Assembly: GCA_035366835.1 (NCBI GenBank)
Contig: DAOSIS010000002.1
Coordinates: 113,208-177,207, forward strand
Direction of reading: 5' to 3'
Origin: Syntrophales bacterium
GTDB lineage: Bacteria > Desulfobacterota > Syntrophia > Syntrophales > UBA6109
Length of the DNA: 64,000 nucleotides
Numbering within the stretch: position 1 is the first letter of the stretch; each line of letters starts with the position of its first letter. Positions 1-64,000 of this stretch are shown here, one piece after another. Made by a program: the position numbers and the translations under genes. The notes beneath the pieces are model-generated. The model made no database searches. It was not told where the DNA came from and saw only the letters and a program-made list of their open reading frames with translations.

Positions 1-987
<987 letters not shown>

Positions 988-1102
988 AGTCGAGCGGCGT
1001 TTATATCCATAGACCGTCTCAGCATCTCCCGAACCGAGACCGCCGTCCTCTTTTTCTGCCCCCAGCGGCTGGAACGGTCATCATTCGCGAACCCGGTGAG
1101 TC

Positions 1103-4100
1103 ATGAAACACACGGACTTTGTTCATCTGCACGTTCATACGCAATTCAGTCTTCTCGACGGAACCATCCGGCTCGATGCGCTGTTCAAGACAGCGAAGGA
1201 ATACCAGATGCCGGCGATCGCCCTGACCGATCACGGGAACATGTTCGGGGCCGTCAGTTTCTACCAGACGGCCTACCGGCACGGCATCAAGCCGATCATC
1301 GGTTGCGAATCCTATGTCGCGCCCGGGAGCCGTTTTGACAAGACCGGCCACGGGACAGGAGAGACCGCCCGCCATCTCATTCTGCTGGCAAAAAACCTTC
1401 AAGGCTATCGGAACCTGATGAAGCTGACGACGGCTGCGTACCTTGAGGGCTTTTATTACCGTCCCAGAATCGACAAGGCGCTTCTGGCCGAACACCACGA
1501 GGGGCTCATTGCCCTCAGCGCATGCCTGCACGGCGAGATTCCGAACCTCCTCCTCCGCGGCGAGATGGAAGCCGCTGAACGCGTTGCCTCGCAGTACCGC
1601 GAATTGTTCGGCGAGGGGAACTTCTTCCTGGAAGTCATGGAAAACGGGATTCCAGAGCAGAAGACCGTCAATCAGGGGCTCCTGGAGCTCGGCCGGCGCC
1701 TGTCGCTTCCCCTGGTCGCAACAAACGACTGCCATTACCTCAGGTCGACGGATGCCGAAGCCCACGAGATTCTGCTCTGCATTCAGACCGGGAAGACCGT
1801 GGAAAGCCCGGATCGCATGCGCTTCGCAACGGACCAGTTCTATTTCCGTTCGCCGGAGGAAATGAAAGCGCTCTTCGCCTGGTGCCCCCAGGCAATTGAG
1901 AACACGGTGCAGATCGCCGAGCGCTGCAACCTGACGCTGGAGTTCGGGAAATTCTATCTGCCGCGGTTCGAGGTGAGCGCCGACAAGAGCCTCGATGAAG
2001 TCCTGCGGGAGGCTGCACGGAAGGGTCTTGAACGTCTGCTGCCGGTCATCTTGAAGAGCGCTCCCGGAGACGACGACGGTGCGATGAAGGAGAAGTACGA
2101 AAAAAGGCTCCATGAGGAACTGGAGATGATCCGTTCCATGGGATTCGCCGGGTATTTTCTGATCGTTGCGGATTTCGTCAACTACGCAAAGGACCGGCAG
2201 ATTCCGGTCGGTCCGGGGCGCGGGTCCGCGGCGGGCAGCCTGGTCGCATATGCCCTGGGGATCACCAACATCGATCCGATTCGTTACGGGCTGTTTTTCG
2301 AACGCTTCCTCAATCCGAGCCGCATCAGCATGCCCGATATCGACATCGATTTCTGCCAGGAAGGACGGGACGAGATCATCCGGTACGTGACGGAGAAATA
2401 CGGTACGGATCACGTGGCCCAGATCATCACGTTCGGGAAGATGCAGGCCAAGGCGGTCGTTCGCGACGTCGGCCGGGCGATGAACATTCCCTACGGTGAA
2501 GTCGACGCGATCGCCAAGATGATCCCCAATGTCCTCAACATCACGTTGGAGGACGCCATCAAGTCCGAGTCGAGACTGGCGGAAGAAGAGAAGAAGAACC
2601 CCAAGGTCAAGAAACTGCTGAATCTGTCCCGTTCCCTGGAAGGCTTGAACCGCCATGCATCCACACACGCGGCCGGCGTGGTGATATCGGACGTGCCCCT
2701 TGTCGAACGGGTCCCCCTGTGTTCGCCCAAGGACGACGTCGTGACGCAGTTCACCATGAACGACATTTCGACCGTCGGCCTGACAAAATTCGATTTCCTC
2801 GGTCTGAAGACGCTCACGGTCATCAAGAATGCGCTGAAGTTCATCCGCGAGGGGCGCCGGGATGCGCTCGACATGGATGCGCTGCCGCTCGATGACCGCG
2901 AGACCTATCAATTGCTCATGAAAGGGGATACCGACGGGGTGTTCCAGCTGGAGAGTTCCGGCATGAAGGACATCCTCGTCAGCATGAAGCCGGACTGCAT
3001 CGAAGACATCATCGCCCTCATCGCGCTGTATCGGCCGGGACCGATGAACATGGTGCCCGAATTCATCTCCCGCAAGCAGGGAAAAACGAAGATCGTCTAC
3101 GAATTGCCGGAACTGGAAGCGATCCTGAAAGAGACCTACGGGGTCATCGTCTATCAGGAGCAGGTCATGCAGATCGCAGTCGCCATCGGCAATTATACGA
3201 TGTCCGAAGCCGATACGCTGCGGAAAGTCATGAGCAAGAAGAAAGCCTCCGAGATGGAGAAGGAAAAGCCGAAGTTCCTCGAGGGGGCCGGCAAGCGAAA
3301 GATACCCGAGGTCAAGGCCAAGAAAATCTGGGAGCAGATGGAGACCTTTGCCGAATACGGGTTCAACAAATCCCACAGTACGGCCTATGCCATGATTTCC
3401 TATCAGACGGCATACCTCAAGGCCCACTATCCCGCCGAATTCATGGCCGCGCTCCTCACCAGTGAAAAGGACAACCGGGACAAGATCATCAAGCACATCA
3501 ACAACTGCAAGGGGATGGGCATCGGCGTTCTGCCTCCCGATATCAACGAATCCGAGAGCGATTTCAGCGTTTCCGGCGGAAAGACGATCCGTTTCGGCTT
3601 GGCGGCCGTGAAAAATGTCGGCATCGGCGCGATCGAAGAGATCATCCATGCCCGGAAGGAAGGCGGCCAAGGCGACCGTTTTCGGTCTTTCCAGGATTTC
3701 TGCCGTCGCGTCGATCTCCGCAAAGTCAACAAAAGGGTCATTGAAAGCCTGATCAAGTGCGGTGCCTTCGATTCCCTCGGGCACAAACGCCGGCAGCTGC
3801 TCGACGCCCACGAGGAGATCATGGATGCGGCCCAGAAGCATCAGCGGGACAAATCAAACGGCCAGGTCAGTTTTTTCGACCGTGTCGGAGGGGAGGGGGA
3901 GGGCGATGCGGAAACCTTTGTGAGCAGCCCCCTGCGCGACCTCCCGGAGTGGGACCACAGGGAACTGCTCAGCTACGAGAAGGAAACCCTGGGGTTCTAC
4001 ATTACCGGGCACCCTTTGATTCCGTGGAAGGACAAGCTGGATCTGCTCACCAGTTCCGATACGGCGAACATCGCGGACCGGAACGATAAGGATGAAGTCG

Positions 4101-4570
4101 TCATCGCGGGAATCATCAGCAACATCCGGGAGGTGACGACAAGAAAAAAGGACGTCATGGCCTACGTGACCCTTGAAGACCTCAAGGGTTCGGTCACGGT
4201 GATCTTCTTCGCCGACATCTATCGCGCCGCTTTTGCGCTTCTGCACAGCGAAGAGCCCGTGGTGATTCGCGGGACCGTGGATATAAAGGTCATTGCCTCC
4301 GAGGCGCAGCCGCTTTCGGAGGCCACAGTCGCTCCCTGCAAAACAGTCCATTTCCGGATCGACGCGATGCGTGCGACGGGCCGGGAGATCGACGAATTGC
4401 ACGCCCTGCTGAGCAAGAAGCGCGGCAAGCAGGACGGCTTCCTGCACCTTGTCAACGGGAGCAGCGAAACCGTGATCTACCTCGGCCGCGACATGCGCCT
4501 CGAGTTGAGCGGCGATCTGCTGAAGTCCGCCGATATGATCCTCGGCGCAGGCGCGACAAGATTCTCCTGA
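1103..4570 (+). CDS. dnaE: DNA polymerase III alpha subunit
   Basis: 1155 aa. N-terminal PHP domain (FVHLHVHTQFSLLDG), polymerase core (GPGRGSAAGSLVAYALGITNIDP) and an OB-fold C-terminus. Confidence 0.97.
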   Translation: MKHTDFVHLHVHTQFSLLDGTIRLDALFKTAKEYQMPAIALTDHGNMFGAVSFYQTAYRHGIKPIIGCESYVAPGSRFDKTGHGTGETARHLILLAKNLQGYRNLMKLTTAAYLEGFYYRPRIDKALLAEHHEGLIALSACLHGEIPNLLLRGEMEAAERVASQYRELFGEGNFFLEVMENGIPEQKTVNQGLLELGRRLSLPLVATNDCHYLRSTDAEAHEILLCIQTGKTVESPDRMRFATDQFYFRSPEEMKALFAWCPQAIENTVQIAERCNLTLEFGKFYLPRFEVSADKSLDEVLREAARKGLERLLPVILKSAPGDDDGAMKEKYEKRLHEELEMIRSMGFAGYFLIVADFVNYAKDRQIPVGPGRGSAAGSLVAYALGITNIDPIRYGLFFERFLNPSRISMPDIDIDFCQEGRDEIIRYVTEKYGTDHVAQIITFGKMQAKAVVRDVGRAMNIPYGEVDAIAKMIPNVLNITLEDAIKSESRLAEEEKKNPKVKKLLNLSRSLEGLNRHASTHAAGVVISDVPLVERVPLCSPKDDVVTQFTMNDISTVGLTKFDFLGLKTLTVIKNALKFIREGRRDALDMDALPLDDRETYQLLMKGDTDGVFQLESSGMKDILVSMKPDCIEDIIALIALYRPGPMNMVPEFISRKQGKTKIVYELPELEAILKETYGVIVYQEQVMQIAVAIGNYTMSEADTLRKVMSKKKASEMEKEKPKFLEGAGKRKIPEVKAKKIWEQMETFAEYGFNKSHSTAYAMISYQTAYLKAHYPAEFMAALLTSEKDNRDKIIKHINNCKGMGIGVLPPDINESESDFSVSGGKTIRFGLAAVKNVGIGAIEEIIHARKEGGQGDRFRSFQDFCRRVDLRKVNKRVIESLIKCGAFDSLGHKRRQLLDAHEEIMDAAQKHQRDKSNGQVSFFDRVGGEGEGDAETFVSSPLRDLPEWDHRELLSYEKETLGFYITGHPLIPWKDKLDLLTSSDTANIADRNDKDEVVIAGIISNIREVTTRKKDVMAYVTLEDLKGSVTVIFFADIYRAAFALLHSEEPVVIRGTVDIKVIASEAQPLSEATVAPCKTVHFRIDAMRATGREIDELHALLSKKRGKQDGFLHLVNGSSETVIYLGRDMRLELSGDLLKSADMILGAGATRFS

Positions 4571-4585
4571 CAGGGTTCTCCGCCC

Positions 4586-5311
4586 ATGGAAGCAGCCGAA
4601 AAGACCTACCGGAACATGGTCTCGGGAGAAGACCTTCTCTTCTATGAAGTGAACGTCCGCGAGACGGAACTCCTCATCCGTTCGGATGTCCTCCTGCGCG
4701 ACGAGGCCCTGGCGGCCGTTCACTCCTTCCGCGGCCATATCGAGGCCTATATCGACAGGCATCCCGATTTCCTGACGTCGCTGGCGCCATTGCCGGAAGA
4801 CGACTTTTCGCCGGCGATCGTGCGGGCCATGCTCGGAGCCGGAAAAGAGGCCGGCGTCGGGCCGATGGCGGCTGTCGCCGGCGCGATCGCCGAGTTCGTC
4901 GGACGAAAACTCGAGGGGCTGTGCAGGGACGTGATCATCGAAAACGGCGGCGATATTTTCCTCAAGAGCCGAAGGGAGCGCCGCGTCGGGATTTTTGCCG
5001 GTGATTCACCGCTGAGCGAACGCATTGCCTTGAAGATTCCGCCTGCCGGGAAGGCGATCGGGATCTGTACGTCGTCCGGTACGGTCGGACACTCGTTGAG
5101 TTTCGGAAAGGCGGACGCCGTATGCGTCCTTTCGGGCTCGGCAACGCTGTCCGATGCGGCGGCGACCGCCGTCGGCAACGTGGTCAAGCGACGAGCGGAC
5201 ATTGTCCGCGGCATCGAGAGGGCGCGGCAGATTCCCGGCGTGCAGGGAATCCTGATCATCGTTGGAGATCAGATGGGCCTGTGGGGTGAGATGGAGATTG
5301 TACGATCCTGA
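4586..5311 (+). CDS. UPF0280 family protein (ApbE-like superfamily)
   Basis: 241 aa. The GVGPMAAVAGAIAEFVG motif and overall length are typical of UPF0280. Starts 15 nt after the dnaE stop. Confidence 0.7.
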   Translation: MEAAEKTYRNMVSGEDLLFYEVNVRETELLIRSDVLLRDEALAAVHSFRGHIEAYIDRHPDFLTSLAPLPEDDFSPAIVRAMLGAGKEAGVGPMAAVAGAIAEFVGRKLEGLCRDVIIENGGDIFLKSRRERRVGIFAGDSPLSERIALKIPPAGKAIGICTSSGTVGHSLSFGKADAVCVLSGSATLSDAAATAVGNVVKRRADIVRGIERARQIPGVQGILIIVGDQMGLWGEMEIVRS

Positions 5312-5364
5312 CTCTGGAAAGCACGTAACATTAGTTTACATAACATATCTTATGAGACCAAAGA

Positions 5365-6324
5365 TCATAATCCTTCCTCGGCGAGTCTCTTGACCAGCTG
5401 CGCCTGCTTCTCCGTAAGCTTCTTCGGCACTTCGATCGATATCTTGATGTACAGATCGCCCCTTCCCGAACCCTTCAGGCGCGGAACGCCATAACCCTTC
5501 ATGCGGATTTTCGTATTGCCTTGCGTTCCCGCCGGAATCTTCACCTTCTTGACGCTTCCGTCGATCGTCGGAACCTCGATCGACGTCCCCAAGGCCGCCC
5601 TTGAGAAGGAAATCGTCCTTTCGATGTAGAGATCGTTCCCATCCCTTGCAAACATCGGATGCGGAAGGATGTTGACGTTCAGATAAAGATCGCCGGGAGG
5701 TCCGCCTCCGACGCCGGGCCCGCCCTTTGCCGCAAGCCTCAGCTTTTTTCCGGTGTTGATGCCCGGGGGGACCTTGAAGGAGATCTCATCGGTTTTTCCG
5801 TCCCGCTGGAGGGCGAGTTTCTTCTCCGCCCCCAATACGGATTCCTCCAATGTTATTGAAAGATTGTACTCGAGATCCGGCCCCGGCTCGGGTTCCTGCT
5901 CGAACCGGCGTCCGCCGGTGAAAAGCCCGCCAAAGGGATCATCCCCGGTCCCCTGATAAGAGTAGCCTCGCCGTCTCCCGGCGTTTCCGTAACCCGCCGT
6001 TCTTCTTCCCCCCTGGCCGAACATTCCCCCGAAACCCAGATCGCGGAGGATCTCATTGATGTCGAAATTCCTGAAGATGTCTTCCTGCGTGTACTGCTGC
6101 CTGAACCCTTCCGACCCAAAGCTGTCGTACTGTTTCCGCTTCTCGGGATCGCTCAGGACCGCGTAGGCTTCACTGATCTTCTTGAATTTCTCCTCCGCCT
6201 GCTTATTGTTGGGATTCCGGTCGGGATGGTATTTCAGCGCGAGCCTGCGATAGGCCTTCTTGATGTCATCGACCGACGAGGTCTTCTCCACGCCCAGTAT
6301 CTTATAGTAGTCTTCCGCCGCCAT
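5365..6324 (-). CDS. cbpA: DnaJ-class co-chaperone without the zinc-finger domain (CbpA-like curved-DNA-binding protein)
   Basis: 319 aa. J domain (YYKILGV...KYHPDRNP), a G/F-rich linker and DnaJ C-terminal domains. There are no CxxCxGxG repeats. Confidence 0.8.
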
Positions 6325-6565
6325 TTGCCCTCTTCTGCCGACTATGTATGCAGTATTTCAGATAAACCGTCTGCAATATCACTCCGGCGTAAGTTACCTA
6401 CTTGTTCCCTTTTGTCAAGGTTTTTCGCGGAGAGGAGCAGGCGGCCTGACCGACGAGGATCAGCAGATCTACGGGACAAGACGATTCGCTTCATGGCAAT
6501 AATTATTAGCGATGAAATACAAATAGATAAACAACTATTTTAATACATTATATTACCTAATTATT

Positions 6566-7447
6566 TCAATGATATGTTTTTACTGTTTTATCTGATCTTG
6601 TCCGAAGGTCGAGGACAAATTCGTCCCTCGTGCGCTTATTGAATTTGTGTGCGCTCCCGATGGCGCTGTAGATATTCCCGCCGTACCAGCCGATCTCGAA
6701 GAAAAGGAAGACGCCCGCAGCCGTATAATGCTCATGCCGGTACAACTCGACGGCGGCGAGGGCGAAGGAAGCGTTGAGCAGAAAAGCAACGAGGGCGTCC
6801 TTGGGGCGCTCGGTATAAAGGTGACCGGAGCCTGGCAGAACGGCGGCCAGCGTTCCGGCGAGGGCGGGCGATTTTTGCGGCAGGCGATCGATTTCGTCCA
6901 CCCCCTCACGCAGGATGGGGGCAGCCCTTGAGAAGGGGCCGGTGGGGGAAAGGGCATCCAGAGCGGAAGATGCCGCGTCCCATTGCCCCTCTTCAAGATG
7001 AATCATCACGGTCTGATAGAGGGCCCTCTGGCGCTCCGGCGGCTCCGCGGTCCCGATGATTTCCTCGAGCGTTTTCAATGCCTTATCGTTTCGTTTCCCT
7101 TCTCTTTCCGCAGAGGCCTTCAGGAACAGGGCATCGGTTCTAAGATCGCTGTCCGGAAAACGGAGAAGGAATGCCTCTGCTGAATCCATCGCTTCGCTCC
7201 ACCTCTTCCCGCGCAGAAAGCTTTCCGCGATTCGAAGGTGGGCTTTTTCGACGCGGGTGTGGCCGGGAAAATGGAAGAGGAACCGCTTGTATTCTGTGAT
7301 CGCCCGGTAGTAATCCCCTTCCGCGAAGAGAGATTCAGCGAATTCAAAGGAGGAGTCGGCCGTCTCTTCTCCGGCAGGCGCAACGGCAGACGGGGACAGC
7401 GAGAAGAGGGAAAGAGACAAAATGACGAGAAGACATCTCCGTGCCAT
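6566..7447 (-). CDS. TPR-repeat protein with signal peptide and a C-terminal membrane domain
   Basis: 293 aa. N-terminal signal-like sequence MARRCLLVILSLSLFSLSPSA, TPR-like helices, and hydrophobic C-terminal segments (LAGTLAAVLPGSGHLY..., AAGVFLFFEIGWYGGNIY). Confidence 0.7.
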   Translation of the reverse strand: MARRCLLVILSLSLFSLSPSAVAPAGEETADSSFEFAESLFAEGDYYRAITEYKRFLFHFPGHTRVEKAHLRIAESFLRGKRWSEAMDSAEAFLLRFPDSDLRTDALFLKASAEREGKRNDKALKTLEEIIGTAEPPERQRALYQTVMIHLEEGQWDAASSALDALSPTGPFSRAAPILREGVDEIDRLPQKSPALAGTLAAVLPGSGHLYTERPKDALVAFLLNASFALAAVELYRHEHYTAAGVFLFFEIGWYGGNIYSAIGSAHKFNKRTRDEFVLDLRTRSDKTVKTYH

Positions 7448-7455
7448 GCTCGCGG

Positions 7456-8040
7456 TCAGGCGGACCTGCCAAGATGGAAGGCGTCGAGGTTCACCTTCGT
7501 CAGTTTTGCGGGGAATGAATCCTTCAGGACTTTTTCCCAGATCGAAATGTCGATCCCGGTCAGGAACGACGACAGGACGCCAAGCAGCACGGTGTTGACC
7601 GTCCGGATGTTTCCCGCGTTGCGGGCAAGAGCCTCTGCGCGGACGACCTTGGTTGACGGAAAAGCGGACTTGACGGCAGCCACGACATCTGCGGGATAGG
7701 CGAGGTCGCCCAGGTTGACGGAGGGAGGAAGGATCTCCTGGTCGTTGATGATGACGGAGCCGTCCGCCTTGAGGTAATCGAGATAACGGAGGGCCTCCAG
7801 TTTTTCAAAGGCCAGCAGGATATCCACGTCGGACTTGAGGGCCAGAGGTGAAAAGACTTTCCTGCCGTAGCGAACATGACTCGTAACGCAGCCTCCGCGT
7901 TGCGCCATGCCGTGGACCTCGCTCTTCTTGACATCCAGCCCCGCTTCCATGAACACGTTCGCGAGGATGTCGCTCGCCCTGAGAATCCCCTGTCCGCCGA
8001 CGCCGGCAAGAAGGATGCTTCGGGTATCGCCTGTCGTCAT
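7456..8040 (-). CDS. iorB: Indolepyruvate:ferredoxin oxidoreductase, beta subunit
   Basis: Only the last 194 aa of the 777-aa track ORF look real (MTTGDTRSILLAGVGGQGILRASDIL...GMAQRGG). The ATG at 8040-8038 overlaps the iorA stop as ATGA. Confidence 0.9.
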   Translation of the reverse strand: MTTGDTRSILLAGVGGQGILRASDILANVFMEAGLDVKKSEVHGMAQRGGCVTSHVRYGRKVFSPLALKSDVDILLAFEKLEALRYLDYLKADGSVIINDQEILPPSVNLGDLAYPADVVAAVKSAFPSTKVVRAEALARNAGNIRTVNTVLLGVLSSFLTGIDISIWEKVLKDSFPAKLTKVNLDAFHLGRSA

Positions 8041-9839
8041 CCCCTGTCTCCCCTCCCCTGGATCGCACCGCACTTGCACAGCTGAAGGCAGACGGAGCAA
8101 CCGTTGCACAGACTTCCATCGATGACAGCAATTCCTTTCCCCCGCTTCCGAGGAGTCGTTTGACCGCTCCGTTGCTGCGGCTCGAGCTTGTGCCAGGCGA
8201 TGGCCGGGCACCCCAGACCGAGGCAGGCCCTGCAGCCCGTGCAGAGATCCGCGTCGACAATCAGCGGTTTTCCCGCCTCCGTCCTCTCTCTCTTGAACAG
8301 CACGCAGGCGCGGTCCGAGATCACGACGGAAGGCCCCTCGGCTGCCAGTTCCTGCCTGATGATTTTCTCGGTAGCCTTCAGATCGTAGGGGTCCACCTTG
8401 TGAACGCTGGTGATCCCCAATGCCTTGACAAGAGCGACCAGGTCCAAGCGCTGCGTTTTCTCGCCCATCAGCGTGAACCCCGTGGCCGGGTGTTCCTGCA
8501 TCCCGGTCATGGCCGTCGTCCGGTTGTCGCAGATCACGATCAGGGCGTCGCTGCGGTTGTAGGCCGCATTGAGAAGCGGGGTAATTCCCGAATGCACGAA
8601 CGTGGAATCGCCGATAACGCCGACGACCTTGCCCCTCCCCTTCCTGCCGAGCGCTTTGCTCATGCCGTGCGCCATGCCGATGCTGGCCCCCATGCAGATG
8701 CAGGAGTGCAGGCCCTCCAGAGGTTTCATGAAGGAGAGCGTGTAGCAGCCGATGTCCCCGGCGACGAAGGCCTTCGACTTGCCCAGGACGTAGAAGAGGC
8801 CGCGATGCGGGCAGCCGGGGCACAGATTCGGCGGTCGCGGCGGAACCGTTGTCGTTACCGCCGCCTGCGGAGCCTTTTTCGTTTCTCCCAGGGCCGCCGC
8901 GATCACCCCGGGATCGAATTCGTTCGTGTAGGGGAAGCGTTCCTTGCCGACGACGGAAATGCCCATCGCCCGGATCTGCTCTTCGAGAAAAGGATCCAGT
9001 TCTTCGATCACATAGACCCGCTTTACCCGGCGCGCAAATTCCCGGATCATCTCCTCGGGAAGCGGATGGACCATCCCGAGTTTGAGGTAGGAGTATCGGG
9101 GAAAGACGTCTTTTGCATAGTTGTAAGGCATTCCCGCCGTGATGATGCCGACTTCCGGATCGTTGATCTCGATGCGGTTTTCGGCGAATTGTTCGGCGAA
9201 CGCCTTCAGCTTCTGCATTCGCTCTTCGACGAAGACCCGCCGGATCCTTGCGTTTGCGGGAACCATGACGTACTTGGCGGCGTTGAAGCGGATGCCCGTA
9301 TTGTCGACAGGAGGCTGCGGTTCCTCGGTGTGTACGATCGATTTGGAATGGGACACCCGTGTGGTCGAACGCAGGAATACGGGCGTGTCGAAGGTCTCGC
9401 TGATCTCCACGGCAAGCTTCACGAACCGTCTCGCCTCGTCGGAGTCCGACGGCTCCAGCATGGGAATCTTGGCGAATTTGGCGTAATTCCGGTTGTCCTG
9501 CTCGTTCTGCGAACTGTGGAGAGAGGGGTCGTCCGCGCTGACGATCACCAGCGCCCCGTTCGTGCCCGTATAGCTGACGGTAAACAGGGGATCCGCCGCG
9601 ACGTTGACGCCCACGTGCTTCATGGTGACCATGGCCCTGGCGCCCGCCACGGCGGCGCCGATTCCCACCTCCATGGCGACCTTTTCGTTGGGCGACCACT
9701 CGGCGTACACGCCTTCGTATTTCGAGAATTCCTCGATGATTTCCGTGCTGGGGGTCCCGGGATAAGCAGACGCGAAACGGATTCCGCACTCGTACGCCCC
9801 CCTCGCGATTGCTTCATTCCCCGACATGAGGACGGTCAT
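8037..9839 (-). CDS. iorA: Indolepyruvate:ferredoxin oxidoreductase, alpha subunit (TPP and 2x[4Fe-4S])
   Basis: 600 aa. MTVLMSGNEAIARGAYECG N-terminus, a GDSTFxHSG TPP motif and a C-terminal CxxCxxCxxxCP ferredoxin-like region. AAGGAG Shine-Dalgarno site upstream. Confidence 0.93.
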   Translation of the reverse strand: MTVLMSGNEAIARGAYECGIRFASAYPGTPSTEIIEEFSKYEGVYAEWSPNEKVAMEVGIGAAVAGARAMVTMKHVGVNVAADPLFTVSYTGTNGALVIVSADDPSLHSSQNEQDNRNYAKFAKIPMLEPSDSDEARRFVKLAVEISETFDTPVFLRSTTRVSHSKSIVHTEEPQPPVDNTGIRFNAAKYVMVPANARIRRVFVEERMQKLKAFAEQFAENRIEINDPEVGIITAGMPYNYAKDVFPRYSYLKLGMVHPLPEEMIREFARRVKRVYVIEELDPFLEEQIRAMGISVVGKERFPYTNEFDPGVIAAALGETKKAPQAAVTTTVPPRPPNLCPGCPHRGLFYVLGKSKAFVAGDIGCYTLSFMKPLEGLHSCICMGASIGMAHGMSKALGRKGRGKVVGVIGDSTFVHSGITPLLNAAYNRSDALIVICDNRTTAMTGMQEHPATGFTLMGEKTQRLDLVALVKALGITSVHKVDPYDLKATEKIIRQELAAEGPSVVISDRACVLFKRERTEAGKPLIVDADLCTGCRACLGLGCPAIAWHKLEPQQRSGQTTPRKRGKGIAVIDGSLCNGCSVCLQLCKCGAIQGRGDRG

Positions 9840-9867
9840 TTTTGCAGCACTCCTTGCCGTGGCACTG

Positions 9868-10557
9868 TCAGCTGAGCGTCGCGATCTTTCTCTTGAGAAG
9901 AATGACGATGGAGGGGTCCTTCGTCACGGACACCGCCCTCCGGTAATATTCCAGGGCATTCTTCTTGTCGTTCAGCCGTTCGTACATCCTTGCCATATCC
10001 CGGAGCAGGATTCCCTCGAAGAGAACCCCCGACTTCGTCTTCAGGGCCCTCTCCAGCGAAGCCAGGGCCCCGGAATAATCCTTCTTGGCCTCCTTCGAAA
10101 GCGCGAGGCCGCTCAAGGCCAGCGTGACCAGTTCCCCCTCGGGAGACGCCTGCTCGATGAATTTTTCATAGGACCGGATGGCCTCGTCGTAGTTCTGCGC
10201 CTGGAAGAAGAGGTTTCCCATCCGGTAGAGGGCGATGTGAGCCGCCCTGCTCGAGGGATACGCCTTGACGAGCTCCTGATATCCCTTGATCGCCTCTCCA
10301 TCGCGCACAAGCGGCTGCGCCTTGAGGTAGTTGTTGTAGGTTTTCTGGTAGAGCCCCTGCGCCTTGCCCTCGAGATTCATCCGGAAGAGGAACCATCCGG
10401 CGGCGACCAGCGCCACGACGAGTACCGAGATGGAGGAGACGTAAAGTGCCTTGCGGTATTGCCGCGCATACGCCACGGTCTTTTCGAGCCATTCGTGCAG
10501 AAAATCCGGCTCCTGCAATTCCTTTTTGGTCACCTTCTGTGCTGTCATGTTCGTCAT
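9868..10557 (-). CDS. Membrane-anchored TPR protein (YfgM-like architecture)
   Basis: Start chosen at MTNMTAQKV (ATG 10557-10555). One TM helix (ALYVSSISVLVVALVAAGWFLF) followed by TPR helices. The upstream 73 codons of the track ORF look non-coding. Confidence 0.7.
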   Translation of the reverse strand: MTNMTAQKVTKKELQEPDFLHEWLEKTVAYARQYRKALYVSSISVLVVALVAAGWFLFRMNLEGKAQGLYQKTYNNYLKAQPLVRDGEAIKGYQELVKAYPSSRAAHIALYRMGNLFFQAQNYDEAIRSYEKFIEQASPEGELVTLALSGLALSKEAKKDYSGALASLERALKTKSGVLFEGILLRDMARMYERLNDKKNALEYYRRAVSVTKDPSIVILLKRKIATLS

Positions 10558-10580
10558 CCCTTTCCGGACTTCCGCATCCG

Positions 10581-11009
10581 TCACGATGGATCGGAGGAGG
10601 AGAGCGGGTAGTATGGTATTACCTTTTCGAGCATGAACGCCGGGAAACGCCTCACCCGGCCTTCGCGGTTCGTGCAGGCATGGACGGTATAGCCCTCGGC
10701 AAGCCGGTCCCGTCTCTGTTCGTCCCAGATGGCGTATTCGAAACGGACGCTCGCGCGTCTCAGGCAGTCGATCCACGATTCGATGCAGAGGACCTGATCG
10801 TAGCGCGCGGGCTTGAGATAGTGGCAGAAGACCTTGGTCACCGGCAGATGATAGCCGGCGGTTTCCATGTCCGCATAGACCATCCCCATTTCGCGAAACA
10901 ACTCGTTGCGGCCGATCTCGAACCAGCGGATGTAATTCGCATGATAGACGATGCCCATTGCATCGGTATCGGCGTAGATCACGCGGACCTTAGTGTAGTT
11001 CTTTTTCAA
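10581..11009 (-). CDS. Acyl-CoA thioesterase, YbgC/4HBT hot-dog family
   Basis: VRVIYADTDAMGIVYHANY catalytic motif. Start placed at TTG 11009-11007, which is preceded by GGAGAGGA. The only in-frame ATG upstream (11126) would overlap the previous gene by 137 nt. The start site is uncertain. Confidence 0.72.
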   Translation of the reverse strand: MKKNYTKVRVIYADTDAMGIVYHANYIRWFEIGRNELFREMGMVYADMETAGYHLPVTKVFCHYLKPARYDQVLCIESWIDCLRRASVRFEYAIWDEQRRDRLAEGYTVHACTNREGRVRRFPAFMLEKVIPYYPLSSSDPS

Positions 11010-12225
11010 TCCGTCCTCTCCAGTCGCCGAGAAACATCCCCAGGAGGCGATGGCCCGGAGACACCAGGATCCCCGCCTGTCGCGCCTGACTTTCTCCGAA
11101 CGCCGCCGCGTTCCTGAGGTTTTCACCGGACTTCGATGAAAAGACGGCGAATGGGGACGGATCCGCCGAGTGCGTCTTGATGGAAATGGGAGTGGGATGG
11201 TCGCTCAGAACCATGATCCGGTACTCCGGGTGTGATTTGACGCCTTTCAAGACGGTCCCGACGACCTGTTCGTCGAAGTCCTCGATGGCCTTGATCTTGC
11301 CCCGGAGATTCCCCTCGTGCCCCATCTCGTCCGGCGCCTCGACGTGCAGAAATATGAAGCTCAGCCTGTCGAGATGTTCAAGGGCCTTCTGCGCCTTTCC
11401 GGCGTAATTCGTGTCCGTATAGCCCGTCGCACCTTCCACGCGGATCACCTCGAGTCCCGCATAGACACCGATGCCGTTCAGGAGATCGACTGCGGAAATG
11501 ACGCCGCCCCCGTCGAGCCTGTAGCGCTCCGTCAGCCGTTCGAAGGCCGGCGCCCTCCCCTGTCCCCACAGCCAGATGGAGTTGGCGGCCTTGCGACCCG
11601 CATCGGTCCGACGCCGGTTCACGGGGTGGCGGGCCAGGAAATCGCGGGAAAGTTCCATCAGGCGCAGGAGCGGAGCGGCCGCCGCTCCCTGCGGCAGATA
11701 GGGATCAATCGCTTTTCCGCTGATGTCGTGGGGAGGAGTCGTCAGGACGTCCTCCGAGCCGCCTCTCCATACGCAGAGGTGACGGTACCCGACGCCGGGA
11801 TAGAACTGAAATTCCTCGTTTCCCAGTTCCCGGTGGATGTCCTCGATGATCCGTCTGGATTCGTCGGAAGGAATGTGTCCCGCCGTGAAATCGTCCATCA
11901 CGGACCGCCCGTCCGCCTCCGCGATCGTCACCAGGTTGCAGCGGAAGGCCACGTCCTGCGGCGCCATCTGTACGCCCATGTTCGCGGCTTCGAGCGGGCC
12001 TCGCCCCGAGTAGCTCTCGGCCGGGTTGTATCCGAGCACGCTCAGTGTGGCGACGTCGCTTCCCGGCTTGAAGCCGTGAGGGATCGTATCGATCCTCCCG
12101 ACGGTGCCGTGGCTCGCCATCCAGTCCATGTTCGGAGTGCGGGCGTATTCCAGCGGCGTCTTGCCGCCCAGCTCGGCAATCGGAAAGTCGGCCATGCCGT
12201 CGCCGAGCAGTATCAAATACTTCAT
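10990..12225 (-). CDS. apgM: Cofactor-independent phosphoglycerate-mutase-like protein, archaeal ApgM type (alkaline-phosphatase superfamily); possible non-canonical homoserine kinase
   Basis: MKYLILLGDGMADFPIAELGGKTPLEYARTPNMDWMA N-terminus and a C-terminal HVEAPDEMGHEG motif. The ATG at 12225 shares one nt with the hom TGA stop. A GTG alternative exists at 12228. Confidence 0.85.
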   Translation of the reverse strand: MKYLILLGDGMADFPIAELGGKTPLEYARTPNMDWMASHGTVGRIDTIPHGFKPGSDVATLSVLGYNPAESYSGRGPLEAANMGVQMAPQDVAFRCNLVTIAEADGRSVMDDFTAGHIPSDESRRIIEDIHRELGNEEFQFYPGVGYRHLCVWRGGSEDVLTTPPHDISGKAIDPYLPQGAAAAPLLRLMELSRDFLARHPVNRRRTDAGRKAANSIWLWGQGRAPAFERLTERYRLDGGGVISAVDLLNGIGVYAGLEVIRVEGATGYTDTNYAGKAQKALEHLDRLSFIFLHVEAPDEMGHEGNLRGKIKAIEDFDEQVVGTVLKGVKSHPEYRIMVLSDHPTPISIKTHSADPSPFAVFSSKSGENLRNAAAFGESQARQAGILVSPGHRLLGMFLGDWRGRIEKELH

Positions 12226-13535
12226 CACAGGTTCTCGTCCTCGATCCGGAGCACGGCCGTCTTTCCCTGGACGATATCGAGACGGTCGATCTCGTTCAGG
12301 GCGTCCCTGACGTTCTTCTCCAGAGACTTGTAGGTCGTCATGACGACGGGCACCGGTCCCGTCTGTTTCCTGCCCTTCTGAATGACGGCGGCGATGCTGA
12401 TGTTGTGCTGCCCGAGGATGCCCGATATCTTGGACAGGACACCCGGACGATCCACCGCCGCGAAACGGAAATAGTAATTCGTGGAGATATTTTCAAAGGG
12501 CATCAGGGCGATCTCGTCGATGGTGTCCTCGCTCTGGGAACGGGAGGGCACGCGGCAGCTGACCCCCTTGAGCATGTCCCTCGCGATGTCCACCAGGTCG
12601 CTGACGACGGCGCTCGCGGTCGGCATCATCCCGGCCCCCTGACCGTACAGGAACACGGACCCCGAGGCGTCGCCGATGACGTGAAAGGCGTTGAAATTGG
12701 CGTTCACGCTGGCCAGGAGGTGGTTGAAGGGAATCATGGTCGGATGGATCCTCGCTTCGATCGTTCCGTTCCGGTCGGCGGCAATCGCCAGCAGTTTGAT
12801 CCGATACCCCAATTCTCCGGCGAATTCGATGTCCTGCGGCGAGATGCCCTTGATCCCCTCGCAATGCAGATCCTTCAGGCGGACGTTCTTTCCGTAGGCG
12901 AGGGACAGAAGAATCGCCAGCTTGTGGGCCGTGTCGATCCCTTCGATGTCAAAGGTCGGATCGGCCTCCGCAAAACCGAGCGCCTGAGCCTCCTTAAGCA
13001 CGACGTCGAAGGGCTTGTGCTCGTCGGTCATCTTCGAAAGAATGAAATTCGCCGTCCCGTTGATGATACCGAAGATGGAGCAGATGCGGTTGGCGGCAAG
13101 GCTCTCCTTCAGCACCTTGATGATGGGGATCGTCCCTCCGACGCTCGCTTCAAAGCCGATATTGCGGGCCTGCCTCTCCGCTGCACGGAAGATCTCGCTG
13201 CCGTGAACGGCCAGCAGTGCCTTGTTTGCGGTGACGACGTGCTTCTTCCTTTCAAGAGCGCGCAGGATGAAGGTGCGGGCCGGTTCGTAGCCGCCCACCA
13301 GCTCGATCGCGATGTCGATTTCCGGGTCGTCGAGGATTTCCGAGGCATCCGTCGTCAGAAGGGAAGCCGGCACGTCGACGGACCGCGGTGTCTTGACATC
13401 GATGTCGGCCACCTTCTTCAGGTCGAGGTGGGCCCCCACCCTCCTGTCCAGTAAGTCGGCATTCTGCCGGAGCAGTTTTATGACGCCCGTTCCGATGGTT
13501 CCGAATCCGATCAATCCGACGGAAATGCTTTTCAT
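12225..13535 (-). CDS. hom: Homoserine dehydrogenase (with C-terminal ACT domain)
   Basis: 436 aa. GLIGFGTIGTGV Rossmann motif, a central catalytic domain and an ACT-like tail (RFAAVDRPGVLSKISGILG). Confidence 0.93.
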   Translation of the reverse strand: MKSISVGLIGFGTIGTGVIKLLRQNADLLDRRVGAHLDLKKVADIDVKTPRSVDVPASLLTTDASEILDDPEIDIAIELVGGYEPARTFILRALERKKHVVTANKALLAVHGSEIFRAAERQARNIGFEASVGGTIPIIKVLKESLAANRICSIFGIINGTANFILSKMTDEHKPFDVVLKEAQALGFAEADPTFDIEGIDTAHKLAILLSLAYGKNVRLKDLHCEGIKGISPQDIEFAGELGYRIKLLAIAADRNGTIEARIHPTMIPFNHLLASVNANFNAFHVIGDASGSVFLYGQGAGMMPTASAVVSDLVDIARDMLKGVSCRVPSRSQSEDTIDEIALMPFENISTNYYFRFAAVDRPGVLSKISGILGQHNISIAAVIQKGRKQTGPVPVVMTTYKSLEKNVRDALNEIDRLDIVQGKTAVLRIEDENL

Positions 13536-13575
13536 ATCGAGATTCTCCGTTGGTTCGCCTGAGCGGCGTTGCGTT

Positions 13576-13603
13576 TCTATATCAGCTTCGCTGTTTTTGT
13601 CAA
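13576..13603 (-). promoter_or_regulatory. Sigma70-type promoter candidate for the hom string: TTGACA-16 nt-TATAGA
   Basis: On the minus strand, TTGACA is at 13603-13598 and TATAGA at 13581-13576. This lies about 40 nt upstream of the hom ATG. Confidence 0.4.
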
Positions 13604-13619
13604 AGCAAAATCCTCGCCT

Positions 13620-16076
13620 TCACCCGGTTTTCGCCAGTTCGAGCCTTCCCTCCCATCGTTTCAACACGACCGCGCGGAGCAGGCGGTTCTCCGGCTTGCT
13701 CAGATCGGGGTCCTCTTCAATGACGGAGAACGCATCCGTTCTTGCATCGCCCAGGAGCTTCAAATCGCGGATGACGCTGGCGACCCGGAAATCGGGAATC
13801 CCGGATTGCCGTGTGCCCATGAATTCGCCCGGCCCCCGGATGGCGAGATCCTCTTCGGCGATCCGGAATCCGTCGTTGGTCAATTCCATGATGCGCAGCC
13901 TCCTCCGGGAATCGTCGGTCGTCGCCTTTTGAACCATCAGGATGCAGCGCGACGGGATGTCGCTTCTCCCCACCCTTCCCCGCAACTGATGGAGCTGAGA
14001 CAGGCCGAAACGCTCCGCGTGTTCGATCACCATGAGGGAGGCCCGGGGGATGTCGATGCCGACTTCGATCACCGTGGTCGCGACCAGGATACGGATGTCC
14101 CCGTTTCCGAAGGCCTTCATGGCAGCGCTCTTCTCGGTCTCCTTCATCTTGCCGTGGACGAGGCCGATCGGATAATCGGGAAAGACGTCCTTTGCGAGGT
14201 GTTCCGCCATGCGGGTCGCATCCTTGAGGTCGAGGGCCTCGGATTCCTCGACCAGCGGGTAGACGATGAAGACCTGGCGGCCTTCGGCGAGTTCACGGCG
14301 CACGATCTCATAGACGCGGTCCCGATGCCGCTCGTAGAACACCTTCGTCGCCACGGAAAGCTTTCCCGGCGGCATTTCGTCGATGACCGATACGTCGAGA
14401 TCGCCGTAGAGCGTCATCGCGAGCGTTCTGGGAATCGGGGTTGCCGTCATGACCAGCACGTGCGGGTTGCGCCCCTTTTCCCGCAATGCGGCCCTCTGAA
14501 CGACGCCGAACCGGTGCTGCTCGTCGATGACGGCCATGCCCAGATTGCGGAAATCCGTTTCCTGCTGGATCAACGCGTGCGTGCCGACCACGACGTCGAT
14601 GCGGCCGCGGGCGATTTCCTCCTGCACGGTTTTCTTTGCCGCTGCGCCCATCCCGCCCGTGAGAATCGCCACCGCCAGGTTCAATTTCCGGCACCACTCC
14701 CGGATGTTGCGGTAGTGTTGCGCCGCCAGGATCTCGGTCGGCGCCATGATGGCCGCCTGGAAGCCGGACGCGCACGCCATGATCAGGGCCGACATGGCGA
14801 CGACGGTTTTGCCGGACCCCACATCCCCTTGGAGAAGCCTGCTCATCGGACGGCCGCCTGAGACGTCGCGCTCGATTTCGGCGACGACGCGTTTCTGCGC
14901 CGCGGTCAATGCAAAGGGCAGGATCCGATGAAATTCGTCCAGCATGGGGCCCTTGCCTTTCAACGTCGGGCCGTCCTGATCGAGGTTCCCCCTTTTCCGC
15001 AGCGCCATGCCCAACTGGAAGAAAAAGAATTCATCGTAGACGATTCGCTGATGGGCGCGGGAGGAGGCATCATTGTAACGGTTCACATCGCTGTCCGCGG
15101 GCGGGAAATGCACCGCCTCGAAGGCCTCCCGGATCGGCAGGAATCCCCTCGACCTTGAGATCGCGTCCGGTATCGGGCTGAGTACCGACGGCGCATAGCG
15201 CAGCACGACCTCCTTCATGATCCGGCGGATGTTCTTCTGATGGAGCCCTTCCGTCTCGGAATAAATGGGGACAATCCTGCGGAAATGCAGCAGATCTTCT
15301 TCGTCGTCGCCGATCGCTTCCAGATCGGGATGAACCATGCTTTTGCCGAGTTGAAAGCTGCTGATTTCCCCGGTCAGAATGAATCGGCTGTCCTTTCGCA
15401 GGAGATTGCGAAGATGGCCCGCATGGCCGTGAAACCATTTCACCGTCAGGGACCCGGACCCGTCGGTGAAGACGGCTTCCAGAACACTCTTCCTTCCGTA
15501 ACGCTTCACCTCGGCGTGGACGATCTTCGCCACGACCGTCTCTTTGCTTCCCACCCGGGTATCGGCGATCTTCCTGACGAACCGTCTGTCCTCGTATCGC
15601 CTCGGAAGAAAGTACAGGAGATCTTCGACGGTATGGAGATTCTTTCGTTCCAGTTGTGACGAAATGCGCGGTCCCACGCCCTTGACGAAACGAATGGGGC
15701 GGCTCAGTTCACCGAAGGACTTCTCGGCATCCGGGGGAGGCGCATTCCGTGAATCCGCGGGCGCCTGCGGTGGACCGGGGCGGGCCGGCGAAGGTTCCGG
15801 CAGATGTTCCCGGAGAGCATGAATCGCCCGAAGGACGTGCTCGAGGCATTCCTGAAGAGTGGAGGAGGAGAGTGTCTCGAGGGACGACAGAGACGTTTCG
15901 AGATCCTTGACGAAGGGTTCCAGATCCCCCCTCTTCCCGGTCGCCAGGACACGACGCAGCGAATCCGTCATCGCCCTCAGTCCGGGCCCCAGTCCGATCA
16001 CCGGCCGGTGCGGGGTCCGCAAGGCGAAAAGGACGGGTCTCTCGATCCTCTCCAAGATGTCCCGAACAGATTCCAC
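13620..16076 (-). CDS. recG: ATP-dependent DNA helicase RecG (with a long N-terminal extension)
   Basis: 818 aa. Wedge domain, helicase motifs (GDVGSGKT, DEQHRFG) and a TRG motif region. The first roughly 130 aa, including a Pro/Ala-rich linker, are extra compared with the shorter RecG proteins I recall. Confidence 0.92.
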   Translation of the reverse strand: MESVRDILERIERPVLFALRTPHRPVIGLGPGLRAMTDSLRRVLATGKRGDLEPFVKDLETSLSSLETLSSSTLQECLEHVLRAIHALREHLPEPSPARPGPPQAPADSRNAPPPDAEKSFGELSRPIRFVKGVGPRISSQLERKNLHTVEDLLYFLPRRYEDRRFVRKIADTRVGSKETVVAKIVHAEVKRYGRKSVLEAVFTDGSGSLTVKWFHGHAGHLRNLLRKDSRFILTGEISSFQLGKSMVHPDLEAIGDDEEDLLHFRRIVPIYSETEGLHQKNIRRIMKEVVLRYAPSVLSPIPDAISRSRGFLPIREAFEAVHFPPADSDVNRYNDASSRAHQRIVYDEFFFFQLGMALRKRGNLDQDGPTLKGKGPMLDEFHRILPFALTAAQKRVVAEIERDVSGGRPMSRLLQGDVGSGKTVVAMSALIMACASGFQAAIMAPTEILAAQHYRNIREWCRKLNLAVAILTGGMGAAAKKTVQEEIARGRIDVVVGTHALIQQETDFRNLGMAVIDEQHRFGVVQRAALREKGRNPHVLVMTATPIPRTLAMTLYGDLDVSVIDEMPPGKLSVATKVFYERHRDRVYEIVRRELAEGRQVFIVYPLVEESEALDLKDATRMAEHLAKDVFPDYPIGLVHGKMKETEKSAAMKAFGNGDIRILVATTVIEVGIDIPRASLMVIEHAERFGLSQLHQLRGRVGRSDIPSRCILMVQKATTDDSRRRLRIMELTNDGFRIAEEDLAIRGPGEFMGTRQSGIPDFRVASVIRDLKLLGDARTDAFSVIEEDPDLSKPENRLLRAVVLKRWEGRLELAKTG

Positions 16077-16163
16077 AAGAACCCCATAGCGTTTTATCTA
16101 ATGAATTCATAGATAAACGATGTTTTCCGTTAGCAGATCTGAGGCACTTTGGCAAGGAAAGAA

Positions 16164-16192
16164 TTGACAACACCGGGTGATTGCGTTAGAAA
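16164..16192 (+). promoter_or_regulatory. Sigma70-type promoter candidate for purMN: TTGACA-17 nt-TAGAAA
   Basis: TTGACA at 16164-16169 and TAGAAA at 16187-16192, about 70 nt upstream of the purM ATG. Confidence 0.35.
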
Positions 16193-16264
16193 ATTCGACT
16201 TCGATACGACGCACGACAAAGGTTTTTTTCAGGACCGCGGCGAATTCCATCTGCTGGAGCAATC

Positions 16265-17308
16265 ATGAAAGCGAAGACTTCCTACCGAAGCGCAGGCGTC
16301 GACATCGACAGGGCCAACCGCTTCATCGACCTCATCAAGCCCATGATCAAGTCCACGTCCCGCAAAGAGGTGATGGGATCCATCGGCGGGTTCGGAGGGC
16401 TGTTTCACCTCGACGTCGCCAGATACAGGGACCCGATCCTGGTGTCCTCCACGGACGGAGTGGGCACGAAACTCAAGGTCGCGCAGATGGTGGACAAGCA
16501 TGACACGATCGGTATCGATCTGGTTGCGATGTCCGTCAACGATGTCGCCGTTCAGGGTGCGGAACCCCTTTTCTTCCTGGACTACCTGGCCACAGGGAAA
16601 GTCCATCTGGAGAAATCCATTTCGATCATGGAGGGGATCGTCAAGGGATGCCAGGATGCTGGCTGCGCATTGCTGGGCGGCGAAACCGCGGAAATGCCGG
16701 GCGTCTATGGGGAAGACGAATATGACCTCGCCGGCTTCTGCGTCGGCGTCGTCGATGCCGACCGTATGATCGACGGCTCCACCATCAGCGTCGGAGACAA
16801 GATCATCGGCATCGCGTCCAGCGGCCTTCACAGCAACGGTTTTTCCCTGGCGCGCAAAGCGCTCTTCGAGCAGGCCGGCCTGCACGTGGAGGATCGCATC
16901 GAAGGACTGGATCAGCCCCTTGGACTGGAGTTGCTCAGGCCCACAAGAATTTACGTGAAACCCCTCTTGAACCTCTTCAAAAACTTCACCGTCAAGGGGC
17001 TTGTCCACATAACGGGCGGCGGCTTTTTCGACAACATCCCGAGGATCGTTCCCTCCCCCTGCCGCGCCGTCATCACCGGAGGCAGTTGGCGGATTCCACG
17101 GATCTTCACGGTCATTCAAGAAGCTGGCAACGTGGACGACCACGAGATGATGAGGGTCTTCAACATGGGGATCGGGATGATGATCGTTGTTTCCGAAAAG
17201 GAGACTCCCGAAGTGATCGAACGGCTGGAAAAACTCGGTGAAAGCGCCTCCCTCATCGGTGCGATCGAGAAACGGGATCCCGAACAGGCCTCCGTTGTCG
17301 TGGTGTAG
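16265..17308 (+). CDS. purM: Phosphoribosylformylglycinamidine cyclo-ligase (AIR synthetase)
   Basis: 347 aa. SYRSAGVDID, GGFGGLF and DGVGTK motifs. Confidence 0.95.
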   Translation: MKAKTSYRSAGVDIDRANRFIDLIKPMIKSTSRKEVMGSIGGFGGLFHLDVARYRDPILVSSTDGVGTKLKVAQMVDKHDTIGIDLVAMSVNDVAVQGAEPLFFLDYLATGKVHLEKSISIMEGIVKGCQDAGCALLGGETAEMPGVYGEDEYDLAGFCVGVVDADRMIDGSTISVGDKIIGIASSGLHSNGFSLARKALFEQAGLHVEDRIEGLDQPLGLELLRPTRIYVKPLLNLFKNFTVKGLVHITGGGFFDNIPRIVPSPCRAVITGGSWRIPRIFTVIQEAGNVDDHEMMRVFNMGIGMMIVVSEKETPEVIERLEKLGESASLIGAIEKRDPEQASVVVV

Positions 17309-17311
17309 ACG

Positions 17312-17977
17312 ATGAAGAAGGACCTTGCCATCGGGGTGCTGGTCTCCGGGAGCGGCTCGAATCTTCAGTCCCTCATCGATCACATCGAGGCCGGCAAACT
17401 GTCCGCGCGCATCGAGGTCGTCATCAGCAACAATCCGACCGCGCTCGGCGTGGAGAGGGCGAAGAGGCACGGCATCCCCTGTTTTGTCGTCGACCACCGG
17501 GACTTCGCAAGCCGTGAAGACTTCGATCGCGAGTTGATCCGCATTCTGCACGACCGAAAAGTCGACCTGGTCGCCCTGGCGGGATTCATGCGGGTCCTTT
17601 CGCCGCTCTTCCTGAAGACGTTTGCCATGAGGATTATGAACATTCATCCCGCGCTGCTGCCCTCTTTTCCGGGCACCCACGGCCAGCGGCAGGCCTTTGA
17701 GTTCGGCGTGAAGCTTTCGGGATGCACGGTCCACTTTGTCGATGAGGGAGTGGATACGGGGCCGATCATTGTTCAGGCCGCGGTCCCTGTCCGGGAAGAT
17801 GATACCGATGAGACACTCGCCGCGAGGATTCTCAAGGAAGAGCACCGGATCTATCCTCAGGCGATTCAATGGTATGCCGAGGGCCGACTGTCCGTCGAAG
17901 GCCGCAGGGTTTATCTCAGAGGCGGCCGCCCTCCGGCCGATGTCCGGTTGCATCATCCGCCCCTGGAAGGGTTCTGA
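17312..17977 (+). CDS. purN: Phosphoribosylglycinamide formyltransferase
   Basis: 221 aa. VLVSGSGSNLQ, NIHPALLP and SGCTVHFVDEGVDTGPII motifs. Starts 3 nt after purM. Confidence 0.93.
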   Translation: MKKDLAIGVLVSGSGSNLQSLIDHIEAGKLSARIEVVISNNPTALGVERAKRHGIPCFVVDHRDFASREDFDRELIRILHDRKVDLVALAGFMRVLSPLFLKTFAMRIMNIHPALLPSFPGTHGQRQAFEFGVKLSGCTVHFVDEGVDTGPIIVQAAVPVREDDTDETLAARILKEEHRIYPQAIQWYAEGRLSVEGRRVYLRGGRPPADVRLHHPPLEGF

Positions 17978-18012
17978 GATCGAAGCGCCCTGCGTCCCCC
18001 TCTTGTGATCCT

Positions 18013-19506
18013 ATGAAGCAGATTTGTGACATCGCCGTCATCGGCAGGGACACTGCGTCGCTGGTCGCCGCGATGCTGTGCGCCCGCTGGGGGAAACGCA
18101 CGATCCTGATCGCCGAACAGGGTTTTGCCTCCGATTACGAAATCTCCGGGTATCGATTTTCCGTCGATCCCACGCCGATGAGTGGATTCGGTCCCTCGCA
18201 GACCTGCCTGAGATTGCTGGCGGAGCTGGATCTCCCGCTCCCCGATCGGTCACGCCTGCAGAGACTCGACCCCGCCATGCAGGTGCTCCTGCCCGGCTGC
18301 AGACTGGATCTTCCCGCCGGGCGCGAGGCCCTCTGCGATGAGCTTCAGCGGGAGTTTCCGCTGCTCGGGAGCGAGTTTCGGTCGTTCCTTTCCTCCATGC
18401 AGGATGCCGTCGACCTCTTCGATGACTGGGTCAAAGCCAATCCCTGGATCCGTCCCTCGTCCTGCAAAGAAGCCTTGAGGCTCCTGAGACTGATTCCCAA
18501 GCTGCTCAAGACGAAATTGGCCCTGATGAGGATGACGGGCAGCCGGCTGGAAAAGAAGGAACCCGCCGTCAAACGGATCCTGGAAGCGCAGCGGTTCATC
18601 CTCTCCCACCTGCACGACGAAGGCCTGAAGAGTCTTTCCTCCGCCTATGCCTTCTGCCTTCCCTGGCGGGGCCTCTATTATGCGGCCGGGGGGCGCGGAA
18701 GCCTGCTCGAGCCGATGCGGAAGGCCTTTCAGGACATGGGCGGCAAGATCATCAACGACGGTTCGATCGTGCGCATCCGTACGGCAGCCGGTGAAAACGA
18801 GATCGACCTGAAGGCGGGCGACGACGTCGACAAGATTCTTGCCGACCGGATGATCGTCAGCACGAAATGGGAGAACCTCGCCATGATCCTCCTGACGGAG
18901 CGGAAATTTCAGCGTCTGGGGCGGCGCCTGCGGAACATCCGGGTCGTCCGGTTTCCCTTTACCGTCCAGATGGGTGTGCGGGAAGTGGGCCTGCCCGAGA
19001 GGCTGGCGCCGCTGGTCGCGGTCGTGAGCGATGAAAAGAAGAGCGTAACGGACCGGAACCTCTTGTTTCTCCAGGTCAGCCGCCCGGGAGACCTGGAATC
19101 GGCCCCGGCAGGGAAACGTGCCGTCGAGGTGACCCTCTTTCTGCATGAATCGCCGCTGCGCCTGACCAACGAGGAATTGCGGCGGCAGATTTTCTCCGAA
19201 CTCGACCGGTTGGATTCTTTCCTGCCCTTCCTCCGCGAGAACATCGACTATCTGGATATCGACAAGTCGATCGAGTTGGCACGGCGCCATCAGGAGGCCA
19301 TCAACATGAAGTACCAGACGAAGTCGAAACCTTTCTGGGGCATCACGGCGCTTGGGAACAGGACGCCCGCACCCCGTGTCTTTCTCACGGGTGGACTGCT
19401 GCTGGCCGGCCTGGGGTATGAAGGGGAAATCATGGCCGGTATCCAGAGCGCCCAGTCGGCCCTGGCAGGTGAAGGAGGACCTCGCGATGCTGCCCGAACA
19501 GTATGA
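18013..19506 (+). CDS. Phytoene-desaturase (CrtI)-family oxidoreductase-like protein with a degenerate dinucleotide-binding motif
   Basis: Start set at MKQICDIAVIGRDTASLVAA (ATG 18013). The family call rests on overall resemblance only. No clear Shine-Dalgarno site. The track ORF start at 17869 lies inside purN. Confidence 0.5.
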   Translation: MKQICDIAVIGRDTASLVAAMLCARWGKRTILIAEQGFASDYEISGYRFSVDPTPMSGFGPSQTCLRLLAELDLPLPDRSRLQRLDPAMQVLLPGCRLDLPAGREALCDELQREFPLLGSEFRSFLSSMQDAVDLFDDWVKANPWIRPSSCKEALRLLRLIPKLLKTKLALMRMTGSRLEKKEPAVKRILEAQRFILSHLHDEGLKSLSSAYAFCLPWRGLYYAAGGRGSLLEPMRKAFQDMGGKIINDGSIVRIRTAAGENEIDLKAGDDVDKILADRMIVSTKWENLAMILLTERKFQRLGRRLRNIRVVRFPFTVQMGVREVGLPERLAPLVAVVSDEKKSVTDRNLLFLQVSRPGDLESAPAGKRAVEVTLFLHESPLRLTNEELRRQIFSELDRLDSFLPFLRENIDYLDIDKSIELARRHQEAINMKYQTKSKPFWGITALGNRTPAPRVFLTGGLLLAGLGYEGEIMAGIQSAQSALAGEGGPRDAARTV

Positions 19507-20797
19507 TTTCACGATACGAAACCTGGGGGCCCGGAAAGTCCGGTCATCGGTGAACGTCAGTTACTATACCCCGGACGACAAACGCATGCTTTTCAACACC
19601 TACCTGAAGCATTTCGATGACTATCGATCGAAAGACGGTACGCCGCTTTGCCTGGAGGTCGCAGGTCCCCGGGAATTTCTCTTCTTCGAACCTGCGAAGA
19701 CGAAGGCGGCGATCGTAACGTGCGGCGGGCTGTGCCCGGGCATCAACGATGTGATCCGGGCCATCGTGATGGAGCTGTACCACCGTTACTGCGTGACGAA
19801 TATCATCGGCATCCGTTACGGCTTCCAGGGACTTGTTCCCAGGTACGGACACCCCGTCGTGGAATTGAGTCCGGAAGGGGTGAAGGACATCCATACGCTG
19901 GGAGGCAGCATCCTTTCCTCGTCCCGCGGGAACCAGGACCCGGAGGAAATGGTCGATGCGCTCAAGCGCATGAATATCGACATCCTTTTCTGCATCGGCG
20001 GCGACGGAACCATGCGCTGCGCCGAGTTGATCACGGCCGCGGTGGCGCGGCGAGGCCTGAGCATCGGCATCATCGGCATTCCGAAGACGATCGACAACGA
20101 CCTTCATCTCATCCAGAAGACCTTCGGCTTCGACACGGCGATTTCGGAATCCGTGCGGGTCCTGCAGTGCGCACATGCGGAAGCGAAGGGCGCCTACAAC
20201 GGGATCGGACTCGTGAAGATCATGGGCAGGCAGTCCGGGCACATCGCCTGCGGCTCCGCGCTGGCCCAGAATGACGTCAACTTCGTTCTCATTCCCGAAG
20301 TTCCGTTTGAGCTGGACGGACCGGACGGACTGCTGGCGGCGATCCGGAGGCGGCTCGCCGAGCGCGGACATTCCGTCATCCTGGTGGCCGAGGGTGCGGG
20401 CCAGGACCTCATGAGAAAGAAGGGCCAGGCCGTGGAAAGGGATGCCTCCGGGAACGTGCGGCTCCTGGACGTCGGTATCTTTCTGAAGGGTGCCATCGAG
20501 GCGTATTTCAAGGAACAGGGGATGGATGTCAACCTGAAGTACATCGATCCGAGCTATACGATCCGCAGCGTGCCGGCCAACGCCAGCGACAGCATCTACT
20601 GCGGCGCACTGGGACAGTACGCCGTTCACGCCGGCATGGCCGGCAAGACAGGCATGCTCGTCGCCATGATGAAGGACGAGTACGTCCATGTCCCGCTCAG
20701 CATGGTCGGCTCCGGCATGAAGGTGGACCCGGGCGGGAATATCTGGATGCGGGTCCTGGAATCGACGGGGCAGCCGACGTCGTTGATGAGCCCATAG
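19487..20797 (+). CDS. pfkA: 6-phosphofructokinase (ATP-type GGDG signature)
   Basis: Start at MLPEQYDF (ATG 19487) behind GAAGGAGGA. Motifs [33 protein letters not shown] and MGRQSGHIA. Overlaps the preceding gene by 20 nt. Confidence 0.88.
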
Positions 20798-20864
20798 GAA
20801 AAACTGCTTGCAAATGCCATCTTTTTGGTTTAATGAACTCCATTCTTTTTTGAGGAGTACGGAA

Positions 20865-21062
20865 ATGGCAAGGACATGCGAGGTGTGCGGGAAGAAACCC
20901 GTGGTCGGAAACCAGGTCAGTCACGCCAACAACAGGACCCGGCGGATATGGTATCCGAATCTTCAAAAGGTGCGCTGTGTGGATTCGACGAGCGGATCGA
21001 CCAAACGGATCAGGGTCTGCACCCGTTGCCTGAGGTCCGGCTTCGTCAAAAAAGCTTCCTAG
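20865..21062 (+). CDS. rpmB: 50S ribosomal protein L28
   Basis: 65 aa, [40 protein letters not shown] Shine-Dalgarno site 8 nt upstream. Confidence 0.93.
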
Positions 21063-21085
21063 AGGTCTTGCTGAGAGACATAAAG

Positions 21086-21117
21086 AAACCGGGAATTCTG
21101 CGTTCCCGGTTTTTTTC
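21086..21117. terminator. Bidirectional intrinsic terminator between rpmB and the convergent gene
   Basis: AAACCGGGAA / TTCCCGGTTT stem with a 7-nt loop. Followed by a T7 run on the plus strand and an A-rich run on the other side. Confidence 0.7.
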
Positions 21118-21157
21118 TTCCCTGCAAATCTCCGGACGGATCATTCCCCATTCCCGA

Positions 21158-21583
21158 TCACGGTTTCGACGGTCCCGCCCCGAGCGCCATTTTCTTGAGG
21201 TCCCCGAGTCGTATTTGAAAAGTTCCGTACTTGGTCGTTCCGTATGCCCGATGGTCCTTGTCGACGGCAAGTTCCACGCTGCCGCCGTCCCGGAGCTTCA
21301 CGACAGCATACAGGGTTCCGGACGAGAAGCGGAAGAGGATCGATTCAATCTGTTCGAAGGAGACGGTATGCAGACCCTCTCCCCTCTTTCCCTCCAGATA
21401 GGTTCCCCCCTCGATGCTCACATCCCTGCATTCGGTGGAGAAATCCGTCTGATCGATGAAGACGGCCGTGAATTTTTTCGCGGGCACCGGTATGCGGTCC
21501 GGAGGGGCCTCTCCCTTCATCGGCCCCATGGCCATGAGAAGCGGCAGCAACAAGAGCAACACCACGATCCACGACCTCTTCAT
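21158..21583 (-). CDS. Small secreted protein of unknown function
   Basis: Start at MKRSWIVVLLLLLPLLMAMG (ATG 21583) behind GAAGGAGGG. Signal peptide plus a roughly 115-aa domain. I recognise no family. Confidence 0.6.
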   Translation of the reverse strand: MKRSWIVVLLLLLPLLMAMGPMKGEAPPDRIPVPAKKFTAVFIDQTDFSTECRDVSIEGGTYLEGKRGEGLHTVSFEQIESILFRFSSGTLYAVVKLRDGGSVELAVDKDHRAYGTTKYGTFQIRLGDLKKMALGAGPSKP

Positions 21584-21816
21584 GATACCCTCCTTCTTCA
21601 CGGTTCGTATTCCTTCCTGTGCGGACAATGTGGCGAGTATTCCTCGTCGTCTCGGTGCGACCACAGTGGCGGTTTTTCAGGCACCCGCATGAAGCCGTCC
21701 GGGTCGCGGAACGTCACGACTTATGCACTATCATTGCAGGGTTGAAAATTCAAGGATGAAGAAGCTTGGATTTCCTCCGTATTTGCACAACGAGTGCAGC
21801 CGCACGAAAACTGCGC

Positions 21817-21844
21817 TTGACAGGAGGGCGACGACTGATATCAT
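21817..21844 (+). promoter_or_regulatory. Sigma70-type promoter candidate for recJ: TTGACA-16 nt-TATCAT
   Basis: TTGACA at 21817-21822 and TATCAT at 21839-21844, about 70 nt upstream of the recJ ATG. Confidence 0.4.
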
Positions 21845-21913
21845 GGGCCCGCCGCGTCGATCCTGCCGATTCTTCTCACCGGCAAGGCAGGTGATTCGGA
21901 AACCCGAGGTTCC

Positions 21914-23680
21914 ATGACGCAAAAGGAACGATCCGCAGCCGGATGGAAAATCCAACCCGGCGATGCCGTGCTGGAAGAAAATCTCGTACGTCAATTCGGA
22001 ATCGACCCGATCATATCCCGCATCCTCATCTCCCGCGGCATCCTCGGCGACGAGGAGGCAAAGCGTTTTCTCTTCCCCTCGCTCAAGGACCTGTACAATC
22101 CCCATCTCATGGCGGATATGGAACGCGGAATCGAGCGGCTGCTGCAGGCTGTCTTCCGCAGGGAAAAAATTCTGATTTACGGAGATTACGACGCCGACGG
22201 CATCACCTCCGTTGTGATCCTGGTCGAATTTCTTCGGGAAGCCGGCATCGCCGCCTCCTATTACATCCCCGACCGGATCCATGAAGGATACGGCCTGAAT
22301 CGGAGTGCAGTCGAGCGTTTCCGTGCAGAGGGGGTTTCCCTGCTCGTGACAGTCGACTGCGGCACGTCCGATCATGCGGAGATCTCCTACGCCAAATCCA
22401 TCGGCATCGATACGATCGTCCTGGACCATCACGAGGTGTCGGATCCCCTGCCGGACGCGGCCGCGCTCATCAATCCCCGCCGCAAGGACTGCAGCTTTCC
22501 CTTCAAGCCCCTCGCCGCCGTGGGCATCGTCTTCAACTTCCTGATTGCCCTGCGCGGAGGGCTGCGGAGGGAAGGGTTCTGGCGCGACGGGCGCTATCCA
22601 TACCTGCGCGGCTACCTCGACCTGGTATGCCTGGGAACCCTGGGGGACCTGGTTCCCCTGCGGGATGAAAACCGCATCTTCGTAAAAATCGGCCTCGAGC
22701 TGCTCACGGAGGGGAAACGGACCGGCATCCGGGCCTTGAAGACGGTCTGCGGCATGGACGACGATCAGCCCGTCGACACATTCCGGGCCTCTTTCGGGCT
22801 CATTCCCAGGATCAACGCCGCGGGCCGGATTTCCTCTCCGGACGACGCCGCCCGCCTGCTCATGAGCGACGATTGGAACGTCGCGGTCGATCTGGCAAGG
22901 CGTCTCGATGCGAACAACCGGAAAAGGCAGGACATGGAAAAGGTCATCCTGCGGGAGATCACGGAGAACATCGGCAGGGAGTCGTCGCCTTCCGGACTCT
23001 CCGGAGCCCTCGTCTTCTCATCCCCCTCCTGGCATCCCGGCGTCATCGGCATTGTGGCGGCGCGGCTCGTCGAACGCTACGGTCTTCCGGCCGTGCTCAT
23101 CAGCCTGAAGGACGGGATCGGCAAGGGGTCGGCCCGGAGCAACGCCGGTTTCAACATCCACGAAGGCTTGAAGTACTGCGCCTCGCACCTGCTGACCTAC
23201 GGCGGCCATCAGTACGCCGCGGGGATCCTGATTCGCGAAGAAGACATCCCGGCGTTCAGCCTGACCCTCAAGGACTTTGCGCGTCGAGGCACCGACCCGG
23301 ACCTCAGGACCGGGACGGTCAGCATCGACGCCTGTTGCGACTTCAGGAAAATCGATCCGCGCCTCGTATCGCAGATCGAACTGCTGGCTCCCTTCGGTGC
23401 GGCCAACCCGGAGCCCCTCCTCTGCGTCCGGAATGTGGAGATTGTCTCGACGTCCGTCGTCGGCAACAACCATCTGCGGATGCGCATTGCCTCGGAAGGG
23501 CTTTCCTGCAACTCGATCTGGTTCGGCAAGGGGCACCTCTTTCAGACCCTGTGCGAGGATGGCGCTTCCGTCGATATCGTGTTTACACCGCGTCTGCATT
23601 CCTGGAACGGCGCGAGCGAAGTCCAGCTGAAGGTGGCCGCCGTCGCACCGTCTTCGGAGGTCTCCCCGGAGGGCGGCTGA
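21914..23680 (+). CDS. recJ: Single-stranded-DNA-specific exonuclease RecJ
   Basis: 588 aa. DHH motifs (IYGDYDADGITS, VTVDCG, VLDHH) and a DHHA1 region (GGHQYAAG). Confidence 0.92.
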   Translation: MTQKERSAAGWKIQPGDAVLEENLVRQFGIDPIISRILISRGILGDEEAKRFLFPSLKDLYNPHLMADMERGIERLLQAVFRREKILIYGDYDADGITSVVILVEFLREAGIAASYYIPDRIHEGYGLNRSAVERFRAEGVSLLVTVDCGTSDHAEISYAKSIGIDTIVLDHHEVSDPLPDAAALINPRRKDCSFPFKPLAAVGIVFNFLIALRGGLRREGFWRDGRYPYLRGYLDLVCLGTLGDLVPLRDENRIFVKIGLELLTEGKRTGIRALKTVCGMDDDQPVDTFRASFGLIPRINAAGRISSPDDAARLLMSDDWNVAVDLARRLDANNRKRQDMEKVILREITENIGRESSPSGLSGALVFSSPSWHPGVIGIVAARLVERYGLPAVLISLKDGIGKGSARSNAGFNIHEGLKYCASHLLTYGGHQYAAGILIREEDIPAFSLTLKDFARRGTDPDLRTGTVSIDACCDFRKIDPRLVSQIELLAPFGAANPEPLLCVRNVEIVSTSVVGNNHLRMRIASEGLSCNSIWFGKGHLFQTLCEDGASVDIVFTPRLHSWNGASEVQLKVAAVAPSSEVSPEGG

Positions 23681-23746
23681 GCCGGCCGCGCCTCCGATCG
23701 AAGGGCAAGCGCTTCCGCGCATCCTTTCTCATCTCACAAGGCAAAA

Positions 23747-23777
23747 AACCGGGGCGGAAGTTCCGCCCCGGTTTTTT
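23747..23777. terminator. Bidirectional intrinsic terminator between recJ and the convergent small-membrane-protein genes
   Basis: 13-bp stem AACCGGGGCGGAA / TTCCGCCCCGGTT, flanked by A6 on the left and T6 on the right. Confidence 0.75.
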
Positions 23778-23823
23778 CGAATCGATCGCCGCCGCGCTGC
23801 GAAGGTCGCTCCGCGCGGCTTCC

Positions 23824-24051
23824 TTAGACGTCTTTTCTCTTCAGCCACGCCTCCTGGTAGAGCCTGCCGATGCAGAGGAATATGGCCAGAAAGAACAGGC
23901 CGAGCATGAAGGTTGGAGACGTGTTCAGCTTCTGGTCCAGCCAGTATCCCGCGTACAGGAAGGCAAAGGATGCGATGACGATCACGAATCCCCAGGCGCT
24001 CAGATGAAGAATGAATGCGTAAGGGCTCTCTCTCTTGCTTGCCGTGACCAT
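23824..24051 (-). CDS. AtpZ/AtpI-like small membrane protein (two TM helices)
   Basis: 75 aa. The pattern AGYWLDQKLNTSPTFMLGLFFLAIFLCIG resembles the G-x-W-L-D...T-x-P-x-F signature of the ATPase_gene1 family. No ATP synthase genes are nearby. Confidence 0.5.
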   Translation of the reverse strand: MVTASKRESPYAFILHLSAWGFVIVIASFAFLYAGYWLDQKLNTSPTFMLGLFFLAIFLCIGRLYQEAWLKRKDV

Positions 24052-24082
24052 ATGCCTGCCTCCGAACCCGAGAAGACCTTTT

Positions 24083-24358
24083 TCAGCTGACGACGATCTT
24101 CACAACATCGATTACCGGGGAGGTGAACAGGGCCACGAGGACCGTATACAGGGCGAACGCGCCCACGGCCTCACCGAGATACATCTTGCTGTATTTCACC
24201 TTCAGCGAGACGATGATGAGTCCGCCGACGATCAGACAGCCGAGCTGAAAATACGGAAAATTCCCCGCCCCGGTCGCCGCGAACTCCGCGAAGCTGAAGG
24301 TTGCAGTCAGCAGGACAACAAAAAGCGCCAAGATCATGGTCGAAAACGTCTTTTTCAT
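24083..24358 (-). CDS. Small membrane protein with signal peptide, unknown function
   Basis: 91 aa. MKKTFSTMILALFVVLLTATFSFA followed by two hydrophobic helices. GGGAGG Shine-Dalgarno site upstream. Confidence 0.5.
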   Translation of the reverse strand: MKKTFSTMILALFVVLLTATFSFAEFAATGAGNFPYFQLGCLIVGGLIIVSLKVKYSKMYLGEAVGAFALYTVLVALFTSPVIDVVKIVVS

Positions 24359-24415
24359 ATCGTGTTCCTCCCTTTTTGCCGTGAGGCATCTTTTTTCGTC
24401 TTTGCCCTTGTCCTA

Positions 24416-24432
24416 TGAAATTCGCGTGCCAC
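24416..24432 (-). promoter_or_regulatory. Sigma54-type promoter candidate: TGGCACG-N4-TTTCA
   Basis: The minus strand reads TGGCACGCGAATTTCAT. The -24 element is perfect. The -12 element is TTTCA instead of TTGCA, one mismatch at the conserved G. It lies about 58 nt upstream of the ATG at 24358, with an AT-rich stretch about 40-70 nt further upstream. Confidence 0.35.
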
Positions 24433-24586
24433 TTTTCCCGGCAAAGTCGACGATGTCATTCATCTGCTGGATATAATTCAATAAATGATTTATCGGGAGG
24501 GAGGGATACGTCCGGACCGGGAGGATTTCCCGGCCCGCCGTTCAATGAAACGTTTAAAAGAATCGAGGATCGTTGTATGGATTTGA

Positions 24587-25843
24587 CTATTTCCAGGATC
24601 TTCGGTCGACCATGAGCTTCTCGCCTTCCCCGATCGCGCCGTGCCCGACCCAGAGGATGCGATCGATCCGCAGGCCGCAGAAGTCGCGAAACTTGTCCCG
24701 GAATCTTCGCTCCACCTGTCCACGTTCCGACGTCGGGACGGCCCCTTCCAGACGAAAGGTCAGGGAATCCTCGTGGGAAAAACGCTCGACGACCATCTGA
24801 AACTTGAGATTCGGGAAGAGATCGGTCATCTTCCTGATCTGACTCGGCGCGACGAACATTCCCTTCACCTTCACGGCATCGCCGATCCTGCCCGCGATGC
24901 CGTCCAGCCGCAATGACGTCCGGCCGCACGGGCATTCCGCCTCGATCATGCGGGAGAGATCGCCCGTCCCGAACCGGAAGAGGAAGAAGATGTCATTCAG
25001 CCGTGTAACGACGATCTCGCCGTACTCGCCCGGCCCCACCCTCTTTCCCGTCGCCGGGTCCACGATCTCCACATGGACTTCCTCGCAGAGATGCCAGCCG
25101 TTCCTTTGCCGGCATTCAAACGCGATATCGCCGACTTCCGTGGCCCCGTACATCTGATAGGTTTCGATCCCATACTGCGACTCGAAGATGTCTCGTAGCT
25201 TGGGGTCGAGCGGCTCGGCGGCGAAGCAGGCCCTGCGGAGCCGGAAATCCTTCCGGAAATCGTGACCCGACTCCTCGGCCTTGCGGATAATGGACATCAG
25301 GAAACTCGGTGTTCCCGTATAGGCCGTGACGCCGAGGTCCCTGATCAGTTGAACCTGCAGCTGGGTACCCGAGGTGCCTGCGGGAACGACGGTTGCGCCA
25401 AGCCTCCGTAGGCCGTCGTGAAAGGTCAGGCCCGCTGCGACCAGGTGATAGGAGAAGGCGTTCAGGACGATGTCCCCGCGGCGGATCCCCGCCGCATGGT
25501 AGGCCCGCGCCCAGAGAGGATCCCTCTGTCCGAGATGTGGTTCATAGACCGGCCCGGGCGACGTGAAGATGCGCTCGATCCTCTTTCGGCGGTCGCAAAA
25601 TCCTCCGTAAGGCGGCTCGGCCGCCTCCAGTTCGATCACCTTTTCCCGGGACAACACCGGCAGTTTTTCGAAATCCGCCGGGCTGGCGAAGTGACGGGGC
25701 TTCAGGCCCCTTTCGTCCATCATCCTCTTCACGACAGGGGCCCTCTGATATCCCTTCGCAAGCATGGCCTGGAGCCGTTCCCAGTGAGACGCAAGCCGCT
25801 CGTCGCGACTCCTTTCTTCTCCGGCGTCGTACCCGATCTTCAT
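24587..25843 (-). CDS. Phenylacetate-CoA ligase (PaaK/F390-synthetase) family adenylate-forming enzyme, non-canonical P-loop
   Basis: 418 aa with PaaK-like layout (...YGATEVG..., GDLSR..., KVKG). The position of the SSGTTGKP motif reads TSPGPVYEP. Confidence 0.82.
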   Translation of the reverse strand: MKIGYDAGEERSRDERLASHWERLQAMLAKGYQRAPVVKRMMDERGLKPRHFASPADFEKLPVLSREKVIELEAAEPPYGGFCDRRKRIERIFTSPGPVYEPHLGQRDPLWARAYHAAGIRRGDIVLNAFSYHLVAAGLTFHDGLRRLGATVVPAGTSGTQLQVQLIRDLGVTAYTGTPSFLMSIIRKAEESGHDFRKDFRLRRACFAAEPLDPKLRDIFESQYGIETYQMYGATEVGDIAFECRQRNGWHLCEEVHVEIVDPATGKRVGPGEYGEIVVTRLNDIFFLFRFGTGDLSRMIEAECPCGRTSLRLDGIAGRIGDAVKVKGMFVAPSQIRKMTDLFPNLKFQMVVERFSHEDSLTFRLEGAVPTSERGQVERRFRDKFRDFCGLRIDRILWVGHGAIGEGEKLMVDRRSWK

Positions 25844-25868
25844 GGCAACTCCTCCCCTTCCAACAGCC

Positions 25869-26669
25869 TCAGAGCCAGCGCTTGCGGCGCCGATATGACT
25901 TCACGTCGCTGTAGGTTCTCGCGGCGCCCGATGCGCCCACCCCCAGGTAGAATTCCTTGACATCCGGGTTTTCGACGAGTTCCGATGCGACACCTTCCAT
26001 GACGATCTTGCCGTTTTCCATGACATAACCGTAATGGGCGATCTGCAGGGCCATCCGCGCGTTCTGTTCCACAAGGACGATGGTCGCCCCCTCTTCCCTG
26101 TTGATTCTCTGGATGATGCGGAAGATCTCCTGCACGACCAGCGGCGCCAGTCCAAGCGACGGCTCGTCCAAGAGGAGCAGGCGGGGATGAGCCATCAGCG
26201 CCCTGCCCATGACCAGCATCTGCAGTTCACCGCCGCTGCAGAAGCCGGCCAGCGACCTGCGCCGCTTCACCAGGGAGGGGAAGTAGTCGTAGACCCGCTC
26301 CAGGTCTTTCCGGTACGGCTTCCAGGGGCGCGTCGCCGTGCCGACGCGAAGATTTTCCTCGACCGTCAGATACTTGAACGGCTGCCTCCCCTCCAGGACC
26401 TGGATGATTCCCATCCGCGTGATTTCTTCCGGCGACAGATTGTCGATGGGATGTCCGTCATAAAGGATATTGCCGTCGGTCACCTTGCCGTTTTCCGGCT
26501 TCAGAAGGCCGGATATGGCGCGCAGGGTCGTCGTCTTGCCGGCCCCGTTGCTTCCGAGGAGACTGACGATCTTTCCCCGGTCCACGTTCAGGGACACGCC
26601 CTTGAGAACCTGGATGACGTCGGAATAGACGACGGAGATGTTGTTGATTTTGAGCAGGTCGCCTTCCAT
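25869..26669 (-). CDS. livF: LIV-type ABC transporter ATP-binding protein (LivF-like)
   Basis: 266 aa. Walker A GSNGAGKTT, signature SGGELQM, Walker B LLLLDEPS. Confidence 0.9.
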   Translation of the reverse strand: MEGDLLKINNISVVYSDVIQVLKGVSLNVDRGKIVSLLGSNGAGKTTTLRAISGLLKPENGKVTDGNILYDGHPIDNLSPEEITRMGIIQVLEGRQPFKYLTVEENLRVGTATRPWKPYRKDLERVYDYFPSLVKRRRSLAGFCSGGELQMLVMGRALMAHPRLLLLDEPSLGLAPLVVQEIFRIIQRINREEGATIVLVEQNARMALQIAHYGYVMENGKIVMEGVASELVENPDVKEFYLGVGASGAARTYSDVKSYRRRKRWL

Positions 26670-26679
26670 GGGTCTCGCC

Positions 26680-27747
26680 TCAATAGGAAAACGGCCAGAG
26701 ACGGAAGCTCGAGCGGACGATTCTCCACATCTCGGCCAGGCCGCGCGGTTCGAAGAGGATGAAGAGGACGATCGCCAGTCCGAATGCGAATTCCCGCAGC
26801 GGTGCGATGTTGATGCCGGACTGGCTGATGAAGCCCAGGTTGATGAGGTTGTCGGTCAGCCAGCGCAGCCCTTCGTTCAGGAGGGTGATGAAGACGGCGC
26901 CGAAGACGGCGCCGGAGACGCTTCCGAGGCCGCCGATGATCACCATGGCGATGTATTCGACGGAAAGCCCGAGATTGAACGGTTCCGTCGTCACGCTGAC
27001 CATGTAGAAAGCCCAGAGGGCCCCCGCGAACCCGGCATAGAAGGAACTGATCGCGAACGACAGCAGCTTGTAACGGAAGATGGGGATCCCCATTCCCTCC
27101 GCCGCCCGGTCGTTGTCGCGGATGGCGATGAAGGCCCTGCCGAACCGCGTTCGCATCAGGTTCACCGCAATCCAGAGGAGCCCGCTCAGGGACGCCAGAA
27201 TGATGAAATAGAACGTCCGGTCCCCCGTCAGTTTCCAGCCGAAGAGACTCGGCGCAGGCAGGGTGATCCCCATGGTGCCCCTGGTGAGACCTTCCCAATG
27301 GATGAGAATGTATTCGATGATGAACTGGCCGGCAAGCGTCGCGATCGTCAGATAAAGCCCCTTCAGGCGTCCCGAGGGAATCCCGAAGACGAGCCCGACG
27401 AGGGCGGTGATCACGGCCGCAGCGGGAACGGCCAGGAGGAACGGAACCCCTGCGGATGTGGCGAGAATCGCCGCGGCATAGGCGCCGACGCCGAAGAAGG
27501 CCCCGTGGCCCAGGGAGATCTGGCCGGTGAATCCGATCAGGATGTTCAGCCCGACGACGGCGATGGCGGCGATGCCGATCGAATTGATCACGTACAGCAG
27601 GTAGGGGCTGGACAGGAAAGGCAGGACCGCCAGGCAGGCCAGCCCGATGACCATGGAAAAGCGGCCGAAATCCGTTTCGAAGACCGTCAGATCCTCCGCG
27701 TAGCCCTCTTTGAAATTCCCGCAGGGGTGGAATCGAAAAAGTCTCAT
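26680..27747 (-). CDS. livM: LIV-type ABC transporter permease (LivM-like)
   Basis: 355 aa, polytopic, with GQISLGHGAFFGVGAY and RDNDRAAEGMGI motifs. Confidence 0.9.
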   Translation of the reverse strand: MRLFRFHPCGNFKEGYAEDLTVFETDFGRFSMVIGLACLAVLPFLSSPYLLYVINSIGIAAIAVVGLNILIGFTGQISLGHGAFFGVGAYAAAILATSAGVPFLLAVPAAAVITALVGLVFGIPSGRLKGLYLTIATLAGQFIIEYILIHWEGLTRGTMGITLPAPSLFGWKLTGDRTFYFIILASLSGLLWIAVNLMRTRFGRAFIAIRDNDRAAEGMGIPIFRYKLLSFAISSFYAGFAGALWAFYMVSVTTEPFNLGLSVEYIAMVIIGGLGSVSGAVFGAVFITLLNEGLRWLTDNLINLGFISQSGINIAPLREFAFGLAIVLFILFEPRGLAEMWRIVRSSFRLWPFSY

Positions 27748-27756
27748 CGTCGCGTC

Positions 27757-28635
27757 CTATACCCTCTCGATCTCCGCGAGCCCGAAGAGCCCGTAGGGCT
27801 TCACCATGAGGATGAAGACCAGCACGATGTACGGTACGACATCCCGGAGGGACGGCGACAGATAGCCGCCCGTGAAGGTCTCGAGGAGCCCGATGAGGAT
27901 TCCTCCCACGATGGCCCCACCGATGCTGTCCAGGCCGCCGAGGATGACGACGGGAAAGACCTTCAGCCCGATGGCCGACAGGTCGTGGACGTTGATCCCG
28001 TTGATGATTCCCAGGACGATGCCGCTCATTCCAGCGACGAGGGCCGCGATCGCCCAGGAGAGCGCGAAGACGCGCTGCACGTGCACGCCGAGCGAGAGGG
28101 CCGCCTTCTGGTTGTCGGCCACCGACCTCATGAAAATGCCCTGCGAGGAATACTTGAAGAACAGTCCGAACAGGAGGAGAAAGCCGACGCCGATGACGAG
28201 CGCCGCGGCATAGACGGGCGGGACATCGACGGGACCGATGCGGAGCCCCATGACCGCCGGGAGGAAGTCCGGATAGGTCTGGAGATTTCCGCCCCACACG
28301 AGGAGCATCATGCCCTTGAACATCGAGGCAAGGCCCACCGTCAGCATGATGACGAAGATCAGGGGTTCGCCGATCAGGGGGCGCAGGAAGACCCTTTCGA
28401 TCAGAAAACCCAGTCCGAAGCAGCCGGCCAGGGTCAGCAGAAAAGCCGGAAGGACCGGCAGTTTCAGCCACGTGATGAGGGCCAGAAAAATGAATGCGCC
28501 GAATGCGAGCAGTTCTCCGTGTGCGAAGTTCAGGACGCTCGAGGATTTGAAAATCATCACGAAGCCCATGGCGGAGATTCCGTACAGGAAACCGATGCAC
28601 AGGCCGTTGATCAGAAGCTGCAGAAAAAAGTCCAT
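27757..28635 (-). CDS. livH: LIV-type ABC transporter permease (LivH-like)
   Basis: 292 aa, polytopic, with NFAHGELLAFGAF and GGLDSIGGAIVGG motifs. Confidence 0.9.
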   Translation of the reverse strand: MDFFLQLLINGLCIGFLYGISAMGFVMIFKSSSVLNFAHGELLAFGAFIFLALITWLKLPVLPAFLLTLAGCFGLGFLIERVFLRPLIGEPLIFVIMLTVGLASMFKGMMLLVWGGNLQTYPDFLPAVMGLRIGPVDVPPVYAAALVIGVGFLLLFGLFFKYSSQGIFMRSVADNQKAALSLGVHVQRVFALSWAIAALVAGMSGIVLGIINGINVHDLSAIGLKVFPVVILGGLDSIGGAIVGGILIGLLETFTGGYLSPSLRDVVPYIVLVFILMVKPYGLFGLAEIERV

Positions 28636-28654
28636 GGATGAATCTTCCCCTCCC

Positions 28655-30580
28655 TCAGCCGACCGGGATCACGCGGACCTGGGTCTCGATCGTTCCGACC
28701 CGGCCGTCGCGATAGCGGATCTTGCCCTTGACGTCCACCTGCGTTTCATTCCGGTACATCGCCTCGATCAGTTTGATATACAGGCCGTACACGAATCGGC
28801 GGCGGACCTTTCCGGTTCTCGTGAGCTCTTCGTCGTCGGCATCGAGGAGCTTGTAGAGAAGGATGAATTTCCGGATCTTCATGAGATCGGGAAGCTGCTC
28901 GTTCACCTTGACGACCTCTCCGAGGATCAGCTGTTCGACGGGCTGCAGCTGAGACAGGTCCGCATAGGTCGTGTAGGGAATGAGGCGCTCCTCCGCCCAG
29001 CTTCCGACATTTCCCATATCGATGTTGACGAGCGCGGTGATGTAGGGCCGTCCCTCGCCGAAGACGACCACCTCCTTGACGTAGGGGGAGAACTTCAGGC
29101 GCGTTTCGATGAAGTCCGGTGAAAAGGCGTGGCCGCTCTTGTTGCGGATGATCTCTTCCTTTCGCCCGATAATCACGAGCTGTCCGTCCTTGTCGAAATA
29201 CCCGGCGTCCCCCGTCCTGAGCCAGCCCTCGCGAAAAGCGGATTCCGTGGCCTGGAAGTCCTGGTAGTATCCCTGGAAAGCCGTGGGGCTGCTGAGAATC
29301 ACTTCCTCATCGTCGGCCAGCTTGACCTCAATGCCGGGCAGTGGCTTGCCCACGGTCTCCGGCTTGACCTGGTCGTCCGGCTGGATCTGAAAGATGCCGC
29401 CCGCCTCCGTGAGGCCGTAGCACTGCTTCAGGTTCAGACCGACGGCCCGGAAGAAATGGATGACATCCGGACTGATGGGATGGCCGCCGGTGAAGGCGCT
29501 GCGCAGCCGCGTGCATCCCATGCGGTCCAGGAGAGGCAGATAGACCAGGCGCCGGAAAAGGACCTGCAGCCATGACATCCAGGGGGGAATCGCTTCTCCC
29601 CGCGACTGCATCGCCACGACCGATTTGCCGAGCCGCTCCCCGAGGTCGAACAGCCTCTTCTTGATCCAGCCGGCGTCCGACATCTTCACGCGGATCCGCG
29701 AGGCCATCTCCTCCCAGAAGCGCGATGCCGTGATGACCAGGGAAGGGCCGATCTCGCGAAAGTCTTCCGCAACGGTTTCCGGAGTCTCCGGGAAATTCAT
29801 CGTCATCCCGGCGGCGAGCGCAACGCCGAGGCCCCACATCTGATCGACGATCCATGCCGGCGGCGACATGGAGAGCCAGTTCTCGCCCTCCGAGATCGCC
29901 AGCGCCTCCCGCCAGCGCACGCCCATCTCCACGAAGTTCCGGTGGGAGATCATCGCCAGCTTCGGGACCCCCGTCGTTCCGGACGTCAGGATCATGAGGG
30001 CCGTGTCTTCCCGCCGCCCCTTGGCGACCTCCGCCTCGAAGCGCCCGTCGCTTCGCTCCTCCCCGGCGCGTCCCCGTTCCTGCAGCTCGCTGAAGCGGAT
30101 CAGCCAGGGATGGTCTTCGTAGGAAGACATTCCCGTGGGGTCGATGTAGACCACTTTGCGGACGTGGGGAAGCTTCCCGCGCGCGTCGAGCAGCTTGTCC
30201 ACCTGCTCCTGATCCTGCGCCACGACGTAGGCCGCGCGGAAGCGGGAAACGGCGGTCCGCAATTCCTCCGTGATGGACGACGTGAACAGGTTGACGGTCA
30301 CGCCGCCGAGGGACTGCACACCGAGTTCGCAGAACAGCCATTCCGGGTGGTTGTTGACGACGAGGCCGACGATTTCGCCCCGCTTCAAACCCAGTTCATG
30401 GAAGCCCAGGGCGGTGCGGCGGACGTAGCCCAGATACTCCTCCCACGAATAGGCCTGCCAAACGCCGTAGGCCTTTTCCCGCAGGGCCGGCAGCGGCCGG
30501 TTCTTCAGCCGTGCGGCCTGGCGGAGCAGCACCTGCGGCAGCGTCAGCGTCTCGAGAGGCGCTGCGTGGATATCCGTCAT
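28655..30580 (-). CDS. AMP-dependent acyl-CoA synthetase (long-chain-fatty-acid-CoA-ligase-like) embedded in the ABC operon
   Basis: Start at MTDIHAAPLETL (ATG 30580), which overlaps the livG stop as ATGA. Canonical LTSGTTGVPK and YGLTEAGG motifs. 641 aa. Confidence 0.85.
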   Translation of the reverse strand: MTDIHAAPLETLTLPQVLLRQAARLKNRPLPALREKAYGVWQAYSWEEYLGYVRRTALGFHELGLKRGEIVGLVVNNHPEWLFCELGVQSLGGVTVNLFTSSITEELRTAVSRFRAAYVVAQDQEQVDKLLDARGKLPHVRKVVYIDPTGMSSYEDHPWLIRFSELQERGRAGEERSDGRFEAEVAKGRREDTALMILTSGTTGVPKLAMISHRNFVEMGVRWREALAISEGENWLSMSPPAWIVDQMWGLGVALAAGMTMNFPETPETVAEDFREIGPSLVITASRFWEEMASRIRVKMSDAGWIKKRLFDLGERLGKSVVAMQSRGEAIPPWMSWLQVLFRRLVYLPLLDRMGCTRLRSAFTGGHPISPDVIHFFRAVGLNLKQCYGLTEAGGIFQIQPDDQVKPETVGKPLPGIEVKLADDEEVILSSPTAFQGYYQDFQATESAFREGWLRTGDAGYFDKDGQLVIIGRKEEIIRNKSGHAFSPDFIETRLKFSPYVKEVVVFGEGRPYITALVNIDMGNVGSWAEERLIPYTTYADLSQLQPVEQLILGEVVKVNEQLPDLMKIRKFILLYKLLDADDEELTRTGKVRRRFVYGLYIKLIEAMYRNETQVDVKGKIRYRDGRVGTIETQVRVIPVG

Positions 30581-31410
30581 TCGCCGCCCTCCGCCGCATC
30601 CCCGAGGTAGGCCTTGATGACCTCCGGGTGCCCCTTGATTTCCTCCGGCGATCCTTCCGCGAGTTTTTCGCCGAAATTCAGGACAACGATCCGCCGGCAG
30701 ATGCTCATCACGATCGACATGTCGTGTTCGACCAGGATCATGGTCTGTCCCCATTGACGGTTCAGTTCCAGGAGGAAGCGGACCATGTCTTCCTTTTCTT
30801 CCAGGTTCATTCCGGCAAAGGGCTCGTCGAGCACGAGCAGTCTGGGCTCCAGTGCCAGGGCGCGTCCCAGCTCCACGCGCTTCATCATCCCGTAGGGCAG
30901 TGACCCGACGGCCTTCTTCCGGATCGTCTGCATCTCGAGAAAATCGATGATCTCCTCGAGGATGCGGCGATGATGCGTCTCCTCCCGGCGCACCGAGGGG
31001 AGGAAAAGGCTCGAAGACAGAAGACTGTAGTGACAGTGGATGTGGCGCGCCAGCTGGAGGTTCGAGAGCACGGTCATTCCCGGGAAGAGTTCGATGTTCT
31101 GGAAGGTGCGACCGATGCCGATCGGAACGAGGTGATGGGCCGGCAGGGCCGTAATGTCCCGGCCGTTGAAAAGGATCGTGCCCTCCTGGGGCCTGTAGAA
31201 GCCGGTGATGCAGTTGAGCAGGCTCGTTTTCCCCGCGCCGTTGGGCCCGATGACCGCCATCAGTTCTCCCGTTTTCACTTCGAGACTGACGTCGTGCAGC
31301 GCCGATACCCCGCCGAAGCGGAGCGACAGGTTTCGAACCTCCAGTTCGGCGCGCCTGTCCTCCGCCTTTCGGCCGGAAAAGACCGCCGGCTGTCCGCGAT
31401 AAGCCTTCAT
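30577..31410 (-). CDS. livG: LIV-type ABC transporter ATP-binding protein (LivG-like)
   Basis: Start at MKAYRGQPAV (ATG 31410). Walker A GPNGAGKTS, Walker B LLVLDEPFAGM, and the LivG-type insertion. Confidence 0.9.
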   Translation of the reverse strand: MKAYRGQPAVFSGRKAEDRRAELEVRNLSLRFGGVSALHDVSLEVKTGELMAVIGPNGAGKTSLLNCITGFYRPQEGTILFNGRDITALPAHHLVPIGIGRTFQNIELFPGMTVLSNLQLARHIHCHYSLLSSSLFLPSVRREETHHRRILEEIIDFLEMQTIRKKAVGSLPYGMMKRVELGRALALEPRLLVLDEPFAGMNLEEKEDMVRFLLELNRQWGQTMILVEHDMSIVMSICRRIVVLNFGEKLAEGSPEEIKGHPEVIKAYLGDAAEGGE

Positions 31411-31439
31411 GAGATTGCCGATTCCGCTCTGAACCGCCG

Positions 31440-32654
31440 CTACTTCAAGAACTTGATCTTCTCTTTCCCGGGCGTGTAGAAGTTCGTTAACGGCTTGTAC
31501 GAACCGTCTTCCGAAACCTTCACGATGCGGGCCCGGTAGGAAGCTCCATGGTCCGTGGACGTATAGGTGACGGCAGGCAGCAGCCCGCCGAAATCCTCCT
31601 GCCGGAAGGACTCCAGTGCCCGGTTGATGGAACCGCGGCTGACTTCCTTGGATGCCTCGTGGGCGCGGACAAAGGCGCGCTCCATGATCATCCCGACCGC
31701 GACGCCCTCCCAATAGGCGGCGTCGAATTTCTCGACGGTCTTATACCGCTTCCAGAGCTCTTCGATCAACTTCACGCCGGGTGTGCCGTCGGAGGGAAGT
31801 CCGCCCGGGAACTGCATGTTGAGACGGTCGCGGATCAGGCCCTTCCCCAACTTGAAGAAGTCCGGGTCGGTGGACGTCCAGGTTCCGAAGAAGGGCACGT
31901 CGAAGCCGATGCGGTCGGCGCTCTTGAATGCCGTTACGATGGATGCGGGAAGCATCTGGATGAAGATGTACTCGGCCCCGTTCTTCTTCAGGCGCAGGAG
32001 TTCCGTGGTGAGGTCGACGGTCTTCGGGGGGAATTCCTCCACGGATACGATCTGGATCTTCAGCTTCTCCGCGAATTCCTTTGCCGGCTGATGGATGGAG
32101 CGCCCGTAGGGATTGTTGTATGTGAGCAGGCCGACCTTCGGCGCATCCTTGCCCTTGTGGACGGCCCGGATGTATTCCAGGACCGCCTGGCAGTCCATGC
32201 GGTAGCTTCCGAAGGGCAGGTACATATAGTCGATCGGCGGCTCGAGGATCTCCCAGCTCGTGGAATAGTTGATCGTCGGGATTTTGTACTGCTGGATGAT
32301 CGGCTTGGCGGCCAATCCCTCCCCCGCCCCCCACGTGGCGATCATGTCCACGTTCTCCTGAACGGCGAATTTCCTGACGGCCGCGACGGCTTCCGGGACC
32401 TTGTAGGCCGTATCGACCAGGAGCATGTCGATCTTGTTTCCGGCGACGCCGCCCTTCACCTCGTTGACATAGCGGAAGTAGTCCTGTTGTCCCTTGGCAT
32501 GAAACTGGCCCCAGCTGGATGCCGGGCCGGTCATGTTGATCGCGGCACCGACCTTGATCGCCTTTGCCTCGGCGGGAGGCGCAGCGGCCGTCGTTGCCGC
32601 GAAGGCTGCGGCCAGCAGGACGAGCCTCGCATGGAATCCCATCGTTTTCATCAT
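31440..32654 (-). CDS. Periplasmic substrate-binding protein, LIV/type-1 PBP family
   Basis: 404 aa. Signal peptide MMKTMGFHARLVLLAAAFAATTAAAPPAEA followed by IKVGAAINMTGPAS. AAGGAGG Shine-Dalgarno site at 32661-32667. Confidence 0.88.
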   Translation of the reverse strand: MMKTMGFHARLVLLAAAFAATTAAAPPAEAKAIKVGAAINMTGPASSWGQFHAKGQQDYFRYVNEVKGGVAGNKIDMLLVDTAYKVPEAVAAVRKFAVQENVDMIATWGAGEGLAAKPIIQQYKIPTINYSTSWEILEPPIDYMYLPFGSYRMDCQAVLEYIRAVHKGKDAPKVGLLTYNNPYGRSIHQPAKEFAEKLKIQIVSVEEFPPKTVDLTTELLRLKKNGAEYIFIQMLPASIVTAFKSADRIGFDVPFFGTWTSTDPDFFKLGKGLIRDRLNMQFPGGLPSDGTPGVKLIEELWKRYKTVEKFDAAYWEGVAVGMIMERAFVRAHEASKEVSRGSINRALESFRQEDFGGLLPAVTYTSTDHGASYRARIVKVSEDGSYKPLTNFYTPGKEKIKFLK

Positions 32655-32716
32655 CGCTTTCCTCCTTCGGGGAACTGCCCGCGCGAAACCGGCCCCTGCC
32701 GGCTTCCCACAGCGGC

Positions 32717-32756
32717 AAAAAAAAGCCGCGGTCGACCCCTTCGGTCCGCCCGCGGC
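32717..32756 (-). terminator. Intrinsic terminator inside the ABC-operon leader (proposed attenuator 3:4 helix)
   Basis: The minus strand reads GCCGCGG-GCG-GACC-GAAGG-GGUC-GA-CCGCGGC followed by U8. It sits 62 nt upstream of the substrate-binding-protein ATG and about 130 nt downstream of the candidate promoter. Confidence 0.6.
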
Positions 32757-32780
32757 TCATTTGTCCCTTATGTCTTCAGG

Positions 32781-32858
32781 TCATGAGCGCGTCAGGCAGA
32801 CCTCCGCAAAATAGGTAAAAAAGCCAAAAAACAAGTCTGCCCGGTTTGCTCGATGCAT
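32781..32858 (-). CDS. Putative Phe-rich regulatory leader peptide (25 aa): MHRANRADLFFGFFTYFAEVCLTRS
   Basis: ATG at 32858-32856 lies 11 nt downstream of GAGGAAG. Codons 10-17 encode FFGFFTYF, with all 5 Phe as TTT and Tyr as TAT. TGA stop at 32783-32781. Too short to appear in the ORF track. Confidence 0.45.
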   Translation of the reverse strand: MHRANRADLFFGFFTYFAEVCLTRS

Positions 32859-32891
32859 GGTGAAAGTCGCTTCCTCGGAAAAACTGTCCAC

Positions 32892-32920
32892 CCTATAGAG
32901 TTCCCGTCTCAAAAAGTCAA
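32892..32920 (-). promoter_or_regulatory. Sigma70-type promoter candidate for the leader/ABC operon: TTGACT-17 nt-TATAGG
   Basis: On the minus strand, TTGACT is at 32920-32915 and TATAGG at 32897-32892. It lies 36 nt downstream of the response-regulator stop codon. Confidence 0.45.
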
Positions 32921-32955
32921 GCGATTTGTTCCGTCTTTTCCCTCCGCGGCCGCCC

Positions 32956-34320
32956 TCAAACGATCTCGAACTTCTCGATCTTGTACTTCAGGGAGTCGTC
33001 CGTGACTTTCAGAAGCTCCGCCGCCTTGTTCTTCGCCCCCTTTGTCTTCTGCAGCGCCTTCTCGATCAGGCTCTTTTCAAACAGCGACACGGCCTCGTTG
33101 AGGTCGACGCCCTCTTCGGGGAGATCCAGGGCGGATGCGCCGACCCTCTCGAGGACGGAGGACGGCTGCAGCAGGTTCTCCGGCAGGACGATCGTCGACG
33201 CCTCCAGGGCGACGCTTCTTTCGATGATATTCTCCAGTTCCCGGACATTGCCGGGAAACGGATACTCCAGGAGGAGGCCCAGCGCATAGGCCGATATGGC
33301 CCGGGCCTCTTTTCCGTAAATCCGCGAGAATTTTTCGGCGAAATGCTTGGTGAGAATGGGAATGTCCTCCCGGCGGTTCCGCAGCGGCGGGATCACGATC
33401 GGGATGACATTGAGGCGGTAATACAGGTCCTCGCGGAATCCCCCCTCGCGGACCTTTTTCTCCAGGTCCTGATTCGTCGCCGAGATGATCCGCACGTTGA
33501 CCTTGATGTCCTCGATGCCGCCGATTCTCCGGAACGTCTTTTCCTGCACGACGCGGAGAAGCTTGACCTGCAGCGGCGGCGGGAGTTCACCGACTTCGTC
33601 GAGAAAAATCGTGCCGCCCCTGGCCGCCTCGAAAAGGCCCGGCTTGTCGAAGTAGGCATTGGTGAAGGAGCCTTTCATGTGGCCGAACAGCTCGGACTCC
33701 AGCAGATTCTCCGGAATGCCGCCGCAATTGATTGCCACGAAGGGCAGCTTGGCCTGCGGGCCGTGATCATGGATCGCCCTCGCGACGAGCTCCTTGCCGG
33801 TCCCGCTTTCACCCAGCAGGAGGACGTTGGCCGGCGTATCCCCGATCTTGCGGACCGTCGAGAAGATCCTGAGCATGTCCTTGTTCCTGGCGATCATGTC
33901 GCCGAAGTGGACCGCATCGTCCGAGTCCCGCTGAAAAGGAGCCTGTTCCTCCTTGAGTCCCTTCGTATCCAGGGCCTGCCGGATGAGGCGCTTGAGGTCA
34001 TCGACGTCGAAATCCTTCTCGACATAGTCGTAGGCCCCCTCTTTCATCGCGCGCACCGCGGTTTCACCCGTCGCATAAGCCGTAATCAGGATCACGAGGG
34101 TCCCCGGCGACAGTTCCTTGACGGATTTGAGAAACTCGAGGCCGTCCATTTTCGGCATCTTCAGGTCCGTCAGGATGAGATCGAAGTTTTCCTTCCTGCA
34201 CCGGTTCAAGCCCTTCATGCCGTCCGCTTCGCAGACGACGCTGTACCCTTCCCGGGTCAGCATGATCTCGAGCAGTTCCCGGACGCCGGCGTCGTCATCC
34301 ACAACAAGGATTCTTGTCAT
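32956..34320 (-). CDS. Sigma54-dependent response regulator (REC, AAA+, Fis-type HTH; NtrC/AtoC family)
   Basis: 454 aa. DDDAGVRELL...D54-type receiver, GESGTGKE Walker A, GAFTGA-like GSFTNA, and a C-terminal HTH (KNKAAELLKVTDDSLKYKI). The ATG overlaps the kinase stop as ATGA. Confidence 0.92.
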   Translation of the reverse strand: MTRILVVDDDAGVRELLEIMLTREGYSVVCEADGMKGLNRCRKENFDLILTDLKMPKMDGLEFLKSVKELSPGTLVILITAYATGETAVRAMKEGAYDYVEKDFDVDDLKRLIRQALDTKGLKEEQAPFQRDSDDAVHFGDMIARNKDMLRIFSTVRKIGDTPANVLLLGESGTGKELVARAIHDHGPQAKLPFVAINCGGIPENLLESELFGHMKGSFTNAYFDKPGLFEAARGGTIFLDEVGELPPPLQVKLLRVVQEKTFRRIGGIEDIKVNVRIISATNQDLEKKVREGGFREDLYYRLNVIPIVIPPLRNRREDIPILTKHFAEKFSRIYGKEARAISAYALGLLLEYPFPGNVRELENIIERSVALEASTIVLPENLLQPSSVLERVGASALDLPEEGVDLNEAVSLFEKSLIEKALQKTKGAKNKAAELLKVTDDSLKYKIEKFEIV

Positions 34321-36023
34321 CCCCCAACCTCACTGGCCGCATCGGCGGTGACCGGTTTCTTTTCAGGACGCGAGGACAGCCAGACTGCAACGGACGTTCC
34401 CCGTCCCGGCTCGCTTTCCAGGCGCACCCGGCCGCCGTGGTTTTCCACGATGCGCCGCACGATCGCCAGCCCCAGTCCCGTCCCTCGTTCACGAGTCGTA
34501 TAAAACGGCTCGAACACTCTCTGCAAGACATCTTTTCTCATGCCTGCACCCGTATCGCTGACCCTGAGGGTCACGCCGTCCGGATCGGAGGTGCGGGCCA
34601 GGCACACCGACACGGCGCCTTCCTCCGAAATCGATTGGACGGCATTCATCAGGAGGTTCCAGATCAACTGACGCATTTCCGCGCGATTCGCCGAGATCCG
34701 GGCATCGTCCCCGGTCAGTTCGACGCGGATGCCTTCGTGCCAGTCGGACACGTACCGGATCGCTTCGACGACATCGTTCACGAGGCCACGCAGCTCGATC
34801 GTTTCCTTCGTACCCGGTGACGGCCTCGCGAGGAGGAGAAAGTCCTTCATGAAGTTTTCGATCTGGTCCTTGCCGCGCAGGATGATCGACATCAGCCGCT
34901 CATCCGCCGCATTCAGCTGCAGGTCCTTCCTGAGCACCTGGATGGATCCGCTGATGGACGCAAGGGGATTGCGTATCTCGTGGGCCAGAACGGCGGCCAT
35001 TTCGCCGACGAAGGCGAGACGCCTGTTCTTCTCGTATTCCGCCTCCATCTTCTTCACGGCCGTCAGGTCGTGGAAGATCACGATGCTGCCGATCCTTTTC
35101 CCTTCCGCGCCCCGCAGAGGCGACAGGACCCATCCGAGGACGAGGCGTTCGCCGTCTTTCCTGGCGAATGCCAGATCGGTCCCCTTCTGCCTGCCCTCCG
35201 GCGAAGGCGGCTGCTCGTTCGCCTTCTCCACCGCAGCGGCAATTGCGGGAAAGACCTCGCGCAAGGGCCGGTTCAGCAGCTCGGCGAAGACATACCCCGT
35301 AATCTCCTCTGCGGCGCGGTTGAACGACTTGATCCTGCCGAGAAGGTCGATCGTGAAGATTCCCGCATCCACGGACTCGATGATGCTGCGATGAAGGACG
35401 TCCAGCTGGTCGAACGCCGTTTGCTTCTCTGCCAGGAGAAGACGGGCTCTCCTTTCCTGCCCGACGACGAAGCTTGCGAGAAGCGCGATCACGAAAAAGG
35501 AGAGGATGTGCACGAAACTCCGCGTCAGCGCCTCCCCCGGCGTGAGCGGCAGATCCTGCAGGAGAAAGGCGGTGGGGGGCTCGATCCATCCGTAGTACTC
35601 CAGATCCACGAGCAGGCCGTAGACGATGCTGCAGGCGGAGGCAGCCGTCATTCCGCCGCGACGCCCGAGAAAGATCACGGAATAGATGACGATCATCTGG
35701 TAGAATGCCGAGTAGACGCTGCGGCAGCCCCCCGTCAGATAGACCAGGACGGAAACCAGGCCGATATCGCAAAGCGACTGGATGTAGATGTGGGCGCGTT
35801 CGCGGTCGATGACCCGCAGCAGGAAGACATACGCGATCGAGACGAGATAGAACAGCAGCGCCGTACGATAGAGTGCGGCCGTCGACTCCACCGGGAACAG
35901 CGCCAGTTGACGAAACTGCAGGCTGATGGCGACGCCAAGCAGGAGCGTCGCCAATCCCACGCGCCCCAGCATCAGCCACCATATCCGCTTGTCGATTCCG
36001 GAATTCTCCTGCGACCGATTCAT
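34317..36023 (-). CDS. Membrane sensor histidine kinase (polytopic N-terminus, PAS, HisKA, HATPase)
   Basis: Start at MNRSQENSGIDKRIWW (ATG 36023) behind GAAGAGG. About 6 TM helices, a PAS domain, H-box HEIRNPLASI, and G-boxes DTGAGM and GTGLGL. Confidence 0.88.
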   Translation of the reverse strand: MNRSQENSGIDKRIWWLMLGRVGLATLLLGVAISLQFRQLALFPVESTAALYRTALLFYLVSIAYVFLLRVIDRERAHIYIQSLCDIGLVSVLVYLTGGCRSVYSAFYQMIVIYSVIFLGRRGGMTAASACSIVYGLLVDLEYYGWIEPPTAFLLQDLPLTPGEALTRSFVHILSFFVIALLASFVVGQERRARLLLAEKQTAFDQLDVLHRSIIESVDAGIFTIDLLGRIKSFNRAAEEITGYVFAELLNRPLREVFPAIAAAVEKANEQPPSPEGRQKGTDLAFARKDGERLVLGWVLSPLRGAEGKRIGSIVIFHDLTAVKKMEAEYEKNRRLAFVGEMAAVLAHEIRNPLASISGSIQVLRKDLQLNAADERLMSIILRGKDQIENFMKDFLLLARPSPGTKETIELRGLVNDVVEAIRYVSDWHEGIRVELTGDDARISANRAEMRQLIWNLLMNAVQSISEEGAVSVCLARTSDPDGVTLRVSDTGAGMRKDVLQRVFEPFYTTRERGTGLGLAIVRRIVENHGGRVRLESEPGRGTSVAVWLSSRPEKKPVTADAASEVGG

Positions 36024-36074
36024 GGCCTCTTCATTGATACGCGATAAATTATTCTGTGCTCCGCGAAGGCGCAA

Positions 36075-36083
36075 TGCTATAAT
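36075..36083 (+). promoter_or_regulatory. Extended -10 promoter candidate (TGcTATAAT) giving a near-leaderless comEC mRNA
   Basis: A perfect TATAAT at 36078-36083 is preceded by TG at 36075-36076. The comEC ATG at 36095 has no Shine-Dalgarno site. Confidence 0.35.
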
Positions 36084-36094
36084 ATTTTTCCAAA

Positions 36095-38647
36095 ATGATC
36101 TATCCTTTTCCCCATACGAACAGGCCCCTCGTGCCCGTCGCGCTTGCCTTCGCCGTCGGGATTTTCGCCGCGTACCGCTTCGAATGGAGCCTTTCCCTTC
36201 TCTGCTGCTCACTCCTTCTTGAACTGGTCTTCCTGCTCCTGGCGTTCCGCTGCCGGCGCGACTGGCTTTGGGGATTGCTGTTGATCGGCTTCTTTCTCCT
36301 GGGAGGCGCGGGGTTCGCCTTTTCCGACTACAGGGCCTGTTCCGCACCGCCGAGCCCCGACCCATCCTCCGATCGGGCCGCCCGCCTGCAGGGCCTGGTC
36401 GCGTGCGTACCGGAACGGTGGCCCGACCGGACGGAGCTGACGATCGATCTCCAGGGCGTCGTACGACGGGAGGGCTCGCTTGCGCCTCTCCGGGGGCGGA
36501 TCCGGCTTGCCGTCGCCGGCCACGGACCGTGGATGTACGGCGACCTCGTCCGTTTCGAAACCCGGCTGAAGCCGCTCGCGGGGCTGAGCAATCCCGGGGT
36601 TTTCAGGCGATCCGAGAAACTGCGGTGGGCCGGCATTTCCGCACGCGCTTTCGTGCCGGAGCCGTCCGGCGTCGCCGTCGTGAGAAGGAATCAGGCGAAC
36701 GGATTTCTTTTCGCCCTGGAGCGTTTCCGGGAAGAGATCCGCGAATGCGTCCACCGCCACGCCGCCTCTCCGGAACGCGAGATGATTTCCGCGATGATCC
36801 TGGGGGCGCAGCAGGAGATCCCCCGCGACATCGTCGACCTCTTCAACCGGACGGGGACATCCCACATCATCGCCATCTCCGGGTTCAATGTCGGCATCGT
36901 CGCACTGGTCTGGATCTTTCTCGCCCGGTCGCTGCTGTCCCTCTCGACCGCGCTCCTCCTGAGGATCGATGCAGTCCGCCTCTCCTACGCCCTTGCCCTG
37001 CCGCCGGTGCTGATGTTCGCCCTGATTGCGGGAATGGGGATCTCCGTCGTGCGGGCGACCATCATGGCCGTCATCTTTCTGTGTGCCCTCCTGCTGGGGC
37101 GGGAGCGGGATCTCTTCAACAGCCTGGCCTTGGCGGCGATCGTCATTCTCGCCGCCTCTCCGCCTTCTCTTTTCGACGTCTCCTTCCAGTTGTCCTTTGC
37201 CGCCGTCGCCGCCATCCTCTTTGGCGCGCCGCCGCTCTCCGCGCGCCTGAGGTCCGCGGACGCCGCTGCAGGCCCCGGGCCGGATCATCCCTGGCGGCGC
37301 TGGCGCACCCGCCTGGCGGTCTTCGCGGTGGTCACGATTGTCGCGACGGCCGGCACCCTCCCGCTCATCGCCTATCACTTCAACCGCGTCTCGGCGACGG
37401 TGCTGGTCGCCAATTTCGCGGTGATCCCGATTCTCGGGTTCCTGGCGATTCCCCTGTCCATGGGCATTGCGGTTCTCGCGCCGCTGTCCGAATTCCTCGC
37501 CGCCCAGCTGATTTCGGTCGTCGCCTTTCTCGTTCACATCTCGGTCGCCATCGTGCGCTACTTCGCCCTGCTGCCGTGGTCCTCATTCACCGTAGGCACG
37601 CCGACCCCGGCCGAGATCGCCGGCTACTACCTTTTCTTCACCACGGCCATCGGCACGCTGGAGAGAAAAGGCGCCGCGGCCGAAGAGGCGGCTGCCCGCA
37701 CGGTGACGTCCCGCCGCCGGGTGCTTCTTCTGGGTCTTGCGATGTTCTTCGCCGCCGACGTCCTGTACTGGAGCGTCGTCCGCGATCGCCTGAACGACCG
37801 GCTGGAAGCGACGTTTTTCGATGTCGGCCATGGCAGCGCCGCCCTGCTGTCTCTGCCGGGAGGCTTTGCCGTGCTGGTGGACGGCGGTGGCGCGGAAGCG
37901 GAAAAGGACGCCTTCGACAGCGGACGCCACATCCTCCTCCCTTTCCTGAGGCGCCAGCGGATCGGCAGGATCGACCTCCTCATCGTCACCCATCCCCACC
38001 CCGATCATCTCAACGGCCTCGTGACCGTCCTGGAAGAATTCCCCGTCCGGGAGATCTGGACCAACGGCAGACGGGAAGGCGGGGAATACCAGGACCGTTT
38101 TCACCTGCTGGCGTCCTCGCGCGGGATTCCCGTCCGGTCCTTCGACGCCTCGAAACCCGCCCGCGTCATCAACGGTGTTGAGATCCGCCCCCTCAATCCC
38201 CAGGCCCCCCTGCCGGTCGCGGCGGCGGCCAGGCGCACCTACGATGCCGTCAACGACGAGTCGCTGGTTCTCAGGGTTTCGTACGGGAAGCACTCGATCC
38301 TCCTGCCGGCGGACATCTCCGCAGGCGTGGAGCAGCGACTGATCGCCGGGGGTGCGGACCTCCGCAGCGACGTCCTGCTCGTCCCGCATCACGGCGGCGC
38401 ATCGTCCAGCAGTCCGGCTTTTCTCCGCGCCGTTCAGCCGCGCATCGCCGTCGTCAGCTGCGGCCGACTGAACCGTATTCGCCTTCCCCATCCGATCGTG
38501 GTGGAACGTTTTTCGGCCCATCCCTGCGTGCTCCTGCGGACCGACCGCGACGGGGCCGTCATGATGTCGACGGACGGGCAGACCCTCCGCTGCCGCACGA
38601 TGGGCAAGAGCGACAGGGGCCGATTCAACGAATTCCTGTTGCATTAG
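36095..38647 (+). CDS. comEC: DNA internalization competence protein ComEC/Rec2 (with C-terminal metallo-beta-lactamase domain)
   Basis: 850 aa. Polytopic competence domain (GTSHIIAISGFNVG) and an MBL domain (LIVTHPHPDHLNG). Confidence 0.9.
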   Translation: MIYPFPHTNRPLVPVALAFAVGIFAAYRFEWSLSLLCCSLLLELVFLLLAFRCRRDWLWGLLLIGFFLLGGAGFAFSDYRACSAPPSPDPSSDRAARLQGLVACVPERWPDRTELTIDLQGVVRREGSLAPLRGRIRLAVAGHGPWMYGDLVRFETRLKPLAGLSNPGVFRRSEKLRWAGISARAFVPEPSGVAVVRRNQANGFLFALERFREEIRECVHRHAASPEREMISAMILGAQQEIPRDIVDLFNRTGTSHIIAISGFNVGIVALVWIFLARSLLSLSTALLLRIDAVRLSYALALPPVLMFALIAGMGISVVRATIMAVIFLCALLLGRERDLFNSLALAAIVILAASPPSLFDVSFQLSFAAVAAILFGAPPLSARLRSADAAAGPGPDHPWRRWRTRLAVFAVVTIVATAGTLPLIAYHFNRVSATVLVANFAVIPILGFLAIPLSMGIAVLAPLSEFLAAQLISVVAFLVHISVAIVRYFALLPWSSFTVGTPTPAEIAGYYLFFTTAIGTLERKGAAAEEAAARTVTSRRRVLLLGLAMFFAADVLYWSVVRDRLNDRLEATFFDVGHGSAALLSLPGGFAVLVDGGGAEAEKDAFDSGRHILLPFLRRQRIGRIDLLIVTHPHPDHLNGLVTVLEEFPVREIWTNGRREGGEYQDRFHLLASSRGIPVRSFDASKPARVINGVEIRPLNPQAPLPVAAAARRTYDAVNDESLVLRVSYGKHSILLPADISAGVEQRLIAGGADLRSDVLLVPHHGGASSSSPAFLRAVQPRIAVVSCGRLNRIRLPHPIVVERFSAHPCVLLRTDRDGAVMMSTDGQTLRCRTMGKSDRGRFNEFLLH

Positions 38648-38706
38648 AAACACTTTCTGTGTTATCGGACGCGACTTGCAGGGCCGCATCGGCGGAAAGT
38701 GGGGAT

Positions 38707-39969
38707 ATGGAAAAACTGACGGCAGTCCGGGGTTTCAAAGACATCCTCCCGGAAGAAACGGGCCGGTGGCGCCAGGTCGAACAGACGGCGCACGAGGTCT
38801 TCAAGTCTTTCGGTTTTCGGGAAATCCGGGTCCCCATCCTCGAAAAGACGGATCTGTTCGTCCGGGGCATCGGGGAGACCACGGACATCGTGGAAAAGGA
38901 AATGTACACCTTCTCGGACAAGGGGGAGGAGTCGCTGACGCTTCGCCCGGAGGCGACGGCCTCCGTGGTCCGCGCCTACCTGGAGCACGGCCTCTTCCAT
39001 GAGTCCGTGTCCAAACTCTATACGATGGGCCCCATGTTCCGCCGCGAAAGGCCCCAGAAAGGCCGCTTCCGGCAGTTTCACCAGATCGACGTGGAGCACC
39101 TGGGCACCGAGCATCCCCGCATCGACGCGGAGATCATGCTCATGCTCGTGCATTACCTCCAGCGGCTCGGCCTGCAGGCCCTGTCCCTGGAGATCAATTC
39201 CCTCGGGTGCGCCGTCTGCCGTCCCGATTTCAAGAAGGCCGTCGTCGCTTTCTTTGCCGGCCGCGAAGCGGGACTCTGCGCCGACTGCACGCGCCGTCTC
39301 CGGACGAATCCGCTGCGCATCTTCGACTGCAAAACGGAGGCTTGCCGTCAGATCACCGCGGACGCCCCGAAGCTCTCCGATCACCTTTGCGCGCCCTGCA
39401 GGGAGCATTTCGACGCCGTGCGGAAATCCCTCGACATTTTCGCGCTTCCCTACCGGATCAACGAACGCATGGTACGGGGTCTCGACTACTATTGCCGGAC
39501 CGCCTTCGAGATCACGACGGAGCACCTCGGCGCCCAGAACGCGGTCGCAGGCGGCGGGCGTTACGACGGGCTGGTTCGCGACCTCGGCGGACCGGATATC
39601 CCGGGGATCGGTTTCGCCATCGGCATGGAGCGCCTGATCTCCCTGCTCCCCGATCAGGATGACGGACCGGGGCGGAGTCTGGACCTCTTCGTGGCCGCGA
39701 TCGGAGAGAAGGCGCAGGAAGTCGCCTACGGGATCTGCAACCGTCTCCGCATGCGCGGGCTCTCCGTGGAAATGGAAATCGGCGGCAAGAGCCTCAAGAG
39801 CCAGATGAAAAGGGCCGACCGGCTCGGGTGCCGCTATACCCTGATCCTGGGTGAAAACGAGCTCGCGCAGGGCAGCGCCGGTCTGCGGGATATGAAAAGC
39901 GCCGCGCAGTCGAGCGTGCCGCTCCCGGGGATCGAGGACACTGTCACGGACCATCTTCGAGCGAGGTGA
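38707..39969 (+). CDS. hisS: Histidine--tRNA ligase
   Basis: Start at MEKLTAVRGFKDILPEE (ATG 38707). Class II motifs (FRRERPQKGRFRQFHQ, GGGRYDGL). Confidence 0.95.
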   Translation: MEKLTAVRGFKDILPEETGRWRQVEQTAHEVFKSFGFREIRVPILEKTDLFVRGIGETTDIVEKEMYTFSDKGEESLTLRPEATASVVRAYLEHGLFHESVSKLYTMGPMFRRERPQKGRFRQFHQIDVEHLGTEHPRIDAEIMLMLVHYLQRLGLQALSLEINSLGCAVCRPDFKKAVVAFFAGREAGLCADCTRRLRTNPLRIFDCKTEACRQITADAPKLSDHLCAPCREHFDAVRKSLDIFALPYRINERMVRGLDYYCRTAFEITTEHLGAQNAVAGGGRYDGLVRDLGGPDIPGIGFAIGMERLISLLPDQDDGPGRSLDLFVAAIGEKAQEVAYGICNRLRMRGLSVEMEIGGKSLKSQMKRADRLGCRYTLILGENELAQGSAGLRDMKSAAQSSVPLPGIEDTVTDHLRAR

Positions 39970-39975
39970 GGAAAG

Positions 39976-41751
39976 TTGGCTGAATTCATTACGGGTCTAA
40001 AGAGAAGCCATTACTGCGGCGATGTGACCGCCGCCCTGGACGGCCGGGAGGTGGTGCTGATGGGCTGGGCCCACCGCCGGAGGGATCACGGCGGCGTCAT
40101 CTTCATCGACCTGCGGGACCGCGAAGGCCTCGTTCAGGTCGTCTTCAATCCCGACGTTGCTCCGGACGCCCACCGCGATGCGCACCGCATCCGCAGCGAA
40201 TACGTGCTCGCCGTGGCCGGAACCGTGCGCCGACGGCCAGCGGGGATGGAGAATCCCGATCTGAAGACCGGCGAGATCGAGGTCATGGCGGGACGGCTGG
40301 AAATCCTCAACGAGTCGAAGACGCCGCCCTTCCTCCTCGATGCGCAGGAAGAGATCTCGGAAAACGTCCGCCTGAAGTACCGCTACCTCGATCTCCGCAG
40401 GCCCGCCCTGCAGAGGAACCTCTTCCTCCGCAGCCGCGTGGCGGGGGAAACGAGGTCCTTTTTCCAGCGGGAAGGCTTCATCGAAGTGGAAACCCCCTTT
40501 CTGACGAAGAGCACGCCCGAAGGGGCGCGGGACTACCTGGTCCCCAGCCGCGTCAACAAGGGGATGTTCTACGCGCTTCCCCAGTCGCCGCAGATCTTCA
40601 AGCAGCTGCTCATGGTTTCCGGCTTCGACCGCTACTTCCAGATCGTGAAGTGCTTCCGCGATGAAGACCTCCGCGCGGACCGGCAGCCCGAGTTCACGCA
40701 GATCGACGTCGAGATGTCGTTTGTCTCGGAGGAAGACATCCTCTCGACGATGGAGAGGATGATCGCCCATGTGTTCCGGACCTGCCTCGGCAGGGAGTTG
40801 CCCCTGCCCTTCCCCAGGATTTCGTATCGCAGGGCCATGGACTGTTACGGAAAGGACTGCCCGGATCTGCGCTACGGGCTGGAAATTCAGGACCTCACGG
40901 ATATCGTCGGCAAATCGGCGTTCAATCTCTTCCGGGAGGTCGCCGACTCGGGAGGCCTGATCCGGACGATCCGCATCCCCGACGCGGCCGCCCTTTCGCG
41001 GAAGGACCTCGACGGACTGAAGGACTTCGGGGCGGCCTACGGAGCCAAGGGACTCGCCTGGGCGAGAATCTCCGCCGAGGGCTGGACCTCTCCCATCGCG
41101 AAGTTCCTGAGCCCCGAGGAGATCGGACGGATCAATGAGCGGTCCGGGTCGAAACCGGGGGACGTGCTGGTTTTTTCGGCCGACACGCGCAGAGTCGTGC
41201 AGGACGTCCTCGGCAACCTCCGGATCCACCTTGCCCGGAAGCTGAACCTCGTCGGTGCGGATCAGCTGGCCTTCACCTGGGTCACGGAATTTCCTCTCAT
41301 GGAGTACAGCGAGTCGGAAAAGAGGTACGTGTCGACGCACCACCCCTTTACGTCGCCGGTGCTGGAGGACCTGCCCTTCCTGGAAACCGATCCGGGCAAG
41401 GTGCGGGCCCGCGCCTACGATCTGGTCCTCAACGGCTCCGAAGTCGGCGGCGGCAGCATCCGGATTCACCGCCAGGACGTTCAGGCGAGGATCTTCAAGG
41501 CACTGGGACTCGGCGAGGAGGATGCCCGGATGAAGTTCGGATTCCTGCTCGACGCCCTCGAGTACGGCACGCCGCCGCACGGAGGGATTGCCTTCGGCCT
41601 GGACCGGCTGGTCATGATCATGAGCGGCGCGGAATCGATCCGCGACGTCATCGCCTTCCCGAAGACGCAGAAGGCGACCTGCCTGCTGACCGATGCACCG
41701 TCGCCCGTCGCCATCGAGCAGTTGATGGAGCTGTCCCTGAAGATCGTGTAA
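39976..41751 (+). CDS. aspS: Aspartate--tRNA ligase
   Basis: 591 aa. TTG start behind GAGGTGAGGA. Motifs [18 protein letters not shown] and GGGSIRIH. Confidence 0.95.
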
Positions 41752-41922
41752 CGCACGCGGAGTCCTTCGAGAGATTGCGCGGGCGATCGCGACGGGGCGG
41801 CTCCCGAGCGGAAACACCGCGGACGCCGGTTGCCGGCGACCGTCTTTTTGTCCGGCGCAGTTCATCGCCCTTCTCTGTCTTCCTTCCCGATCGCGCCTGA
41901 AGATTCTCCCGGGAGAACGACC

Positions 41923-43812
41923 ATGGCCAAATGGAACAAGGAAAAGAGGGTCCTCGATCACGAGCACACGAATTTCTGGAAGTTCGACCTCAAGGAGGTC
42001 GGCGAACCGAACCTCCAGAAGGACGTCTTCCCCTACGACGAGGTCTGCCGCATCGACTTCGATCACCGGCTGCTTCCGATCGACCCGGCCGCAGAGATTT
42101 TCATCACCGACACGACCTTTCGCGACGGGCAGCAGGCGCGGCCCCCCTACAGCGTCCGGCAGATCGTCGAGCTGTACACGCTGATGGGCAGGCTGGGCGG
42201 CCCCAACGGCGTCATCCGCCAGAGCGAATTCTTTCTGTACAGCGGCAAGGATCGCGAGGCGGTGGACCGGTGCCGGGACCTGGGCCTGGCCTATCCGGAA
42301 ATCACCGGCTGGATCCGCGCCGACCGGAACGACGCCGGACTGGTCAAGGAAGCGGGGTTCGCGGAGACCGGCATCCTCACCTCCGTCTCCGACTACCACA
42401 TCTTCCTCAAGCTTCAGAAGACGCGGCGGCAGGCGATGGGGGATTACCTGCGCGTCGTGACGACGATCCTCGAGGCGGGCATTCGCCCGCGGTGCCACTT
42501 CGAGGACTTGACGCGCGCCGACATCTACGGCTTCTGCATTCCTTTCGCCCAGGAACTCATGAAACTGCGCGCCCAGAGCGGCATCGACATCAAGATCCGC
42601 CTCTGCGACACCATGGGATACGGCGTGACCTATCCGGGCGCCTCCCTGCCGCGGAGCGTGGACAAACTGGTGCGGGCCTTCATCGAAGATGCCGGGGTGC
42701 CCGGCCGTCTCCTCGAGTGGCACGGGCACAACGACTTCCACAGGGCCTTCAACAACGCCTCCAGCGCCTGGCTCTTCGGCTGCGCCGCCGCCAATGCGAC
42801 CCTGCTGGGACTGGGCGAGAGGACCGGGAATCCTCCCCTCGAGGGCCTGATCATCGAGTATATCCAGCTCCGCGGCCGCACGGACGGCATCGACACGACC
42901 GTCATCACGGACATCGCGAATTACTTCCAGCGGGAGATCGGGGTGCGGATCCCCGAAAACTATCCCTTCGTCGGGGCCGAGTTCAACGTCACCCGGGCCG
43001 GCGTCCATGCCGACGGGCTCATCAAATCCGAGGAGATCTACAACATCTTCGATACCGCGAAGCTCCTGAAGCGGCCCATCGTCCCGATGATCACCGACAA
43101 GTCCGGGAAGGCGGGCATCTCCCACTGGATCAACCTGAAGCTGGGCCTTTCCGGCGATCATGCGATCGACAAGCGCCATCCGGGTGTGGCCAAGATCTCC
43201 AAGTGGATCGCGGAGGAATACGAAGCCGGGCGGCAGACGGGCATCTCCAACGAGGAAATGGAAAAGCGGGTGCGCAAGTACCTTCCGGAGCTCTTCATGT
43301 CCGGGCTGGAGAAGATCAAGCACAGGGCGGCTGAAGCCGCGATCGCCGTGGTGCGCCAGGTCGTGGAACACCCCGTCATGAAGACCATGAAGCCGGATGC
43401 CCAGGAACCGATCATGCAGCAGATCATCGAGGAGAACCCGTCCATCCAGTTCGCCTACGTCGTCGACATGAATGGCCGCAAGACGACGCGCAACGTCACC
43501 AACATCGCGGACCGTGCGAAATACGAGAACTACGGCGTCGGAACGGACCAGTCCGACCGCGAGTGGTTCATCCGCCCGCTCCAGTCGGGCAAGATCCACG
43601 TCACCAATTTCTACATTTCGAAGATGACGGGTGCGCTGTGCTTCACCGTTTCCGGCCCGATTGCGGACGACAGGGACGAGATGGTGGGCGTCTTCGGCGT
43701 GGACATCAAATTCGAGGACTGGGTGCGGCGCGTGGAGGATATCGCCGAGGCGACGCAGATCGCCCTCCGCGCCGAGTACGAGGCCCGGGACAAGTCGGAC
43801 AAGTGGATGTAG
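41923..43812 (+). CDS. HMGL/DRE-TIM family Claisen-condensing enzyme (Re-citrate/homocitrate/isopropylmalate-synthase-like) fused to a C-terminal Cache/PAS-like domain
   Basis: Start at MAKWNKEKRV (ATG 41923); 629 aa. ITDTTFRDGQQ and EWHGHNDFH metal-site motifs. The C-terminal part (aa about 505-600) reads FAYVVDMNGRK...SDREWF...VTNFYISKMTGALCFTVSGPI...MVGVFGVDIKF, which is Cache-like. Confidence 0.8.
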   Translation: MAKWNKEKRVLDHEHTNFWKFDLKEVGEPNLQKDVFPYDEVCRIDFDHRLLPIDPAAEIFITDTTFRDGQQARPPYSVRQIVELYTLMGRLGGPNGVIRQSEFFLYSGKDREAVDRCRDLGLAYPEITGWIRADRNDAGLVKEAGFAETGILTSVSDYHIFLKLQKTRRQAMGDYLRVVTTILEAGIRPRCHFEDLTRADIYGFCIPFAQELMKLRAQSGIDIKIRLCDTMGYGVTYPGASLPRSVDKLVRAFIEDAGVPGRLLEWHGHNDFHRAFNNASSAWLFGCAAANATLLGLGERTGNPPLEGLIIEYIQLRGRTDGIDTTVITDIANYFQREIGVRIPENYPFVGAEFNVTRAGVHADGLIKSEEIYNIFDTAKLLKRPIVPMITDKSGKAGISHWINLKLGLSGDHAIDKRHPGVAKISKWIAEEYEAGRQTGISNEEMEKRVRKYLPELFMSGLEKIKHRAAEAAIAVVRQVVEHPVMKTMKPDAQEPIMQQIIEENPSIQFAYVVDMNGRKTTRNVTNIADRAKYENYGVGTDQSDREWFIRPLQSGKIHVTNFYISKMTGALCFTVSGPIADDRDEMVGVFGVDIKFEDWVRRVEDIAEATQIALRAEYEARDKSDKWM

Positions 43813-43822
43813 AGGGAACGCG

Positions 43823-45787
43823 CTACTCCTCGAACAGGACCCACTCCTCGTAAGGCGGCGCGGAACGGTCCGGCGAGGAGAGCGTCAGTTCGCGGATGAA
43901 ACGCGACGGCGAAACCGGGGCGTACCCCACTTCCCGCGCGTAGGTGCAGGCGGGGTAGCAGAGGTAGAGCTGGTCCTTCGCCCGCGTCGCCGCGACGTAG
44001 AAGAGCCGGCGCTCCTCTTCCTCGCCTTCCGCCTCCTTCAGGGCCCTGGCCAGCGGCAGCATCCCTTCGGCGCACCACACCATCAGGACGGCCGTCCATT
44101 CGAGCCCCTTGGCCTGATGGATCGTGCTCAGGGTCACGCGGTCCGGACCGTCGTCCCCTTCGTCTTCCCCCTCCCCCTCGTCCGTGTTCGCCAGCAGCGC
44201 CAGTTCGCCCAGGAAATCCTCCAGCGATGCATAGCGGTCCGAGAAGGAGGCGAGCTGATGGATGTCGTCCTCCCGCGAGAGGTAGTCCGTGAAGCGCTCC
44301 TGCATGAGGCCGCGGTACCCTTCGTCGAGGATCGCGTCGACGAGGGCTGAGACCTTCCCTTCCGACCGCTTCGCCAGGAGGCGCTGCAGGGTGCTGCTGC
44401 AGGCGGCAAGGCCCGGCGCAGCACCCTTTCCCGCGCAGGAAAGGAATTTCTCGCCGCGTAGGGCCTCCGGAAGCCCCGGATTGGCCCGGAGGAACTTCCA
44501 GGCCTTCTCGGCCGTGGCCCTGCCGATGCGCGGGTACAGACCGAGAACCCTCTTCCAGGCGATCTCGTCCAGGGGGTTCAGGAGAATGCGGAGATGGGCC
44601 GTCACGTCCTTGATGTGGGCCTGCTCGAAGAAGCGGATCCCCGATCGGATCTCGAAGGGGATCCCGCGCCGGACCAGCTCCATCTGGACCTCCATCGAGT
44701 GATAGTGGGCCCGGTAGAGTACGGCGATCTCCCGCAGCGACAGGCCGCTGCGATGCAGTTCCAGGATCCGCTGGGCGACGAAGTCCGCCTGCTGGAGGAC
44801 ATTCCGCGTCGGCACCACAACGGGCCGGATGCCCCTGTCGCGGACGGCCTTCAGGACCTTGTGAAACTGCCGGTCGTTGCGGACGATGCACAGGTTCGCC
44901 AGGTGCAGGATCTCCGGCGTGCTCCGGTAGTTGGTTTCCAGCTTGAAGATCCGGCAATCCTTGTAGCGCTCGGGAAAGTGCAGGATGTTCCGGAAATCGG
45001 CGCCCCGGAAGGAGTAGATGCTCTGGGAATCGTCCCCGACGACCATCAGGTTGCGGTGGCGCGCCGCGAGCAGATCGACGATGTCGGCTTGAAGCATGTT
45101 CGTGTCCTGATACTCGTCGACGAGGATATGAAGAAAACGCTCGGCGTAGCGCGAGGCGACTTCCGGAAACTCGCGCAGGAGCCGGCGGGCCTGCACGAGC
45201 AGATCGTCGAAGTCCATGACACCGACTTCGCGTTTCCTGGCCTCATACCGGCGGGCCACCTCGCGGATCTTCTCGAATCGATCCTGCAGATGGGAATATC
45301 TGGCCGGGAGAATCGCATCGAGCCCCGTATCCGTGTTCGCCGACAGGCTGATGATGTCGCCCAGGACGTCCGCCTTGGGGAATCGGTCGCCCTTCACGTC
45401 GATTCCGGAGGCCGCGATGCACGAGGCGATCATCTGCCTGGCGTCTTCCGCGTCGATGATGGAGAAATTCGCCGGATAGCCCAGAAGGCCGGCGTTGCCG
45501 CGGAGGATGCGATGGCTGAGGTGATGGAAGGTCCCGCCCCAGAGCCGCTCCGTCGGGACAGCGGCGATTTCCCTTACCCGGGCCAGCATCGTCCGGGCGG
45601 CCTTGTTGGTGAATGTGGCCAGGACGATGCGTTCGGGAGGGACGCCCGTTTCGATCAGCCGCGCCACGCGGTGGGTGAGCGTCCGCGTCTTCCCGCTGCC
45701 GGCCCCCGCGATCACCAGCAGAGGCCCTCCGGGCTCCATGACCACGCGGAGCTGTTCGCTGTTCAGCTCCCGCCTGTAATCGATCAT
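43823..45787 (-). CDS. uvrD: ATP-dependent DNA helicase, UvrD/PcrA/Rep family
   Basis: Start at MIDYRRELNSEQ (ATG 45787), which overlaps the adk stop as ATGA. Motifs AGAGSGKT, VDEYQDTN, YSFRGA, TIHQAKGLEW. Confidence 0.9.
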   Translation of the reverse strand: MIDYRRELNSEQLRVVMEPGGPLLVIAGAGSGKTRTLTHRVARLIETGVPPERIVLATFTNKAARTMLARVREIAAVPTERLWGGTFHHLSHRILRGNAGLLGYPANFSIIDAEDARQMIASCIAASGIDVKGDRFPKADVLGDIISLSANTDTGLDAILPARYSHLQDRFEKIREVARRYEARKREVGVMDFDDLLVQARRLLREFPEVASRYAERFLHILVDEYQDTNMLQADIVDLLAARHRNLMVVGDDSQSIYSFRGADFRNILHFPERYKDCRIFKLETNYRSTPEILHLANLCIVRNDRQFHKVLKAVRDRGIRPVVVPTRNVLQQADFVAQRILELHRSGLSLREIAVLYRAHYHSMEVQMELVRRGIPFEIRSGIRFFEQAHIKDVTAHLRILLNPLDEIAWKRVLGLYPRIGRATAEKAWKFLRANPGLPEALRGEKFLSCAGKGAAPGLAACSSTLQRLLAKRSEGKVSALVDAILDEGYRGLMQERFTDYLSREDDIHQLASFSDRYASLEDFLGELALLANTDEGEGEDEGDDGPDRVTLSTIHQAKGLEWTAVLMVWCAEGMLPLARALKEAEGEEEERRLFYVAATRAKDQLYLCYPACTYAREVGYAPVSPSRFIRELTLSSPDRSAPPYEEWVLFEE

Positions 45788-46431
45788 CTCCCCAGTGCTT
45801 TCCGGATTTCTGCGACCGTTTCCCTGCTGTTGATCGAGGCGAAGTTCCGGAGCAATCCTTCCTTCTCGTAGAAACCGATCAGCGGGGCCGTCTTCTTGCC
45901 GTACGTCTCGAGGCGGAACAGGATCGCTTCTTCCGTCTCGTCGTCGCGCTGGACGACCGGGCTTCCGCACTTCCGGCATTTGCCGTCGGGCGTCGGCGGA
46001 TTGCTCTTCACATTGTAGATCTCCTGGCAGGCCGCGTTGGAGCAGGTCCTGCGCGTCGTGAGGCGGTCGAGGACGACCTCACGCGGCACTTCGAGGTTCG
46101 CCACGAAATCCAGGCGGATCCCCAGCTTTCCCATCAGGATCTTCAGCGCCTCCGCCTGCGGGATCGTGCGCGGGAATCCGTCCAGGATGAAGCCCTTCGC
46201 GCAGTCCTTCTGCTGGAGCCGCTCTCCCATCAGCTGCATGATCAGCGTATCCGGGACGAGGTCGCCGCGGTCCATGAAGTCCTTGGCCTTCCTGCCCAGG
46301 TCCGTACCGTCCTTCACGGCGGCGCGAAGGATATCTCCCGTAGAGATCTGCACCGATCCGTCCACTTCCGCCAGCATCTTCGCCACGGTCCCCTTCCCCG
46401 CGCCCGGGGCGCCCAAGAGTATCAATTTCAT
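45784..46431 (-). CDS. adk: Adenylate kinase (zinc-lid type)
   Basis: 215 aa. MKLILLGAPGAGKGT start and a lid with CSNAAC...CRKCG. The upstream part of the 329-aa track ORF is non-coding. Confidence 0.95.
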   Translation of the reverse strand: MKLILLGAPGAGKGTVAKMLAEVDGSVQISTGDILRAAVKDGTDLGRKAKDFMDRGDLVPDTLIMQLMGERLQQKDCAKGFILDGFPRTIPQAEALKILMGKLGIRLDFVANLEVPREVVLDRLTTRRTCSNAACQEIYNVKSNPPTPDGKCRKCGSPVVQRDDETEEAILFRLETYGKKTAPLIGFYEKEGLLRNFASINSRETVAEIRKALGR

Positions 46432-46518
46432 ACGTACCTCCGCATGGGTTGTCTTCAGAGAGGGAGCGAATATAGGGGAATTTGCGCCCCTGGTCAAGGC
46501 AATCGTCGATAAAGGAAT

Positions 46519-46548
46519 TTGACAGGCAACCGGGGGAACCGTTATAGT
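46519..46548 (+). promoter_or_regulatory. Sigma70-type promoter candidate: TTGACA-18 nt-TATAGT
   Basis: TTGACA at 46519-46524 and TATAGT at 46543-46548, about 25 nt upstream of the ATG at 46574. Confidence 0.35.
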
Positions 46549-46573
46549 CCTGCCGCTTCTGGATGGAGGTTCC

Positions 46574-47461
46574 ATGGAAGAGCGACGTTTCGGCCCGATC
46601 CGTTTCCTTCCCGGCGACCGCCGGGGGAGGTACCCGAATTGCCATTCCCTGTTCATCGAGGGAGCGGGAATCCTCATCGACCCCGGTTCGCACAGGGACC
46701 GCCTCGGCCGACTGGCGTCATCGGGTGACGTCCGCGAAGTTTGGCTTTCCCACTGGCACGAGGACCACTTCATGCACCTGGATCTCTTCGAGGGGCTCCC
46801 CCTGCGGATTTCCGGGAAGGACGCCTCCCCCCTCGCCGACCTGGAGACCTTCCTCGACTGGTACGGCTTGGAAGACGCCGCCTACCGCAATTACTGGAGG
46901 GACGAGTTGCGCGGGCGGTTCCATTATCGAAGCCGGAAACCGGCCGGATACCTGCGCGAAGGCGGGACACCGGCGGGCGGTTCCGCTGCAATAGAGATCC
47001 TCGAAACGCCCGGCCACACGCCGGGACACCTGGCGCTGCATTTCCCCGCCGAAGGCGTTCTCTTCCTCGGAGACTACGATCTGTCCGCCTTCGGCCCATG
47101 GTACGGCGACCGGTACTCCAGCATCGAAGACACGCTGGCGTCTCTTTCCCGTCTGAAGCGGGTTCCGGCCAGGGTGCTCGTCACCGGCCACGAGAAGGGA
47201 ATCTTCGAAGCCCCCTTTCCGGAGGATCTGTGGCAGAAGTACGAAGACGTCATCCGGATCCGCGAGGAAAGACTGATCGAGGCCCTCAAAGTCCCCCGCT
47301 CGCTGGAGGAGATCGCCGAATGCTGGATCGTCTATGGCAGGCCCCGCGAGCCGAAGGAATTCTTCGTCTTCGGTGAAAAGGCGATCATGGGAAAGCACGT
47401 GGAGCGTCTCGTGCGGACGGCGGCCGTTGCGAAGACCGGCAACCACTACGTCCTTGCCTGA
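46574..47461 (+). CDS. MBL-fold metallo-hydrolase
   Basis: 295 aa. SHWHEDH and TPGHTPGH motifs. GGAGG Shine-Dalgarno site. Confidence 0.8.
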   Translation: MEERRFGPIRFLPGDRRGRYPNCHSLFIEGAGILIDPGSHRDRLGRLASSGDVREVWLSHWHEDHFMHLDLFEGLPLRISGKDASPLADLETFLDWYGLEDAAYRNYWRDELRGRFHYRSRKPAGYLREGGTPAGGSAAIEILETPGHTPGHLALHFPAEGVLFLGDYDLSAFGPWYGDRYSSIEDTLASLSRLKRVPARVLVTGHEKGIFEAPFPEDLWQKYEDVIRIREERLIEALKVPRSLEEIAECWIVYGRPREPKEFFVFGEKAIMGKHVERLVRTAAVAKTGNHYVLA

Positions 47462-48504
47462 CCTTTCCCCGGCGCACCGAAGCCCACGGCGGCGGCATGC
47501 TCGAACTGCTTCTTCCAGGGAACGCCCGGATGGGCGTTTTCGAATGGTTCGGGCCCGACGATCGACAGGGATTCCCGGTCCACGGCGACCGGATCGCCGC
47601 CTCCCACGAATCCGGCGTCCCTCGCAATGGTGGGATTCCTGCCGGGCATGCAATCACATTCCTTGGTGATCTTGATGAGGGCGTTGATGGCGATGCTGCG
47701 GGCGCCGATGACCCTCCAGACCGCCGCCGCCGTTTCCACCAGCTTTTCCTGGAATACGCCGGGATCGGAATCCCAGAAGATCTTGAGCGCCGCCTCGGCG
47801 CACAATGCGATGCACTGACTGCAGCCGATGCAGCGCTGGAGGTCGTAAGCCGGAAACGCCCCCTTGCCTATGCTCGCGGCGCCGGCCGGGCACACCTTCA
47901 CGCACAGTCCGCAGCGGGTGCATTTCTTCCTGTTCAGGACGGGATGGGCGTCCGAATGCATGCGCTGTTTCTGGGCTCGGGATGCGAACCCCATGGAAAG
48001 GTTCTTGATCGCGCCGCCGAAGGAAGAGAGCATGTGCCCCTTGAAGTGGGAAAAGATCACGAAGCCACCGGTCTTTCCGACCACGTCGGCCACCTGGACG
48101 GTCGCAAAGTGTTTCATCCTCGCCGGAATGGAATGGACAGCCCGCCCGTCCAGGCCGTCCGCCACAATCACGGGACAGCCGAGGGTTTCTTCGCTGAAGC
48201 CGTTGCGTCGCGCCGTCTCCAATGACTCTGCCCCGTCGCGCCTGCCTCCGGAATAGAGCACCGACGTGTCAAAAACAAAGGGCCGGACCTGAAGGCCCTG
48301 AAGCCACAGCACGATCTCCTTCGTATAAGGAGCGGGAAGAAAACCGCGGTTCCCTTTTTCGCCCCAATGGACCTTGATCCCCACCTCCATCCCCGGACGG
48401 AAAGGATGCGGAATTTCTTTCAGCAGGCTTCTCAATGCGGTCAGATTCCCCGCCTCCTCCGCCTCTTCTCCTTCCGTCCTGCAGACGAGCAGCCCCTTCT
48501 TCAT
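47446..48504 (-). CDS. DUF362 domain protein with 2x[4Fe-4S] ferredoxin insert
   Basis: 352 aa. CTRCGLCVKVCP and CIGCSQCIALC clusters within a DUF362-like frame. Its 3' end overlaps the convergent MBL gene by 16 nt. Confidence 0.8.
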   Translation of the reverse strand: MKKGLLVCRTEGEEAEEAGNLTALRSLLKEIPHPFRPGMEVGIKVHWGEKGNRGFLPAPYTKEIVLWLQGLQVRPFVFDTSVLYSGGRRDGAESLETARRNGFSEETLGCPVIVADGLDGRAVHSIPARMKHFATVQVADVVGKTGGFVIFSHFKGHMLSSFGGAIKNLSMGFASRAQKQRMHSDAHPVLNRKKCTRCGLCVKVCPAGAASIGKGAFPAYDLQRCIGCSQCIALCAEAALKIFWDSDPGVFQEKLVETAAAVWRVIGARSIAINALIKITKECDCMPGRNPTIARDAGFVGGGDPVAVDRESLSIVGPEPFENAHPGVPWKKQFEHAAAVGFGAPGKGQART

Positions 48505-48705
48505 GAGATATCCTCCAATCTTCTCTGGATGGGATTCTCAGGGTCTATAGACGATCGAATGGCAAAGATCAAGGAATGAGCCGGAGGCAGGGAGCCCGAA
48601 AGAACCGAACTTGACAACGGAAGGGCCTCTCAGTAAGTTACGTCAGGCCTGCGCAGCGTCCCTTTCGGCGCGGCGCGCCTGCGAATACAAGGAGCAAAGC
48701 CGCTC

Positions 48706-49140
48706 ATGGAGAGCGCACGACCGATGGAATATCGATTTCTCCTGTCCCCCGCTCCCCGGGAGATCGCGCAGATTGTCAGCCTCTACAAGGAAAACGGCTG
48801 GTGGGATGCCGGTGACGAGCAGCCGGGCATCGTCCGCGGTATCGTCGGACGCAGCCACTGTTTTCTCGCCGTCTTTCTGGACGGAAACCTGATCGGTATG
48901 GGAAGGGCCATCAGCGACGGGACCAGCGATGCCTACATTCAGGACGTGACCGTCCGAGCCTCTTTCAGGGGCAGGGGGATCGGCAGCGGGATCGTCCGCA
49001 GAATCGTCGATCGCCTCCATGCGGACGGTCTTTTCTGGATCGGTCTCATCGCCGAGGGGGACTCTCGCCCGTTCTACGAACGCCTCGGTTTTTCCCCGAT
49101 GGAGCATGCCGCGCCCATGCTGCTGAAAGGCAAGCCATGA
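48706..49140 (+). CDS. GNAT family N-acetyltransferase
   Basis: 144 aa. Acetyl-CoA motif VRASFRGRGIGSGIV. Confidence 0.8.
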   Translation: MESARPMEYRFLLSPAPREIAQIVSLYKENGWWDAGDEQPGIVRGIVGRSHCFLAVFLDGNLIGMGRAISDGTSDAYIQDVTVRASFRGRGIGSGIVRRIVDRLHADGLFWIGLIAEGDSRPFYERLGFSPMEHAAPMLLKGKP

Positions 49141-50048
49141 CGTTCAAGGCACTTAAGACAACGGATTTTCCGCTGCTGAAGCCCTATTTCGCCGACCAGC
49201 CCTTCTCCTTGAGCATCTATTCCCTGGCTTCGCTCATCGCCTGGAGCGACTGCGCCTCCCGGACTTCCTACGTCGTCGAAGACGGCGTACTCCTGATCGA
49301 CAACGAACCGCTGGACAAACCGGAGGACCGCCACCTGATCGTTCCTTTCGGGCCCGCCGGCCCGCTGGAACCGGCTGAACTGTCCAGGATCGCGGAACGG
49401 CACGGATATCGAAGCTACTGGTTCGTCCCGGAGGAGTACCTGTCCCTTTACGGCAGGGCCGGGATCGAGGCACGATTTCTCGTCGAGGAGCAGCGGGAAT
49501 TCGAGGACTACATCTATCTTACGACGGACCTCGCGGAGCTCCGCGGGAATCGCTACGCCAAGAAACGGAACCTGATCCATCAGTTTACGAGGGAATATCT
49601 CGACCGGGACCGTGTCCGGGTCGAGGCCATGGGACCGGAGTCGCAGGCGGAATGCCTCGCCTTCCTCGAGCAGTGGTGCATCGAGCGTGAATGCGATCTG
49701 CCTTCGAACTGGCCGCTCGCCTGCGAGAAGAAAGCAGCCGAGGCGACCATCAGGTCCCTGCGCGAGCTCGAGGCCGAGGGGCTGTTGGTGCGAATCGACG
49801 GGGAGGTGACGGCGTTCGGCATCCGGACGCGGCTCAACGGCCAGATCGGCATCCTCAATTTCGAGAAGGCCTTCGCCAGAATCAAGGGGCTCTACCAGTT
49901 TCTCGACAGGGAATGCGCCAGGCGGCTGTTCCAGGGGTACCGTTACATCAGCAAGGAAAGCGATATGAACATCCCGGAACTGGCGCAGTCGAAGATGTCC
50001 TACCATCCCGTCCATCGCGTCAAGTCCTATCGCCTCACGTTGCGTTGA
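49137..50048 (+). CDS. DUF2156 protein (homologous to the C-terminal aminoacyl-transferase domain of MprF / lysyl-phosphatidylglycerol synthase)
   Basis: 303 aa. The family call rests on overall resemblance (RGNRYAKKRNLIHQF..., ILNFEKA...GLYQFL). The ATG overlaps the GNAT stop as ATGA. Confidence 0.72.
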   Translation: MTFKALKTTDFPLLKPYFADQPFSLSIYSLASLIAWSDCASRTSYVVEDGVLLIDNEPLDKPEDRHLIVPFGPAGPLEPAELSRIAERHGYRSYWFVPEEYLSLYGRAGIEARFLVEEQREFEDYIYLTTDLAELRGNRYAKKRNLIHQFTREYLDRDRVRVEAMGPESQAECLAFLEQWCIERECDLPSNWPLACEKKAAEATIRSLRELEAEGLLVRIDGEVTAFGIRTRLNGQIGILNFEKAFARIKGLYQFLDRECARRLFQGYRYISKESDMNIPELAQSKMSYHPVHRVKSYRLTLR

Positions 50049-50099
50049 CCCCTGCAGCCGAAGCCTCCCCCCGTCGGCCTTCCGGGAATGCCGCGATCC

Positions 50100-50801
50100 C
50101 TATTCGATCGACATCAGCGACCGCCAGCGATCCTCTTCCGACGCAACGGGCAGGTTTCTCCGGCGCAGGAGATCCACGATCGGCTTTGCATTGAAGCGGA
50201 AGTAGGGGTTGATGCGGAATTCATCCGCGAGAGTCGAAAAGACGTGCCGGGGATCGTACGTTGCGGCAAAGGAATCGAGGTCCCGGTTCCCGGGTTCCAG
50301 CTTTCGTGCAAAGGCGATGGAATCCTTCACGTAGTCATGGCCCGCGTACACGACCGTCTCCGGCGTCAGGGCCATCAAGGCTTTCACGGTGCGGTGGAAG
50401 GCCGCCTGATCCCCGCTGAAGCAGTTCCCGATCGTCCCGTTGAAGAGCGTGTCGCCGCTGATCAGATAGATTCCCGCCAGAAAACAGATCGAATCCTTCG
50501 TGTGGCCGGGCGTCCGCATGACGGTGACCGATTCATCCCCCAGGGAGATTCGGTGCCCCTCCCTCGGGACGTCAGGTGCAAGGTATTCTGCGCCTGTCTC
50601 CCGGAGAAGAGCCGCATTCCCCGACGTGTGGTCCGCGTGACTGTGGGTATTCCCGACGAGAGAGATCCGCAGTCCCCTCTCCCCCGTGAAGCGCAGGATC
50701 TCCGCCACGGCGCCGCCGTCGATGACCAAGGCCTGCCTTTGCCCGTGTATGACGTATCCGAAATTGTCCGCTCCGTAGCGAAACTGCCGAACGCTCGCCA
50801 T
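50100..50801 (-). CDS. Hydroxyacylglutathione-hydrolase-like MBL-fold hydrolase
   Basis: Start set at MASVRQFRYGADNFGYVI (ATG 50801; a GTG alternative exists at 50816). THSHADH motif and a GloB-like C-terminus. Confidence 0.8.
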   Translation of the reverse strand: MASVRQFRYGADNFGYVIHGQRQALVIDGGAVAEILRFTGERGLRISLVGNTHSHADHTSGNAALLRETGAEYLAPDVPREGHRISLGDESVTVMRTPGHTKDSICFLAGIYLISGDTLFNGTIGNCFSGDQAAFHRTVKALMALTPETVVYAGHDYVKDSIAFARKLEPGNRDLDSFAATYDPRHVFSTLADEFRINPYFRFNAKPIVDLLRRRNLPVASEEDRWRSLMSIE

Positions 50802-50828
50802 CCCACGCCCCCGCACGATTTTTTCGCT

Positions 50829-50857
50829 TCTATGTCAGGCACCGGGACGGTTGTCAA
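50829..50857 (-). promoter_or_regulatory. Sigma70-type promoter candidate: TTGACA-17 nt-CATAGA
   Basis: On the minus strand, TTGACA is at 50857-50852 and CATAGA at 50834-50829, about 28 nt upstream of the ATG at 50801. Confidence 0.35.
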
Positions 50858-50874
50858 GGGTGCATCCCTCCGCA

Positions 50875-50906
50875 GGAAAAGGGCGGAAGGGTTCGCTTCC
50901 GCCCTT
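50875..50906 (-). terminator. Probable intrinsic terminator after the chemoreceptor gene
   Basis: The arms AAGGGCGGAAG / CTTCCGCCCTT pair perfectly around a 6-nt loop. On the minus strand the stem runs into UUUU and then CC, so the U-tract is short. Confidence 0.45.
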
Positions 50907-50924
50907 CACCAATTGGCATGGTCG

Positions 50925-52042
50925 TCAGAAGTCCTGGAACTCCCCTTCCTTCATCGGGATGAGGTTCCTGTCGACCTTCGGTTTCTTGGCCGCCTTCATT
51001 GCCGCGACAATAGATTTCTTGACCGCTCCTGCATGTCCCCCCATGACCTTCGAGACACACCCCGCACCGTTGCCGTTGAACGCACCCCCGACAACCTCGA
51101 CGAGCCCCCTGACGACTTCCTTCATCTGCCCGGCCTGGGCGTTCATCTCCTCTGCAGCGCTTGCGGACTCCTCGGCGTTGGCCGCCGTCGCCTGGGTCAC
51201 CTTGTCCATCTCGGAAACGGCTATGTTGATCTGCTGGATCCCCTGCGCCTGCTCCTGGGATGCGGCTGCTATTTCATCTATGATATTACCGACTTTTACC
51301 GATATTTCGACATTTCCCTTGAAAGCCTCGTGGGTGATCTTGGTCAACTCGTTGCCGTTCTTGACGCTCTTGAGCGTGTTCTCGATCAGGACGCTCGTGT
51401 TCTTGGCCGCCTCTGCAGCCCGTATGGCCAGGTTCCGCACCTCGTCGGCGACGACAGCGAATCCCGCACCCGCTTCACCGACACGCGCCGCTTCGACCGC
51501 CGCATTGAGCGCGAGAAGGTTCGTCTGGAAGGCGATTTCGTCGATGGTCTTGATGATCTTCCCCGTATCCTCGCTCGTCTTCGTGACATCCGCCATGGCC
51601 TGGGCCATCTGATTCATGTGCGCGTCGACCTTCTCCACGATCTGCTTCGTTTCCGCCATCAGGCTCTTCGCCTGTGTCGCATGGTCTGCATTCTGCCGGG
51701 TCATCGACGTCATCTCCTCCAGCGAAGACGAGGTTTCCTCGAGCGACGAGGCGGATTCCGACGCGCCCTCCGCCAGCGATTGGCTTGCCTGGGCCACCTG
51801 TCCCGATGCCGACGACACCTGGCCGGAGGCCTCGTTCAACTGGCTCACCGCCAGATGGATCGGTCTTGTGATGCTGCGCGCAAAGAAGAACACGGCCAGG
51901 ACCGTGACGGCCAGGAAGGCGGCGCCGATGATCAGGATGAAATTCCGTATCGCGCGGAGAAGATTCCCACGACGAGAAGCGGTATCAGAACGACAGCTAC
52001 CCCTCCCCATACCAGCTTCATGCCCAACGTCATCTTTTTCAT
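50925..52042 (-). pseudogene. Methyl-accepting chemotaxis protein, frameshifted between TM1 and TM2 and lacking a ligand-binding domain
   Basis: ATG 52042 (behind AAAGGGGG) encodes MKKMTLGMKLVWGGVAVVLIPLLVVGIFSARYGISS* (stop 51934-51932). TM2 plus the signalling domain (IRNFILIIGAAFLAVTVLAVFFFARSITRPI...EIAFQTNLLALNAAVEAARVGEAGAGFAVVADEVRNLA) continue in a different frame down to 50925. Confidence 0.7.
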
Positions 52043-52296
52043 TTCTTTTCCCCCTTTCCCTGTCTTGTTCAGTGACCGCCCCTGCAGTCGAAGTGATTTG
52101 TACCCCGATAGTCAACTTGCATGCCAAATACGTCTGCATGTCATGAAGCGAGCGATATTCGCTGGTTGCGCAGATCGACGGGTCAGGAGAGGTCTCGGAG
52201 AAGGCGCTCGGGAGGAGGAAAATCGTCCGGTATTCCGGAATCCGTCCTGAAGAGCGGACACCGTGACAGGATGGAAGAACCAAGACGAAAGGCAGA

Positions 52297-53687
52297 CTAT
52301 CCGTTGACGACGGTGATGTCGTGCTTCTTGAGCAGATCGTACAGATGGGACCGCGACAGCCCGGAAATGCGGCAGGCTTCCTTCACGCTCGACCCACAGG
52401 AATCCATGAGGCGGCGAAGATAGTCCCACTCCGATGCCCTGCGAAATTCCTGAAACGCGGCGAGGGGAGACGCGGCGGATGGAGGGACGTCAGCGCCGGA
52501 GACGCGCTCCTTCTCCAGATCCGTCTTGGCGAGCTTCACGCGGATCTCGGGGGGAAGGTGCTTCGGGTAGAATGTGGGCTCGCGGTATGCGACGGCAAAG
52601 GCCCTCTCGATCGTGTGGAAGAACTGCCGCACGTTGCCCGGCCAATCATAGGAGGCGATCACTTCGAGAAATTCGGGAGAGAAACCCTTCAAGGCGATGT
52701 CGTGACGCCGGCAGAGCATGGCGACATGGTGCATCATCAGATCCCACAAATCCTCGCGCCGTTCGCGCAGCGGCGGCGTCTTGATGGTGATGGTGCGAAG
52801 CCGGAAGAGGAGATCTTCCCTGAACTCGCCCACCCGAACCATGTCCTCGAGGTTGCGGTTTGTCGCCGCAATCAGGCGGAAGTCGCTTTCATCTCCCGGC
52901 CGCCGACGGGACGGAAGGTGCGCCCTTCGATCACGCGCAGGAAGGTCTTCTGCACGGCCGGAGGAAGTTCGCCGATTTCATCCAGGAAAAGTGTTCCCTT
53001 ATCCGCCTGCTCGACCAGTCCGGTCATCTGCCTGTCGGCGCCGGTGAAGGATCCCTTTTCGTGTCCGAACAGAATGCTTTCCACCAGCGTCGCCGGCAGG
53101 GCCGCGCAGTCGACGACCACGAATTTCCCCTTGGCGCGGCTGCTGTTTTCGTGAATCGACGTCGCAAAAAGGTCCTTCCCTGTCCCCGTCTCCCCGGTGA
53201 TGAGGACATTCGCATCGCACAGCGACGCTTGGGCCAGCAATTCGAAGCAGGCCGACATCTTCACGCTGTGCCCCAGAATGCCGCCGCACCGGAACACGTG
53301 CGGCGTGCTTCGTTCCCGCTTCGTCTCGCGGTAGTCCAGTGCCCGTTGAATGCACAGCGTGATCTTCTTGATGGAAGACGTCTTCTCCAGGTAATCCCAC
53401 ACGCCGTTCCGGATGGCCAGTTCAGCGCCATCCGGCTCTCCGAAACCCGTGATGATGATGACTTCGGGCGACGATGCCGAGGCCTGAATCTTCGGGATGG
53501 CCGTGAGCCCGTTCCCGTCCGGCAGGCGCACGTCCAGGAGAACAACATCGAAGGGTTTCGCCGCGGCCAATGCCAGCCCCGTGCGCAGGTCAGGGGCCGG
53601 CTGGACTCGGTGCCCCATCTCCGCAACCCGGTCGCAGATCATCCTGGAGTAACTTGCATCGTCGTCGATCACCAGGATATCGGCCAC
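52297..53687 (-). pseudogene. Sigma54-dependent response regulator split by a 1-nt frameshift inside the AAA+ domain
   Basis: ORF 52872-53687 ends ...RTFRPVGGREMKATSA*. Shifting frame at about 52884-52886 restores ...[36 protein letters not shown]..., the conserved NtrC-family sequence, which continues into ORF 52297-52842 with the HTH. Confidence 0.8.
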
Positions 53688-53732
53688 CCATTCCTCCCTT
53701 TTTCAAGAAAGCTGTTAGCTGTTCTGCAGCGG

Positions 53733-55403
53733 CTAGAGCGCTTCCGGTTCTTCCAGAAGCGGAAGGATCACGCGCACCGTCGTTCCCCTGCCGACCTCGC
53801 TCTCCACGGTGACCTTGCCGCCGTGATTCTTCACGGTTCCGTAAACGACGGGCAGGCCCATTCCCGTGCCCTGGCCGGGGTTCTTCGTCGTAAAGAAAGG
53901 ATCGAAAATGTGCTCCATGTCCTTCGCCTCGATCCCGGTGCCCGTGTCCTTTACGGCGACTTCGAGGTAACGCCCCGGCGGAAGGGTGGAAAGTCCGGCG
54001 GCCCCTTCCTGATTGCCGGCGTTCCTGCAGCGAAGGGCGATTTCCAGAAGCCCACCGCGTTCCTTCATGGCGCAGACCGCATTGTCGCAAAGGTTCATGA
54101 AGGCCCTGTGAATCTGGGCGGGGTCTCCCCTGACGATATCCCGTTCCGCCGAATTCTTCATGCGGGCACGGATGTTTTCCGGAAGGGTCGTCTCCAGCAC
54201 GCGCAGGGCGTCTCCGGCGACCAGGGAAACGCGGAACGGGCGAAACTCCCGTTTCGTCTCGCGGCTGAAGACGAGAAGCTTGCAGACAAGATCCTTTGCC
54301 CTCTCCGCCGCGCCGTTCATGGTGCGGAGGTAGGAGTAGATCCTGTCTTCCTTCTTGAGGTAAGCCATGCTCATGTCGATGTAGCCGGAGATGGCACCCA
54401 GGATATTGTTGAAATCGTGGGCAATTCCCCCCGCCAGCGTCGCAACCGCCTCCATCTGCCGCGACCGCTGCAATTGCCGACGGAGAAGCTCCCTCTCCTC
54501 CTCCGCCTTCGTCAGGTCCGTGATATCGCGGATCGATTCGATCGCCCCGGCAATCCCGTCGCTTCCGTCAAAGAGGGCCCGCGCCTTCCCCCACAGGTAT
54601 TTCGACGCCCCCCGCATCATCGGAGCGGTCGTTTCCGCAATGACGATGTCCCCATTCCGCTGCACGAAGAAATACCGCTGTTCAATCTCCCCGCCTCCCT
54701 GAAGGGCCAGATCGATGAGGATGGGACGGCGTTCTCCATAGAAGGGAACGGCATATTCGAAATTCCCTTTGCCGATCATTTCGCCCGCGGCTTTCCCGGT
54801 CAAGACCTCGATGGCCCGGTTCCAGGCGATGATGCGGCCCTCGCGGTCGATCGCGAAAGTCGCATCGGGCAGGAAATCGACGATGTCCGCAAGACGTTTT
54901 TCCGATTCGCGGACCTTTTCCTCGGCCCGTCTCCGCTCCGTGACGTCACGGACGTTCATGACAAAGCCATTGACCGACGGCTGATCCAGGAGGTTCCTTC
55001 CCACGCCTTCGAGAAGGCGTTCGGAGCCGTCCTTGTGCCGGACGCGGAAGGCATTGGGGATTATTTCGCTCGAGACAACCGCCTTCGCGTAGTCGTCAAA
55101 GGCCCTCGCCAAGTCGACGGGCAGGATGAAATCGAAGCCGCTCATGCCGATGATTTCCGACGGTTTGTAGCCCAGGAAGCGCTCGAGGGACGGGCTTGCG
55201 TAGATGATCATCCCGTTCCTGTCGGTGACAAGAATGATGTCCGAAGAATTCAGGGAGATCTCGCGAAAGAACTCTTTGCCCTTCTGCAGGCATTCGATCT
55301 GCTCCCTGCATGTGGATTCCGACTTCTTCAGCGCGGCGATCTCCTGCCTGAGGAGATCCAATTCCGCACGGAGGTCCTCATCCAGCCGTTCTTCACTGCT
55401 CAT
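53733..55403 (-). CDS. Cytoplasmic PAS-PAS sensor histidine kinase
   Basis: Start at MSSEERLDEDL (ATG 55403). Coiled coil, two PAS domains, H-box GIAHDFNNIL, and G-boxes DTGTGI and GTGMGL. Confidence 0.88.
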   Translation of the reverse strand: MSSEERLDEDLRAELDLLRQEIAALKKSESTCREQIECLQKGKEFFREISLNSSDIILVTDRNGMIIYASPSLERFLGYKPSEIIGMSGFDFILPVDLARAFDDYAKAVVSSEIIPNAFRVRHKDGSERLLEGVGRNLLDQPSVNGFVMNVRDVTERRRAEEKVRESEKRLADIVDFLPDATFAIDREGRIIAWNRAIEVLTGKAAGEMIGKGNFEYAVPFYGERRPILIDLALQGGGEIEQRYFFVQRNGDIVIAETTAPMMRGASKYLWGKARALFDGSDGIAGAIESIRDITDLTKAEEERELLRRQLQRSRQMEAVATLAGGIAHDFNNILGAISGYIDMSMAYLKKEDRIYSYLRTMNGAAERAKDLVCKLLVFSRETKREFRPFRVSLVAGDALRVLETTLPENIRARMKNSAERDIVRGDPAQIHRAFMNLCDNAVCAMKERGGLLEIALRCRNAGNQEGAAGLSTLPPGRYLEVAVKDTGTGIEAKDMEHIFDPFFTTKNPGQGTGMGLPVVYGTVKNHGGKVTVESEVGRGTTVRVILPLLEEPEAL

Positions 55404-55719
55404 ACAACGCTCCGCGGAATTTCCGCATGCGGGGCATGATCTTCCCCTTTCTGGCCCCTGATACCATTTCTTCAATTGCCGGTCCATAGGCTATTCGCCG
55501 CCGTTCCCGTCCGCGCACCATCCTCAGTCCGGTCAGAGGTCGGGGAAGAAAACAGCGCATCGGGCTTGGAAAGAGACGGCAGACAGACCGGAGATGGGGA
55601 TGTCCCCGCCTTTGTGCAGGGGGACGACAGCGTTATTGCCGACAGGAGCCTGCCGACGAGGATTTTTCGGTGAGAGCGGCCCACGGCTGACAGCCGCCCG
55701 CAGATTGTCCCGGCACGGA

Positions 55720-56427
55720 TCAATCCCTGACTTTGCGACAGGCATACTCCGTCAGGAAATCATCGTCCGATCTACACTTGTCTACGGAGAATCCGACCCT
55801 CTCCAGCATGCCATGCAGGATCCAGCCGAATGTACTGTGCTCGTCCCGGATATGGGTCTCGACCTCCGACTTGAACTCTTCACCGGCGATTTTCCCGAAC
55901 CCGGCGATCCAGGAATCGATCTTGCCGGCATATCCCCGGGGATCGAATTGGAACACGACATCATGGATGTACAGCAGGCCGCCCGCCTTCAACATTCTGT
56001 TGATCCGCAGCAGCGCCACCTGTTTCCAGAAATCGGGCAGGTGATGAAGCGCGGCCTTGGTGATGACCAAGTCGACCGGCTCCCCTTGATGTTCATAGCT
56101 CAGAAACCCGGCAACAATGAATTTGAGGTTCCGGACATCCGCGCCGACCTTCTTCCTGGCTTTCTCTATCATCGCTTCCGAGACGTCGACCGCGTAAACG
56201 GCCTTGAAACGGTTCGCCGCCAGAACGGACGCGGCGCCGGTACCGCAGCCCAAGTCGACAACTGTTTTCCGCTCCGGATTCTCGATCTCCAGAAAATCCA
56301 TCATCCCCTTGAACTCTTTTTCATAGTTGCGGAATTTCTGATGCCGGTCGTCATACGATTCCGTTTGCCCGGCCTGTGAGTAGTCGACCCCGCGATGCCT
56401 GGATTCGTCATACAGCCATCTCTTCAT
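55720..56427 (-). CDS. Class I SAM-dependent methyltransferase
   Basis: VVDLGCGTGAAS motif I. Start placed at MKRWLYDE (ATG 56427) behind GAGGAGAGG. The upstream ATG at 56448 lacks a Shine-Dalgarno site. Confidence 0.8.
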   Translation of the reverse strand: MKRWLYDESRHRGVDYSQAGQTESYDDRHQKFRNYEKEFKGMMDFLEIENPERKTVVDLGCGTGAASVLAANRFKAVYAVDVSEAMIEKARKKVGADVRNLKFIVAGFLSYEHQGEPVDLVITKAALHHLPDFWKQVALLRINRMLKAGGLLYIHDVVFQFDPRGYAGKIDSWIAGFGKIAGEEFKSEVETHIRDEHSTFGWILHGMLERVGFSVDKCRSDDDFLTEYACRKVRD

Positions 56428-56551
56428 CCGCCTCTCCTCGTCTTTCATGGCATGATGCAGGAGGACACCTGCCGCCGTTCGTTACGATGGGCGTTTGATA
56501 GCTCGAAAAAAAGGATCGTGCAAGGGGGGTAATGGAGGGACTGGTCCGTCG

Positions 56552-56974
56552 TCACGGCGTTTCCTGCCGACCGTGCGGGGAGCCCTCGACTCTGTACCGT
56601 TCAATCCCCCGCATCACGAATTCCAGCAAAGCCTTGCCTCTGATCCGCAGTTCTTCATTTTCACTTTCCAGGAACCGGCTAAAGGACTCTTCCGTTAGGG
56701 TGGCAGCCTCGTCCAAGCTCTTTCCTTTCATCAGAACACACAGTATCTCCACCGCGACATTGGTGATCGGTTCGCAAGAACATTGATACTTGATGTCTTC
56801 GATCCTGTTGTCGGCGATACGGACATACAGCTTCATGAACGCGTCTATCTCCCCACAATTAATCGCCCTTTCTCCGATCGCATCCAGGACGATCGACGCG
56901 TCATCGAGCGACCCGGCGTGCTCGAAATTCGTCTTGAGCAGATAGCGGTAGTATTTGATCACGGCGTCATCCAT
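56552..56974 (-). CDS. NifU/IscU-N-terminal-domain-like Fe-S scaffold-family protein
   Basis: Only the last 140 aa of the 324-aa track ORF look real (MDDAVIKYYRYLL...NCGEIDAFMKLYVRIADNRIEDIKYQCSCEPI...GKSLDEA). ATG 56974 sits behind GGGGGAGGG. Confidence 0.72.
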   Translation of the reverse strand: MDDAVIKYYRYLLKTNFEHAGSLDDASIVLDAIGERAINCGEIDAFMKLYVRIADNRIEDIKYQCSCEPITNVAVEILCVLMKGKSLDEAATLTEESFSRFLESENEELRIRGKALLEFVMRGIERYRVEGSPHGRQETP

Positions 56975-57462
56975 GCCGCTTCTTCCCTCCCCCGGTTTCT
57001 CCGGATATTCAACAATGGCTGCATGCTGCGAATTTCTGCCCGGGATCCACGAACACCCGCATCGGGCCCTTGCGCGGTTGATCCAGATCCGCCCCGCATT
57101 CTGGGGCTTCAGCCGGAGAACCAGGATCGAGCCGTGTTCTTCAGCGGACGCGGGCACTGATGAGTTCGGTGATAATCCGGCGGGCACTCTTAACGCTCGG
57201 GCGGGATTCCTCTCGATGGGGCCTGGAGCTCTTCGGCGAACCCGTGGCGCCCCCGTCCCGCCGCTCCGGGCCGGGTATCCCGTACAATACACGTCGATGG
57301 ACTCCATGTCCTGTCTGGGCAGGGGCGTCGTGCAGGCATCGCCAGCGTAGATGGAATGCTTCCCTTCTTGCCTTCTCTTCAGCGACGGGAATCTTCCCTC
57401 CAATCTTCGAGGGATTTTGCGCGTTTCACGGAACCCCTTGCCGAAGAGTCGTGCGCGCGGAT

Positions 57463-57498
57463 CGGCAAGCCTCCGCAGAGGACCTCGGAGGCCTGCCG
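57463..57498 (-). other. Strong 13-bp stem-loop in the 3' region of mop, with no U-tract
   Basis: The minus-strand RNA CGGCAGGCCUCCG-(10 nt)-CGGAGGCUUGCCG forms 12 Watson-Crick pairs plus 1 G-U pair. On the plus strand the same position is an A-C mismatch, so the structure favours the minus-strand transcript. Confidence 0.5.
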
Positions 57499-57535
57499 AT
57501 TTTCCAACAAGGACGCGCATACGCACTGTGAGCGG

Positions 57536-60211
57536 CTATTTCCTTGCAGCCGCAAGCGCCGCCTTCACCTTCTCCGGCGTGGCCGGCAACCTGTAAATCC
57601 TGACTCCGCAGGCGTTGTAGATGGCGTGCGTCACCGCAGGAGCGGTGGCAAGCATTGTCATCTCTCCGATACCCGTGGCGCCCAAGGGCCCGTTCATACG
57701 GGGCGTTTCGCGGGTGATGATCTCGCTCTCGAAGGCGTCGCGTATCGTCGGGAATTTGAACGTAACATAGTCTTTGGACTTTCCATGGATGTACTCCTCG
57801 CGGAGTGCATAACCGACGCCTTGATCCATTCCGCCTTCCAGTTGACCTTGAAGGGCCTGCGGGTTGATGATCGTTCCCGCATCCACCGCCGTCGTCATCT
57901 TGAGAACCTGGACGGCACCGGTTTCCGTGTTCACCTCCACTTCGGCCATCTGGATATTGTGGCATTCCGAGACGAAGGAATTTCCCTGCCCGGTCTTCTT
58001 GTCAAGGCCGGCAGGAAGGTCGTTCTTGTGGACGCCCTCATAACGCGTTGGTTTGCCCGCTTTCTTCAGCCCGGCATAGGTCCTGGTTCCGGCCTCCTTC
58101 ATGGCGTTCTGGAGGTTCTCAATCGCCTTGAGCAGTGCATTGCCGGCCATGAACGTCATACGGCTGCCGGCCGCCGGCCCCATGCCGACGGTCTTGTCCG
58201 TATCCCGGGTGTACAGCCGCACCTTTTCGAGCGGAAGCCCCAGTTGATGCGCCGCGATCTGCGACAGCATGGAATCGTTGCCTTCGCCGGGATCGGCGAC
58301 GGCGGCGTAGATCGTGATGCCGTCATCCGCGTCGATTTCGACGGACAGAGTCGCCTTGTCCCCCGCGGCGCCGATTCCGAAAGAATGACAAGCGATGCCG
58401 ACGCCGCGCTTCAGTTTCCCGCCCTGTGCGTTAAAGGCCTGCGCCTCTTTGTTCGCCCTGTCGTAATGCGGTCGAATGACGTCACAAAGCTCGGCAAAGG
58501 GCCACTGGTGAACGACCATCCCGGTGCCTTTCGTCTGCCCCGGCTTCAGCGAGTTCATCCGGCGGAATTCCAGGGGATCGATTCCTGCCTTTTCCGCCAG
58601 CATGTTCACGGCCGATTCCAGGGCGAAATTCGTTTTGGGCGGGCCGGCGCCGCGTGCGGCGCCGCTGAATGCTTCGTTGCTGTACACGACCCGCCCGAGG
58701 GCTTCGATATTGGGAATGTTGTACGCGCTCTGCAGCATCTGCAGGGAACGCATCATCTGATTCATCCCGTTTCCCGTGTAGGCCCCTTTGTTCACGGTGA
58801 AATCGATGTCAAGGGCGGTCAGATGCCCGTCGCCGTCGGCCGCGAGTTTCACCTTCATGCTGCTGTAGGAAGCCCGCTTGGATGTGATCTGGAGCGATTC
58901 TTCCAGGCTGGGCACGTAACGCACAGGGCGCTTGAAGTGCAGCGCGGCAGCGGCCGCCAGGGACTCTGGGGCGAGCGACGACTTGATGCCGAATTGCCCG
59001 CCCGAGAAGGCCTCCTGGTAACGCATGTTCTCGTATCCGACCGCTTCCTTCATCTGTGCAAGGTGGGTGTGGATGTTGATGCTCCGGCCGATGAAGATCA
59101 GCTGCGGATTTTCACCGTCGCCGGCGAGGTAAGCGGAAGAGACTTCCGGCTCCAGGGCCGCCTGGTGATTCGTCTGTGTTGCGAATTCCGCCTCGACGAC
59201 CGTCTTCGCCTCCTTCAAGGCCTTTGCTGCATCTCCTTTGATCACAGGTTGCGATCCCAGGATGTTGTTGGGCGCATGGCTGTGGATTTGATAAGCCCCG
59301 GGGGCGAGGGATTCTTCGGGCGTCATCATGACCGGCAGGGGCTCGTATTCCACCTTCACCGCCGCTGCTGCCGCCCGCGCCTGCTCCCGGGTCTCGGCCA
59401 CGACGGCCAGGATCGGGTCGCCCAAGGTCCTGACCCTGTCCTCGCAGAGAATGGGCTGGTCCGGAACCGTCAGCCGGATGCGGTTCGTCCCCTTGATGTC
59501 TTCGGCCCTCATGAAACCGACGACACCGGGCATCTTCTCCGCCGCCGAGGTGTCCACGGACTTGATCAGGGCATGAAATTGGGTGCTGCGGACAACGGCC
59601 AGGTCCAAGGCATTGGGCGGAAGATCAATGTCTGCATTGAACTTGGCAGTGCCGCAGGCCTTGATCATCGCCGTGGGCCTTGGATGGGATGCACCCAGCA
59701 TACCTTTGGGGATCATGTTGCGGACCTCTTCGGGGTTCGTCTCTTTGCGAAGAAATCGTCCGGCAAGCTGGACCGCCTCGATGATCTTCTTATAGCCTGT
59801 ACAACGGCACAGATTACGCGCCAGGGACTTCTTGATCGCCGCCGCATCAGGGTCCGGGTTCTGATCCAGGAGGGCCTTTGTGGCCATGATCATGCCCGGC
59901 GTACAGAATCCGCATTGAATGGCTCCCGCCAGGACAAAAGCCTCCTGAATCAGGTGGGGATTTTGGGGTGTCCCCAATCCTTCTACCGTGATGATTTCCG
60001 CGCCCTCCAGCTTGGCCACTTTTGTAATGCAGGAACGTACCGCCCTGCCATTAACGATGACCGTACAGGCGCCGCATTGCCCTTTCCGGTCGCAGGACTG
60101 CTTCGTCCCGGTCAGATGTAGGTCCTTGCGCAGGAGATCGATCAGAACCATATCCGGACCTGCGGCGACCTGACGTTGAACACCGTTTACTGTAAGCGTT
60201 ACCTTATCCAT
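57536..60211 (-). CDS. mop: Molybdopterin aldehyde oxidoreductase, Mop type (xanthine-oxidase family; 2x[2Fe-2S] plus Mo domains in one chain, no FAD domain)
   Basis: 891 aa. N-terminal plant-type and second [2Fe-2S] motifs (CDRKGQCGACTV, CGFCTPG, CRCTGY), followed by Moco-binding domains. Confidence 0.92.
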   Translation of the reverse strand: MDKVTLTVNGVQRQVAAGPDMVLIDLLRKDLHLTGTKQSCDRKGQCGACTVIVNGRAVRSCITKVAKLEGAEIITVEGLGTPQNPHLIQEAFVLAGAIQCGFCTPGMIMATKALLDQNPDPDAAAIKKSLARNLCRCTGYKKIIEAVQLAGRFLRKETNPEEVRNMIPKGMLGASHPRPTAMIKACGTAKFNADIDLPPNALDLAVVRSTQFHALIKSVDTSAAEKMPGVVGFMRAEDIKGTNRIRLTVPDQPILCEDRVRTLGDPILAVVAETREQARAAAAAVKVEYEPLPVMMTPEESLAPGAYQIHSHAPNNILGSQPVIKGDAAKALKEAKTVVEAEFATQTNHQAALEPEVSSAYLAGDGENPQLIFIGRSINIHTHLAQMKEAVGYENMRYQEAFSGGQFGIKSSLAPESLAAAAALHFKRPVRYVPSLEESLQITSKRASYSSMKVKLAADGDGHLTALDIDFTVNKGAYTGNGMNQMMRSLQMLQSAYNIPNIEALGRVVYSNEAFSGAARGAGPPKTNFALESAVNMLAEKAGIDPLEFRRMNSLKPGQTKGTGMVVHQWPFAELCDVIRPHYDRANKEAQAFNAQGGKLKRGVGIACHSFGIGAAGDKATLSVEIDADDGITIYAAVADPGEGNDSMLSQIAAHQLGLPLEKVRLYTRDTDKTVGMGPAAGSRMTFMAGNALLKAIENLQNAMKEAGTRTYAGLKKAGKPTRYEGVHKNDLPAGLDKKTGQGNSFVSECHNIQMAEVEVNTETGAVQVLKMTTAVDAGTIINPQALQGQLEGGMDQGVGYALREEYIHGKSKDYVTFKFPTIRDAFESEIITRETPRMNGPLGATGIGEMTMLATAPAVTHAIYNACGVRIYRLPATPEKVKAALAAARK

Positions 60212-60440
60212 TCCGTCTCCTTTCCAAACAGGACTTCTCTAGAAACGCACCGCAGACGGGAGGCAAATCACGCACGATGCGCGTTATTGCTTCCCGGACG
60301 AACGGCCGACAGCCAATTGGTTCCATTGGCCGAACAGCAAAACTCTTGGCGGTAACCGAATTCGATGCAGCCATCTTTTCTGCCATTGCTCATGCATCCG
60401 AAGAGGGACTCATTTAATTAAAAATCTAATCTTGTTTTTG

Positions 60441-60469
60441 TCTATATGCCACAAATGACATAATGTCAA
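60441..60469 (-). promoter_or_regulatory. Sigma70-type promoter candidate for mop: TTGACA-17 nt-TATAGA
   Basis: On the minus strand, a perfect TTGACA is at 60469-60464 and TATAGA at 60446-60441, within an AT-rich patch. This implies a leader of about 220 nt. Confidence 0.45.
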
Positions 60470-60535
60470 GTCTGACCTGCACACCCGGTGACGCAGCGAT
60501 TGGATTGTAGAGACGATCGGAAGACGAAGTGCACG

Positions 60536-60561
60536 GGAGGGGCCGTTGGCCCTCCTTTTTT
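60536..60561 (+). terminator. Orphan terminator-like hairpin plus T6 on the plus strand
   Basis: GGAGGG-(GCCGTTGG)-CCCTCC followed by TTTTTT at 60556-60561. No plus-strand gene is recognisable upstream of it. Confidence 0.4.
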
Positions 60562-60731
60562 ATGCCAGTGCCACCCCCAAGGGAAATTTATCCCCCCAAA
60601 AATCCCTTGCGGCTTGGTTGTGGTGTCGTTGAGGGGTGCACAGAACGGGATATTATGACCTATTACCGGCGGGTCACCCGGAGCGAAAAAAGGCCGTATT
60701 CGGGTAAGCCCTTGTACGACCTTGATTTTCT

Positions 60732-60819
60732 TGGTGCCTAGGGCGGGACTTGAACCCGCATGATGCTGGGCATCGAGGGATTTTAAGTCCCTTGCGTCTA
60801 CCAATTCCGCCACCCAGGC
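60732..60819 (-). tRNA. tRNA-Leu (anticodon UAA), CCA encoded
   Basis: 88 nt: GCCTGGG acceptor, D-arm GGTAGA, anticodon loop CTTAAAA, long variable arm, T-arm GCGGGTTCAAGTCCCGC, and 3' CCTAGGCACCA. Confidence 0.95.
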
Positions 60820-60836
60820 CCGGACAAACCTGCAAC

Positions 60837-60865
60837 CCTATAGTATTTCAAAAAATTGGTGTCAA
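60837..60865 (-). promoter_or_regulatory. Sigma70-type promoter candidate for tRNA-Leu: TTGACA-17 nt-TATAGG
   Basis: On the minus strand, TTGACA is at 60865-60860 and TATAGG at 60842-60837. The -10 element ends 17 nt upstream of the mature tRNA 5' end. Confidence 0.5.
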
Positions 60866-60928
60866 GCTTGGTATTCGATGATATAAGAGGCCGCCGAAAA
60901 CATCCGCCCCACGGAGGACATGCAGCCC

Positions 60929-62254
60929 ATGGCCGATGCCGATCTGCTCATTTCCGGCGGTTTGATCCTGACTCTCGACGAGAAGGATACCGCGATCGAA
61001 GACGGCTCACTGGTGATTTCCGGCGATGCGATCGCCGATATCGGACCCCGCAGTCTCCTCGAAAAGCGATGGCACGCCCGGGACGTCCTGGATGCCCGGG
61101 GTTGTCTCGTCATGCCCGGGCTGGTCAACGCCCACACGCACGCTGCCATGACCTGCTTCCGCGGCATCGCGGACGACATGGATCTCATGGAATGGCTCAA
61201 CAACTACATCTTCCCCGCCGAGGCGAAAAACGTCGATCCCGAGTTCGTCTACTGGGGCACGCTGCTCGCCTGCGCGGAAATGATCCGTTCCGGAACGACG
61301 ACCTTCTCGGACATGTACATCTTCGAGGACGAGACCGCCCGCGCCTGCAGCGATGCCGGCATGCGATCCATCCTGGGCGAGGTCCTCTTCGACTTTCCGT
61401 CGCCCAACTTCAAGACCCCGGACGAGGGTCTCGCCTACACTGAACGGCTGATCCGGAAATGGTCGGACCACCCGCTCGTTCGGATCATGGTCGAACCGCA
61501 TGCCCTCTACACGTGCTCCGAGGAGATCCTTCTCCGGTCGAAAGGGCTTGCCGACCGCTACGGCCTGCGGTACGCCGTCCACCTGCTCGAGAATCGGCAG
61601 GAGACGAGACAGCTCCAGGCGAAATTCGGGAAGAAGGCCGTCACGTTTCTGCGGGACATCGGTTTCCTGACGGACCGCTTCTTCGCCTTCCACTGCGTCT
61701 GCCTCGACGAGGACGATATTGCCATGCTGGCGGACGGGGGCTGCGGCGCCGTCCATGTGCCGGAGAGCAACATGAAGCTCGCCTCCGGCTGCGCACCCGT
61801 ATCGAAGATGATCTCGGCCGGAATCCCTGTCGGTCTGGGCACGGACGGCTGCGCCAGCAACAACAATCTCGACATGTTCGGCGAAATGGATTCCGCCGCC
61901 AAGCTCGAAAAGGTCGAGCGTCTCGACCCCACCCTCATGTCCGCGCGCACCGTCTTGAGGATGGCCACCTGCCAGGGGGCCAGGGTCCTCGGGATGGACG
62001 GTCAGGTGGGACGGCTGGAGAAGGGGATGAAGGCCGACGTGATCGTCCTGAACCTCAACAAGCCCCATCTGACGCCGCTCTACAATGCCCATTCCCAGCT
62101 GGTCTACGCGGCCTCCGGTGCGGATGTGGAAACGACGGTCATCAACGGCAGGATCGTGATGAAAAATCGCCGCATCCTGACCTTCGACGAGAACGAGGCG
62201 ATGAGCAGGGTTTCCGCAATCGCGCTTCGCGTAAAAAGGAGTCTTTCGTCATGA
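60929..62254 (+). CDS. mtaD: Amidohydrolase, 5-methylthioadenosine/S-adenosylhomocysteine deaminase (MtaD) family, copy 1
   Basis: MPGLVNAHTHAAM, HLLE and GTDGCASNN motifs. Start placed at MADADLLISGG (ATG 60929, 10 nt after GGAGGA). An alternative ATG exists at 60920. Confidence 0.85.
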   Translation: MADADLLISGGLILTLDEKDTAIEDGSLVISGDAIADIGPRSLLEKRWHARDVLDARGCLVMPGLVNAHTHAAMTCFRGIADDMDLMEWLNNYIFPAEAKNVDPEFVYWGTLLACAEMIRSGTTTFSDMYIFEDETARACSDAGMRSILGEVLFDFPSPNFKTPDEGLAYTERLIRKWSDHPLVRIMVEPHALYTCSEEILLRSKGLADRYGLRYAVHLLENRQETRQLQAKFGKKAVTFLRDIGFLTDRFFAFHCVCLDEDDIAMLADGGCGAVHVPESNMKLASGCAPVSKMISAGIPVGLGTDGCASNNNLDMFGEMDSAAKLEKVERLDPTLMSARTVLRMATCQGARVLGMDGQVGRLEKGMKADVIVLNLNKPHLTPLYNAHSQLVYAASGADVETTVINGRIVMKNRRILTFDENEAMSRVSAIALRVKRSLSS

Positions 62255-63600
62255 CCACAGGTCCCGCCGTTCGTGAAGTCGATCTCCTCATCCGGGGAGG
62301 AACGGCATTGACGATGTCGACGCGCGACGGCATCGTGGAAGATCCGCTCCTGATCGTCGACGAGGGGAAGATCGTTCATCTCGCACCATGGAGCCCGCAG
62401 ACGGAGCGGCTGTACCGCGCGAAAGAAACCCTGTCCGCCGAGAATCACCTGATCCTGCCCGGCCTGGTCAACACCCACAGTCACCTTCCCATGGTGTGCT
62501 TCCGGGGAATGGCGGATGATCTGCCGCTCATGACCTGGCTTCACGACCACATCTTTCCCGCCGAAGCGAAGCACGTCAGCCGGGAGATGGCCTACGCCGG
62601 GTCGATGCTCGCCATCGCGGAGATGATCCTCTCGGGGACGACGACCTGCTGCGACGCCTACTTCCACGAAAGCAGCGTCGCCCGCGCCGCCGTCGCTTCG
62701 GGCTTCCGGCTCGTCCCCTGCCAGGGCTTCCTCGACGCGGGCCCGATGCCGGGAGGGGTCCTGGAAAGGCAGATGGAGATCGCGCAGGGCTTCCTGGACA
62801 AGTGGCGCGATCCCTCGACGCTCGTCGTTCCCGCCCTCGCCTGCCACGCCGCTTATTCCTGCCGCGGCGAGACCCTCCAGGCCGTGAAGAAGATCGCCCG
62901 CGAGGCGGACGCGCTCTTCATGATCCACCTCGCCGAGACAAGGGACGAAGTCGAAGAGATCCGCTCCCGTTACGGCACGACGCCCGTCCGCTATCTCCGG
63001 AAACTGGGCGTGCTCGACGACCGTACACTGGCCGTTCACTGCAATTGGATCGATGCCGGAGAAATCGACATCCTGGCGGAACACGACGTGAAGATCTCCC
63101 ACAACCCGGAAAGCAACATGAAACTCGCCGCAGGCATGGCGCCCGTCCCCGCGCTCCTCCTGCGCGGCCTGGACGTCGGCCTCGGCACGGACGGCGCCGC
63201 AAGCAACAACGATCTCGATCTCTTCGGCGAGATGTCCGCGGCCGCCCGCTACCACAAGCTGAAGGAAGCGAACCCCACCGTCATGGACGCCACCGTCGTC
63301 ACCGTCATGGCCACGCTCGGCGGCGCTCGCGCCTTGAGGCTGGACGGCGCGATCGGATCGCTGGAACCCGGCAAGTCGGCCGATCTCATCCTGCTCGACC
63401 TGAAGAAGCCGCACCTCACGCCGATGTACAATCCCTATTCCCATCTCGTGTATGCGGCATCCGGTGCAGATGTGTCGGATTCCGTGATCAACGGCAGGAT
63501 CGTCATGAGAGACCGACGGCTTCTCACGATAGACGTGGATGAGGCGATGGAGGAGGTCAGGAAGATCGCGATGTCGATCGCGGGGAGAAACGCCCCCTGA
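62251..63600 (+). CDS. Amidohydrolase, MtaD family, copy 2 (tandem paralog)
   Basis: 449 aa. LPGLVNTHSHLPM, HLAE and GTDGAASNN motifs. The ATG overlaps the copy-1 stop as ATGA. AAGGAG Shine-Dalgarno site 9 nt upstream. Confidence 0.85.
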   Translation: MTTGPAVREVDLLIRGGTALTMSTRDGIVEDPLLIVDEGKIVHLAPWSPQTERLYRAKETLSAENHLILPGLVNTHSHLPMVCFRGMADDLPLMTWLHDHIFPAEAKHVSREMAYAGSMLAIAEMILSGTTTCCDAYFHESSVARAAVASGFRLVPCQGFLDAGPMPGGVLERQMEIAQGFLDKWRDPSTLVVPALACHAAYSCRGETLQAVKKIAREADALFMIHLAETRDEVEEIRSRYGTTPVRYLRKLGVLDDRTLAVHCNWIDAGEIDILAEHDVKISHNPESNMKLAAGMAPVPALLLRGLDVGLGTDGAASNNDLDLFGEMSAAARYHKLKEANPTVMDATVVTVMATLGGARALRLDGAIGSLEPGKSADLILLDLKKPHLTPMYNPYSHLVYAASGADVSDSVINGRIVMRDRRLLTIDVDEAMEEVRKIAMSIAGRNAP

Positions 63601-63664
63601 GGGCCGTGCAGGGAGCCCGGGGCCATCCGTCTCCCTTGCCGGGGGACGGTGACCCGCCGCGGGT

Positions 63665-64000
63665 TCACGCCAGCGGCCTGCCGCCGTTCAACAATTCATA
63701 GAGGTGAATGTATTCCGCAATCATGCCCGACAGGTCGTACTTCTGTCTGGCTTCCCGCATGATGCGCTGAAGTTGCGGTTCCTTGATCTCCGGCGGCTTG
63801 CGATGGAAACGGACGCTCTTTTCCAGCGCGTACCACAATCCTCCCCCGTCGTAGTCCCGGAAGAGAAAACCGTTGCCGACGTCCTGCGGCGCCCCCTCGC
63901 TCTTCAGCCTCAACTCCGTAATCTTGTCGTGGTAGCCGCCCGTGTCGCGGTTCGTCGCCGTCGCGCCGAAGAGATTTCCCACCTGGTCGATCTGGCCGCA
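63665..64000 (-). CDS. Glycosyltransferase C-terminus (glycogen-synthase-like); the 5' part lies outside the window
   Basis: The frame is open to the window edge (CGQIDQVGNLFGATATNRDTGGYHDKI...GNGFLF). The TGG..D and GF.F pattern is typical of GT-B glycogen/starch-synthase-like C-termini. Confidence 0.55.
   Translation of the reverse strand, partial: CGQIDQVGNLFGATATNRDTGGYHDKITELRLKSEGAPQDVGNGFLFRDYDGGGLWYALEKSVRFHRKPPEIKEPQLQRIMREARQKYDLSGMIAEYIHLYELLNGGRPLA

What the first reader, a model, noticed from the sequence alone, without database searches (positions are those of the whole stretch)
32717..32920. Candidate ribosome-mediated, Phe-sensing transcription attenuator in front of the ABC-transporter / acyl-CoA-ligase operon
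All of the following is read directly from the minus strand.
(1) TTGACT-17 nt-TATAGG at 32920-32892.
(2) GAGGAAG at 32876-32870, followed 11 nt later by an ATG at 32858.
(3) A 25-codon ORF, MHRANRADLFFGFFTYFAEVCLTRS*. Codons 10-17 (32831-32808) encode FFGFFTYF. All five Phe codons are TTT and Tyr is TAT, which are AT-ending codons in an otherwise GC3-rich genome.
(4) Segment 1, GGCAGAC (32841-32835, codons 6-8), can pair with segment 2, GUCUGCC (32801-32795, codons 20-22).
(5) Segment 2, extended to GGUCUGCCUG (32802-32793), can instead pair with segment 3, CGGGCGGACC (32752-32743). That gives 10 bp, two of them G-U.
(6) Segment 3 is the 5' half of a terminator: GCCGCGG..GACC-GAAGG-GGUC..CCGCGGC followed by U8 (32756-32717).
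(7) The stop codon lies 9 nt after segment 2, so a ribosome that finishes the peptide would cover segment 2 and let the terminator form. A ribosome stalled at the Phe codons would cover segment 1 and free segment 2 for the antiterminator.
This is the classic 1:2 / 2:3 / 3:4 logic of the enterobacterial pheA and pheST leaders. Here it sits in front of an uptake/activation operon in a delta-type anaerobe, a context I am not aware of having been described. Sixty-two nt further on come the AAGGAGG site and the ATG of the substrate-binding-protein gene.
Basis: partly seen in the sequence, partly recalled or inferred. Interest (0 to 1): 0.85.

Follow-up and report, generated by a model that had tools for sequence, protein, structure and literature searches.

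The report
Phenylalanine-sensing leader-peptide transcription attenuator
A short phenylalanine-rich mini-gene and a switchable RNA terminator sit in front of a transporter/CoA-ligase operon in a syntrophic anaerobe, and the same RNA switch recurs in related bacteria with tryptophan-, tyrosine- or mixed-codon mini-genes in front of matching aromatic amino-acid pathways, so it almost certainly turns the operon on when phenylalanine runs short.

Summary
The comparative evidence supports the attenuator interpretation.

- **Conservation:** All 47 orthologous loci from Syntrophales, Smithellaceae and Desulfomonilia genomes, and 57 metagenome loci, carry the same layout in front of the orthologous binding-protein gene. 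The layout is a TTGAC promoter, a short ORF with 4-8 Phe codons, three mutually exclusive helices (1:2, 2:3, 3:4) and a U-tract.
- **Structure:** The terminator and the antiterminator both show compensatory changes. In the window the two conformers are nearly isoenergetic (-56.0 versus -54.2 kcal/mol).
- **Coding signature:** In the Phe runs, C occurs almost only at the synonymous codon position (TTC 62, CTT 1, TCT 0).
- **Family:** The same RNA scaffold occurs with WWWW leaders before indolepyruvate oxidoreductase + ABC + PaaK operons. It occurs with Tyr-rich leaders before another binding-protein/PaaK/IorA operon, and with mixed F/Y/W leaders before shikimate-pathway operons.

The element is not in Rfam 15, and I found no description of it in the searchable literature. 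It is a new variant (a new family) of a well-known mechanism. It points to a phenylalanine-supply role for an uncharacterised operon. In vivo Phe responsiveness is untested.

The parts
32915..32920 (-). -35 hexamer TTGACT of the leader promoter
   Evidence: Read. TTGAC[AT]-N17/18-TAnnnn is present upstream of the leader in 46 of 48 loci.
32892..32897 (-). -10 hexamer TATAGG
   Evidence: It lies 33 nt before the leader ATG. The consensus scan did not call it because position 6 is G.
32870..32876 (-). Shine-Dalgarno-like GAGGAAG of the leader ORF
   Evidence: A GAGG/AGGT-type site lies upstream of the leader start codon in most relatives.
32781..32858 (-). Leader ORF, 25 codons plus TGA: MHRANRADLFFGFFTYFAEVCLTRS*
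   Evidence: Orthologous ORFs of 17-33 codons occur in all loci. Length differences are always whole codons, and the stop lies 19 nt after the start of GGTCTGCC in 43/48.
32808..32831 (-). Regulatory codon run FFGFFTYF (5 TTT, 1 TAT)
   Evidence: The codon-position test on 90 unique leaders gives TTC 62, CTT 1, TCT 0. TTT is the minor Phe codon in neighbouring genes, 38 against 150 TTC.
32835..32841 (-). Segment 1 (GGCAGAC), 5' arm of the 1:2 helix
   Evidence: 7 bp with segment 2. The extended duplex is -25.4 kcal/mol, z = -3.3 against shuffles. A comparable 1:2 duplex is found in most loci with different sequences, for example CAGGCAG/CUGCCUG, CGGCGGG/CCCGCCG and UCGGGC/GCCCGG.
32793..32802 (-). 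Segment 2 (GGUCUGCCUG), which pairs with either segment 1 or segment 3
   Evidence: It is nearly invariant at the nucleotide level, although it is read in different frames or lies outside the ORF in other family members.
32783..32788 (-). Distal 5' arm of the antiterminator (GCUCAU), overlapping the stop codon
   Evidence: It pairs with AUGAGC 32760-32755 in the MFE and the masked folds. It is replaced by GUUUG/CAAGC in L002 and by GCUUUU/AAAAGC in L035, both read from the sequences.
32755..32760 (-). Distal 3' arm of the antiterminator (AUGAGC)
32743..32752 (-). Segment 3 (CGGGCGGACC), shared by the antiterminator and the terminator
   Evidence: The GC to AU double change at alignment columns 143:202 in the Desulfomonilia loci keeps the 2:3 pairing.
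32717..32756 (-). Intrinsic terminator (3:4): 7 bp plus an internal loop plus 4 bp, loop GAAGG, then U8 (32724-32717)
   Evidence: -23.1 kcal/mol in isolation. It is the RNAalifold consensus. 90% of cells are paired and 6 pairs carry double changes.
32675..32718 (-). Stable hairpin between the terminator and the binding-protein RBS, with no U-tract
   Evidence: It occupies the place where about 40% of family members have a second terminator-like hairpin, GGCCGUGG..CCACGGCC followed by U6-9.
32661..32667 (-). AAGGAGG ribosome-binding site of the substrate-binding-protein gene
31440..32654 (-). First regulated gene: periplasmic substrate-binding protein (Peripla_BP_6, LivJ/K type)
   Evidence: Pfam 2e-48. 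100% identical to a protein of Syntrophaceae bacterium PtaU1.Bin231. The nearest solved structure is 3lkb, E = 5e-33.
30577..31410 (-). LivG-like ABC ATPase
   Evidence: Start codon chosen.
28655..30580 (-). 641-aa AMP-binding acyl-CoA ligase (FadD11-like)
   Evidence: It is conserved after the binding protein in 39 of 47 genome loci.
25869..28635 (-). LivH-like and LivM-like permeases and LivF-like ATPase
24587..25843 (-). PaaK-like (phenylacetate-CoA-ligase family) enzyme, last gene of the operon
   Evidence: NCBIfam PaaK models give 9e-61 and 7e-53, but below the equivalog cut-offs. The best solved relatives are phenylacetate-CoA ligases 4r1l and 2y4o. The gene is conserved at the operon end in metagenome loci.

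Best explanation
This is a ribosome-mediated (leader-peptide) transcription attenuator that responds to phenylalanine supply, read out as charged tRNA-Phe.

Transcription starts a few bases after the TATAGG box. The 25-codon leader is translated while RNA polymerase proceeds.

- **Phe-tRNA plentiful:** the ribosome runs to the UGA stop at 32783-32781 and covers segment 2 (32802-32793). Segment 3 then pairs with segment 4. The terminator (32756-32725) plus U8 forms and transcription stops at about 32717.
- **Phe-tRNA scarce:** the ribosome stalls in the first Phe codons (32831 onward) and covers segment 1. Segment 2 and the distal arm GCUCAU pair with segment 3 and AUGAGC, giving an 18-bp antiterminator. 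The terminator cannot form, and polymerase reads into the binding-protein / ABC / acyl-CoA-ligase / PaaK-like operon.

Shown here by computation:
- the anatomy and its conservation;
- covariation in both helices;
- near-equal energies of the two conformers;
- a coding signature in the Phe run;
- a family of sister elements whose codon runs match their operons.

Inferred: stalling, antitermination in vivo, and the physiological role.

The most likely role of the operon is phenylalanine supply. It would import Phe, or more likely an aryl-acid precursor such as phenylacetate, and activate it to the CoA ester. Reductive carboxylation by an indolepyruvate-type ferredoxin oxidoreductase and then transamination would yield Phe.
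For: **Anatomy**
- All listed features are at the stated coordinates.

**Conservation**
- 47/47 genome loci with the orthologous binding protein (66-93% identical; Syntrophales, Smithellaceae, Desulfomonilia) have a short ORF with 4-8 Phe, plus segments 1-4 and a U-tract.
- So do 57 metagenome loci.
- The upstream gene varies, while the TTGAC-N17/18-TA promoter stays with the leader in 46/48 loci.

**Structure**
- RNAalifold finds the terminator.
- Terminator: 90% of cells paired, against 31-43% when the partner columns are slid; 6 pairs carry double changes.
- Antiterminator: 84% of cells paired, against 27-42% when slid; 5 pairs carry double changes.
- The 1:2 duplex has z of -2 to -6 in most loci, with different sequences in different clades.

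**Energetics in the window**
- T-state -56.0 and A-state -54.2 kcal/mol.
- Masking a ribosome footprint on the Phe codons gives the antiterminator. Masking the stop codon gives the terminator.

**Translation signature**
- ORF lengths run from 17 to 33 codons, always in frame with the run.
- In the runs of 90 unique leaders, TTC 62 against CTT 1 and TCT 0, with TAT 43.
- The window uses 5/5 TTT, although TTT is only 20% of Phe codons in neighbouring genes.

**Specificity across the family (Pfam)**
- WWWW leaders precede IorA-IorB-LivHMGF-PaaK.
- Tyr-rich leaders precede a different Peripla_BP_6 protein + ABC + PaaK + IorA.
- F/Y leaders precede chorismate mutase-prephenate dehydratase.
- Mixed F/Y/W leaders precede DAHP synthase, or DeoC-aldolase + DHQ synthase II, followed by aroD/E/A/K/C.
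- A W-rich mixed leader precedes aroE-trpE.
- The reading frame across GGUCUGCC differs between types (VCL/VCP versus GLP). The RNA is therefore the conserved part, and the peptides share only the aromatic run.

**Role**
- Aryl acids feed aromatic amino-acid synthesis through indolepyruvate oxidoreductase in Methanococcus maripaludis (as cited in PMC4162585).
- The window has IorA/IorB homologues at 7459-9839.
Against: - There is no experimental evidence of any kind. No transcription start, no short transcript, no evidence that the leader is translated, and no Phe dependence.
- In the window the Shine-Dalgarno site is 11 nt from the ATG, which is rather far.
- With no ribosome at all, the fold of the nascent RNA up to segment 3 already prefers 2:3 over 1:2. 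The untranslated default state is therefore unclear and must depend on folding kinetics.
- A ribosome stalled at the last Phe codons (5 nt before segment 2) would itself cover segment 2. Only the earlier codons of the run can act as effective stall sites.
- The operon's substrate is unknown. The PaaK-like protein scores below the equivalog cut-offs. The nearest solved relative of the binding protein is an amino-acid binder. No IOR gene is inside this operon.
- Covariation counts on related sequences can be inflated by phylogeny. This caveat comes with the tool used.
Confidence: 0.85

Rival explanations
1. The hairpin and U-tract are simply the terminator of the upstream pilS/pilR-like two-component operon. 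On this view the Phe-rich ORF and the alternative pairings are chance features of a T-rich spacer.
For: The regulator gene ends at 32956, only about 200 nt upstream, and no other terminator lies between it and the hairpin. The hairpin would stop any read-through from it.
Against: The upstream gene is different in most of the 47 loci, yet the promoter, ORF, helices and terminator are conserved together with the binding-protein gene. C substitutions in the run are confined to the synonymous position. Sister elements carry W or Y runs that match their operons.
Confidence: 0.02
2. The short ORF encodes a functional small hydrophobic peptide, for example a membrane micro-protein or a transporter accessory. 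On this view the RNA helices are secondary.
For: The ORF with a ribosome-binding site is conserved. Leader peptides with functions in trans are known for Sinorhizobium peTrpL (PMC7298713, listed).
Against: Apart from the aromatic run, the peptide sequence is not conserved. The C-terminal residues are dictated by the RNA scaffold and change with the reading frame (VCL versus GLP). In Desulfomonilia the ORF stops before segment 2. The run switches to W or Y according to the operon.
Confidence: 0.03
3. The conserved scaffold is bound by a protein or small ligand that senses aromatic compounds (TRAP-like or riboswitch-like control). The ORFs would be incidental or only modulatory.
For: Segments 2-4 are nearly invariant at the nucleotide level across operons with different specificities. 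This could suggest a common trans-acting partner.
Against: A common ligand or protein would not explain why the codon run tracks the operon's amino acid, nor the synonymous-site pattern. The conserved part is just two competing helices with no complex junction. There is no Rfam match.
Confidence: 0.05
4. Regulation goes through the leader ORF, but the signal is different. It could be nascent-peptide arrest that senses free amino acid (TnaC-like), or general translation or elongation stress, rather than tRNA-Phe charging.
For: The geometry is the same as in the main model. Runs of Phe, Tyr or Trp give bulky aromatic nascent chains. U-rich Phe runs are slippery in E. coli pheL (PMC3082878, listed).
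Against: No conserved arrest motif exists beyond the run itself. Induction by excess amino acid would make no sense for shikimate and trp operons carrying the same scaffold.
Confidence: 0.05

Closest known systems
Enterobacterial pheL-pheA and pheM-pheST leader-peptide attenuators (Rfam Phe_leader RF01859)
   Same: Both have a short ORF with a run of Phe codons, three competing helices (1:2, 2:3, 3:4), and an intrinsic terminator before the first structural gene. Both are induced when tRNA-Phe charging is low.
   Different: There is no sequence or structure homology: cmscan gives no match even at E <= 10. The phylum is different (Syntrophales and Desulfomonilia). The regulated genes are an ABC importer and two acyl-CoA ligases, not pheA or pheST. 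The Phe run is interrupted by Ser, Gly or Tyr codons.
trpL, hisL, thrL, leuL and ilvL attenuators of Proteobacteria, and the leader-peptide attenuators predicted in Actinobacteria (PMC1262725)
   Same: The general mechanism and logic are the same. In each, the regulatory codons match the pathway's end product.
   Different: Here one RNA scaffold (GGUCUGCCYG ... CCGUGGGCAGA ... CCCACGG-Un) is reused with F, Y, W or mixed codon runs, and in different reading frames, before at least eight kinds of operon. In the classical cases each operon has its own unrelated leader. About 40% of members add a second terminator-like hairpin whose 5' arm can pair with the 3' arm of the first terminator.
Aryl-acid route to aromatic amino acids through indolepyruvate:ferredoxin oxidoreductase in Methanococcus maripaludis (Porat et al., as cited in PMC4162585) and in rumen anaerobes (from my own knowledge)
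   Same: The gene content of the W-type and Y-type sister operons (IorAB + PaaK-like ligase + importer), and of this operon (importer + PaaK-like ligase, with IorAB elsewhere in the window), fits uptake, CoA activation and reductive carboxylation of aryl acids.
   Different: To my knowledge, no regulatory link to amino-acid starvation and no dedicated ABC importer has been described for that pathway. The substrate of this operon is not established.
T-box leaders (tRNA-sensing riboswitches) that control amino-acid transporters in Firmicutes and some delta-type bacteria
   Same: Both sense tRNA charging and control a terminator/antiterminator choice in front of uptake or biosynthesis genes.
   Different: There is no T-box or specifier architecture and no Rfam T-box match. 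Sensing here would go through a translating ribosome, not through direct tRNA binding.

Membership tests
Leader-peptide (ribosome-mediated) transcription attenuators | A short ORF with its own start codon and ribosome-binding site inside the 5' leader | tested here: met
   ATG at 32858 with GAGGAAG 11 nt upstream, 25 codons. Equivalent ORFs occur in 47/47 genome loci, most with a GAGG/AGGT site.
Leader-peptide (ribosome-mediated) transcription attenuators | A cluster of codons for the regulating amino acid, maintained as codons | tested here: met
   The run FFGFFTYF is present. Relatives have 4-8 Phe. TTC 62 against CTT 1 and TCT 0 in the runs of 90 unique leaders.
Leader-peptide (ribosome-mediated) transcription attenuators | Mutually exclusive antiterminator and terminator helices that share a segment, positioned so that ribosome location selects between them | tested here: met
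   Segment 3 is shared. The energies are -56.0 and -54.2 kcal/mol, and footprint masking switches the fold. Both helices are kept with compensatory changes. The stop codon sits at a fixed 19 nt after the start of segment 2 in 43/48 loci.
Leader-peptide (ribosome-mediated) transcription attenuators | An intrinsic terminator (GC-rich hairpin plus U-tract) upstream of the first structural gene | tested here: met
   32756-32717 with U8, 62 nt before the ATG of the binding-protein gene.
Leader-peptide (ribosome-mediated) transcription attenuators | Read-through increases when the cognate aminoacyl-tRNA is limiting and depends on leader translation | not testable with these tools
   This needs Term-seq or Northern blots, reporter fusions, or coupled in vitro transcription-translation.
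Rfam Phe_leader (RF01859) and other curated leader families | A match to the family covariance model | tested here: not met
   cmscan of 30000-36000 at E <= 10 gives no hit in 32717-32920. Six sister loci give no leader hit. The only match near them is a weak sub-threshold Termite-leu match at a terminator.
Sigma-54 promoter driven by the adjacent NtrC/PilR-type activator | A -24/-12 element TGGCAC-N5-TTGC (GG-N10-GC) in the intergenic region | tested here: not met
   The best GG-N10-GC sites match only 6 of 11 consensus positions. GGC-U8-GC at the terminator has N9 spacing. The activator gene is not a conserved neighbour.
Phenylacetate-CoA ligase PaaK (for the last gene of the operon) | A score above the NCBIfam equivalog cut-off | tested here: not met
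   205.7 bits against a cut-off of 700, and 179.6 against 646. It is a family member of unknown substrate, and its best solved relatives are PaaK enzymes.

The most novel reading that the evidence does not exclude
The window's leader is one module of a lineage-specific family of aromatic amino-acid attenuators in Syntrophales and related Thermodesulfobacteriota. A single terminator/antiterminator scaffold is reused, and only the codon run is exchanged: F, Y, W or mixtures.

Together these elements would govern two things. One is the de novo shikimate and terminal pathways. The other is three parallel, so far unrecognised aryl-acid salvage operons, each an ABC importer + PaaK-like CoA ligase +/- IorAB. 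These would convert phenylacetate, 4-hydroxyphenylacetate and indoleacetate into Phe, Tyr and Trp.

The regulatory logic would then assign a function to a very widespread class of 'branched-chain amino-acid transporter + acyl-CoA ligase' operons.
Probability: 0.5. Interest if true: 0.75.

Novelty: new variant of a known kind. Interest (0 to 1): 0.6.

Why it matters
**What is old and what is new.** Leader-peptide attenuation is textbook biology, so the mechanism is not new. Three things are.

1. It defines a conserved attenuator family in syntrophic anaerobes. About 100 of 120 matches in a truncated metagenome scan are real, plus 47 genome species. The family is absent from Rfam 15 and was not found in the searchable literature.
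2. The family is modular. The same RNA switch carries Phe, Tyr, Trp or mixed codon runs, in different reading frames. This makes it a natural experiment on how attenuator specificity evolves, and a ready-made design for engineered sensors.
3. The codon run works as a functional label. It says that this operon, annotated only as a branched-chain amino-acid transporter with fatty-acid and phenylacetate CoA ligases, serves phenylalanine supply. Sister operons with IorAB would serve Trp and Tyr.

**Wider relevance.** That gives a directly testable hypothesis: Syntrophales in methanogenic digesters salvage aryl acids released by protein fermenters instead of making aromatic rings de novo. This bears on cross-feeding and on the energy budget of organisms living near the thermodynamic limit.

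Tried and rejected
1. **Sigma-54 promoter.** The upstream gene is an NtrC/PilR-type activator, so I looked for a sigma-54 promoter. No acceptable -24/-12 site exists, and the synteny is not conserved.
2. **Decayed pilin gene.** I asked whether the small ORF is a decayed pilin gene downstream of pilS/pilR, as in Geobacter (that gene order is from my own knowledge). It has no G|FTLIE-type prepilin motif, and the ORF travels with the transporter operon instead. Rejected.
3. **Rfam.** No family matches the leader. The 27-bit Termite-leu hit in L054 lies on the terminator hairpins and is well below the gathering score.
4. **Consensus scan.** The promoter/terminator scan finds neither site because of its strict rules. 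That is not evidence against them.
5. **Extra copies.** nhmmer with the leader alignment finds one copy per locus and only one in the 64-kb window.
6. **Segment 1 alignment.** MAFFT misaligns segment 1 by one codon between clades, so 1:2 could not be scored by alignment columns. I used per-sequence duplex folding with shuffles instead.
7. **Literature.** Seven full-text searches found no description of these leaders. Subscription-journal work on attenuators in delta-type bacteria cannot be excluded.
8. **Chance matches.** About 20 of the 120 metagenome pattern matches lie inside coding regions, with no U-tract and no aromatic ORF. I discarded them as chance.
9. **IorA homologue.** The IorA homologue in the window has no leader of its own. 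It follows a TPR-like gene with a gap of about 25 nt.
Full report
**Observation**

- TTGACT (32920-32915), 17 nt, TATAGG (32897-32892).
- GAGGAAG (32876-32870), then 11 nt, then ATG at 32858.
- A 25-codon ORF, MHRANRADLFFGFFTYFAEVCLTRS, ending in TGA (32783-32781).
- The run FFGFFTYF at 32831-32808, with five TTT and one TAT.
- Segment 1 GGCAGAC (32841-32835), complementary to GUCUGCC (32801-32795).
- GGUCUGCCUG (32802-32793), complementary to CGGGCGGACC (32752-32743), with two G-U pairs.
- A terminator at 32756-32725 followed by U8 (32724-32717).
- 62 nt further on, the ATG of a substrate-binding-protein gene, preceded by AAGGAGG.

The pairings were checked base by base. The codon-bias remark is correct: nine neighbouring genes use TTT 38 times and TTC 150 times, with GC3 of 0.82. 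The simple consensus scan lists neither the promoter nor the terminator. Its rules demand a T at position 6 of the -10 box and an uninterrupted stem.

**Context**

The binding protein is 100% identical to a protein of Syntrophaceae bacterium PtaU1.Bin231.

Downstream on the same strand lie seven genes:
- a Peripla_BP_6 binding protein (31440-32654);
- a LivG-like ATPase (30577-31410);
- a 641-aa AMP-binding ligase (28655-30580);
- LivH-like and LivM-like permeases and a LivF-like ATPase (25869-28635);
- a PaaK-like ligase (24587-25843).

Upstream lie a PilS-like histidine kinase and an NtrC/PilR-type sigma-54 activator. No acceptable -24/-12 promoter is present in the intergenic region.

**Comparative test in genomes**

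A genome scan with the binding protein returned 47 loci from Syntrophales, Smithellaceae and Desulfomonilia MAGs, at 66-93% identity.
- Every one carries the same arrangement directly upstream of the binding-protein gene: a short ORF with 4-8 Phe codons, the conserved motifs CAGGCAG-type segment 1, GGTCTGCCYG, CCGTGGGCAGA and CCCACGG, and a T-run.
- The gene upstream of the leader differs among loci.
- A TTGAC[AT]-N17/18-TAnnnn promoter stays with the leader in 46 of 48.

The element therefore belongs to the transporter operon, not to the regulator gene.

**Structure**

On the 48-sequence alignment A1, RNAalifold returns the terminator as the consensus.
- For the terminator, 90% of cells form pairs, against 31-43% when the partner columns are slid. 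Six pairs carry changes on both sides.
- For the antiterminator (segment 2 plus the distal arm, with segment 3 plus AUGAGC), 84% of cells pair, against 27-42% when slid. Five pairs carry double changes. One is GC to AU at columns 143:202 in the Desulfomonilia loci.
- Reading the sequences, the distal part also covaries. GCUCAU/AUGAGC in the window becomes GUUUG/CAAGC in L002 and GCUUUU/AAAAGC in L035.
- MAFFT misaligns segment 1, so I scored 1:2 per sequence. Most loci have a duplex with z of -2 to -6 against shuffles. It is built from different sequences in different clades and always overlaps segment 2.

The tool's own caveat applies: related sequences can exceed the shuffle control without any structure.

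**Energetics in the window**

For the 169-nt transcript ending at the U-tract:
- The conformer with 1:2 and 3:4 is the MFE, at -56.0 kcal/mol.
- The conformer with 2:3 enforced is -54.2 kcal/mol.
- Masking a ribosome footprint over the early Phe codons yields the 18-bp antiterminator and destroys the terminator.
- Masking a footprint at the stop codon yields the terminator.

One loose end remains. Without any ribosome, the nascent RNA up to segment 3 already prefers 2:3. The untranslated default therefore depends on kinetics that I could not model.

**Evidence that the run is read as codons**
- Leader lengths vary from 17 to 33 codons, but always by whole codons.
- The stop codon lies 19 nt after the start of GGTCTGCC in 43 of 48 loci.
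- In the runs of 90 unique Phe-type leaders, codons made of two T and one C are TTC 62 times, CTT once and TCT never. Among two-T-plus-A codons, TAT (Tyr) dominates.

This is the signature of selection for aromatic codons in this frame, not of a mere T-rich spacer.

**The wider family**

I scanned the metagenome collection for the scaffold alone, GGTCTGCCYG-N26-50-CCGTGGGCAGA.
- About 100 are real leaders, with a U-tract, an aromatic-rich ORF ending at segment 2, and an nhmmer match to the scaffold.
- About 20 are chance matches inside coding regions.
- Fifty-seven have the orthologous binding protein and Phe-rich leaders.

The others keep the RNA scaffold but change the peptide (proteins confirmed with Pfam, and by source names):

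| Leader type | Example | Downstream genes |
|---|---|---|
| Trp | MGSRHLILWWWWCKEGGGVCP | IorA, IorB, LivH/M/G/F, PaaK-like |
| Tyr-rich | ...YGYGYLRRSARR | a different Peripla_BP_6 protein, ABC genes, PaaK-like, IorA |
| F/Y | (L070, L096, L129) | chorismate mutase-prephenate dehydratase |
| Phe-rich | (L054, L061, L081) | a 514-aa AMP-binding ligase |
| Mixed F/Y/W | (L057, L065, L071, L131, L145 and others) | DAHP synthase, or DeoC-type aldolase + DHQ synthase II, then aroD/E/A/K/C |
| W-rich mixed | (L153) | aroE-trpE |

The reading frame across GGUCUGCC differs between types (..VCL/VCP.. versus ..GLP..). In the Desulfomonilia loci the ORF stops at segment 2. What is conserved is therefore the RNA switch plus an aromatic codon run whose identity tracks the operon. 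This is hard to explain except by ribosome-mediated attenuation.

**Mechanism**

With ample Phe-tRNA the ribosome reaches UGA, covers segment 2, and the terminator forms. With scarce Phe-tRNA it stalls early in the run, covers segment 1, and segment 2 pairs with segment 3. Polymerase then reads through.

The anatomy, conservation, covariation, energetics and specificity pattern are computed results. Stalling and regulation in vivo are inference.

Exclusive use of the minor, wobble-decoded TTT codon in a GC3-rich genome may sharpen sensitivity. This is my inference.

**Likely role of the operon**

Induction on Phe starvation implies Phe acquisition. The operon combines an importer with two CoA ligases, one of them of the phenylacetate-CoA-ligase family. 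The W-type and Y-type sister operons add IorAB. The window has IorA/IorB homologues at 7459-9839.

An aryl-acid route to aromatic amino acids through indolepyruvate oxidoreductase is established in Methanococcus maripaludis (cited in PMC4162585). From my own knowledge it also operates in rumen anaerobes.

I therefore favour uptake and activation of phenylacetate or a similar aryl acid for Phe synthesis, at roughly even odds. Direct Phe import is the main alternative. The PaaK-like protein is below the equivalog cut-offs, and the ligand of the binding protein is unknown.

**Comparison with known systems, and novelty**

Functionally this is a pheL/trpL-type attenuator. It meets every sequence-level defining feature of that class.

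It is not a member of any curated Rfam leader family. Seven literature searches found no description of it, although subscription journals are not covered.

I rate it a new variant of a known kind: a new, modular attenuator family in a new lineage, controlling unusual targets.

**Verdict**

- Observation: confirmed.
- Confidence in the mechanism: about 0.85.
- Confidence in the proposed physiological role: about 0.5.
- Interest: 0.6.

Noticed in passing
L062, L097, L119, L138, L156 (W type); L056, L099, L103, L113, L118 (Y type); L057, L060, L065, L071, L082, L120, L131, L141, L145, L150, L159, L166 (mixed): The same terminator/antiterminator scaffold carries leaders rich in Trp, in Tyr, or in mixed F/Y/W. 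These sit before IorAB/ABC/PaaK operons, a second binding-protein operon, and shikimate-pathway operons. The codon run tracks the operon.
   Followed up: yes
For example L003 3866-3895, L024, L036, L045, L054, L056, L057; window 32675-32718: About 40% of family members have a second terminator-like hairpin (GGCCGUGG..CCACGGCC plus U6-9) right after the first terminator. Its 5' arm is complementary to the 3' arm of the first terminator, so antitermination could be relayed from one to the other. The window has a stable hairpin at that place but no U-tract.
   Followed up: partly
L035, L037, L038, L046 (Desulfomonilia-type loci): In these loci the leader stop codon (TAG) overlaps the start of segment 2. 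The -10 box ends only 8-9 nt before the leader ATG, and there is no Shine-Dalgarno site. This suggests a leaderless mRNA for the leader peptide.
   Followed up: partly
window 7459-9839 (-): IorA (36% identical to the W-operon IorA) and IorB homologues lie about 15 kb from the attenuated operon. They have no leader of their own and follow a TPR-like gene after about 25 nt. They could supply the reductive carboxylation step.
   Followed up: partly
window 32956-36365 (-): A PilS-like (6TM_PilS) histidine kinase and an NtrC/PilR-type sigma-54 activator lie directly upstream. No pilin gene and no sigma-54 promoter follows them. This neighbourhood is not conserved in most relatives.
   Followed up: partly
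Phe runs of the 90 unique F-type leaders (for example L008 3797-3962): The Phe runs are regularly interrupted by AGC (Ser, 87 occurrences) or GGC (Gly, 32 occurrences), often as UUUUUUAGCUUU. These interruptions may break long U runs that would otherwise promote slippage or premature termination.
   Followed up: no
L104 (leader ending near 249; downstream 252-1500): A Phe-type leader with an intact scaffold is followed by unrelated ORFs. By my reading the second is a glycosyltransferase-like protein. There is no binding-protein gene. This could be a rearrangement or an assembly chimera.
   Followed up: no
L142 (leader MRRYKSGRIFHYYYIGRKGLPGD; gene at 5646-6569, minus strand): A Tyr-type leader precedes a metallo-beta-lactamase-fold (ODP-like) protein. 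This target has no obvious link to aromatic amino-acid metabolism.
   Followed up: no
L054 2886-2937: There is a weak, sub-threshold Rfam match to Termite-leu RNA (27 bits against a gathering score of 51), lying on the tandem terminator hairpins. It is probably only a resemblance between hairpins with U-tracts.
   Followed up: no

Follow-up and report, generated by a model that had tools for sequence, protein, structure and literature searches.

The gene at 41923-43812 of the window, which is the whole 64,000-nucleotide stretch of DNA that was analysed, encodes a protein (the query) that is assigned from its sequence to the Re-face citrate synthases (EC 2.3.3.3) of the C. kluyveri / S. aciditrophicus clade. 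Its C-terminal domain is a soluble cytoplasmic Cache/PDC fold. The proposal that this Cache domain serves the Re-citrate synthase as an allosteric small-molecule sensor, replacing the LeuA-type domain, is given slightly better than an even chance. In many strict anaerobes without Si-citrate synthase, glutamate synthesis starts from Re-citrate synthase, and such anaerobes include the syntrophs of methanogenic digesters and the sulfate reducers of the human gut. A conserved putative ligand-binding domain on this enzyme offers a concrete hypothesis of flux control that is cheap to test.

The gene and its flanking signals are as follows.

38659 to 41751, forward strand: hisS (38659-39969) and aspS (39976-41751), directly upstream of the Re-citrate synthase gene, identified with Pfam
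41824 to 41848, forward strand: terminator-like GC hairpin and T-run between aspS and the Re-citrate synthase gene, a pattern match only
41911 to 41915, forward strand: ribosome-binding site GGGAG, 7 nt 5' of the ATG, found by sequence inspection
41923 to 43812, forward strand: Re-citrate synthase gene, long form, complete by ORF call (629 aa and stop)

The reading frame is uninterrupted in translation and carries the motifs ITDTTFRDGQQ (aa 60-71) and HGHND (aa 267-271) as well as the C-terminal strings that were originally cited. The ATG start at 41923 is supported by the GGGAG sequence and by homologues that begin with MAKWN. These homologue N-termini also spoke against an alternative TTG start at 41830 (660 aa), which overlaps the terminator-like hairpin and was rejected. 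The hairpin between aspS and the synthase gene suggests that the latter may have its own promoter; the terminator-like pattern, which is a pattern match only, was found at 3 sites compared with 1.7 expected. No riboswitch or leader RNA was found by Rfam in the 171 nt spacer between the two genes, and the sole Rfam match in the window is a tRNA. An antisense ORF of 1200 aa (39997-43599, reverse strand) has no Pfam match and was treated as a GC-rich shadow ORF. The GC content of the window is about 60%. The synteny of the locus is kept: of 80 related loci, about 36 have aspS upstream and 31 have hisS.

The protein is divided into the following regions.

41923 to 42096, forward strand: N-terminal lead-in, aa 1-58, with the FPY motif at aa 36-38, common to characterised Re-citrate synthases
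42097 to 42921, forward strand: DRE-TIM (HMGL-like) barrel, aa 59-333, from Pfam, PDB profile matches and Foldseek
42922 to 43302, forward strand: post-barrel helical subdomain and linker, aa 334-460, with a weak HCS_D2 match, also present in short forms
43303 to 43731, forward strand: single-module Cache/PDC domain, aa 461-603, from PF22673, PDB profile, AF2 and Foldseek
43546 to 43704, forward strand: putative ligand-anchor residues D542-x3-R546-x-W548-F549, Y564, S566 and D594, from Tlp3/KinD alignments and conservation
43732 to 43809, forward strand: C-terminal tail helix, aa 604-629, from alignment, with a low-confidence model (pLDDT 40-66)

The catalytic core had been predicted to be a DRE-TIM Claisen-condensing enzyme, and this is borne out by an HMGL-like Pfam match over aa 60-333 (87.6 bits, cutoff 29), by invariant motifs and by structural matches. 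D63, R67, H267 and H269, the last two forming the H-x-H metal/substrate motif, are invariant in homologue alignments. The PDB profile search of the catalytic part retrieved homocitrate, citramalate, and isopropylmalate synthases, and Foldseek matched it to 6e1j, 6ktq, 4ov9 and 3mi3 at E values of 1e-10 to 1e-13, using a full-length AF2 model of moderate confidence (pLDDT 70.7, pTM 0.55). The lead-in aligns with SYN_02536 from aa 1 and with CKL_0973 from aa 21, and homologue alignments show little or no variation at its residues F36, P37 and Y38. An extension of about 55 aa before the barrel is common to CKL_0973, CAC0970, Clo1313, SYN_02536 and the query, whereas NifV and the type-II Re-citrate synthase HM1_2993 have no N-terminal extension and begin directly at the DTTLRDG motif.

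SYN_02536 is the Re-citrate synthase of Syntrophus aciditrophicus, and its sequence and that of CKL_0973 were taken from Table S1 of the same paper (PMC12016533). The query is about 75% identical to SYN_02536 over the full 629 aa, with Cache domain and C-terminal tail counted in, and 47% identical to CKL_0973 over aa 21-470. The alignment with CKL_0973 reaches to about aa 470 of the query, and the short forms match aa 18-460. The nearest database relative is 93% identical. A neighbour-joining tree separates the Re-citrate synthase clade from LeuA, NifV, and type-II Re-citrate synthase with bootstrap 99/100, and places the query as sister to SYN_02536 with 91/100; the bootstrap used a fast distance measure, and one distance among the most distant outgroups was NaN. 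The likeness to Re-face citrate synthases that was originally seen, lead-in included, is upheld by these values.

It was also considered that the query is not a citrate synthase and is instead a paralogue that makes homocitrate, citramalate, or isopropylmalate, with a Cache domain that senses that product. Low NCBIfam matches to the NifV, LeuA, and CimA models could be read in this way, as could the generic JGI name carried by most homologues, 'isopropylmalate/homocitrate/citramalate synthase'. All NCBIfam equivalogs are far below cutoff, however: the best is nifV with 120.3 (cutoff 462.9), the LeuA models score 56-116 (cutoffs 517-748), and CimA scores 77 (cutoff 950). An assignment to LeuA, CimA, or NifV was rejected on these scores, which lie 3-10 times under the family cutoffs. 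The close identity to the proven Re-citrate synthase SYN_02536 and the sister position in the tree also count against such a paralogue, as do some JGI records that already say citrate (Re)-synthase, and this reading is regarded as highly improbable. Other public names for the family include 'histone-lysine N-methyltransferase', 'EAL-associated domain-containing protein', 'triose-phosphate isomerase', and 'cache domain-containing protein', and these names represent a systematic annotation problem.

The C-terminus had been described as a Cache-type fold, and both profile and structure searches agree. MCP-like_PDC_1 (PF22673, 'first PDC sensor domain') matches aa 497-599 with 46.5 bits compared with a cutoff of 27, whereas dCache_1 stays under its cutoff (29.3 vs 45) and is matched only at profile positions 57-153 of 240. 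The architecture is not the bimodular one of dCache_1; there is one module of about 140 aa. In the PDB profile search, the C-terminal domain matches Tlp3 (E=3e-7) and KinD (E=9e-7). The AF2 model of aa 441-629 has a pLDDT of 84.5, and its Cache domain consists of a helix (aa 461-481), a five-stranded sheet with helices (strands within aa 508-596), and a closing helix (aa 597-603). The range of nucleotides 43315-43728 that was first assigned to the domain corresponds to aa 465-602 and agrees with the model. Foldseek on this model gives KinD, Tlp3, Mlp24, WalK, and CitA with probability 1.0, the E values being about 1e-7 for the sensor domains of KinD, Tlp3, and Mlp24, and the top 50 matches are nearly all Cache/PDC sensor domains. 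As originally noted, neither a TM helix nor a signal peptide is found; the highest Kyte-Doolittle average over 19 residues is 1.25, and the N-terminus is not hydrophobic. The sole Pfam partner of the Cache domain in the query is the HMGL-like enzyme domain. No LeuA_dimer, ACT, or RAM match occurs in the query by Pfam, with LeuA_dimer searched at E up to 1. The tail helix at aa 604-629 is confined to the Syntrophales subgroup with 629 aa, and the forms of roughly 609 aa lack it.

The query has 598 relatives in species-representative genomes. The best 80 of these 598 come from Thermodesulfobacteriota, Nitrospirota, Lentisphaerota, Elusimicrobiota, Spirochaetota, Armatimonadota, Omnitrophota, and Termititenax, and the two Pfam domains also occur together in over 120 clusters of homologues that are 629 aa long. 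Their fusion is of ancient origin and has been maintained in at least eight phylum-level groups. Its bearers include syntrophs, sulfate reducers such as the gut Desulfovibrio and Bilophila, Nitrospirota, Lentisphaerota, Elusimicrobiota, and Termititenax. Some relatives have other modules: a receiver domain at the N-terminus, a weak ACT match at the C-terminus, or an ATP-grasp domain. In the neighbour-joining tree the short forms branch from within the long forms (long-form monophyly 0/100, inner clade 80/100), which suggests that they may have arisen by loss of the Cache domain. The existence of functional short forms without it, such as CKL_0973, indicates that the domain is dispensable for catalysis.

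Conservation was assessed in 72 non-redundant long forms with <80% identity to each other. The mean column entropy is 1.73 in the Cache core as opposed to 1.06 in the catalytic domain, and near-invariance is limited to 8 positions of aa 441-604. Among these are W548, S566, and D594, which occur in 72/72 long forms and align with W151, D169, and D196, which anchor the ligand in Tlp3, the roles of anchor residues being taken from the literature (PMC7277094, PMC8915833). R546 (66/72) is equivalent to Tlp3 K149, PctA R126, and KinD R131, and Y564 (58/72, with Phe in 9 more) to Y167/Y144; the equivalent of D594 in PctA is D173. The spacing from W548 to Y564 is 16 residues, the same as in PctA and Tlp3. 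The KinD entry 4jgq (R131A) departs from the wild type exactly at the residue aligned to R546. The positions homologous to the carboxylate and ammonium anchors of Tlp3, PctA, and KinD are kept in a fast-diverging Cache domain. Part of the pocket conservation may be structural, because R-x-W and G-x-D are also general Cache signatures.

A structural role would make the Cache-like domain an oligomerisation module that contributes to the tetramer or to stability, with no ligand and no regulation. The domain opens with the long helix aa 461-481, and the short forms are catalytically competent without it. PAS and Cache domains commonly dimerise, and the long form of S. aciditrophicus was reportedly found to be a homotetramer by Kim et al. 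2013. The few invariant residues, however, lie at the ligand-anchor positions R546, W548, S566, and D594 and not on an obvious hydrophobic interface, and packing alone would hardly account for an invariant buried Asp together with a conserved Arg. A purely structural domain is considered unlikely.

If the domain binds a ligand, its chemical class can be discussed from the AA_motif of the dCache_1AA amino-acid sensors. This motif has five positions in PctA, of which Y121, R126, and W128 contact the ligand carboxyl and Y144 and D173 the ligand amino group (PMC8915833). The R126/W128 features are present in the query family as R546 and W548, and the Y144/D173 features as Y564 and D594. Y121 is not kept; its equivalent, T541, varies, with E in 25 long forms, T in 14, and Y in 7 of the 72. 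Where Tlp3 has D169, the long forms have the invariant S566, and an invariant Phe stands at the position of Y152/Y129. These three differences indicate that the pocket is not of the canonical amino-acid type.

Another idea is that the Cache domain senses a carboxylate without an amino group, for which pyruvate, acetate, citrate, 2-oxoglutarate, and oxaloacetate are examples, for feed-forward activation or product inhibition. The loss of the amino-group binder D169 and of Y121 would fit such a sensor. The best structural matches are the pyruvate-binding sensor domains of KinD, whose R131 aligns with R546, and CitA-type carboxylate sensors are among the Foldseek matches. Against this, the invariant D594 is at the position of an ammonium contact in characterised sensors (PctA D173, Tlp3 D196) where KinD has no Asp, and Y564 is largely kept. 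A sensor of this kind is rated as rather improbable.

The reading of the domain as a recruited amino-acid module of a chemoreceptor, which would act as allosteric feedback sensor (of glutamate, another amino acid, or a carboxylate) for the enzyme that opens the oxidative branch of the TCA cycle, is put at somewhat less than an even chance. In the main proposal, that of an allosteric small-molecule sensor, the host would be a strictly anaerobic, Syntrophales-like bacterium, in which the Re-face citrate synthase would join acetyl-CoA and oxaloacetate and so feed the oxidative branch to 2-oxoglutarate and glutamate. The catalytic unit comprises the DRE-TIM barrel and the helical subdomain (aa 1-460), and the C-terminal 140 residues form a soluble Cache module derived from the membrane-distal ligand-binding module of dCache_1-type sensors. 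This module may still bind a small metabolite with a carboxylate and probably an amino group. The most economical guess for the ligand would be an amino acid, for example the pathway end-product glutamate. Occupancy of the pocket would be passed to the catalytic domain through the long N-terminal helix of the module. The Cache domain would act as an allosteric module in the role of LeuA_dimer in isopropylmalate and citramalate synthases or of RAM in archaeal homocitrate synthase. Ligand binding, the nature of the ligand, and allosteric control are all put forward as predictions, and the conservation of pocket residues argues for the control.

Regulatory-module swaps on this scaffold have precedents in the relatives with receiver, ACT-like, or ATP-grasp modules and in the RAM domain carried by the homocitrate synthase of S. 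acidocaldarius (6ktq title), and M. tuberculosis LeuA has been crystallised with leucine bound (3fig). If the reading as a recruited chemoreceptor module is true, the query would provide the first documented Cache domain that acts directly on a central-metabolic enzyme and not via a signalling output. It would also be a third independent regulatory-domain solution in the superfamily of isopropylmalate, homocitrate, and Re-citrate synthases. The reach of Cache domains would be widened from extracytoplasmic receptors to metabolic allostery, and a soluble scaffold for biosensor design would become available.

A literature search found no paper linking Re-citrate synthase with Cache or a Cache domain with HMGL-like, and nothing relevant on SYN_02536 or on intracellular, cytoplasmic, or cytosolic Cache. 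Two original enzyme papers lie outside this search: Kim et al. 2013 (J Bacteriol 195:1689) on the SYN_02536 Re-citrate synthase, and Li et al. 2007 (J Bacteriol 189:4299) on C. kluyveri CKL_0973. The original prediction knew of no characterised case. For the whole fused enzyme there is one, studied in S. aciditrophicus with the same architecture; on the role of the Cache domain no literature was found. The kind of enzyme is already known, and the role of its Cache domain appears untouched in the searched literature.

Among known enzymes, SYN_02536 is like the query in length class and two-domain architecture, with Cache domain and tail, but comes from a different organism. CKL_0973 and the clostridial short forms CAC0970 and Clo1313 have the same core, lead-in, and helical subdomain as the query, whereas CKL_0973 stops at about aa 470 of the query and has no Cache domain. 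LeuA and CimA (LeuA_dimer) and the S. acidocaldarius homocitrate synthase (RAM) have the same DRE-TIM scaffold with a C-terminal non-catalytic domain. In LeuA, CimA, and RAM-type enzymes this domain mediates end-product feedback. Its fold, however, is unrelated to the Cache/PDC fold of the query.

Among known sensors, Tlp3 (C. jejuni), PctA (P. aeruginosa), Mlp24/Mlp37 (V. cholerae), and KinD (B. subtilis, pyruvate) have the same fold as the query domain. The dCache_1 sensors and the query share Dxxx(R/K)xW(Y/F), a Tyr 16 residues on, and an Asp on the last strand. Typical Cache domains are extracytoplasmic, lie between TM helices, and are coupled to signalling outputs, with YkuI_C and Diacid_rec as intracellular exceptions (PMC4822843). 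The dCache_1 sensors are bimodular, extracytoplasmic, and devoted to signalling, whereas the domain of the query is single-module, cytoplasmic, and fused to a metabolic enzyme. Certain formate chemoreceptor domains, like that of the query, have just one module, which corresponds by homology to the ligand-binding, membrane-distal part of a dCache, but they are extracytoplasmic and the domain of the query is soluble and enzyme-fused. YkuI (EAL and YkuI_C) also has a cytoplasmic Cache-like domain C-terminal to an enzyme-type domain; its profile match is weak and marginal (2bas, E=0.034), and some homologues are named 'EAL-associated domain-containing protein' by NCBI. YkuI serves c-di-GMP signalling, whereas the query enzyme serves central metabolism.

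The Re-citrate synthase (Re-CS) gene and its ribosome-binding site are placed as follows.

41911-41915 (+), GGGAG ribosome-binding site, preceding the ATG at 41923
41923-43812 (+), Re-CS gene, an uninterrupted ORF of 629 codons and a stop

In the alignments, near and remote homologues of the query share the MAKWN N-terminus, which rules out the upstream TTG at 41830 as the start. Pfam identifies an HMGL-like domain at aa 60-333 (87.6 bits, cutoff 29) and MCP-like_PDC_1 at aa 497-599 (46.5 bits, cutoff 27). In chemoreceptor-type Cache sensors, the latter is the first PDC module. The bimodular model dCache_1 matches the query with its first half only, and under the cutoff. The whole protein has neither a TM helix nor a signal peptide, since its highest 19-residue Kyte-Doolittle mean is 1.25 and the N-terminus is hydrophilic. 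The two above-cutoff domains confirm the enzyme-Cache fusion of the original prediction, and the missing membrane and export signals agree with it as well. All strings that it quoted occur in the translation, and the nucleotide range that it gave to the domain corresponds to aa 465-602, in line with the modelled domain. An extra C-terminal helix is encoded at 43732-43809 (aa 604-629, consensus EDIAEATQIAL..EYE.K.KSD.W), with low model confidence. It is limited to a subgroup of 629-aa proteins from Syntrophales and Smithella, including SYN_02536, and is absent from the forms of about 609 aa in other lineages.

The NCBIfam equivalogs NifV, LeuA, CimA, and LysS are ruled out as identities, with none near its cutoff (top score 120 bits, cutoff 463). 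Sequences of two biochemically characterised type-I Re-citrate synthases, SYN_02536 of Syntrophus aciditrophicus and CKL_0973 of Clostridium kluyveri, are available in Table S1 of PMC12016533, and were machine-read with a few OCR errors. The query is 75% identical to SYN_02536 over the full length, including the C-terminal domain and tail, and 47% identical to CKL_0973 over aa 21-470, where CKL_0973 stops. When a neighbour-joining tree is built on aa 55-440, the catalytic region, 91/100 bootstraps place the query with SYN_02536. The type-I Re-CS radiation is separated in 99/100 from LeuA, NifV, and type-II Re-CS (H. modesticaldum HM1_2993, Thermoanaerobacter, and D. mccartyi). In the homologue alignments, D63, R67, H267, and H269, the catalytic residues, never vary, and the AF2 model of the N-terminal portion matches methylthioalkylmalate, homocitrate, isopropylmalate, and citramalate synthases in the PDB. 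Because of the identities, the tree, the invariant catalytic residues, and the model matches, the gene is assigned as an orthologue of Re-citrate synthase, with this activity predicted, in the long form with Cache domain known from S. aciditrophicus. This is the Re-face citrate synthase branch proposed from the sequence alone.

By profile and model, the C-terminal domain is a Cache/PDC fold, as was originally proposed. A profile made from 22 C-terminal pieces matches the sensor domains of Tlp3 (E=3e-7) and KinD (9e-7) in the PDB. It also matches another chemoreceptor, the Roseburia uracil dCache, and PctA, and YkuI weakly. The AF2 model of aa 441-629 (mean pLDDT 84.5, pTM 0.76) comprises two helices, two β-strands, a helix, and then three more strands. 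In Foldseek, this model matches KinD, Tlp3, YycG/WalK, Mlp24/37, CtaA, TlpA, CqsR, and CitA in the PDB, all with probability 1.0 and with best E values of about 1e-7. Its counterpart in double-Cache sensors is the membrane-distal, ligand-binding module. Whereas those sensors have two modules, the Re-CS Cache domain is single and stands alone in a soluble protein.

Cache families are principally extracellular, with YkuI_C and Diacid_rec as exceptions, and their partners are signal-transduction outputs (Upadhyay et al., PMC4822843). For this reason, fusion to a central-metabolic enzyme is atypical. The same architecture is already present in the characterised SYN_02536, in the precomputed Pfam annotations, and in some NCBI names ('cache domain-containing protein'). 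No literature link between Re-citrate synthase and Cache was found in a search that did not cover the two primary enzymology papers, which may mention the C-terminal extension. The overall interpretation is supported, and the point of interest is what a conserved cytoplasmic Cache domain does in Re-citrate synthase. The family is named inconsistently in public records (homologue clusters P0010, P0016, P0036, P0272, P0281, and others). The names in use are 'histone-lysine N-methyltransferase' in many NCBI and UniRef entries, 'triose-phosphate isomerase', 'EAL-associated domain-containing protein', and 'cache domain-containing protein', among others, and only some JGI entries use 'citrate (Re)-synthase'. 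This is a systematic misannotation.

Long forms are very widespread: the matches listed include more than 240 clusters at 90% identity, 57-93% identical to the query, every one with the two Pfam domains of the query. Scanning a single genome for each GTDB species gives 598 relatives, and nearly all of the best 80 extend along the query as far as aa 598 or beyond. These 80 come from Syntrophales, Desulfobacterales, Syntrophorhabdales, Desulfomonilales, and Desulfovibrio/Bilophila/Mailhella, and further from Nitrospirota, Lentisphaerota, Elusimicrobiota, Spirochaetales, Armatimonadota, Omnitrophota, and Termititenax. Clustering at 50% yields the fused representatives P0121 and P0126, alongside numerous unfused proteins (440-476 aa). 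Long forms are monophyletic in 0/100 bootstraps, and 80/100 unite all of them with the short forms of clostridia, which lack the Cache domain, in one clade. Such a pattern suits an ancient fusion from which the Cache domain was later lost more than once. In a neighbour-joining tree, repeated gains may also produce it. Remoter relatives of the core carry a receiver, ACT, or ATP-grasp domain, so the Re-CS scaffold repeatedly swaps accessory modules. A response-regulator receiver is N-terminal in P0122 (58% identical), a weak ACT match is C-terminal in P0170 and P0206, and P0151 ends in an ATP-grasp/L-amino-acid-ligase domain. With its receiver, P0122 would be a citrate-synthase-like enzyme under phosphorylation control.

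The Re-CS gene lies in a housekeeping stretch of a chromosome of about 60% GC.

Upstream: dnaE, POR-type oxidoreductase, apgM, hom, recG, pfk, recJ, acyl-CoA ligases, PilS-like kinase, comEC, hisS, aspS
Then, on the opposite strand: UvrD-like helicase and adk

The order hisS-aspS-ReCS on one strand (38659-43812 in the window) recurs in about 31-37 of 80 related loci (the best 80 of 598), with aspS directly upstream of Re-CS in about 36/80 and hisS in 31/80. Loci with this order belong to several Thermodesulfobacteriota orders and one Spirochaetales MAG. Apart from an oxaloacetate/aspartate link, the order has no evident functional basis. A terminator-like hairpin follows aspS, and no Rfam element was found in the aspS/Re-CS spacer. 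The only Rfam match in the window is a tRNA gene at 60735-60819 (-) (58.9 bits). An antisense ORF of 1200 aa at 39997-43599 (-), overlapping aspS and the Re-CS gene with no Pfam match, is most probably a shadow ORF, as GC-rich genomes produce. Other long ORFs lacking matches (e.g., 50088-52250, 52860-55439, and 57356-60121) may be shadow artefacts or real genes of no known family. The histidine kinase at 34317-36365 (-), adjoining comEC, has a PilS-like six-TM domain, PAS, HisKA, and HATPase, and resembles a standard two-component sensor, with no relation to the Re-CS finding. A homoserine dehydrogenase at 12225-13535 (-) has a C-terminal ACT domain, a nearby same-genome example of the usual route to an amino-acid-sensing domain on biosynthetic enzymes.

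Query residues were mapped to the sensors through HMMER alignments to Tlp3 (numbering offset 36) and KinD. The Tlp3 partners in the alignment are precisely Lys149, Trp151, Tyr167, Asp169, Thr170, and Asp196, which hold the ligand carboxylate and ammonium groups (PMC7277094); the PctA AA_motif counterparts are R126, W128, Y144, and D173 (PMC8915833). The query has R546, W548, Y564, S566, K567, and D594 at these positions. The KinD R131A entry departs from wild type at precisely the position aligned to R546. In a set of 72 long forms with <80% pairwise identity, column entropy averages 1.73 over the Cache core and 1.06 over the catalytic domain, so that the core varies markedly more. Only eight residues of aa 441-604 are near-invariant: S442, E445, G518, W548, F549, S566, L572, and D594. 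R546 is retained by 66/72; at the Y564 position, 58/72 have Tyr and nine others Phe. Of the six core positions that are invariant, three are among the six published anchor positions (hypergeometric chance about 2e-3), with the caution that R-x-W and G-x-D recur as signatures across Cache domains in general. The pocket residues are more constrained than the rest of the Cache domain. Unlike canonical amino-acid sensors, the domain is one module, has no conserved counterpart of PctA Y121, and has an invariant Ser for Tlp3 D169 and an invariant Phe for Y152/Y129 (Tlp3/PctA). Weighed together, anchor conservation and these differences point to a seemingly functional pocket, in which a carboxylate anchor is paired with an acidic residue fit for an ammonium or other cationic or polar group.

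The Cache domain would bind a cytoplasmic metabolite and could modulate catalysis through the long helix aa 461-481, which links it to the post-barrel subdomain. That it is a true allosteric metabolite sensor has close to an even chance. The main rival is a purely structural or oligomerisation role. In related enzymes, catalysis does not require the Cache domain. Since the enzyme opens the branch to 2-oxoglutarate and glutamate, the most economical candidate ligand would be glutamate or a related amino acid. Pyruvate, 2-oxoglutarate, or citrate are serious alternatives, favoured by KinD as the best structural match. The proposed allosteric control would be analogous to that of the LeuA_dimer domain, which gives leucine or isoleucine feedback, and of the RAM domain of archaeal homocitrate synthase, which gives lysine control and is deleted in the structure match PDB 6ktq.
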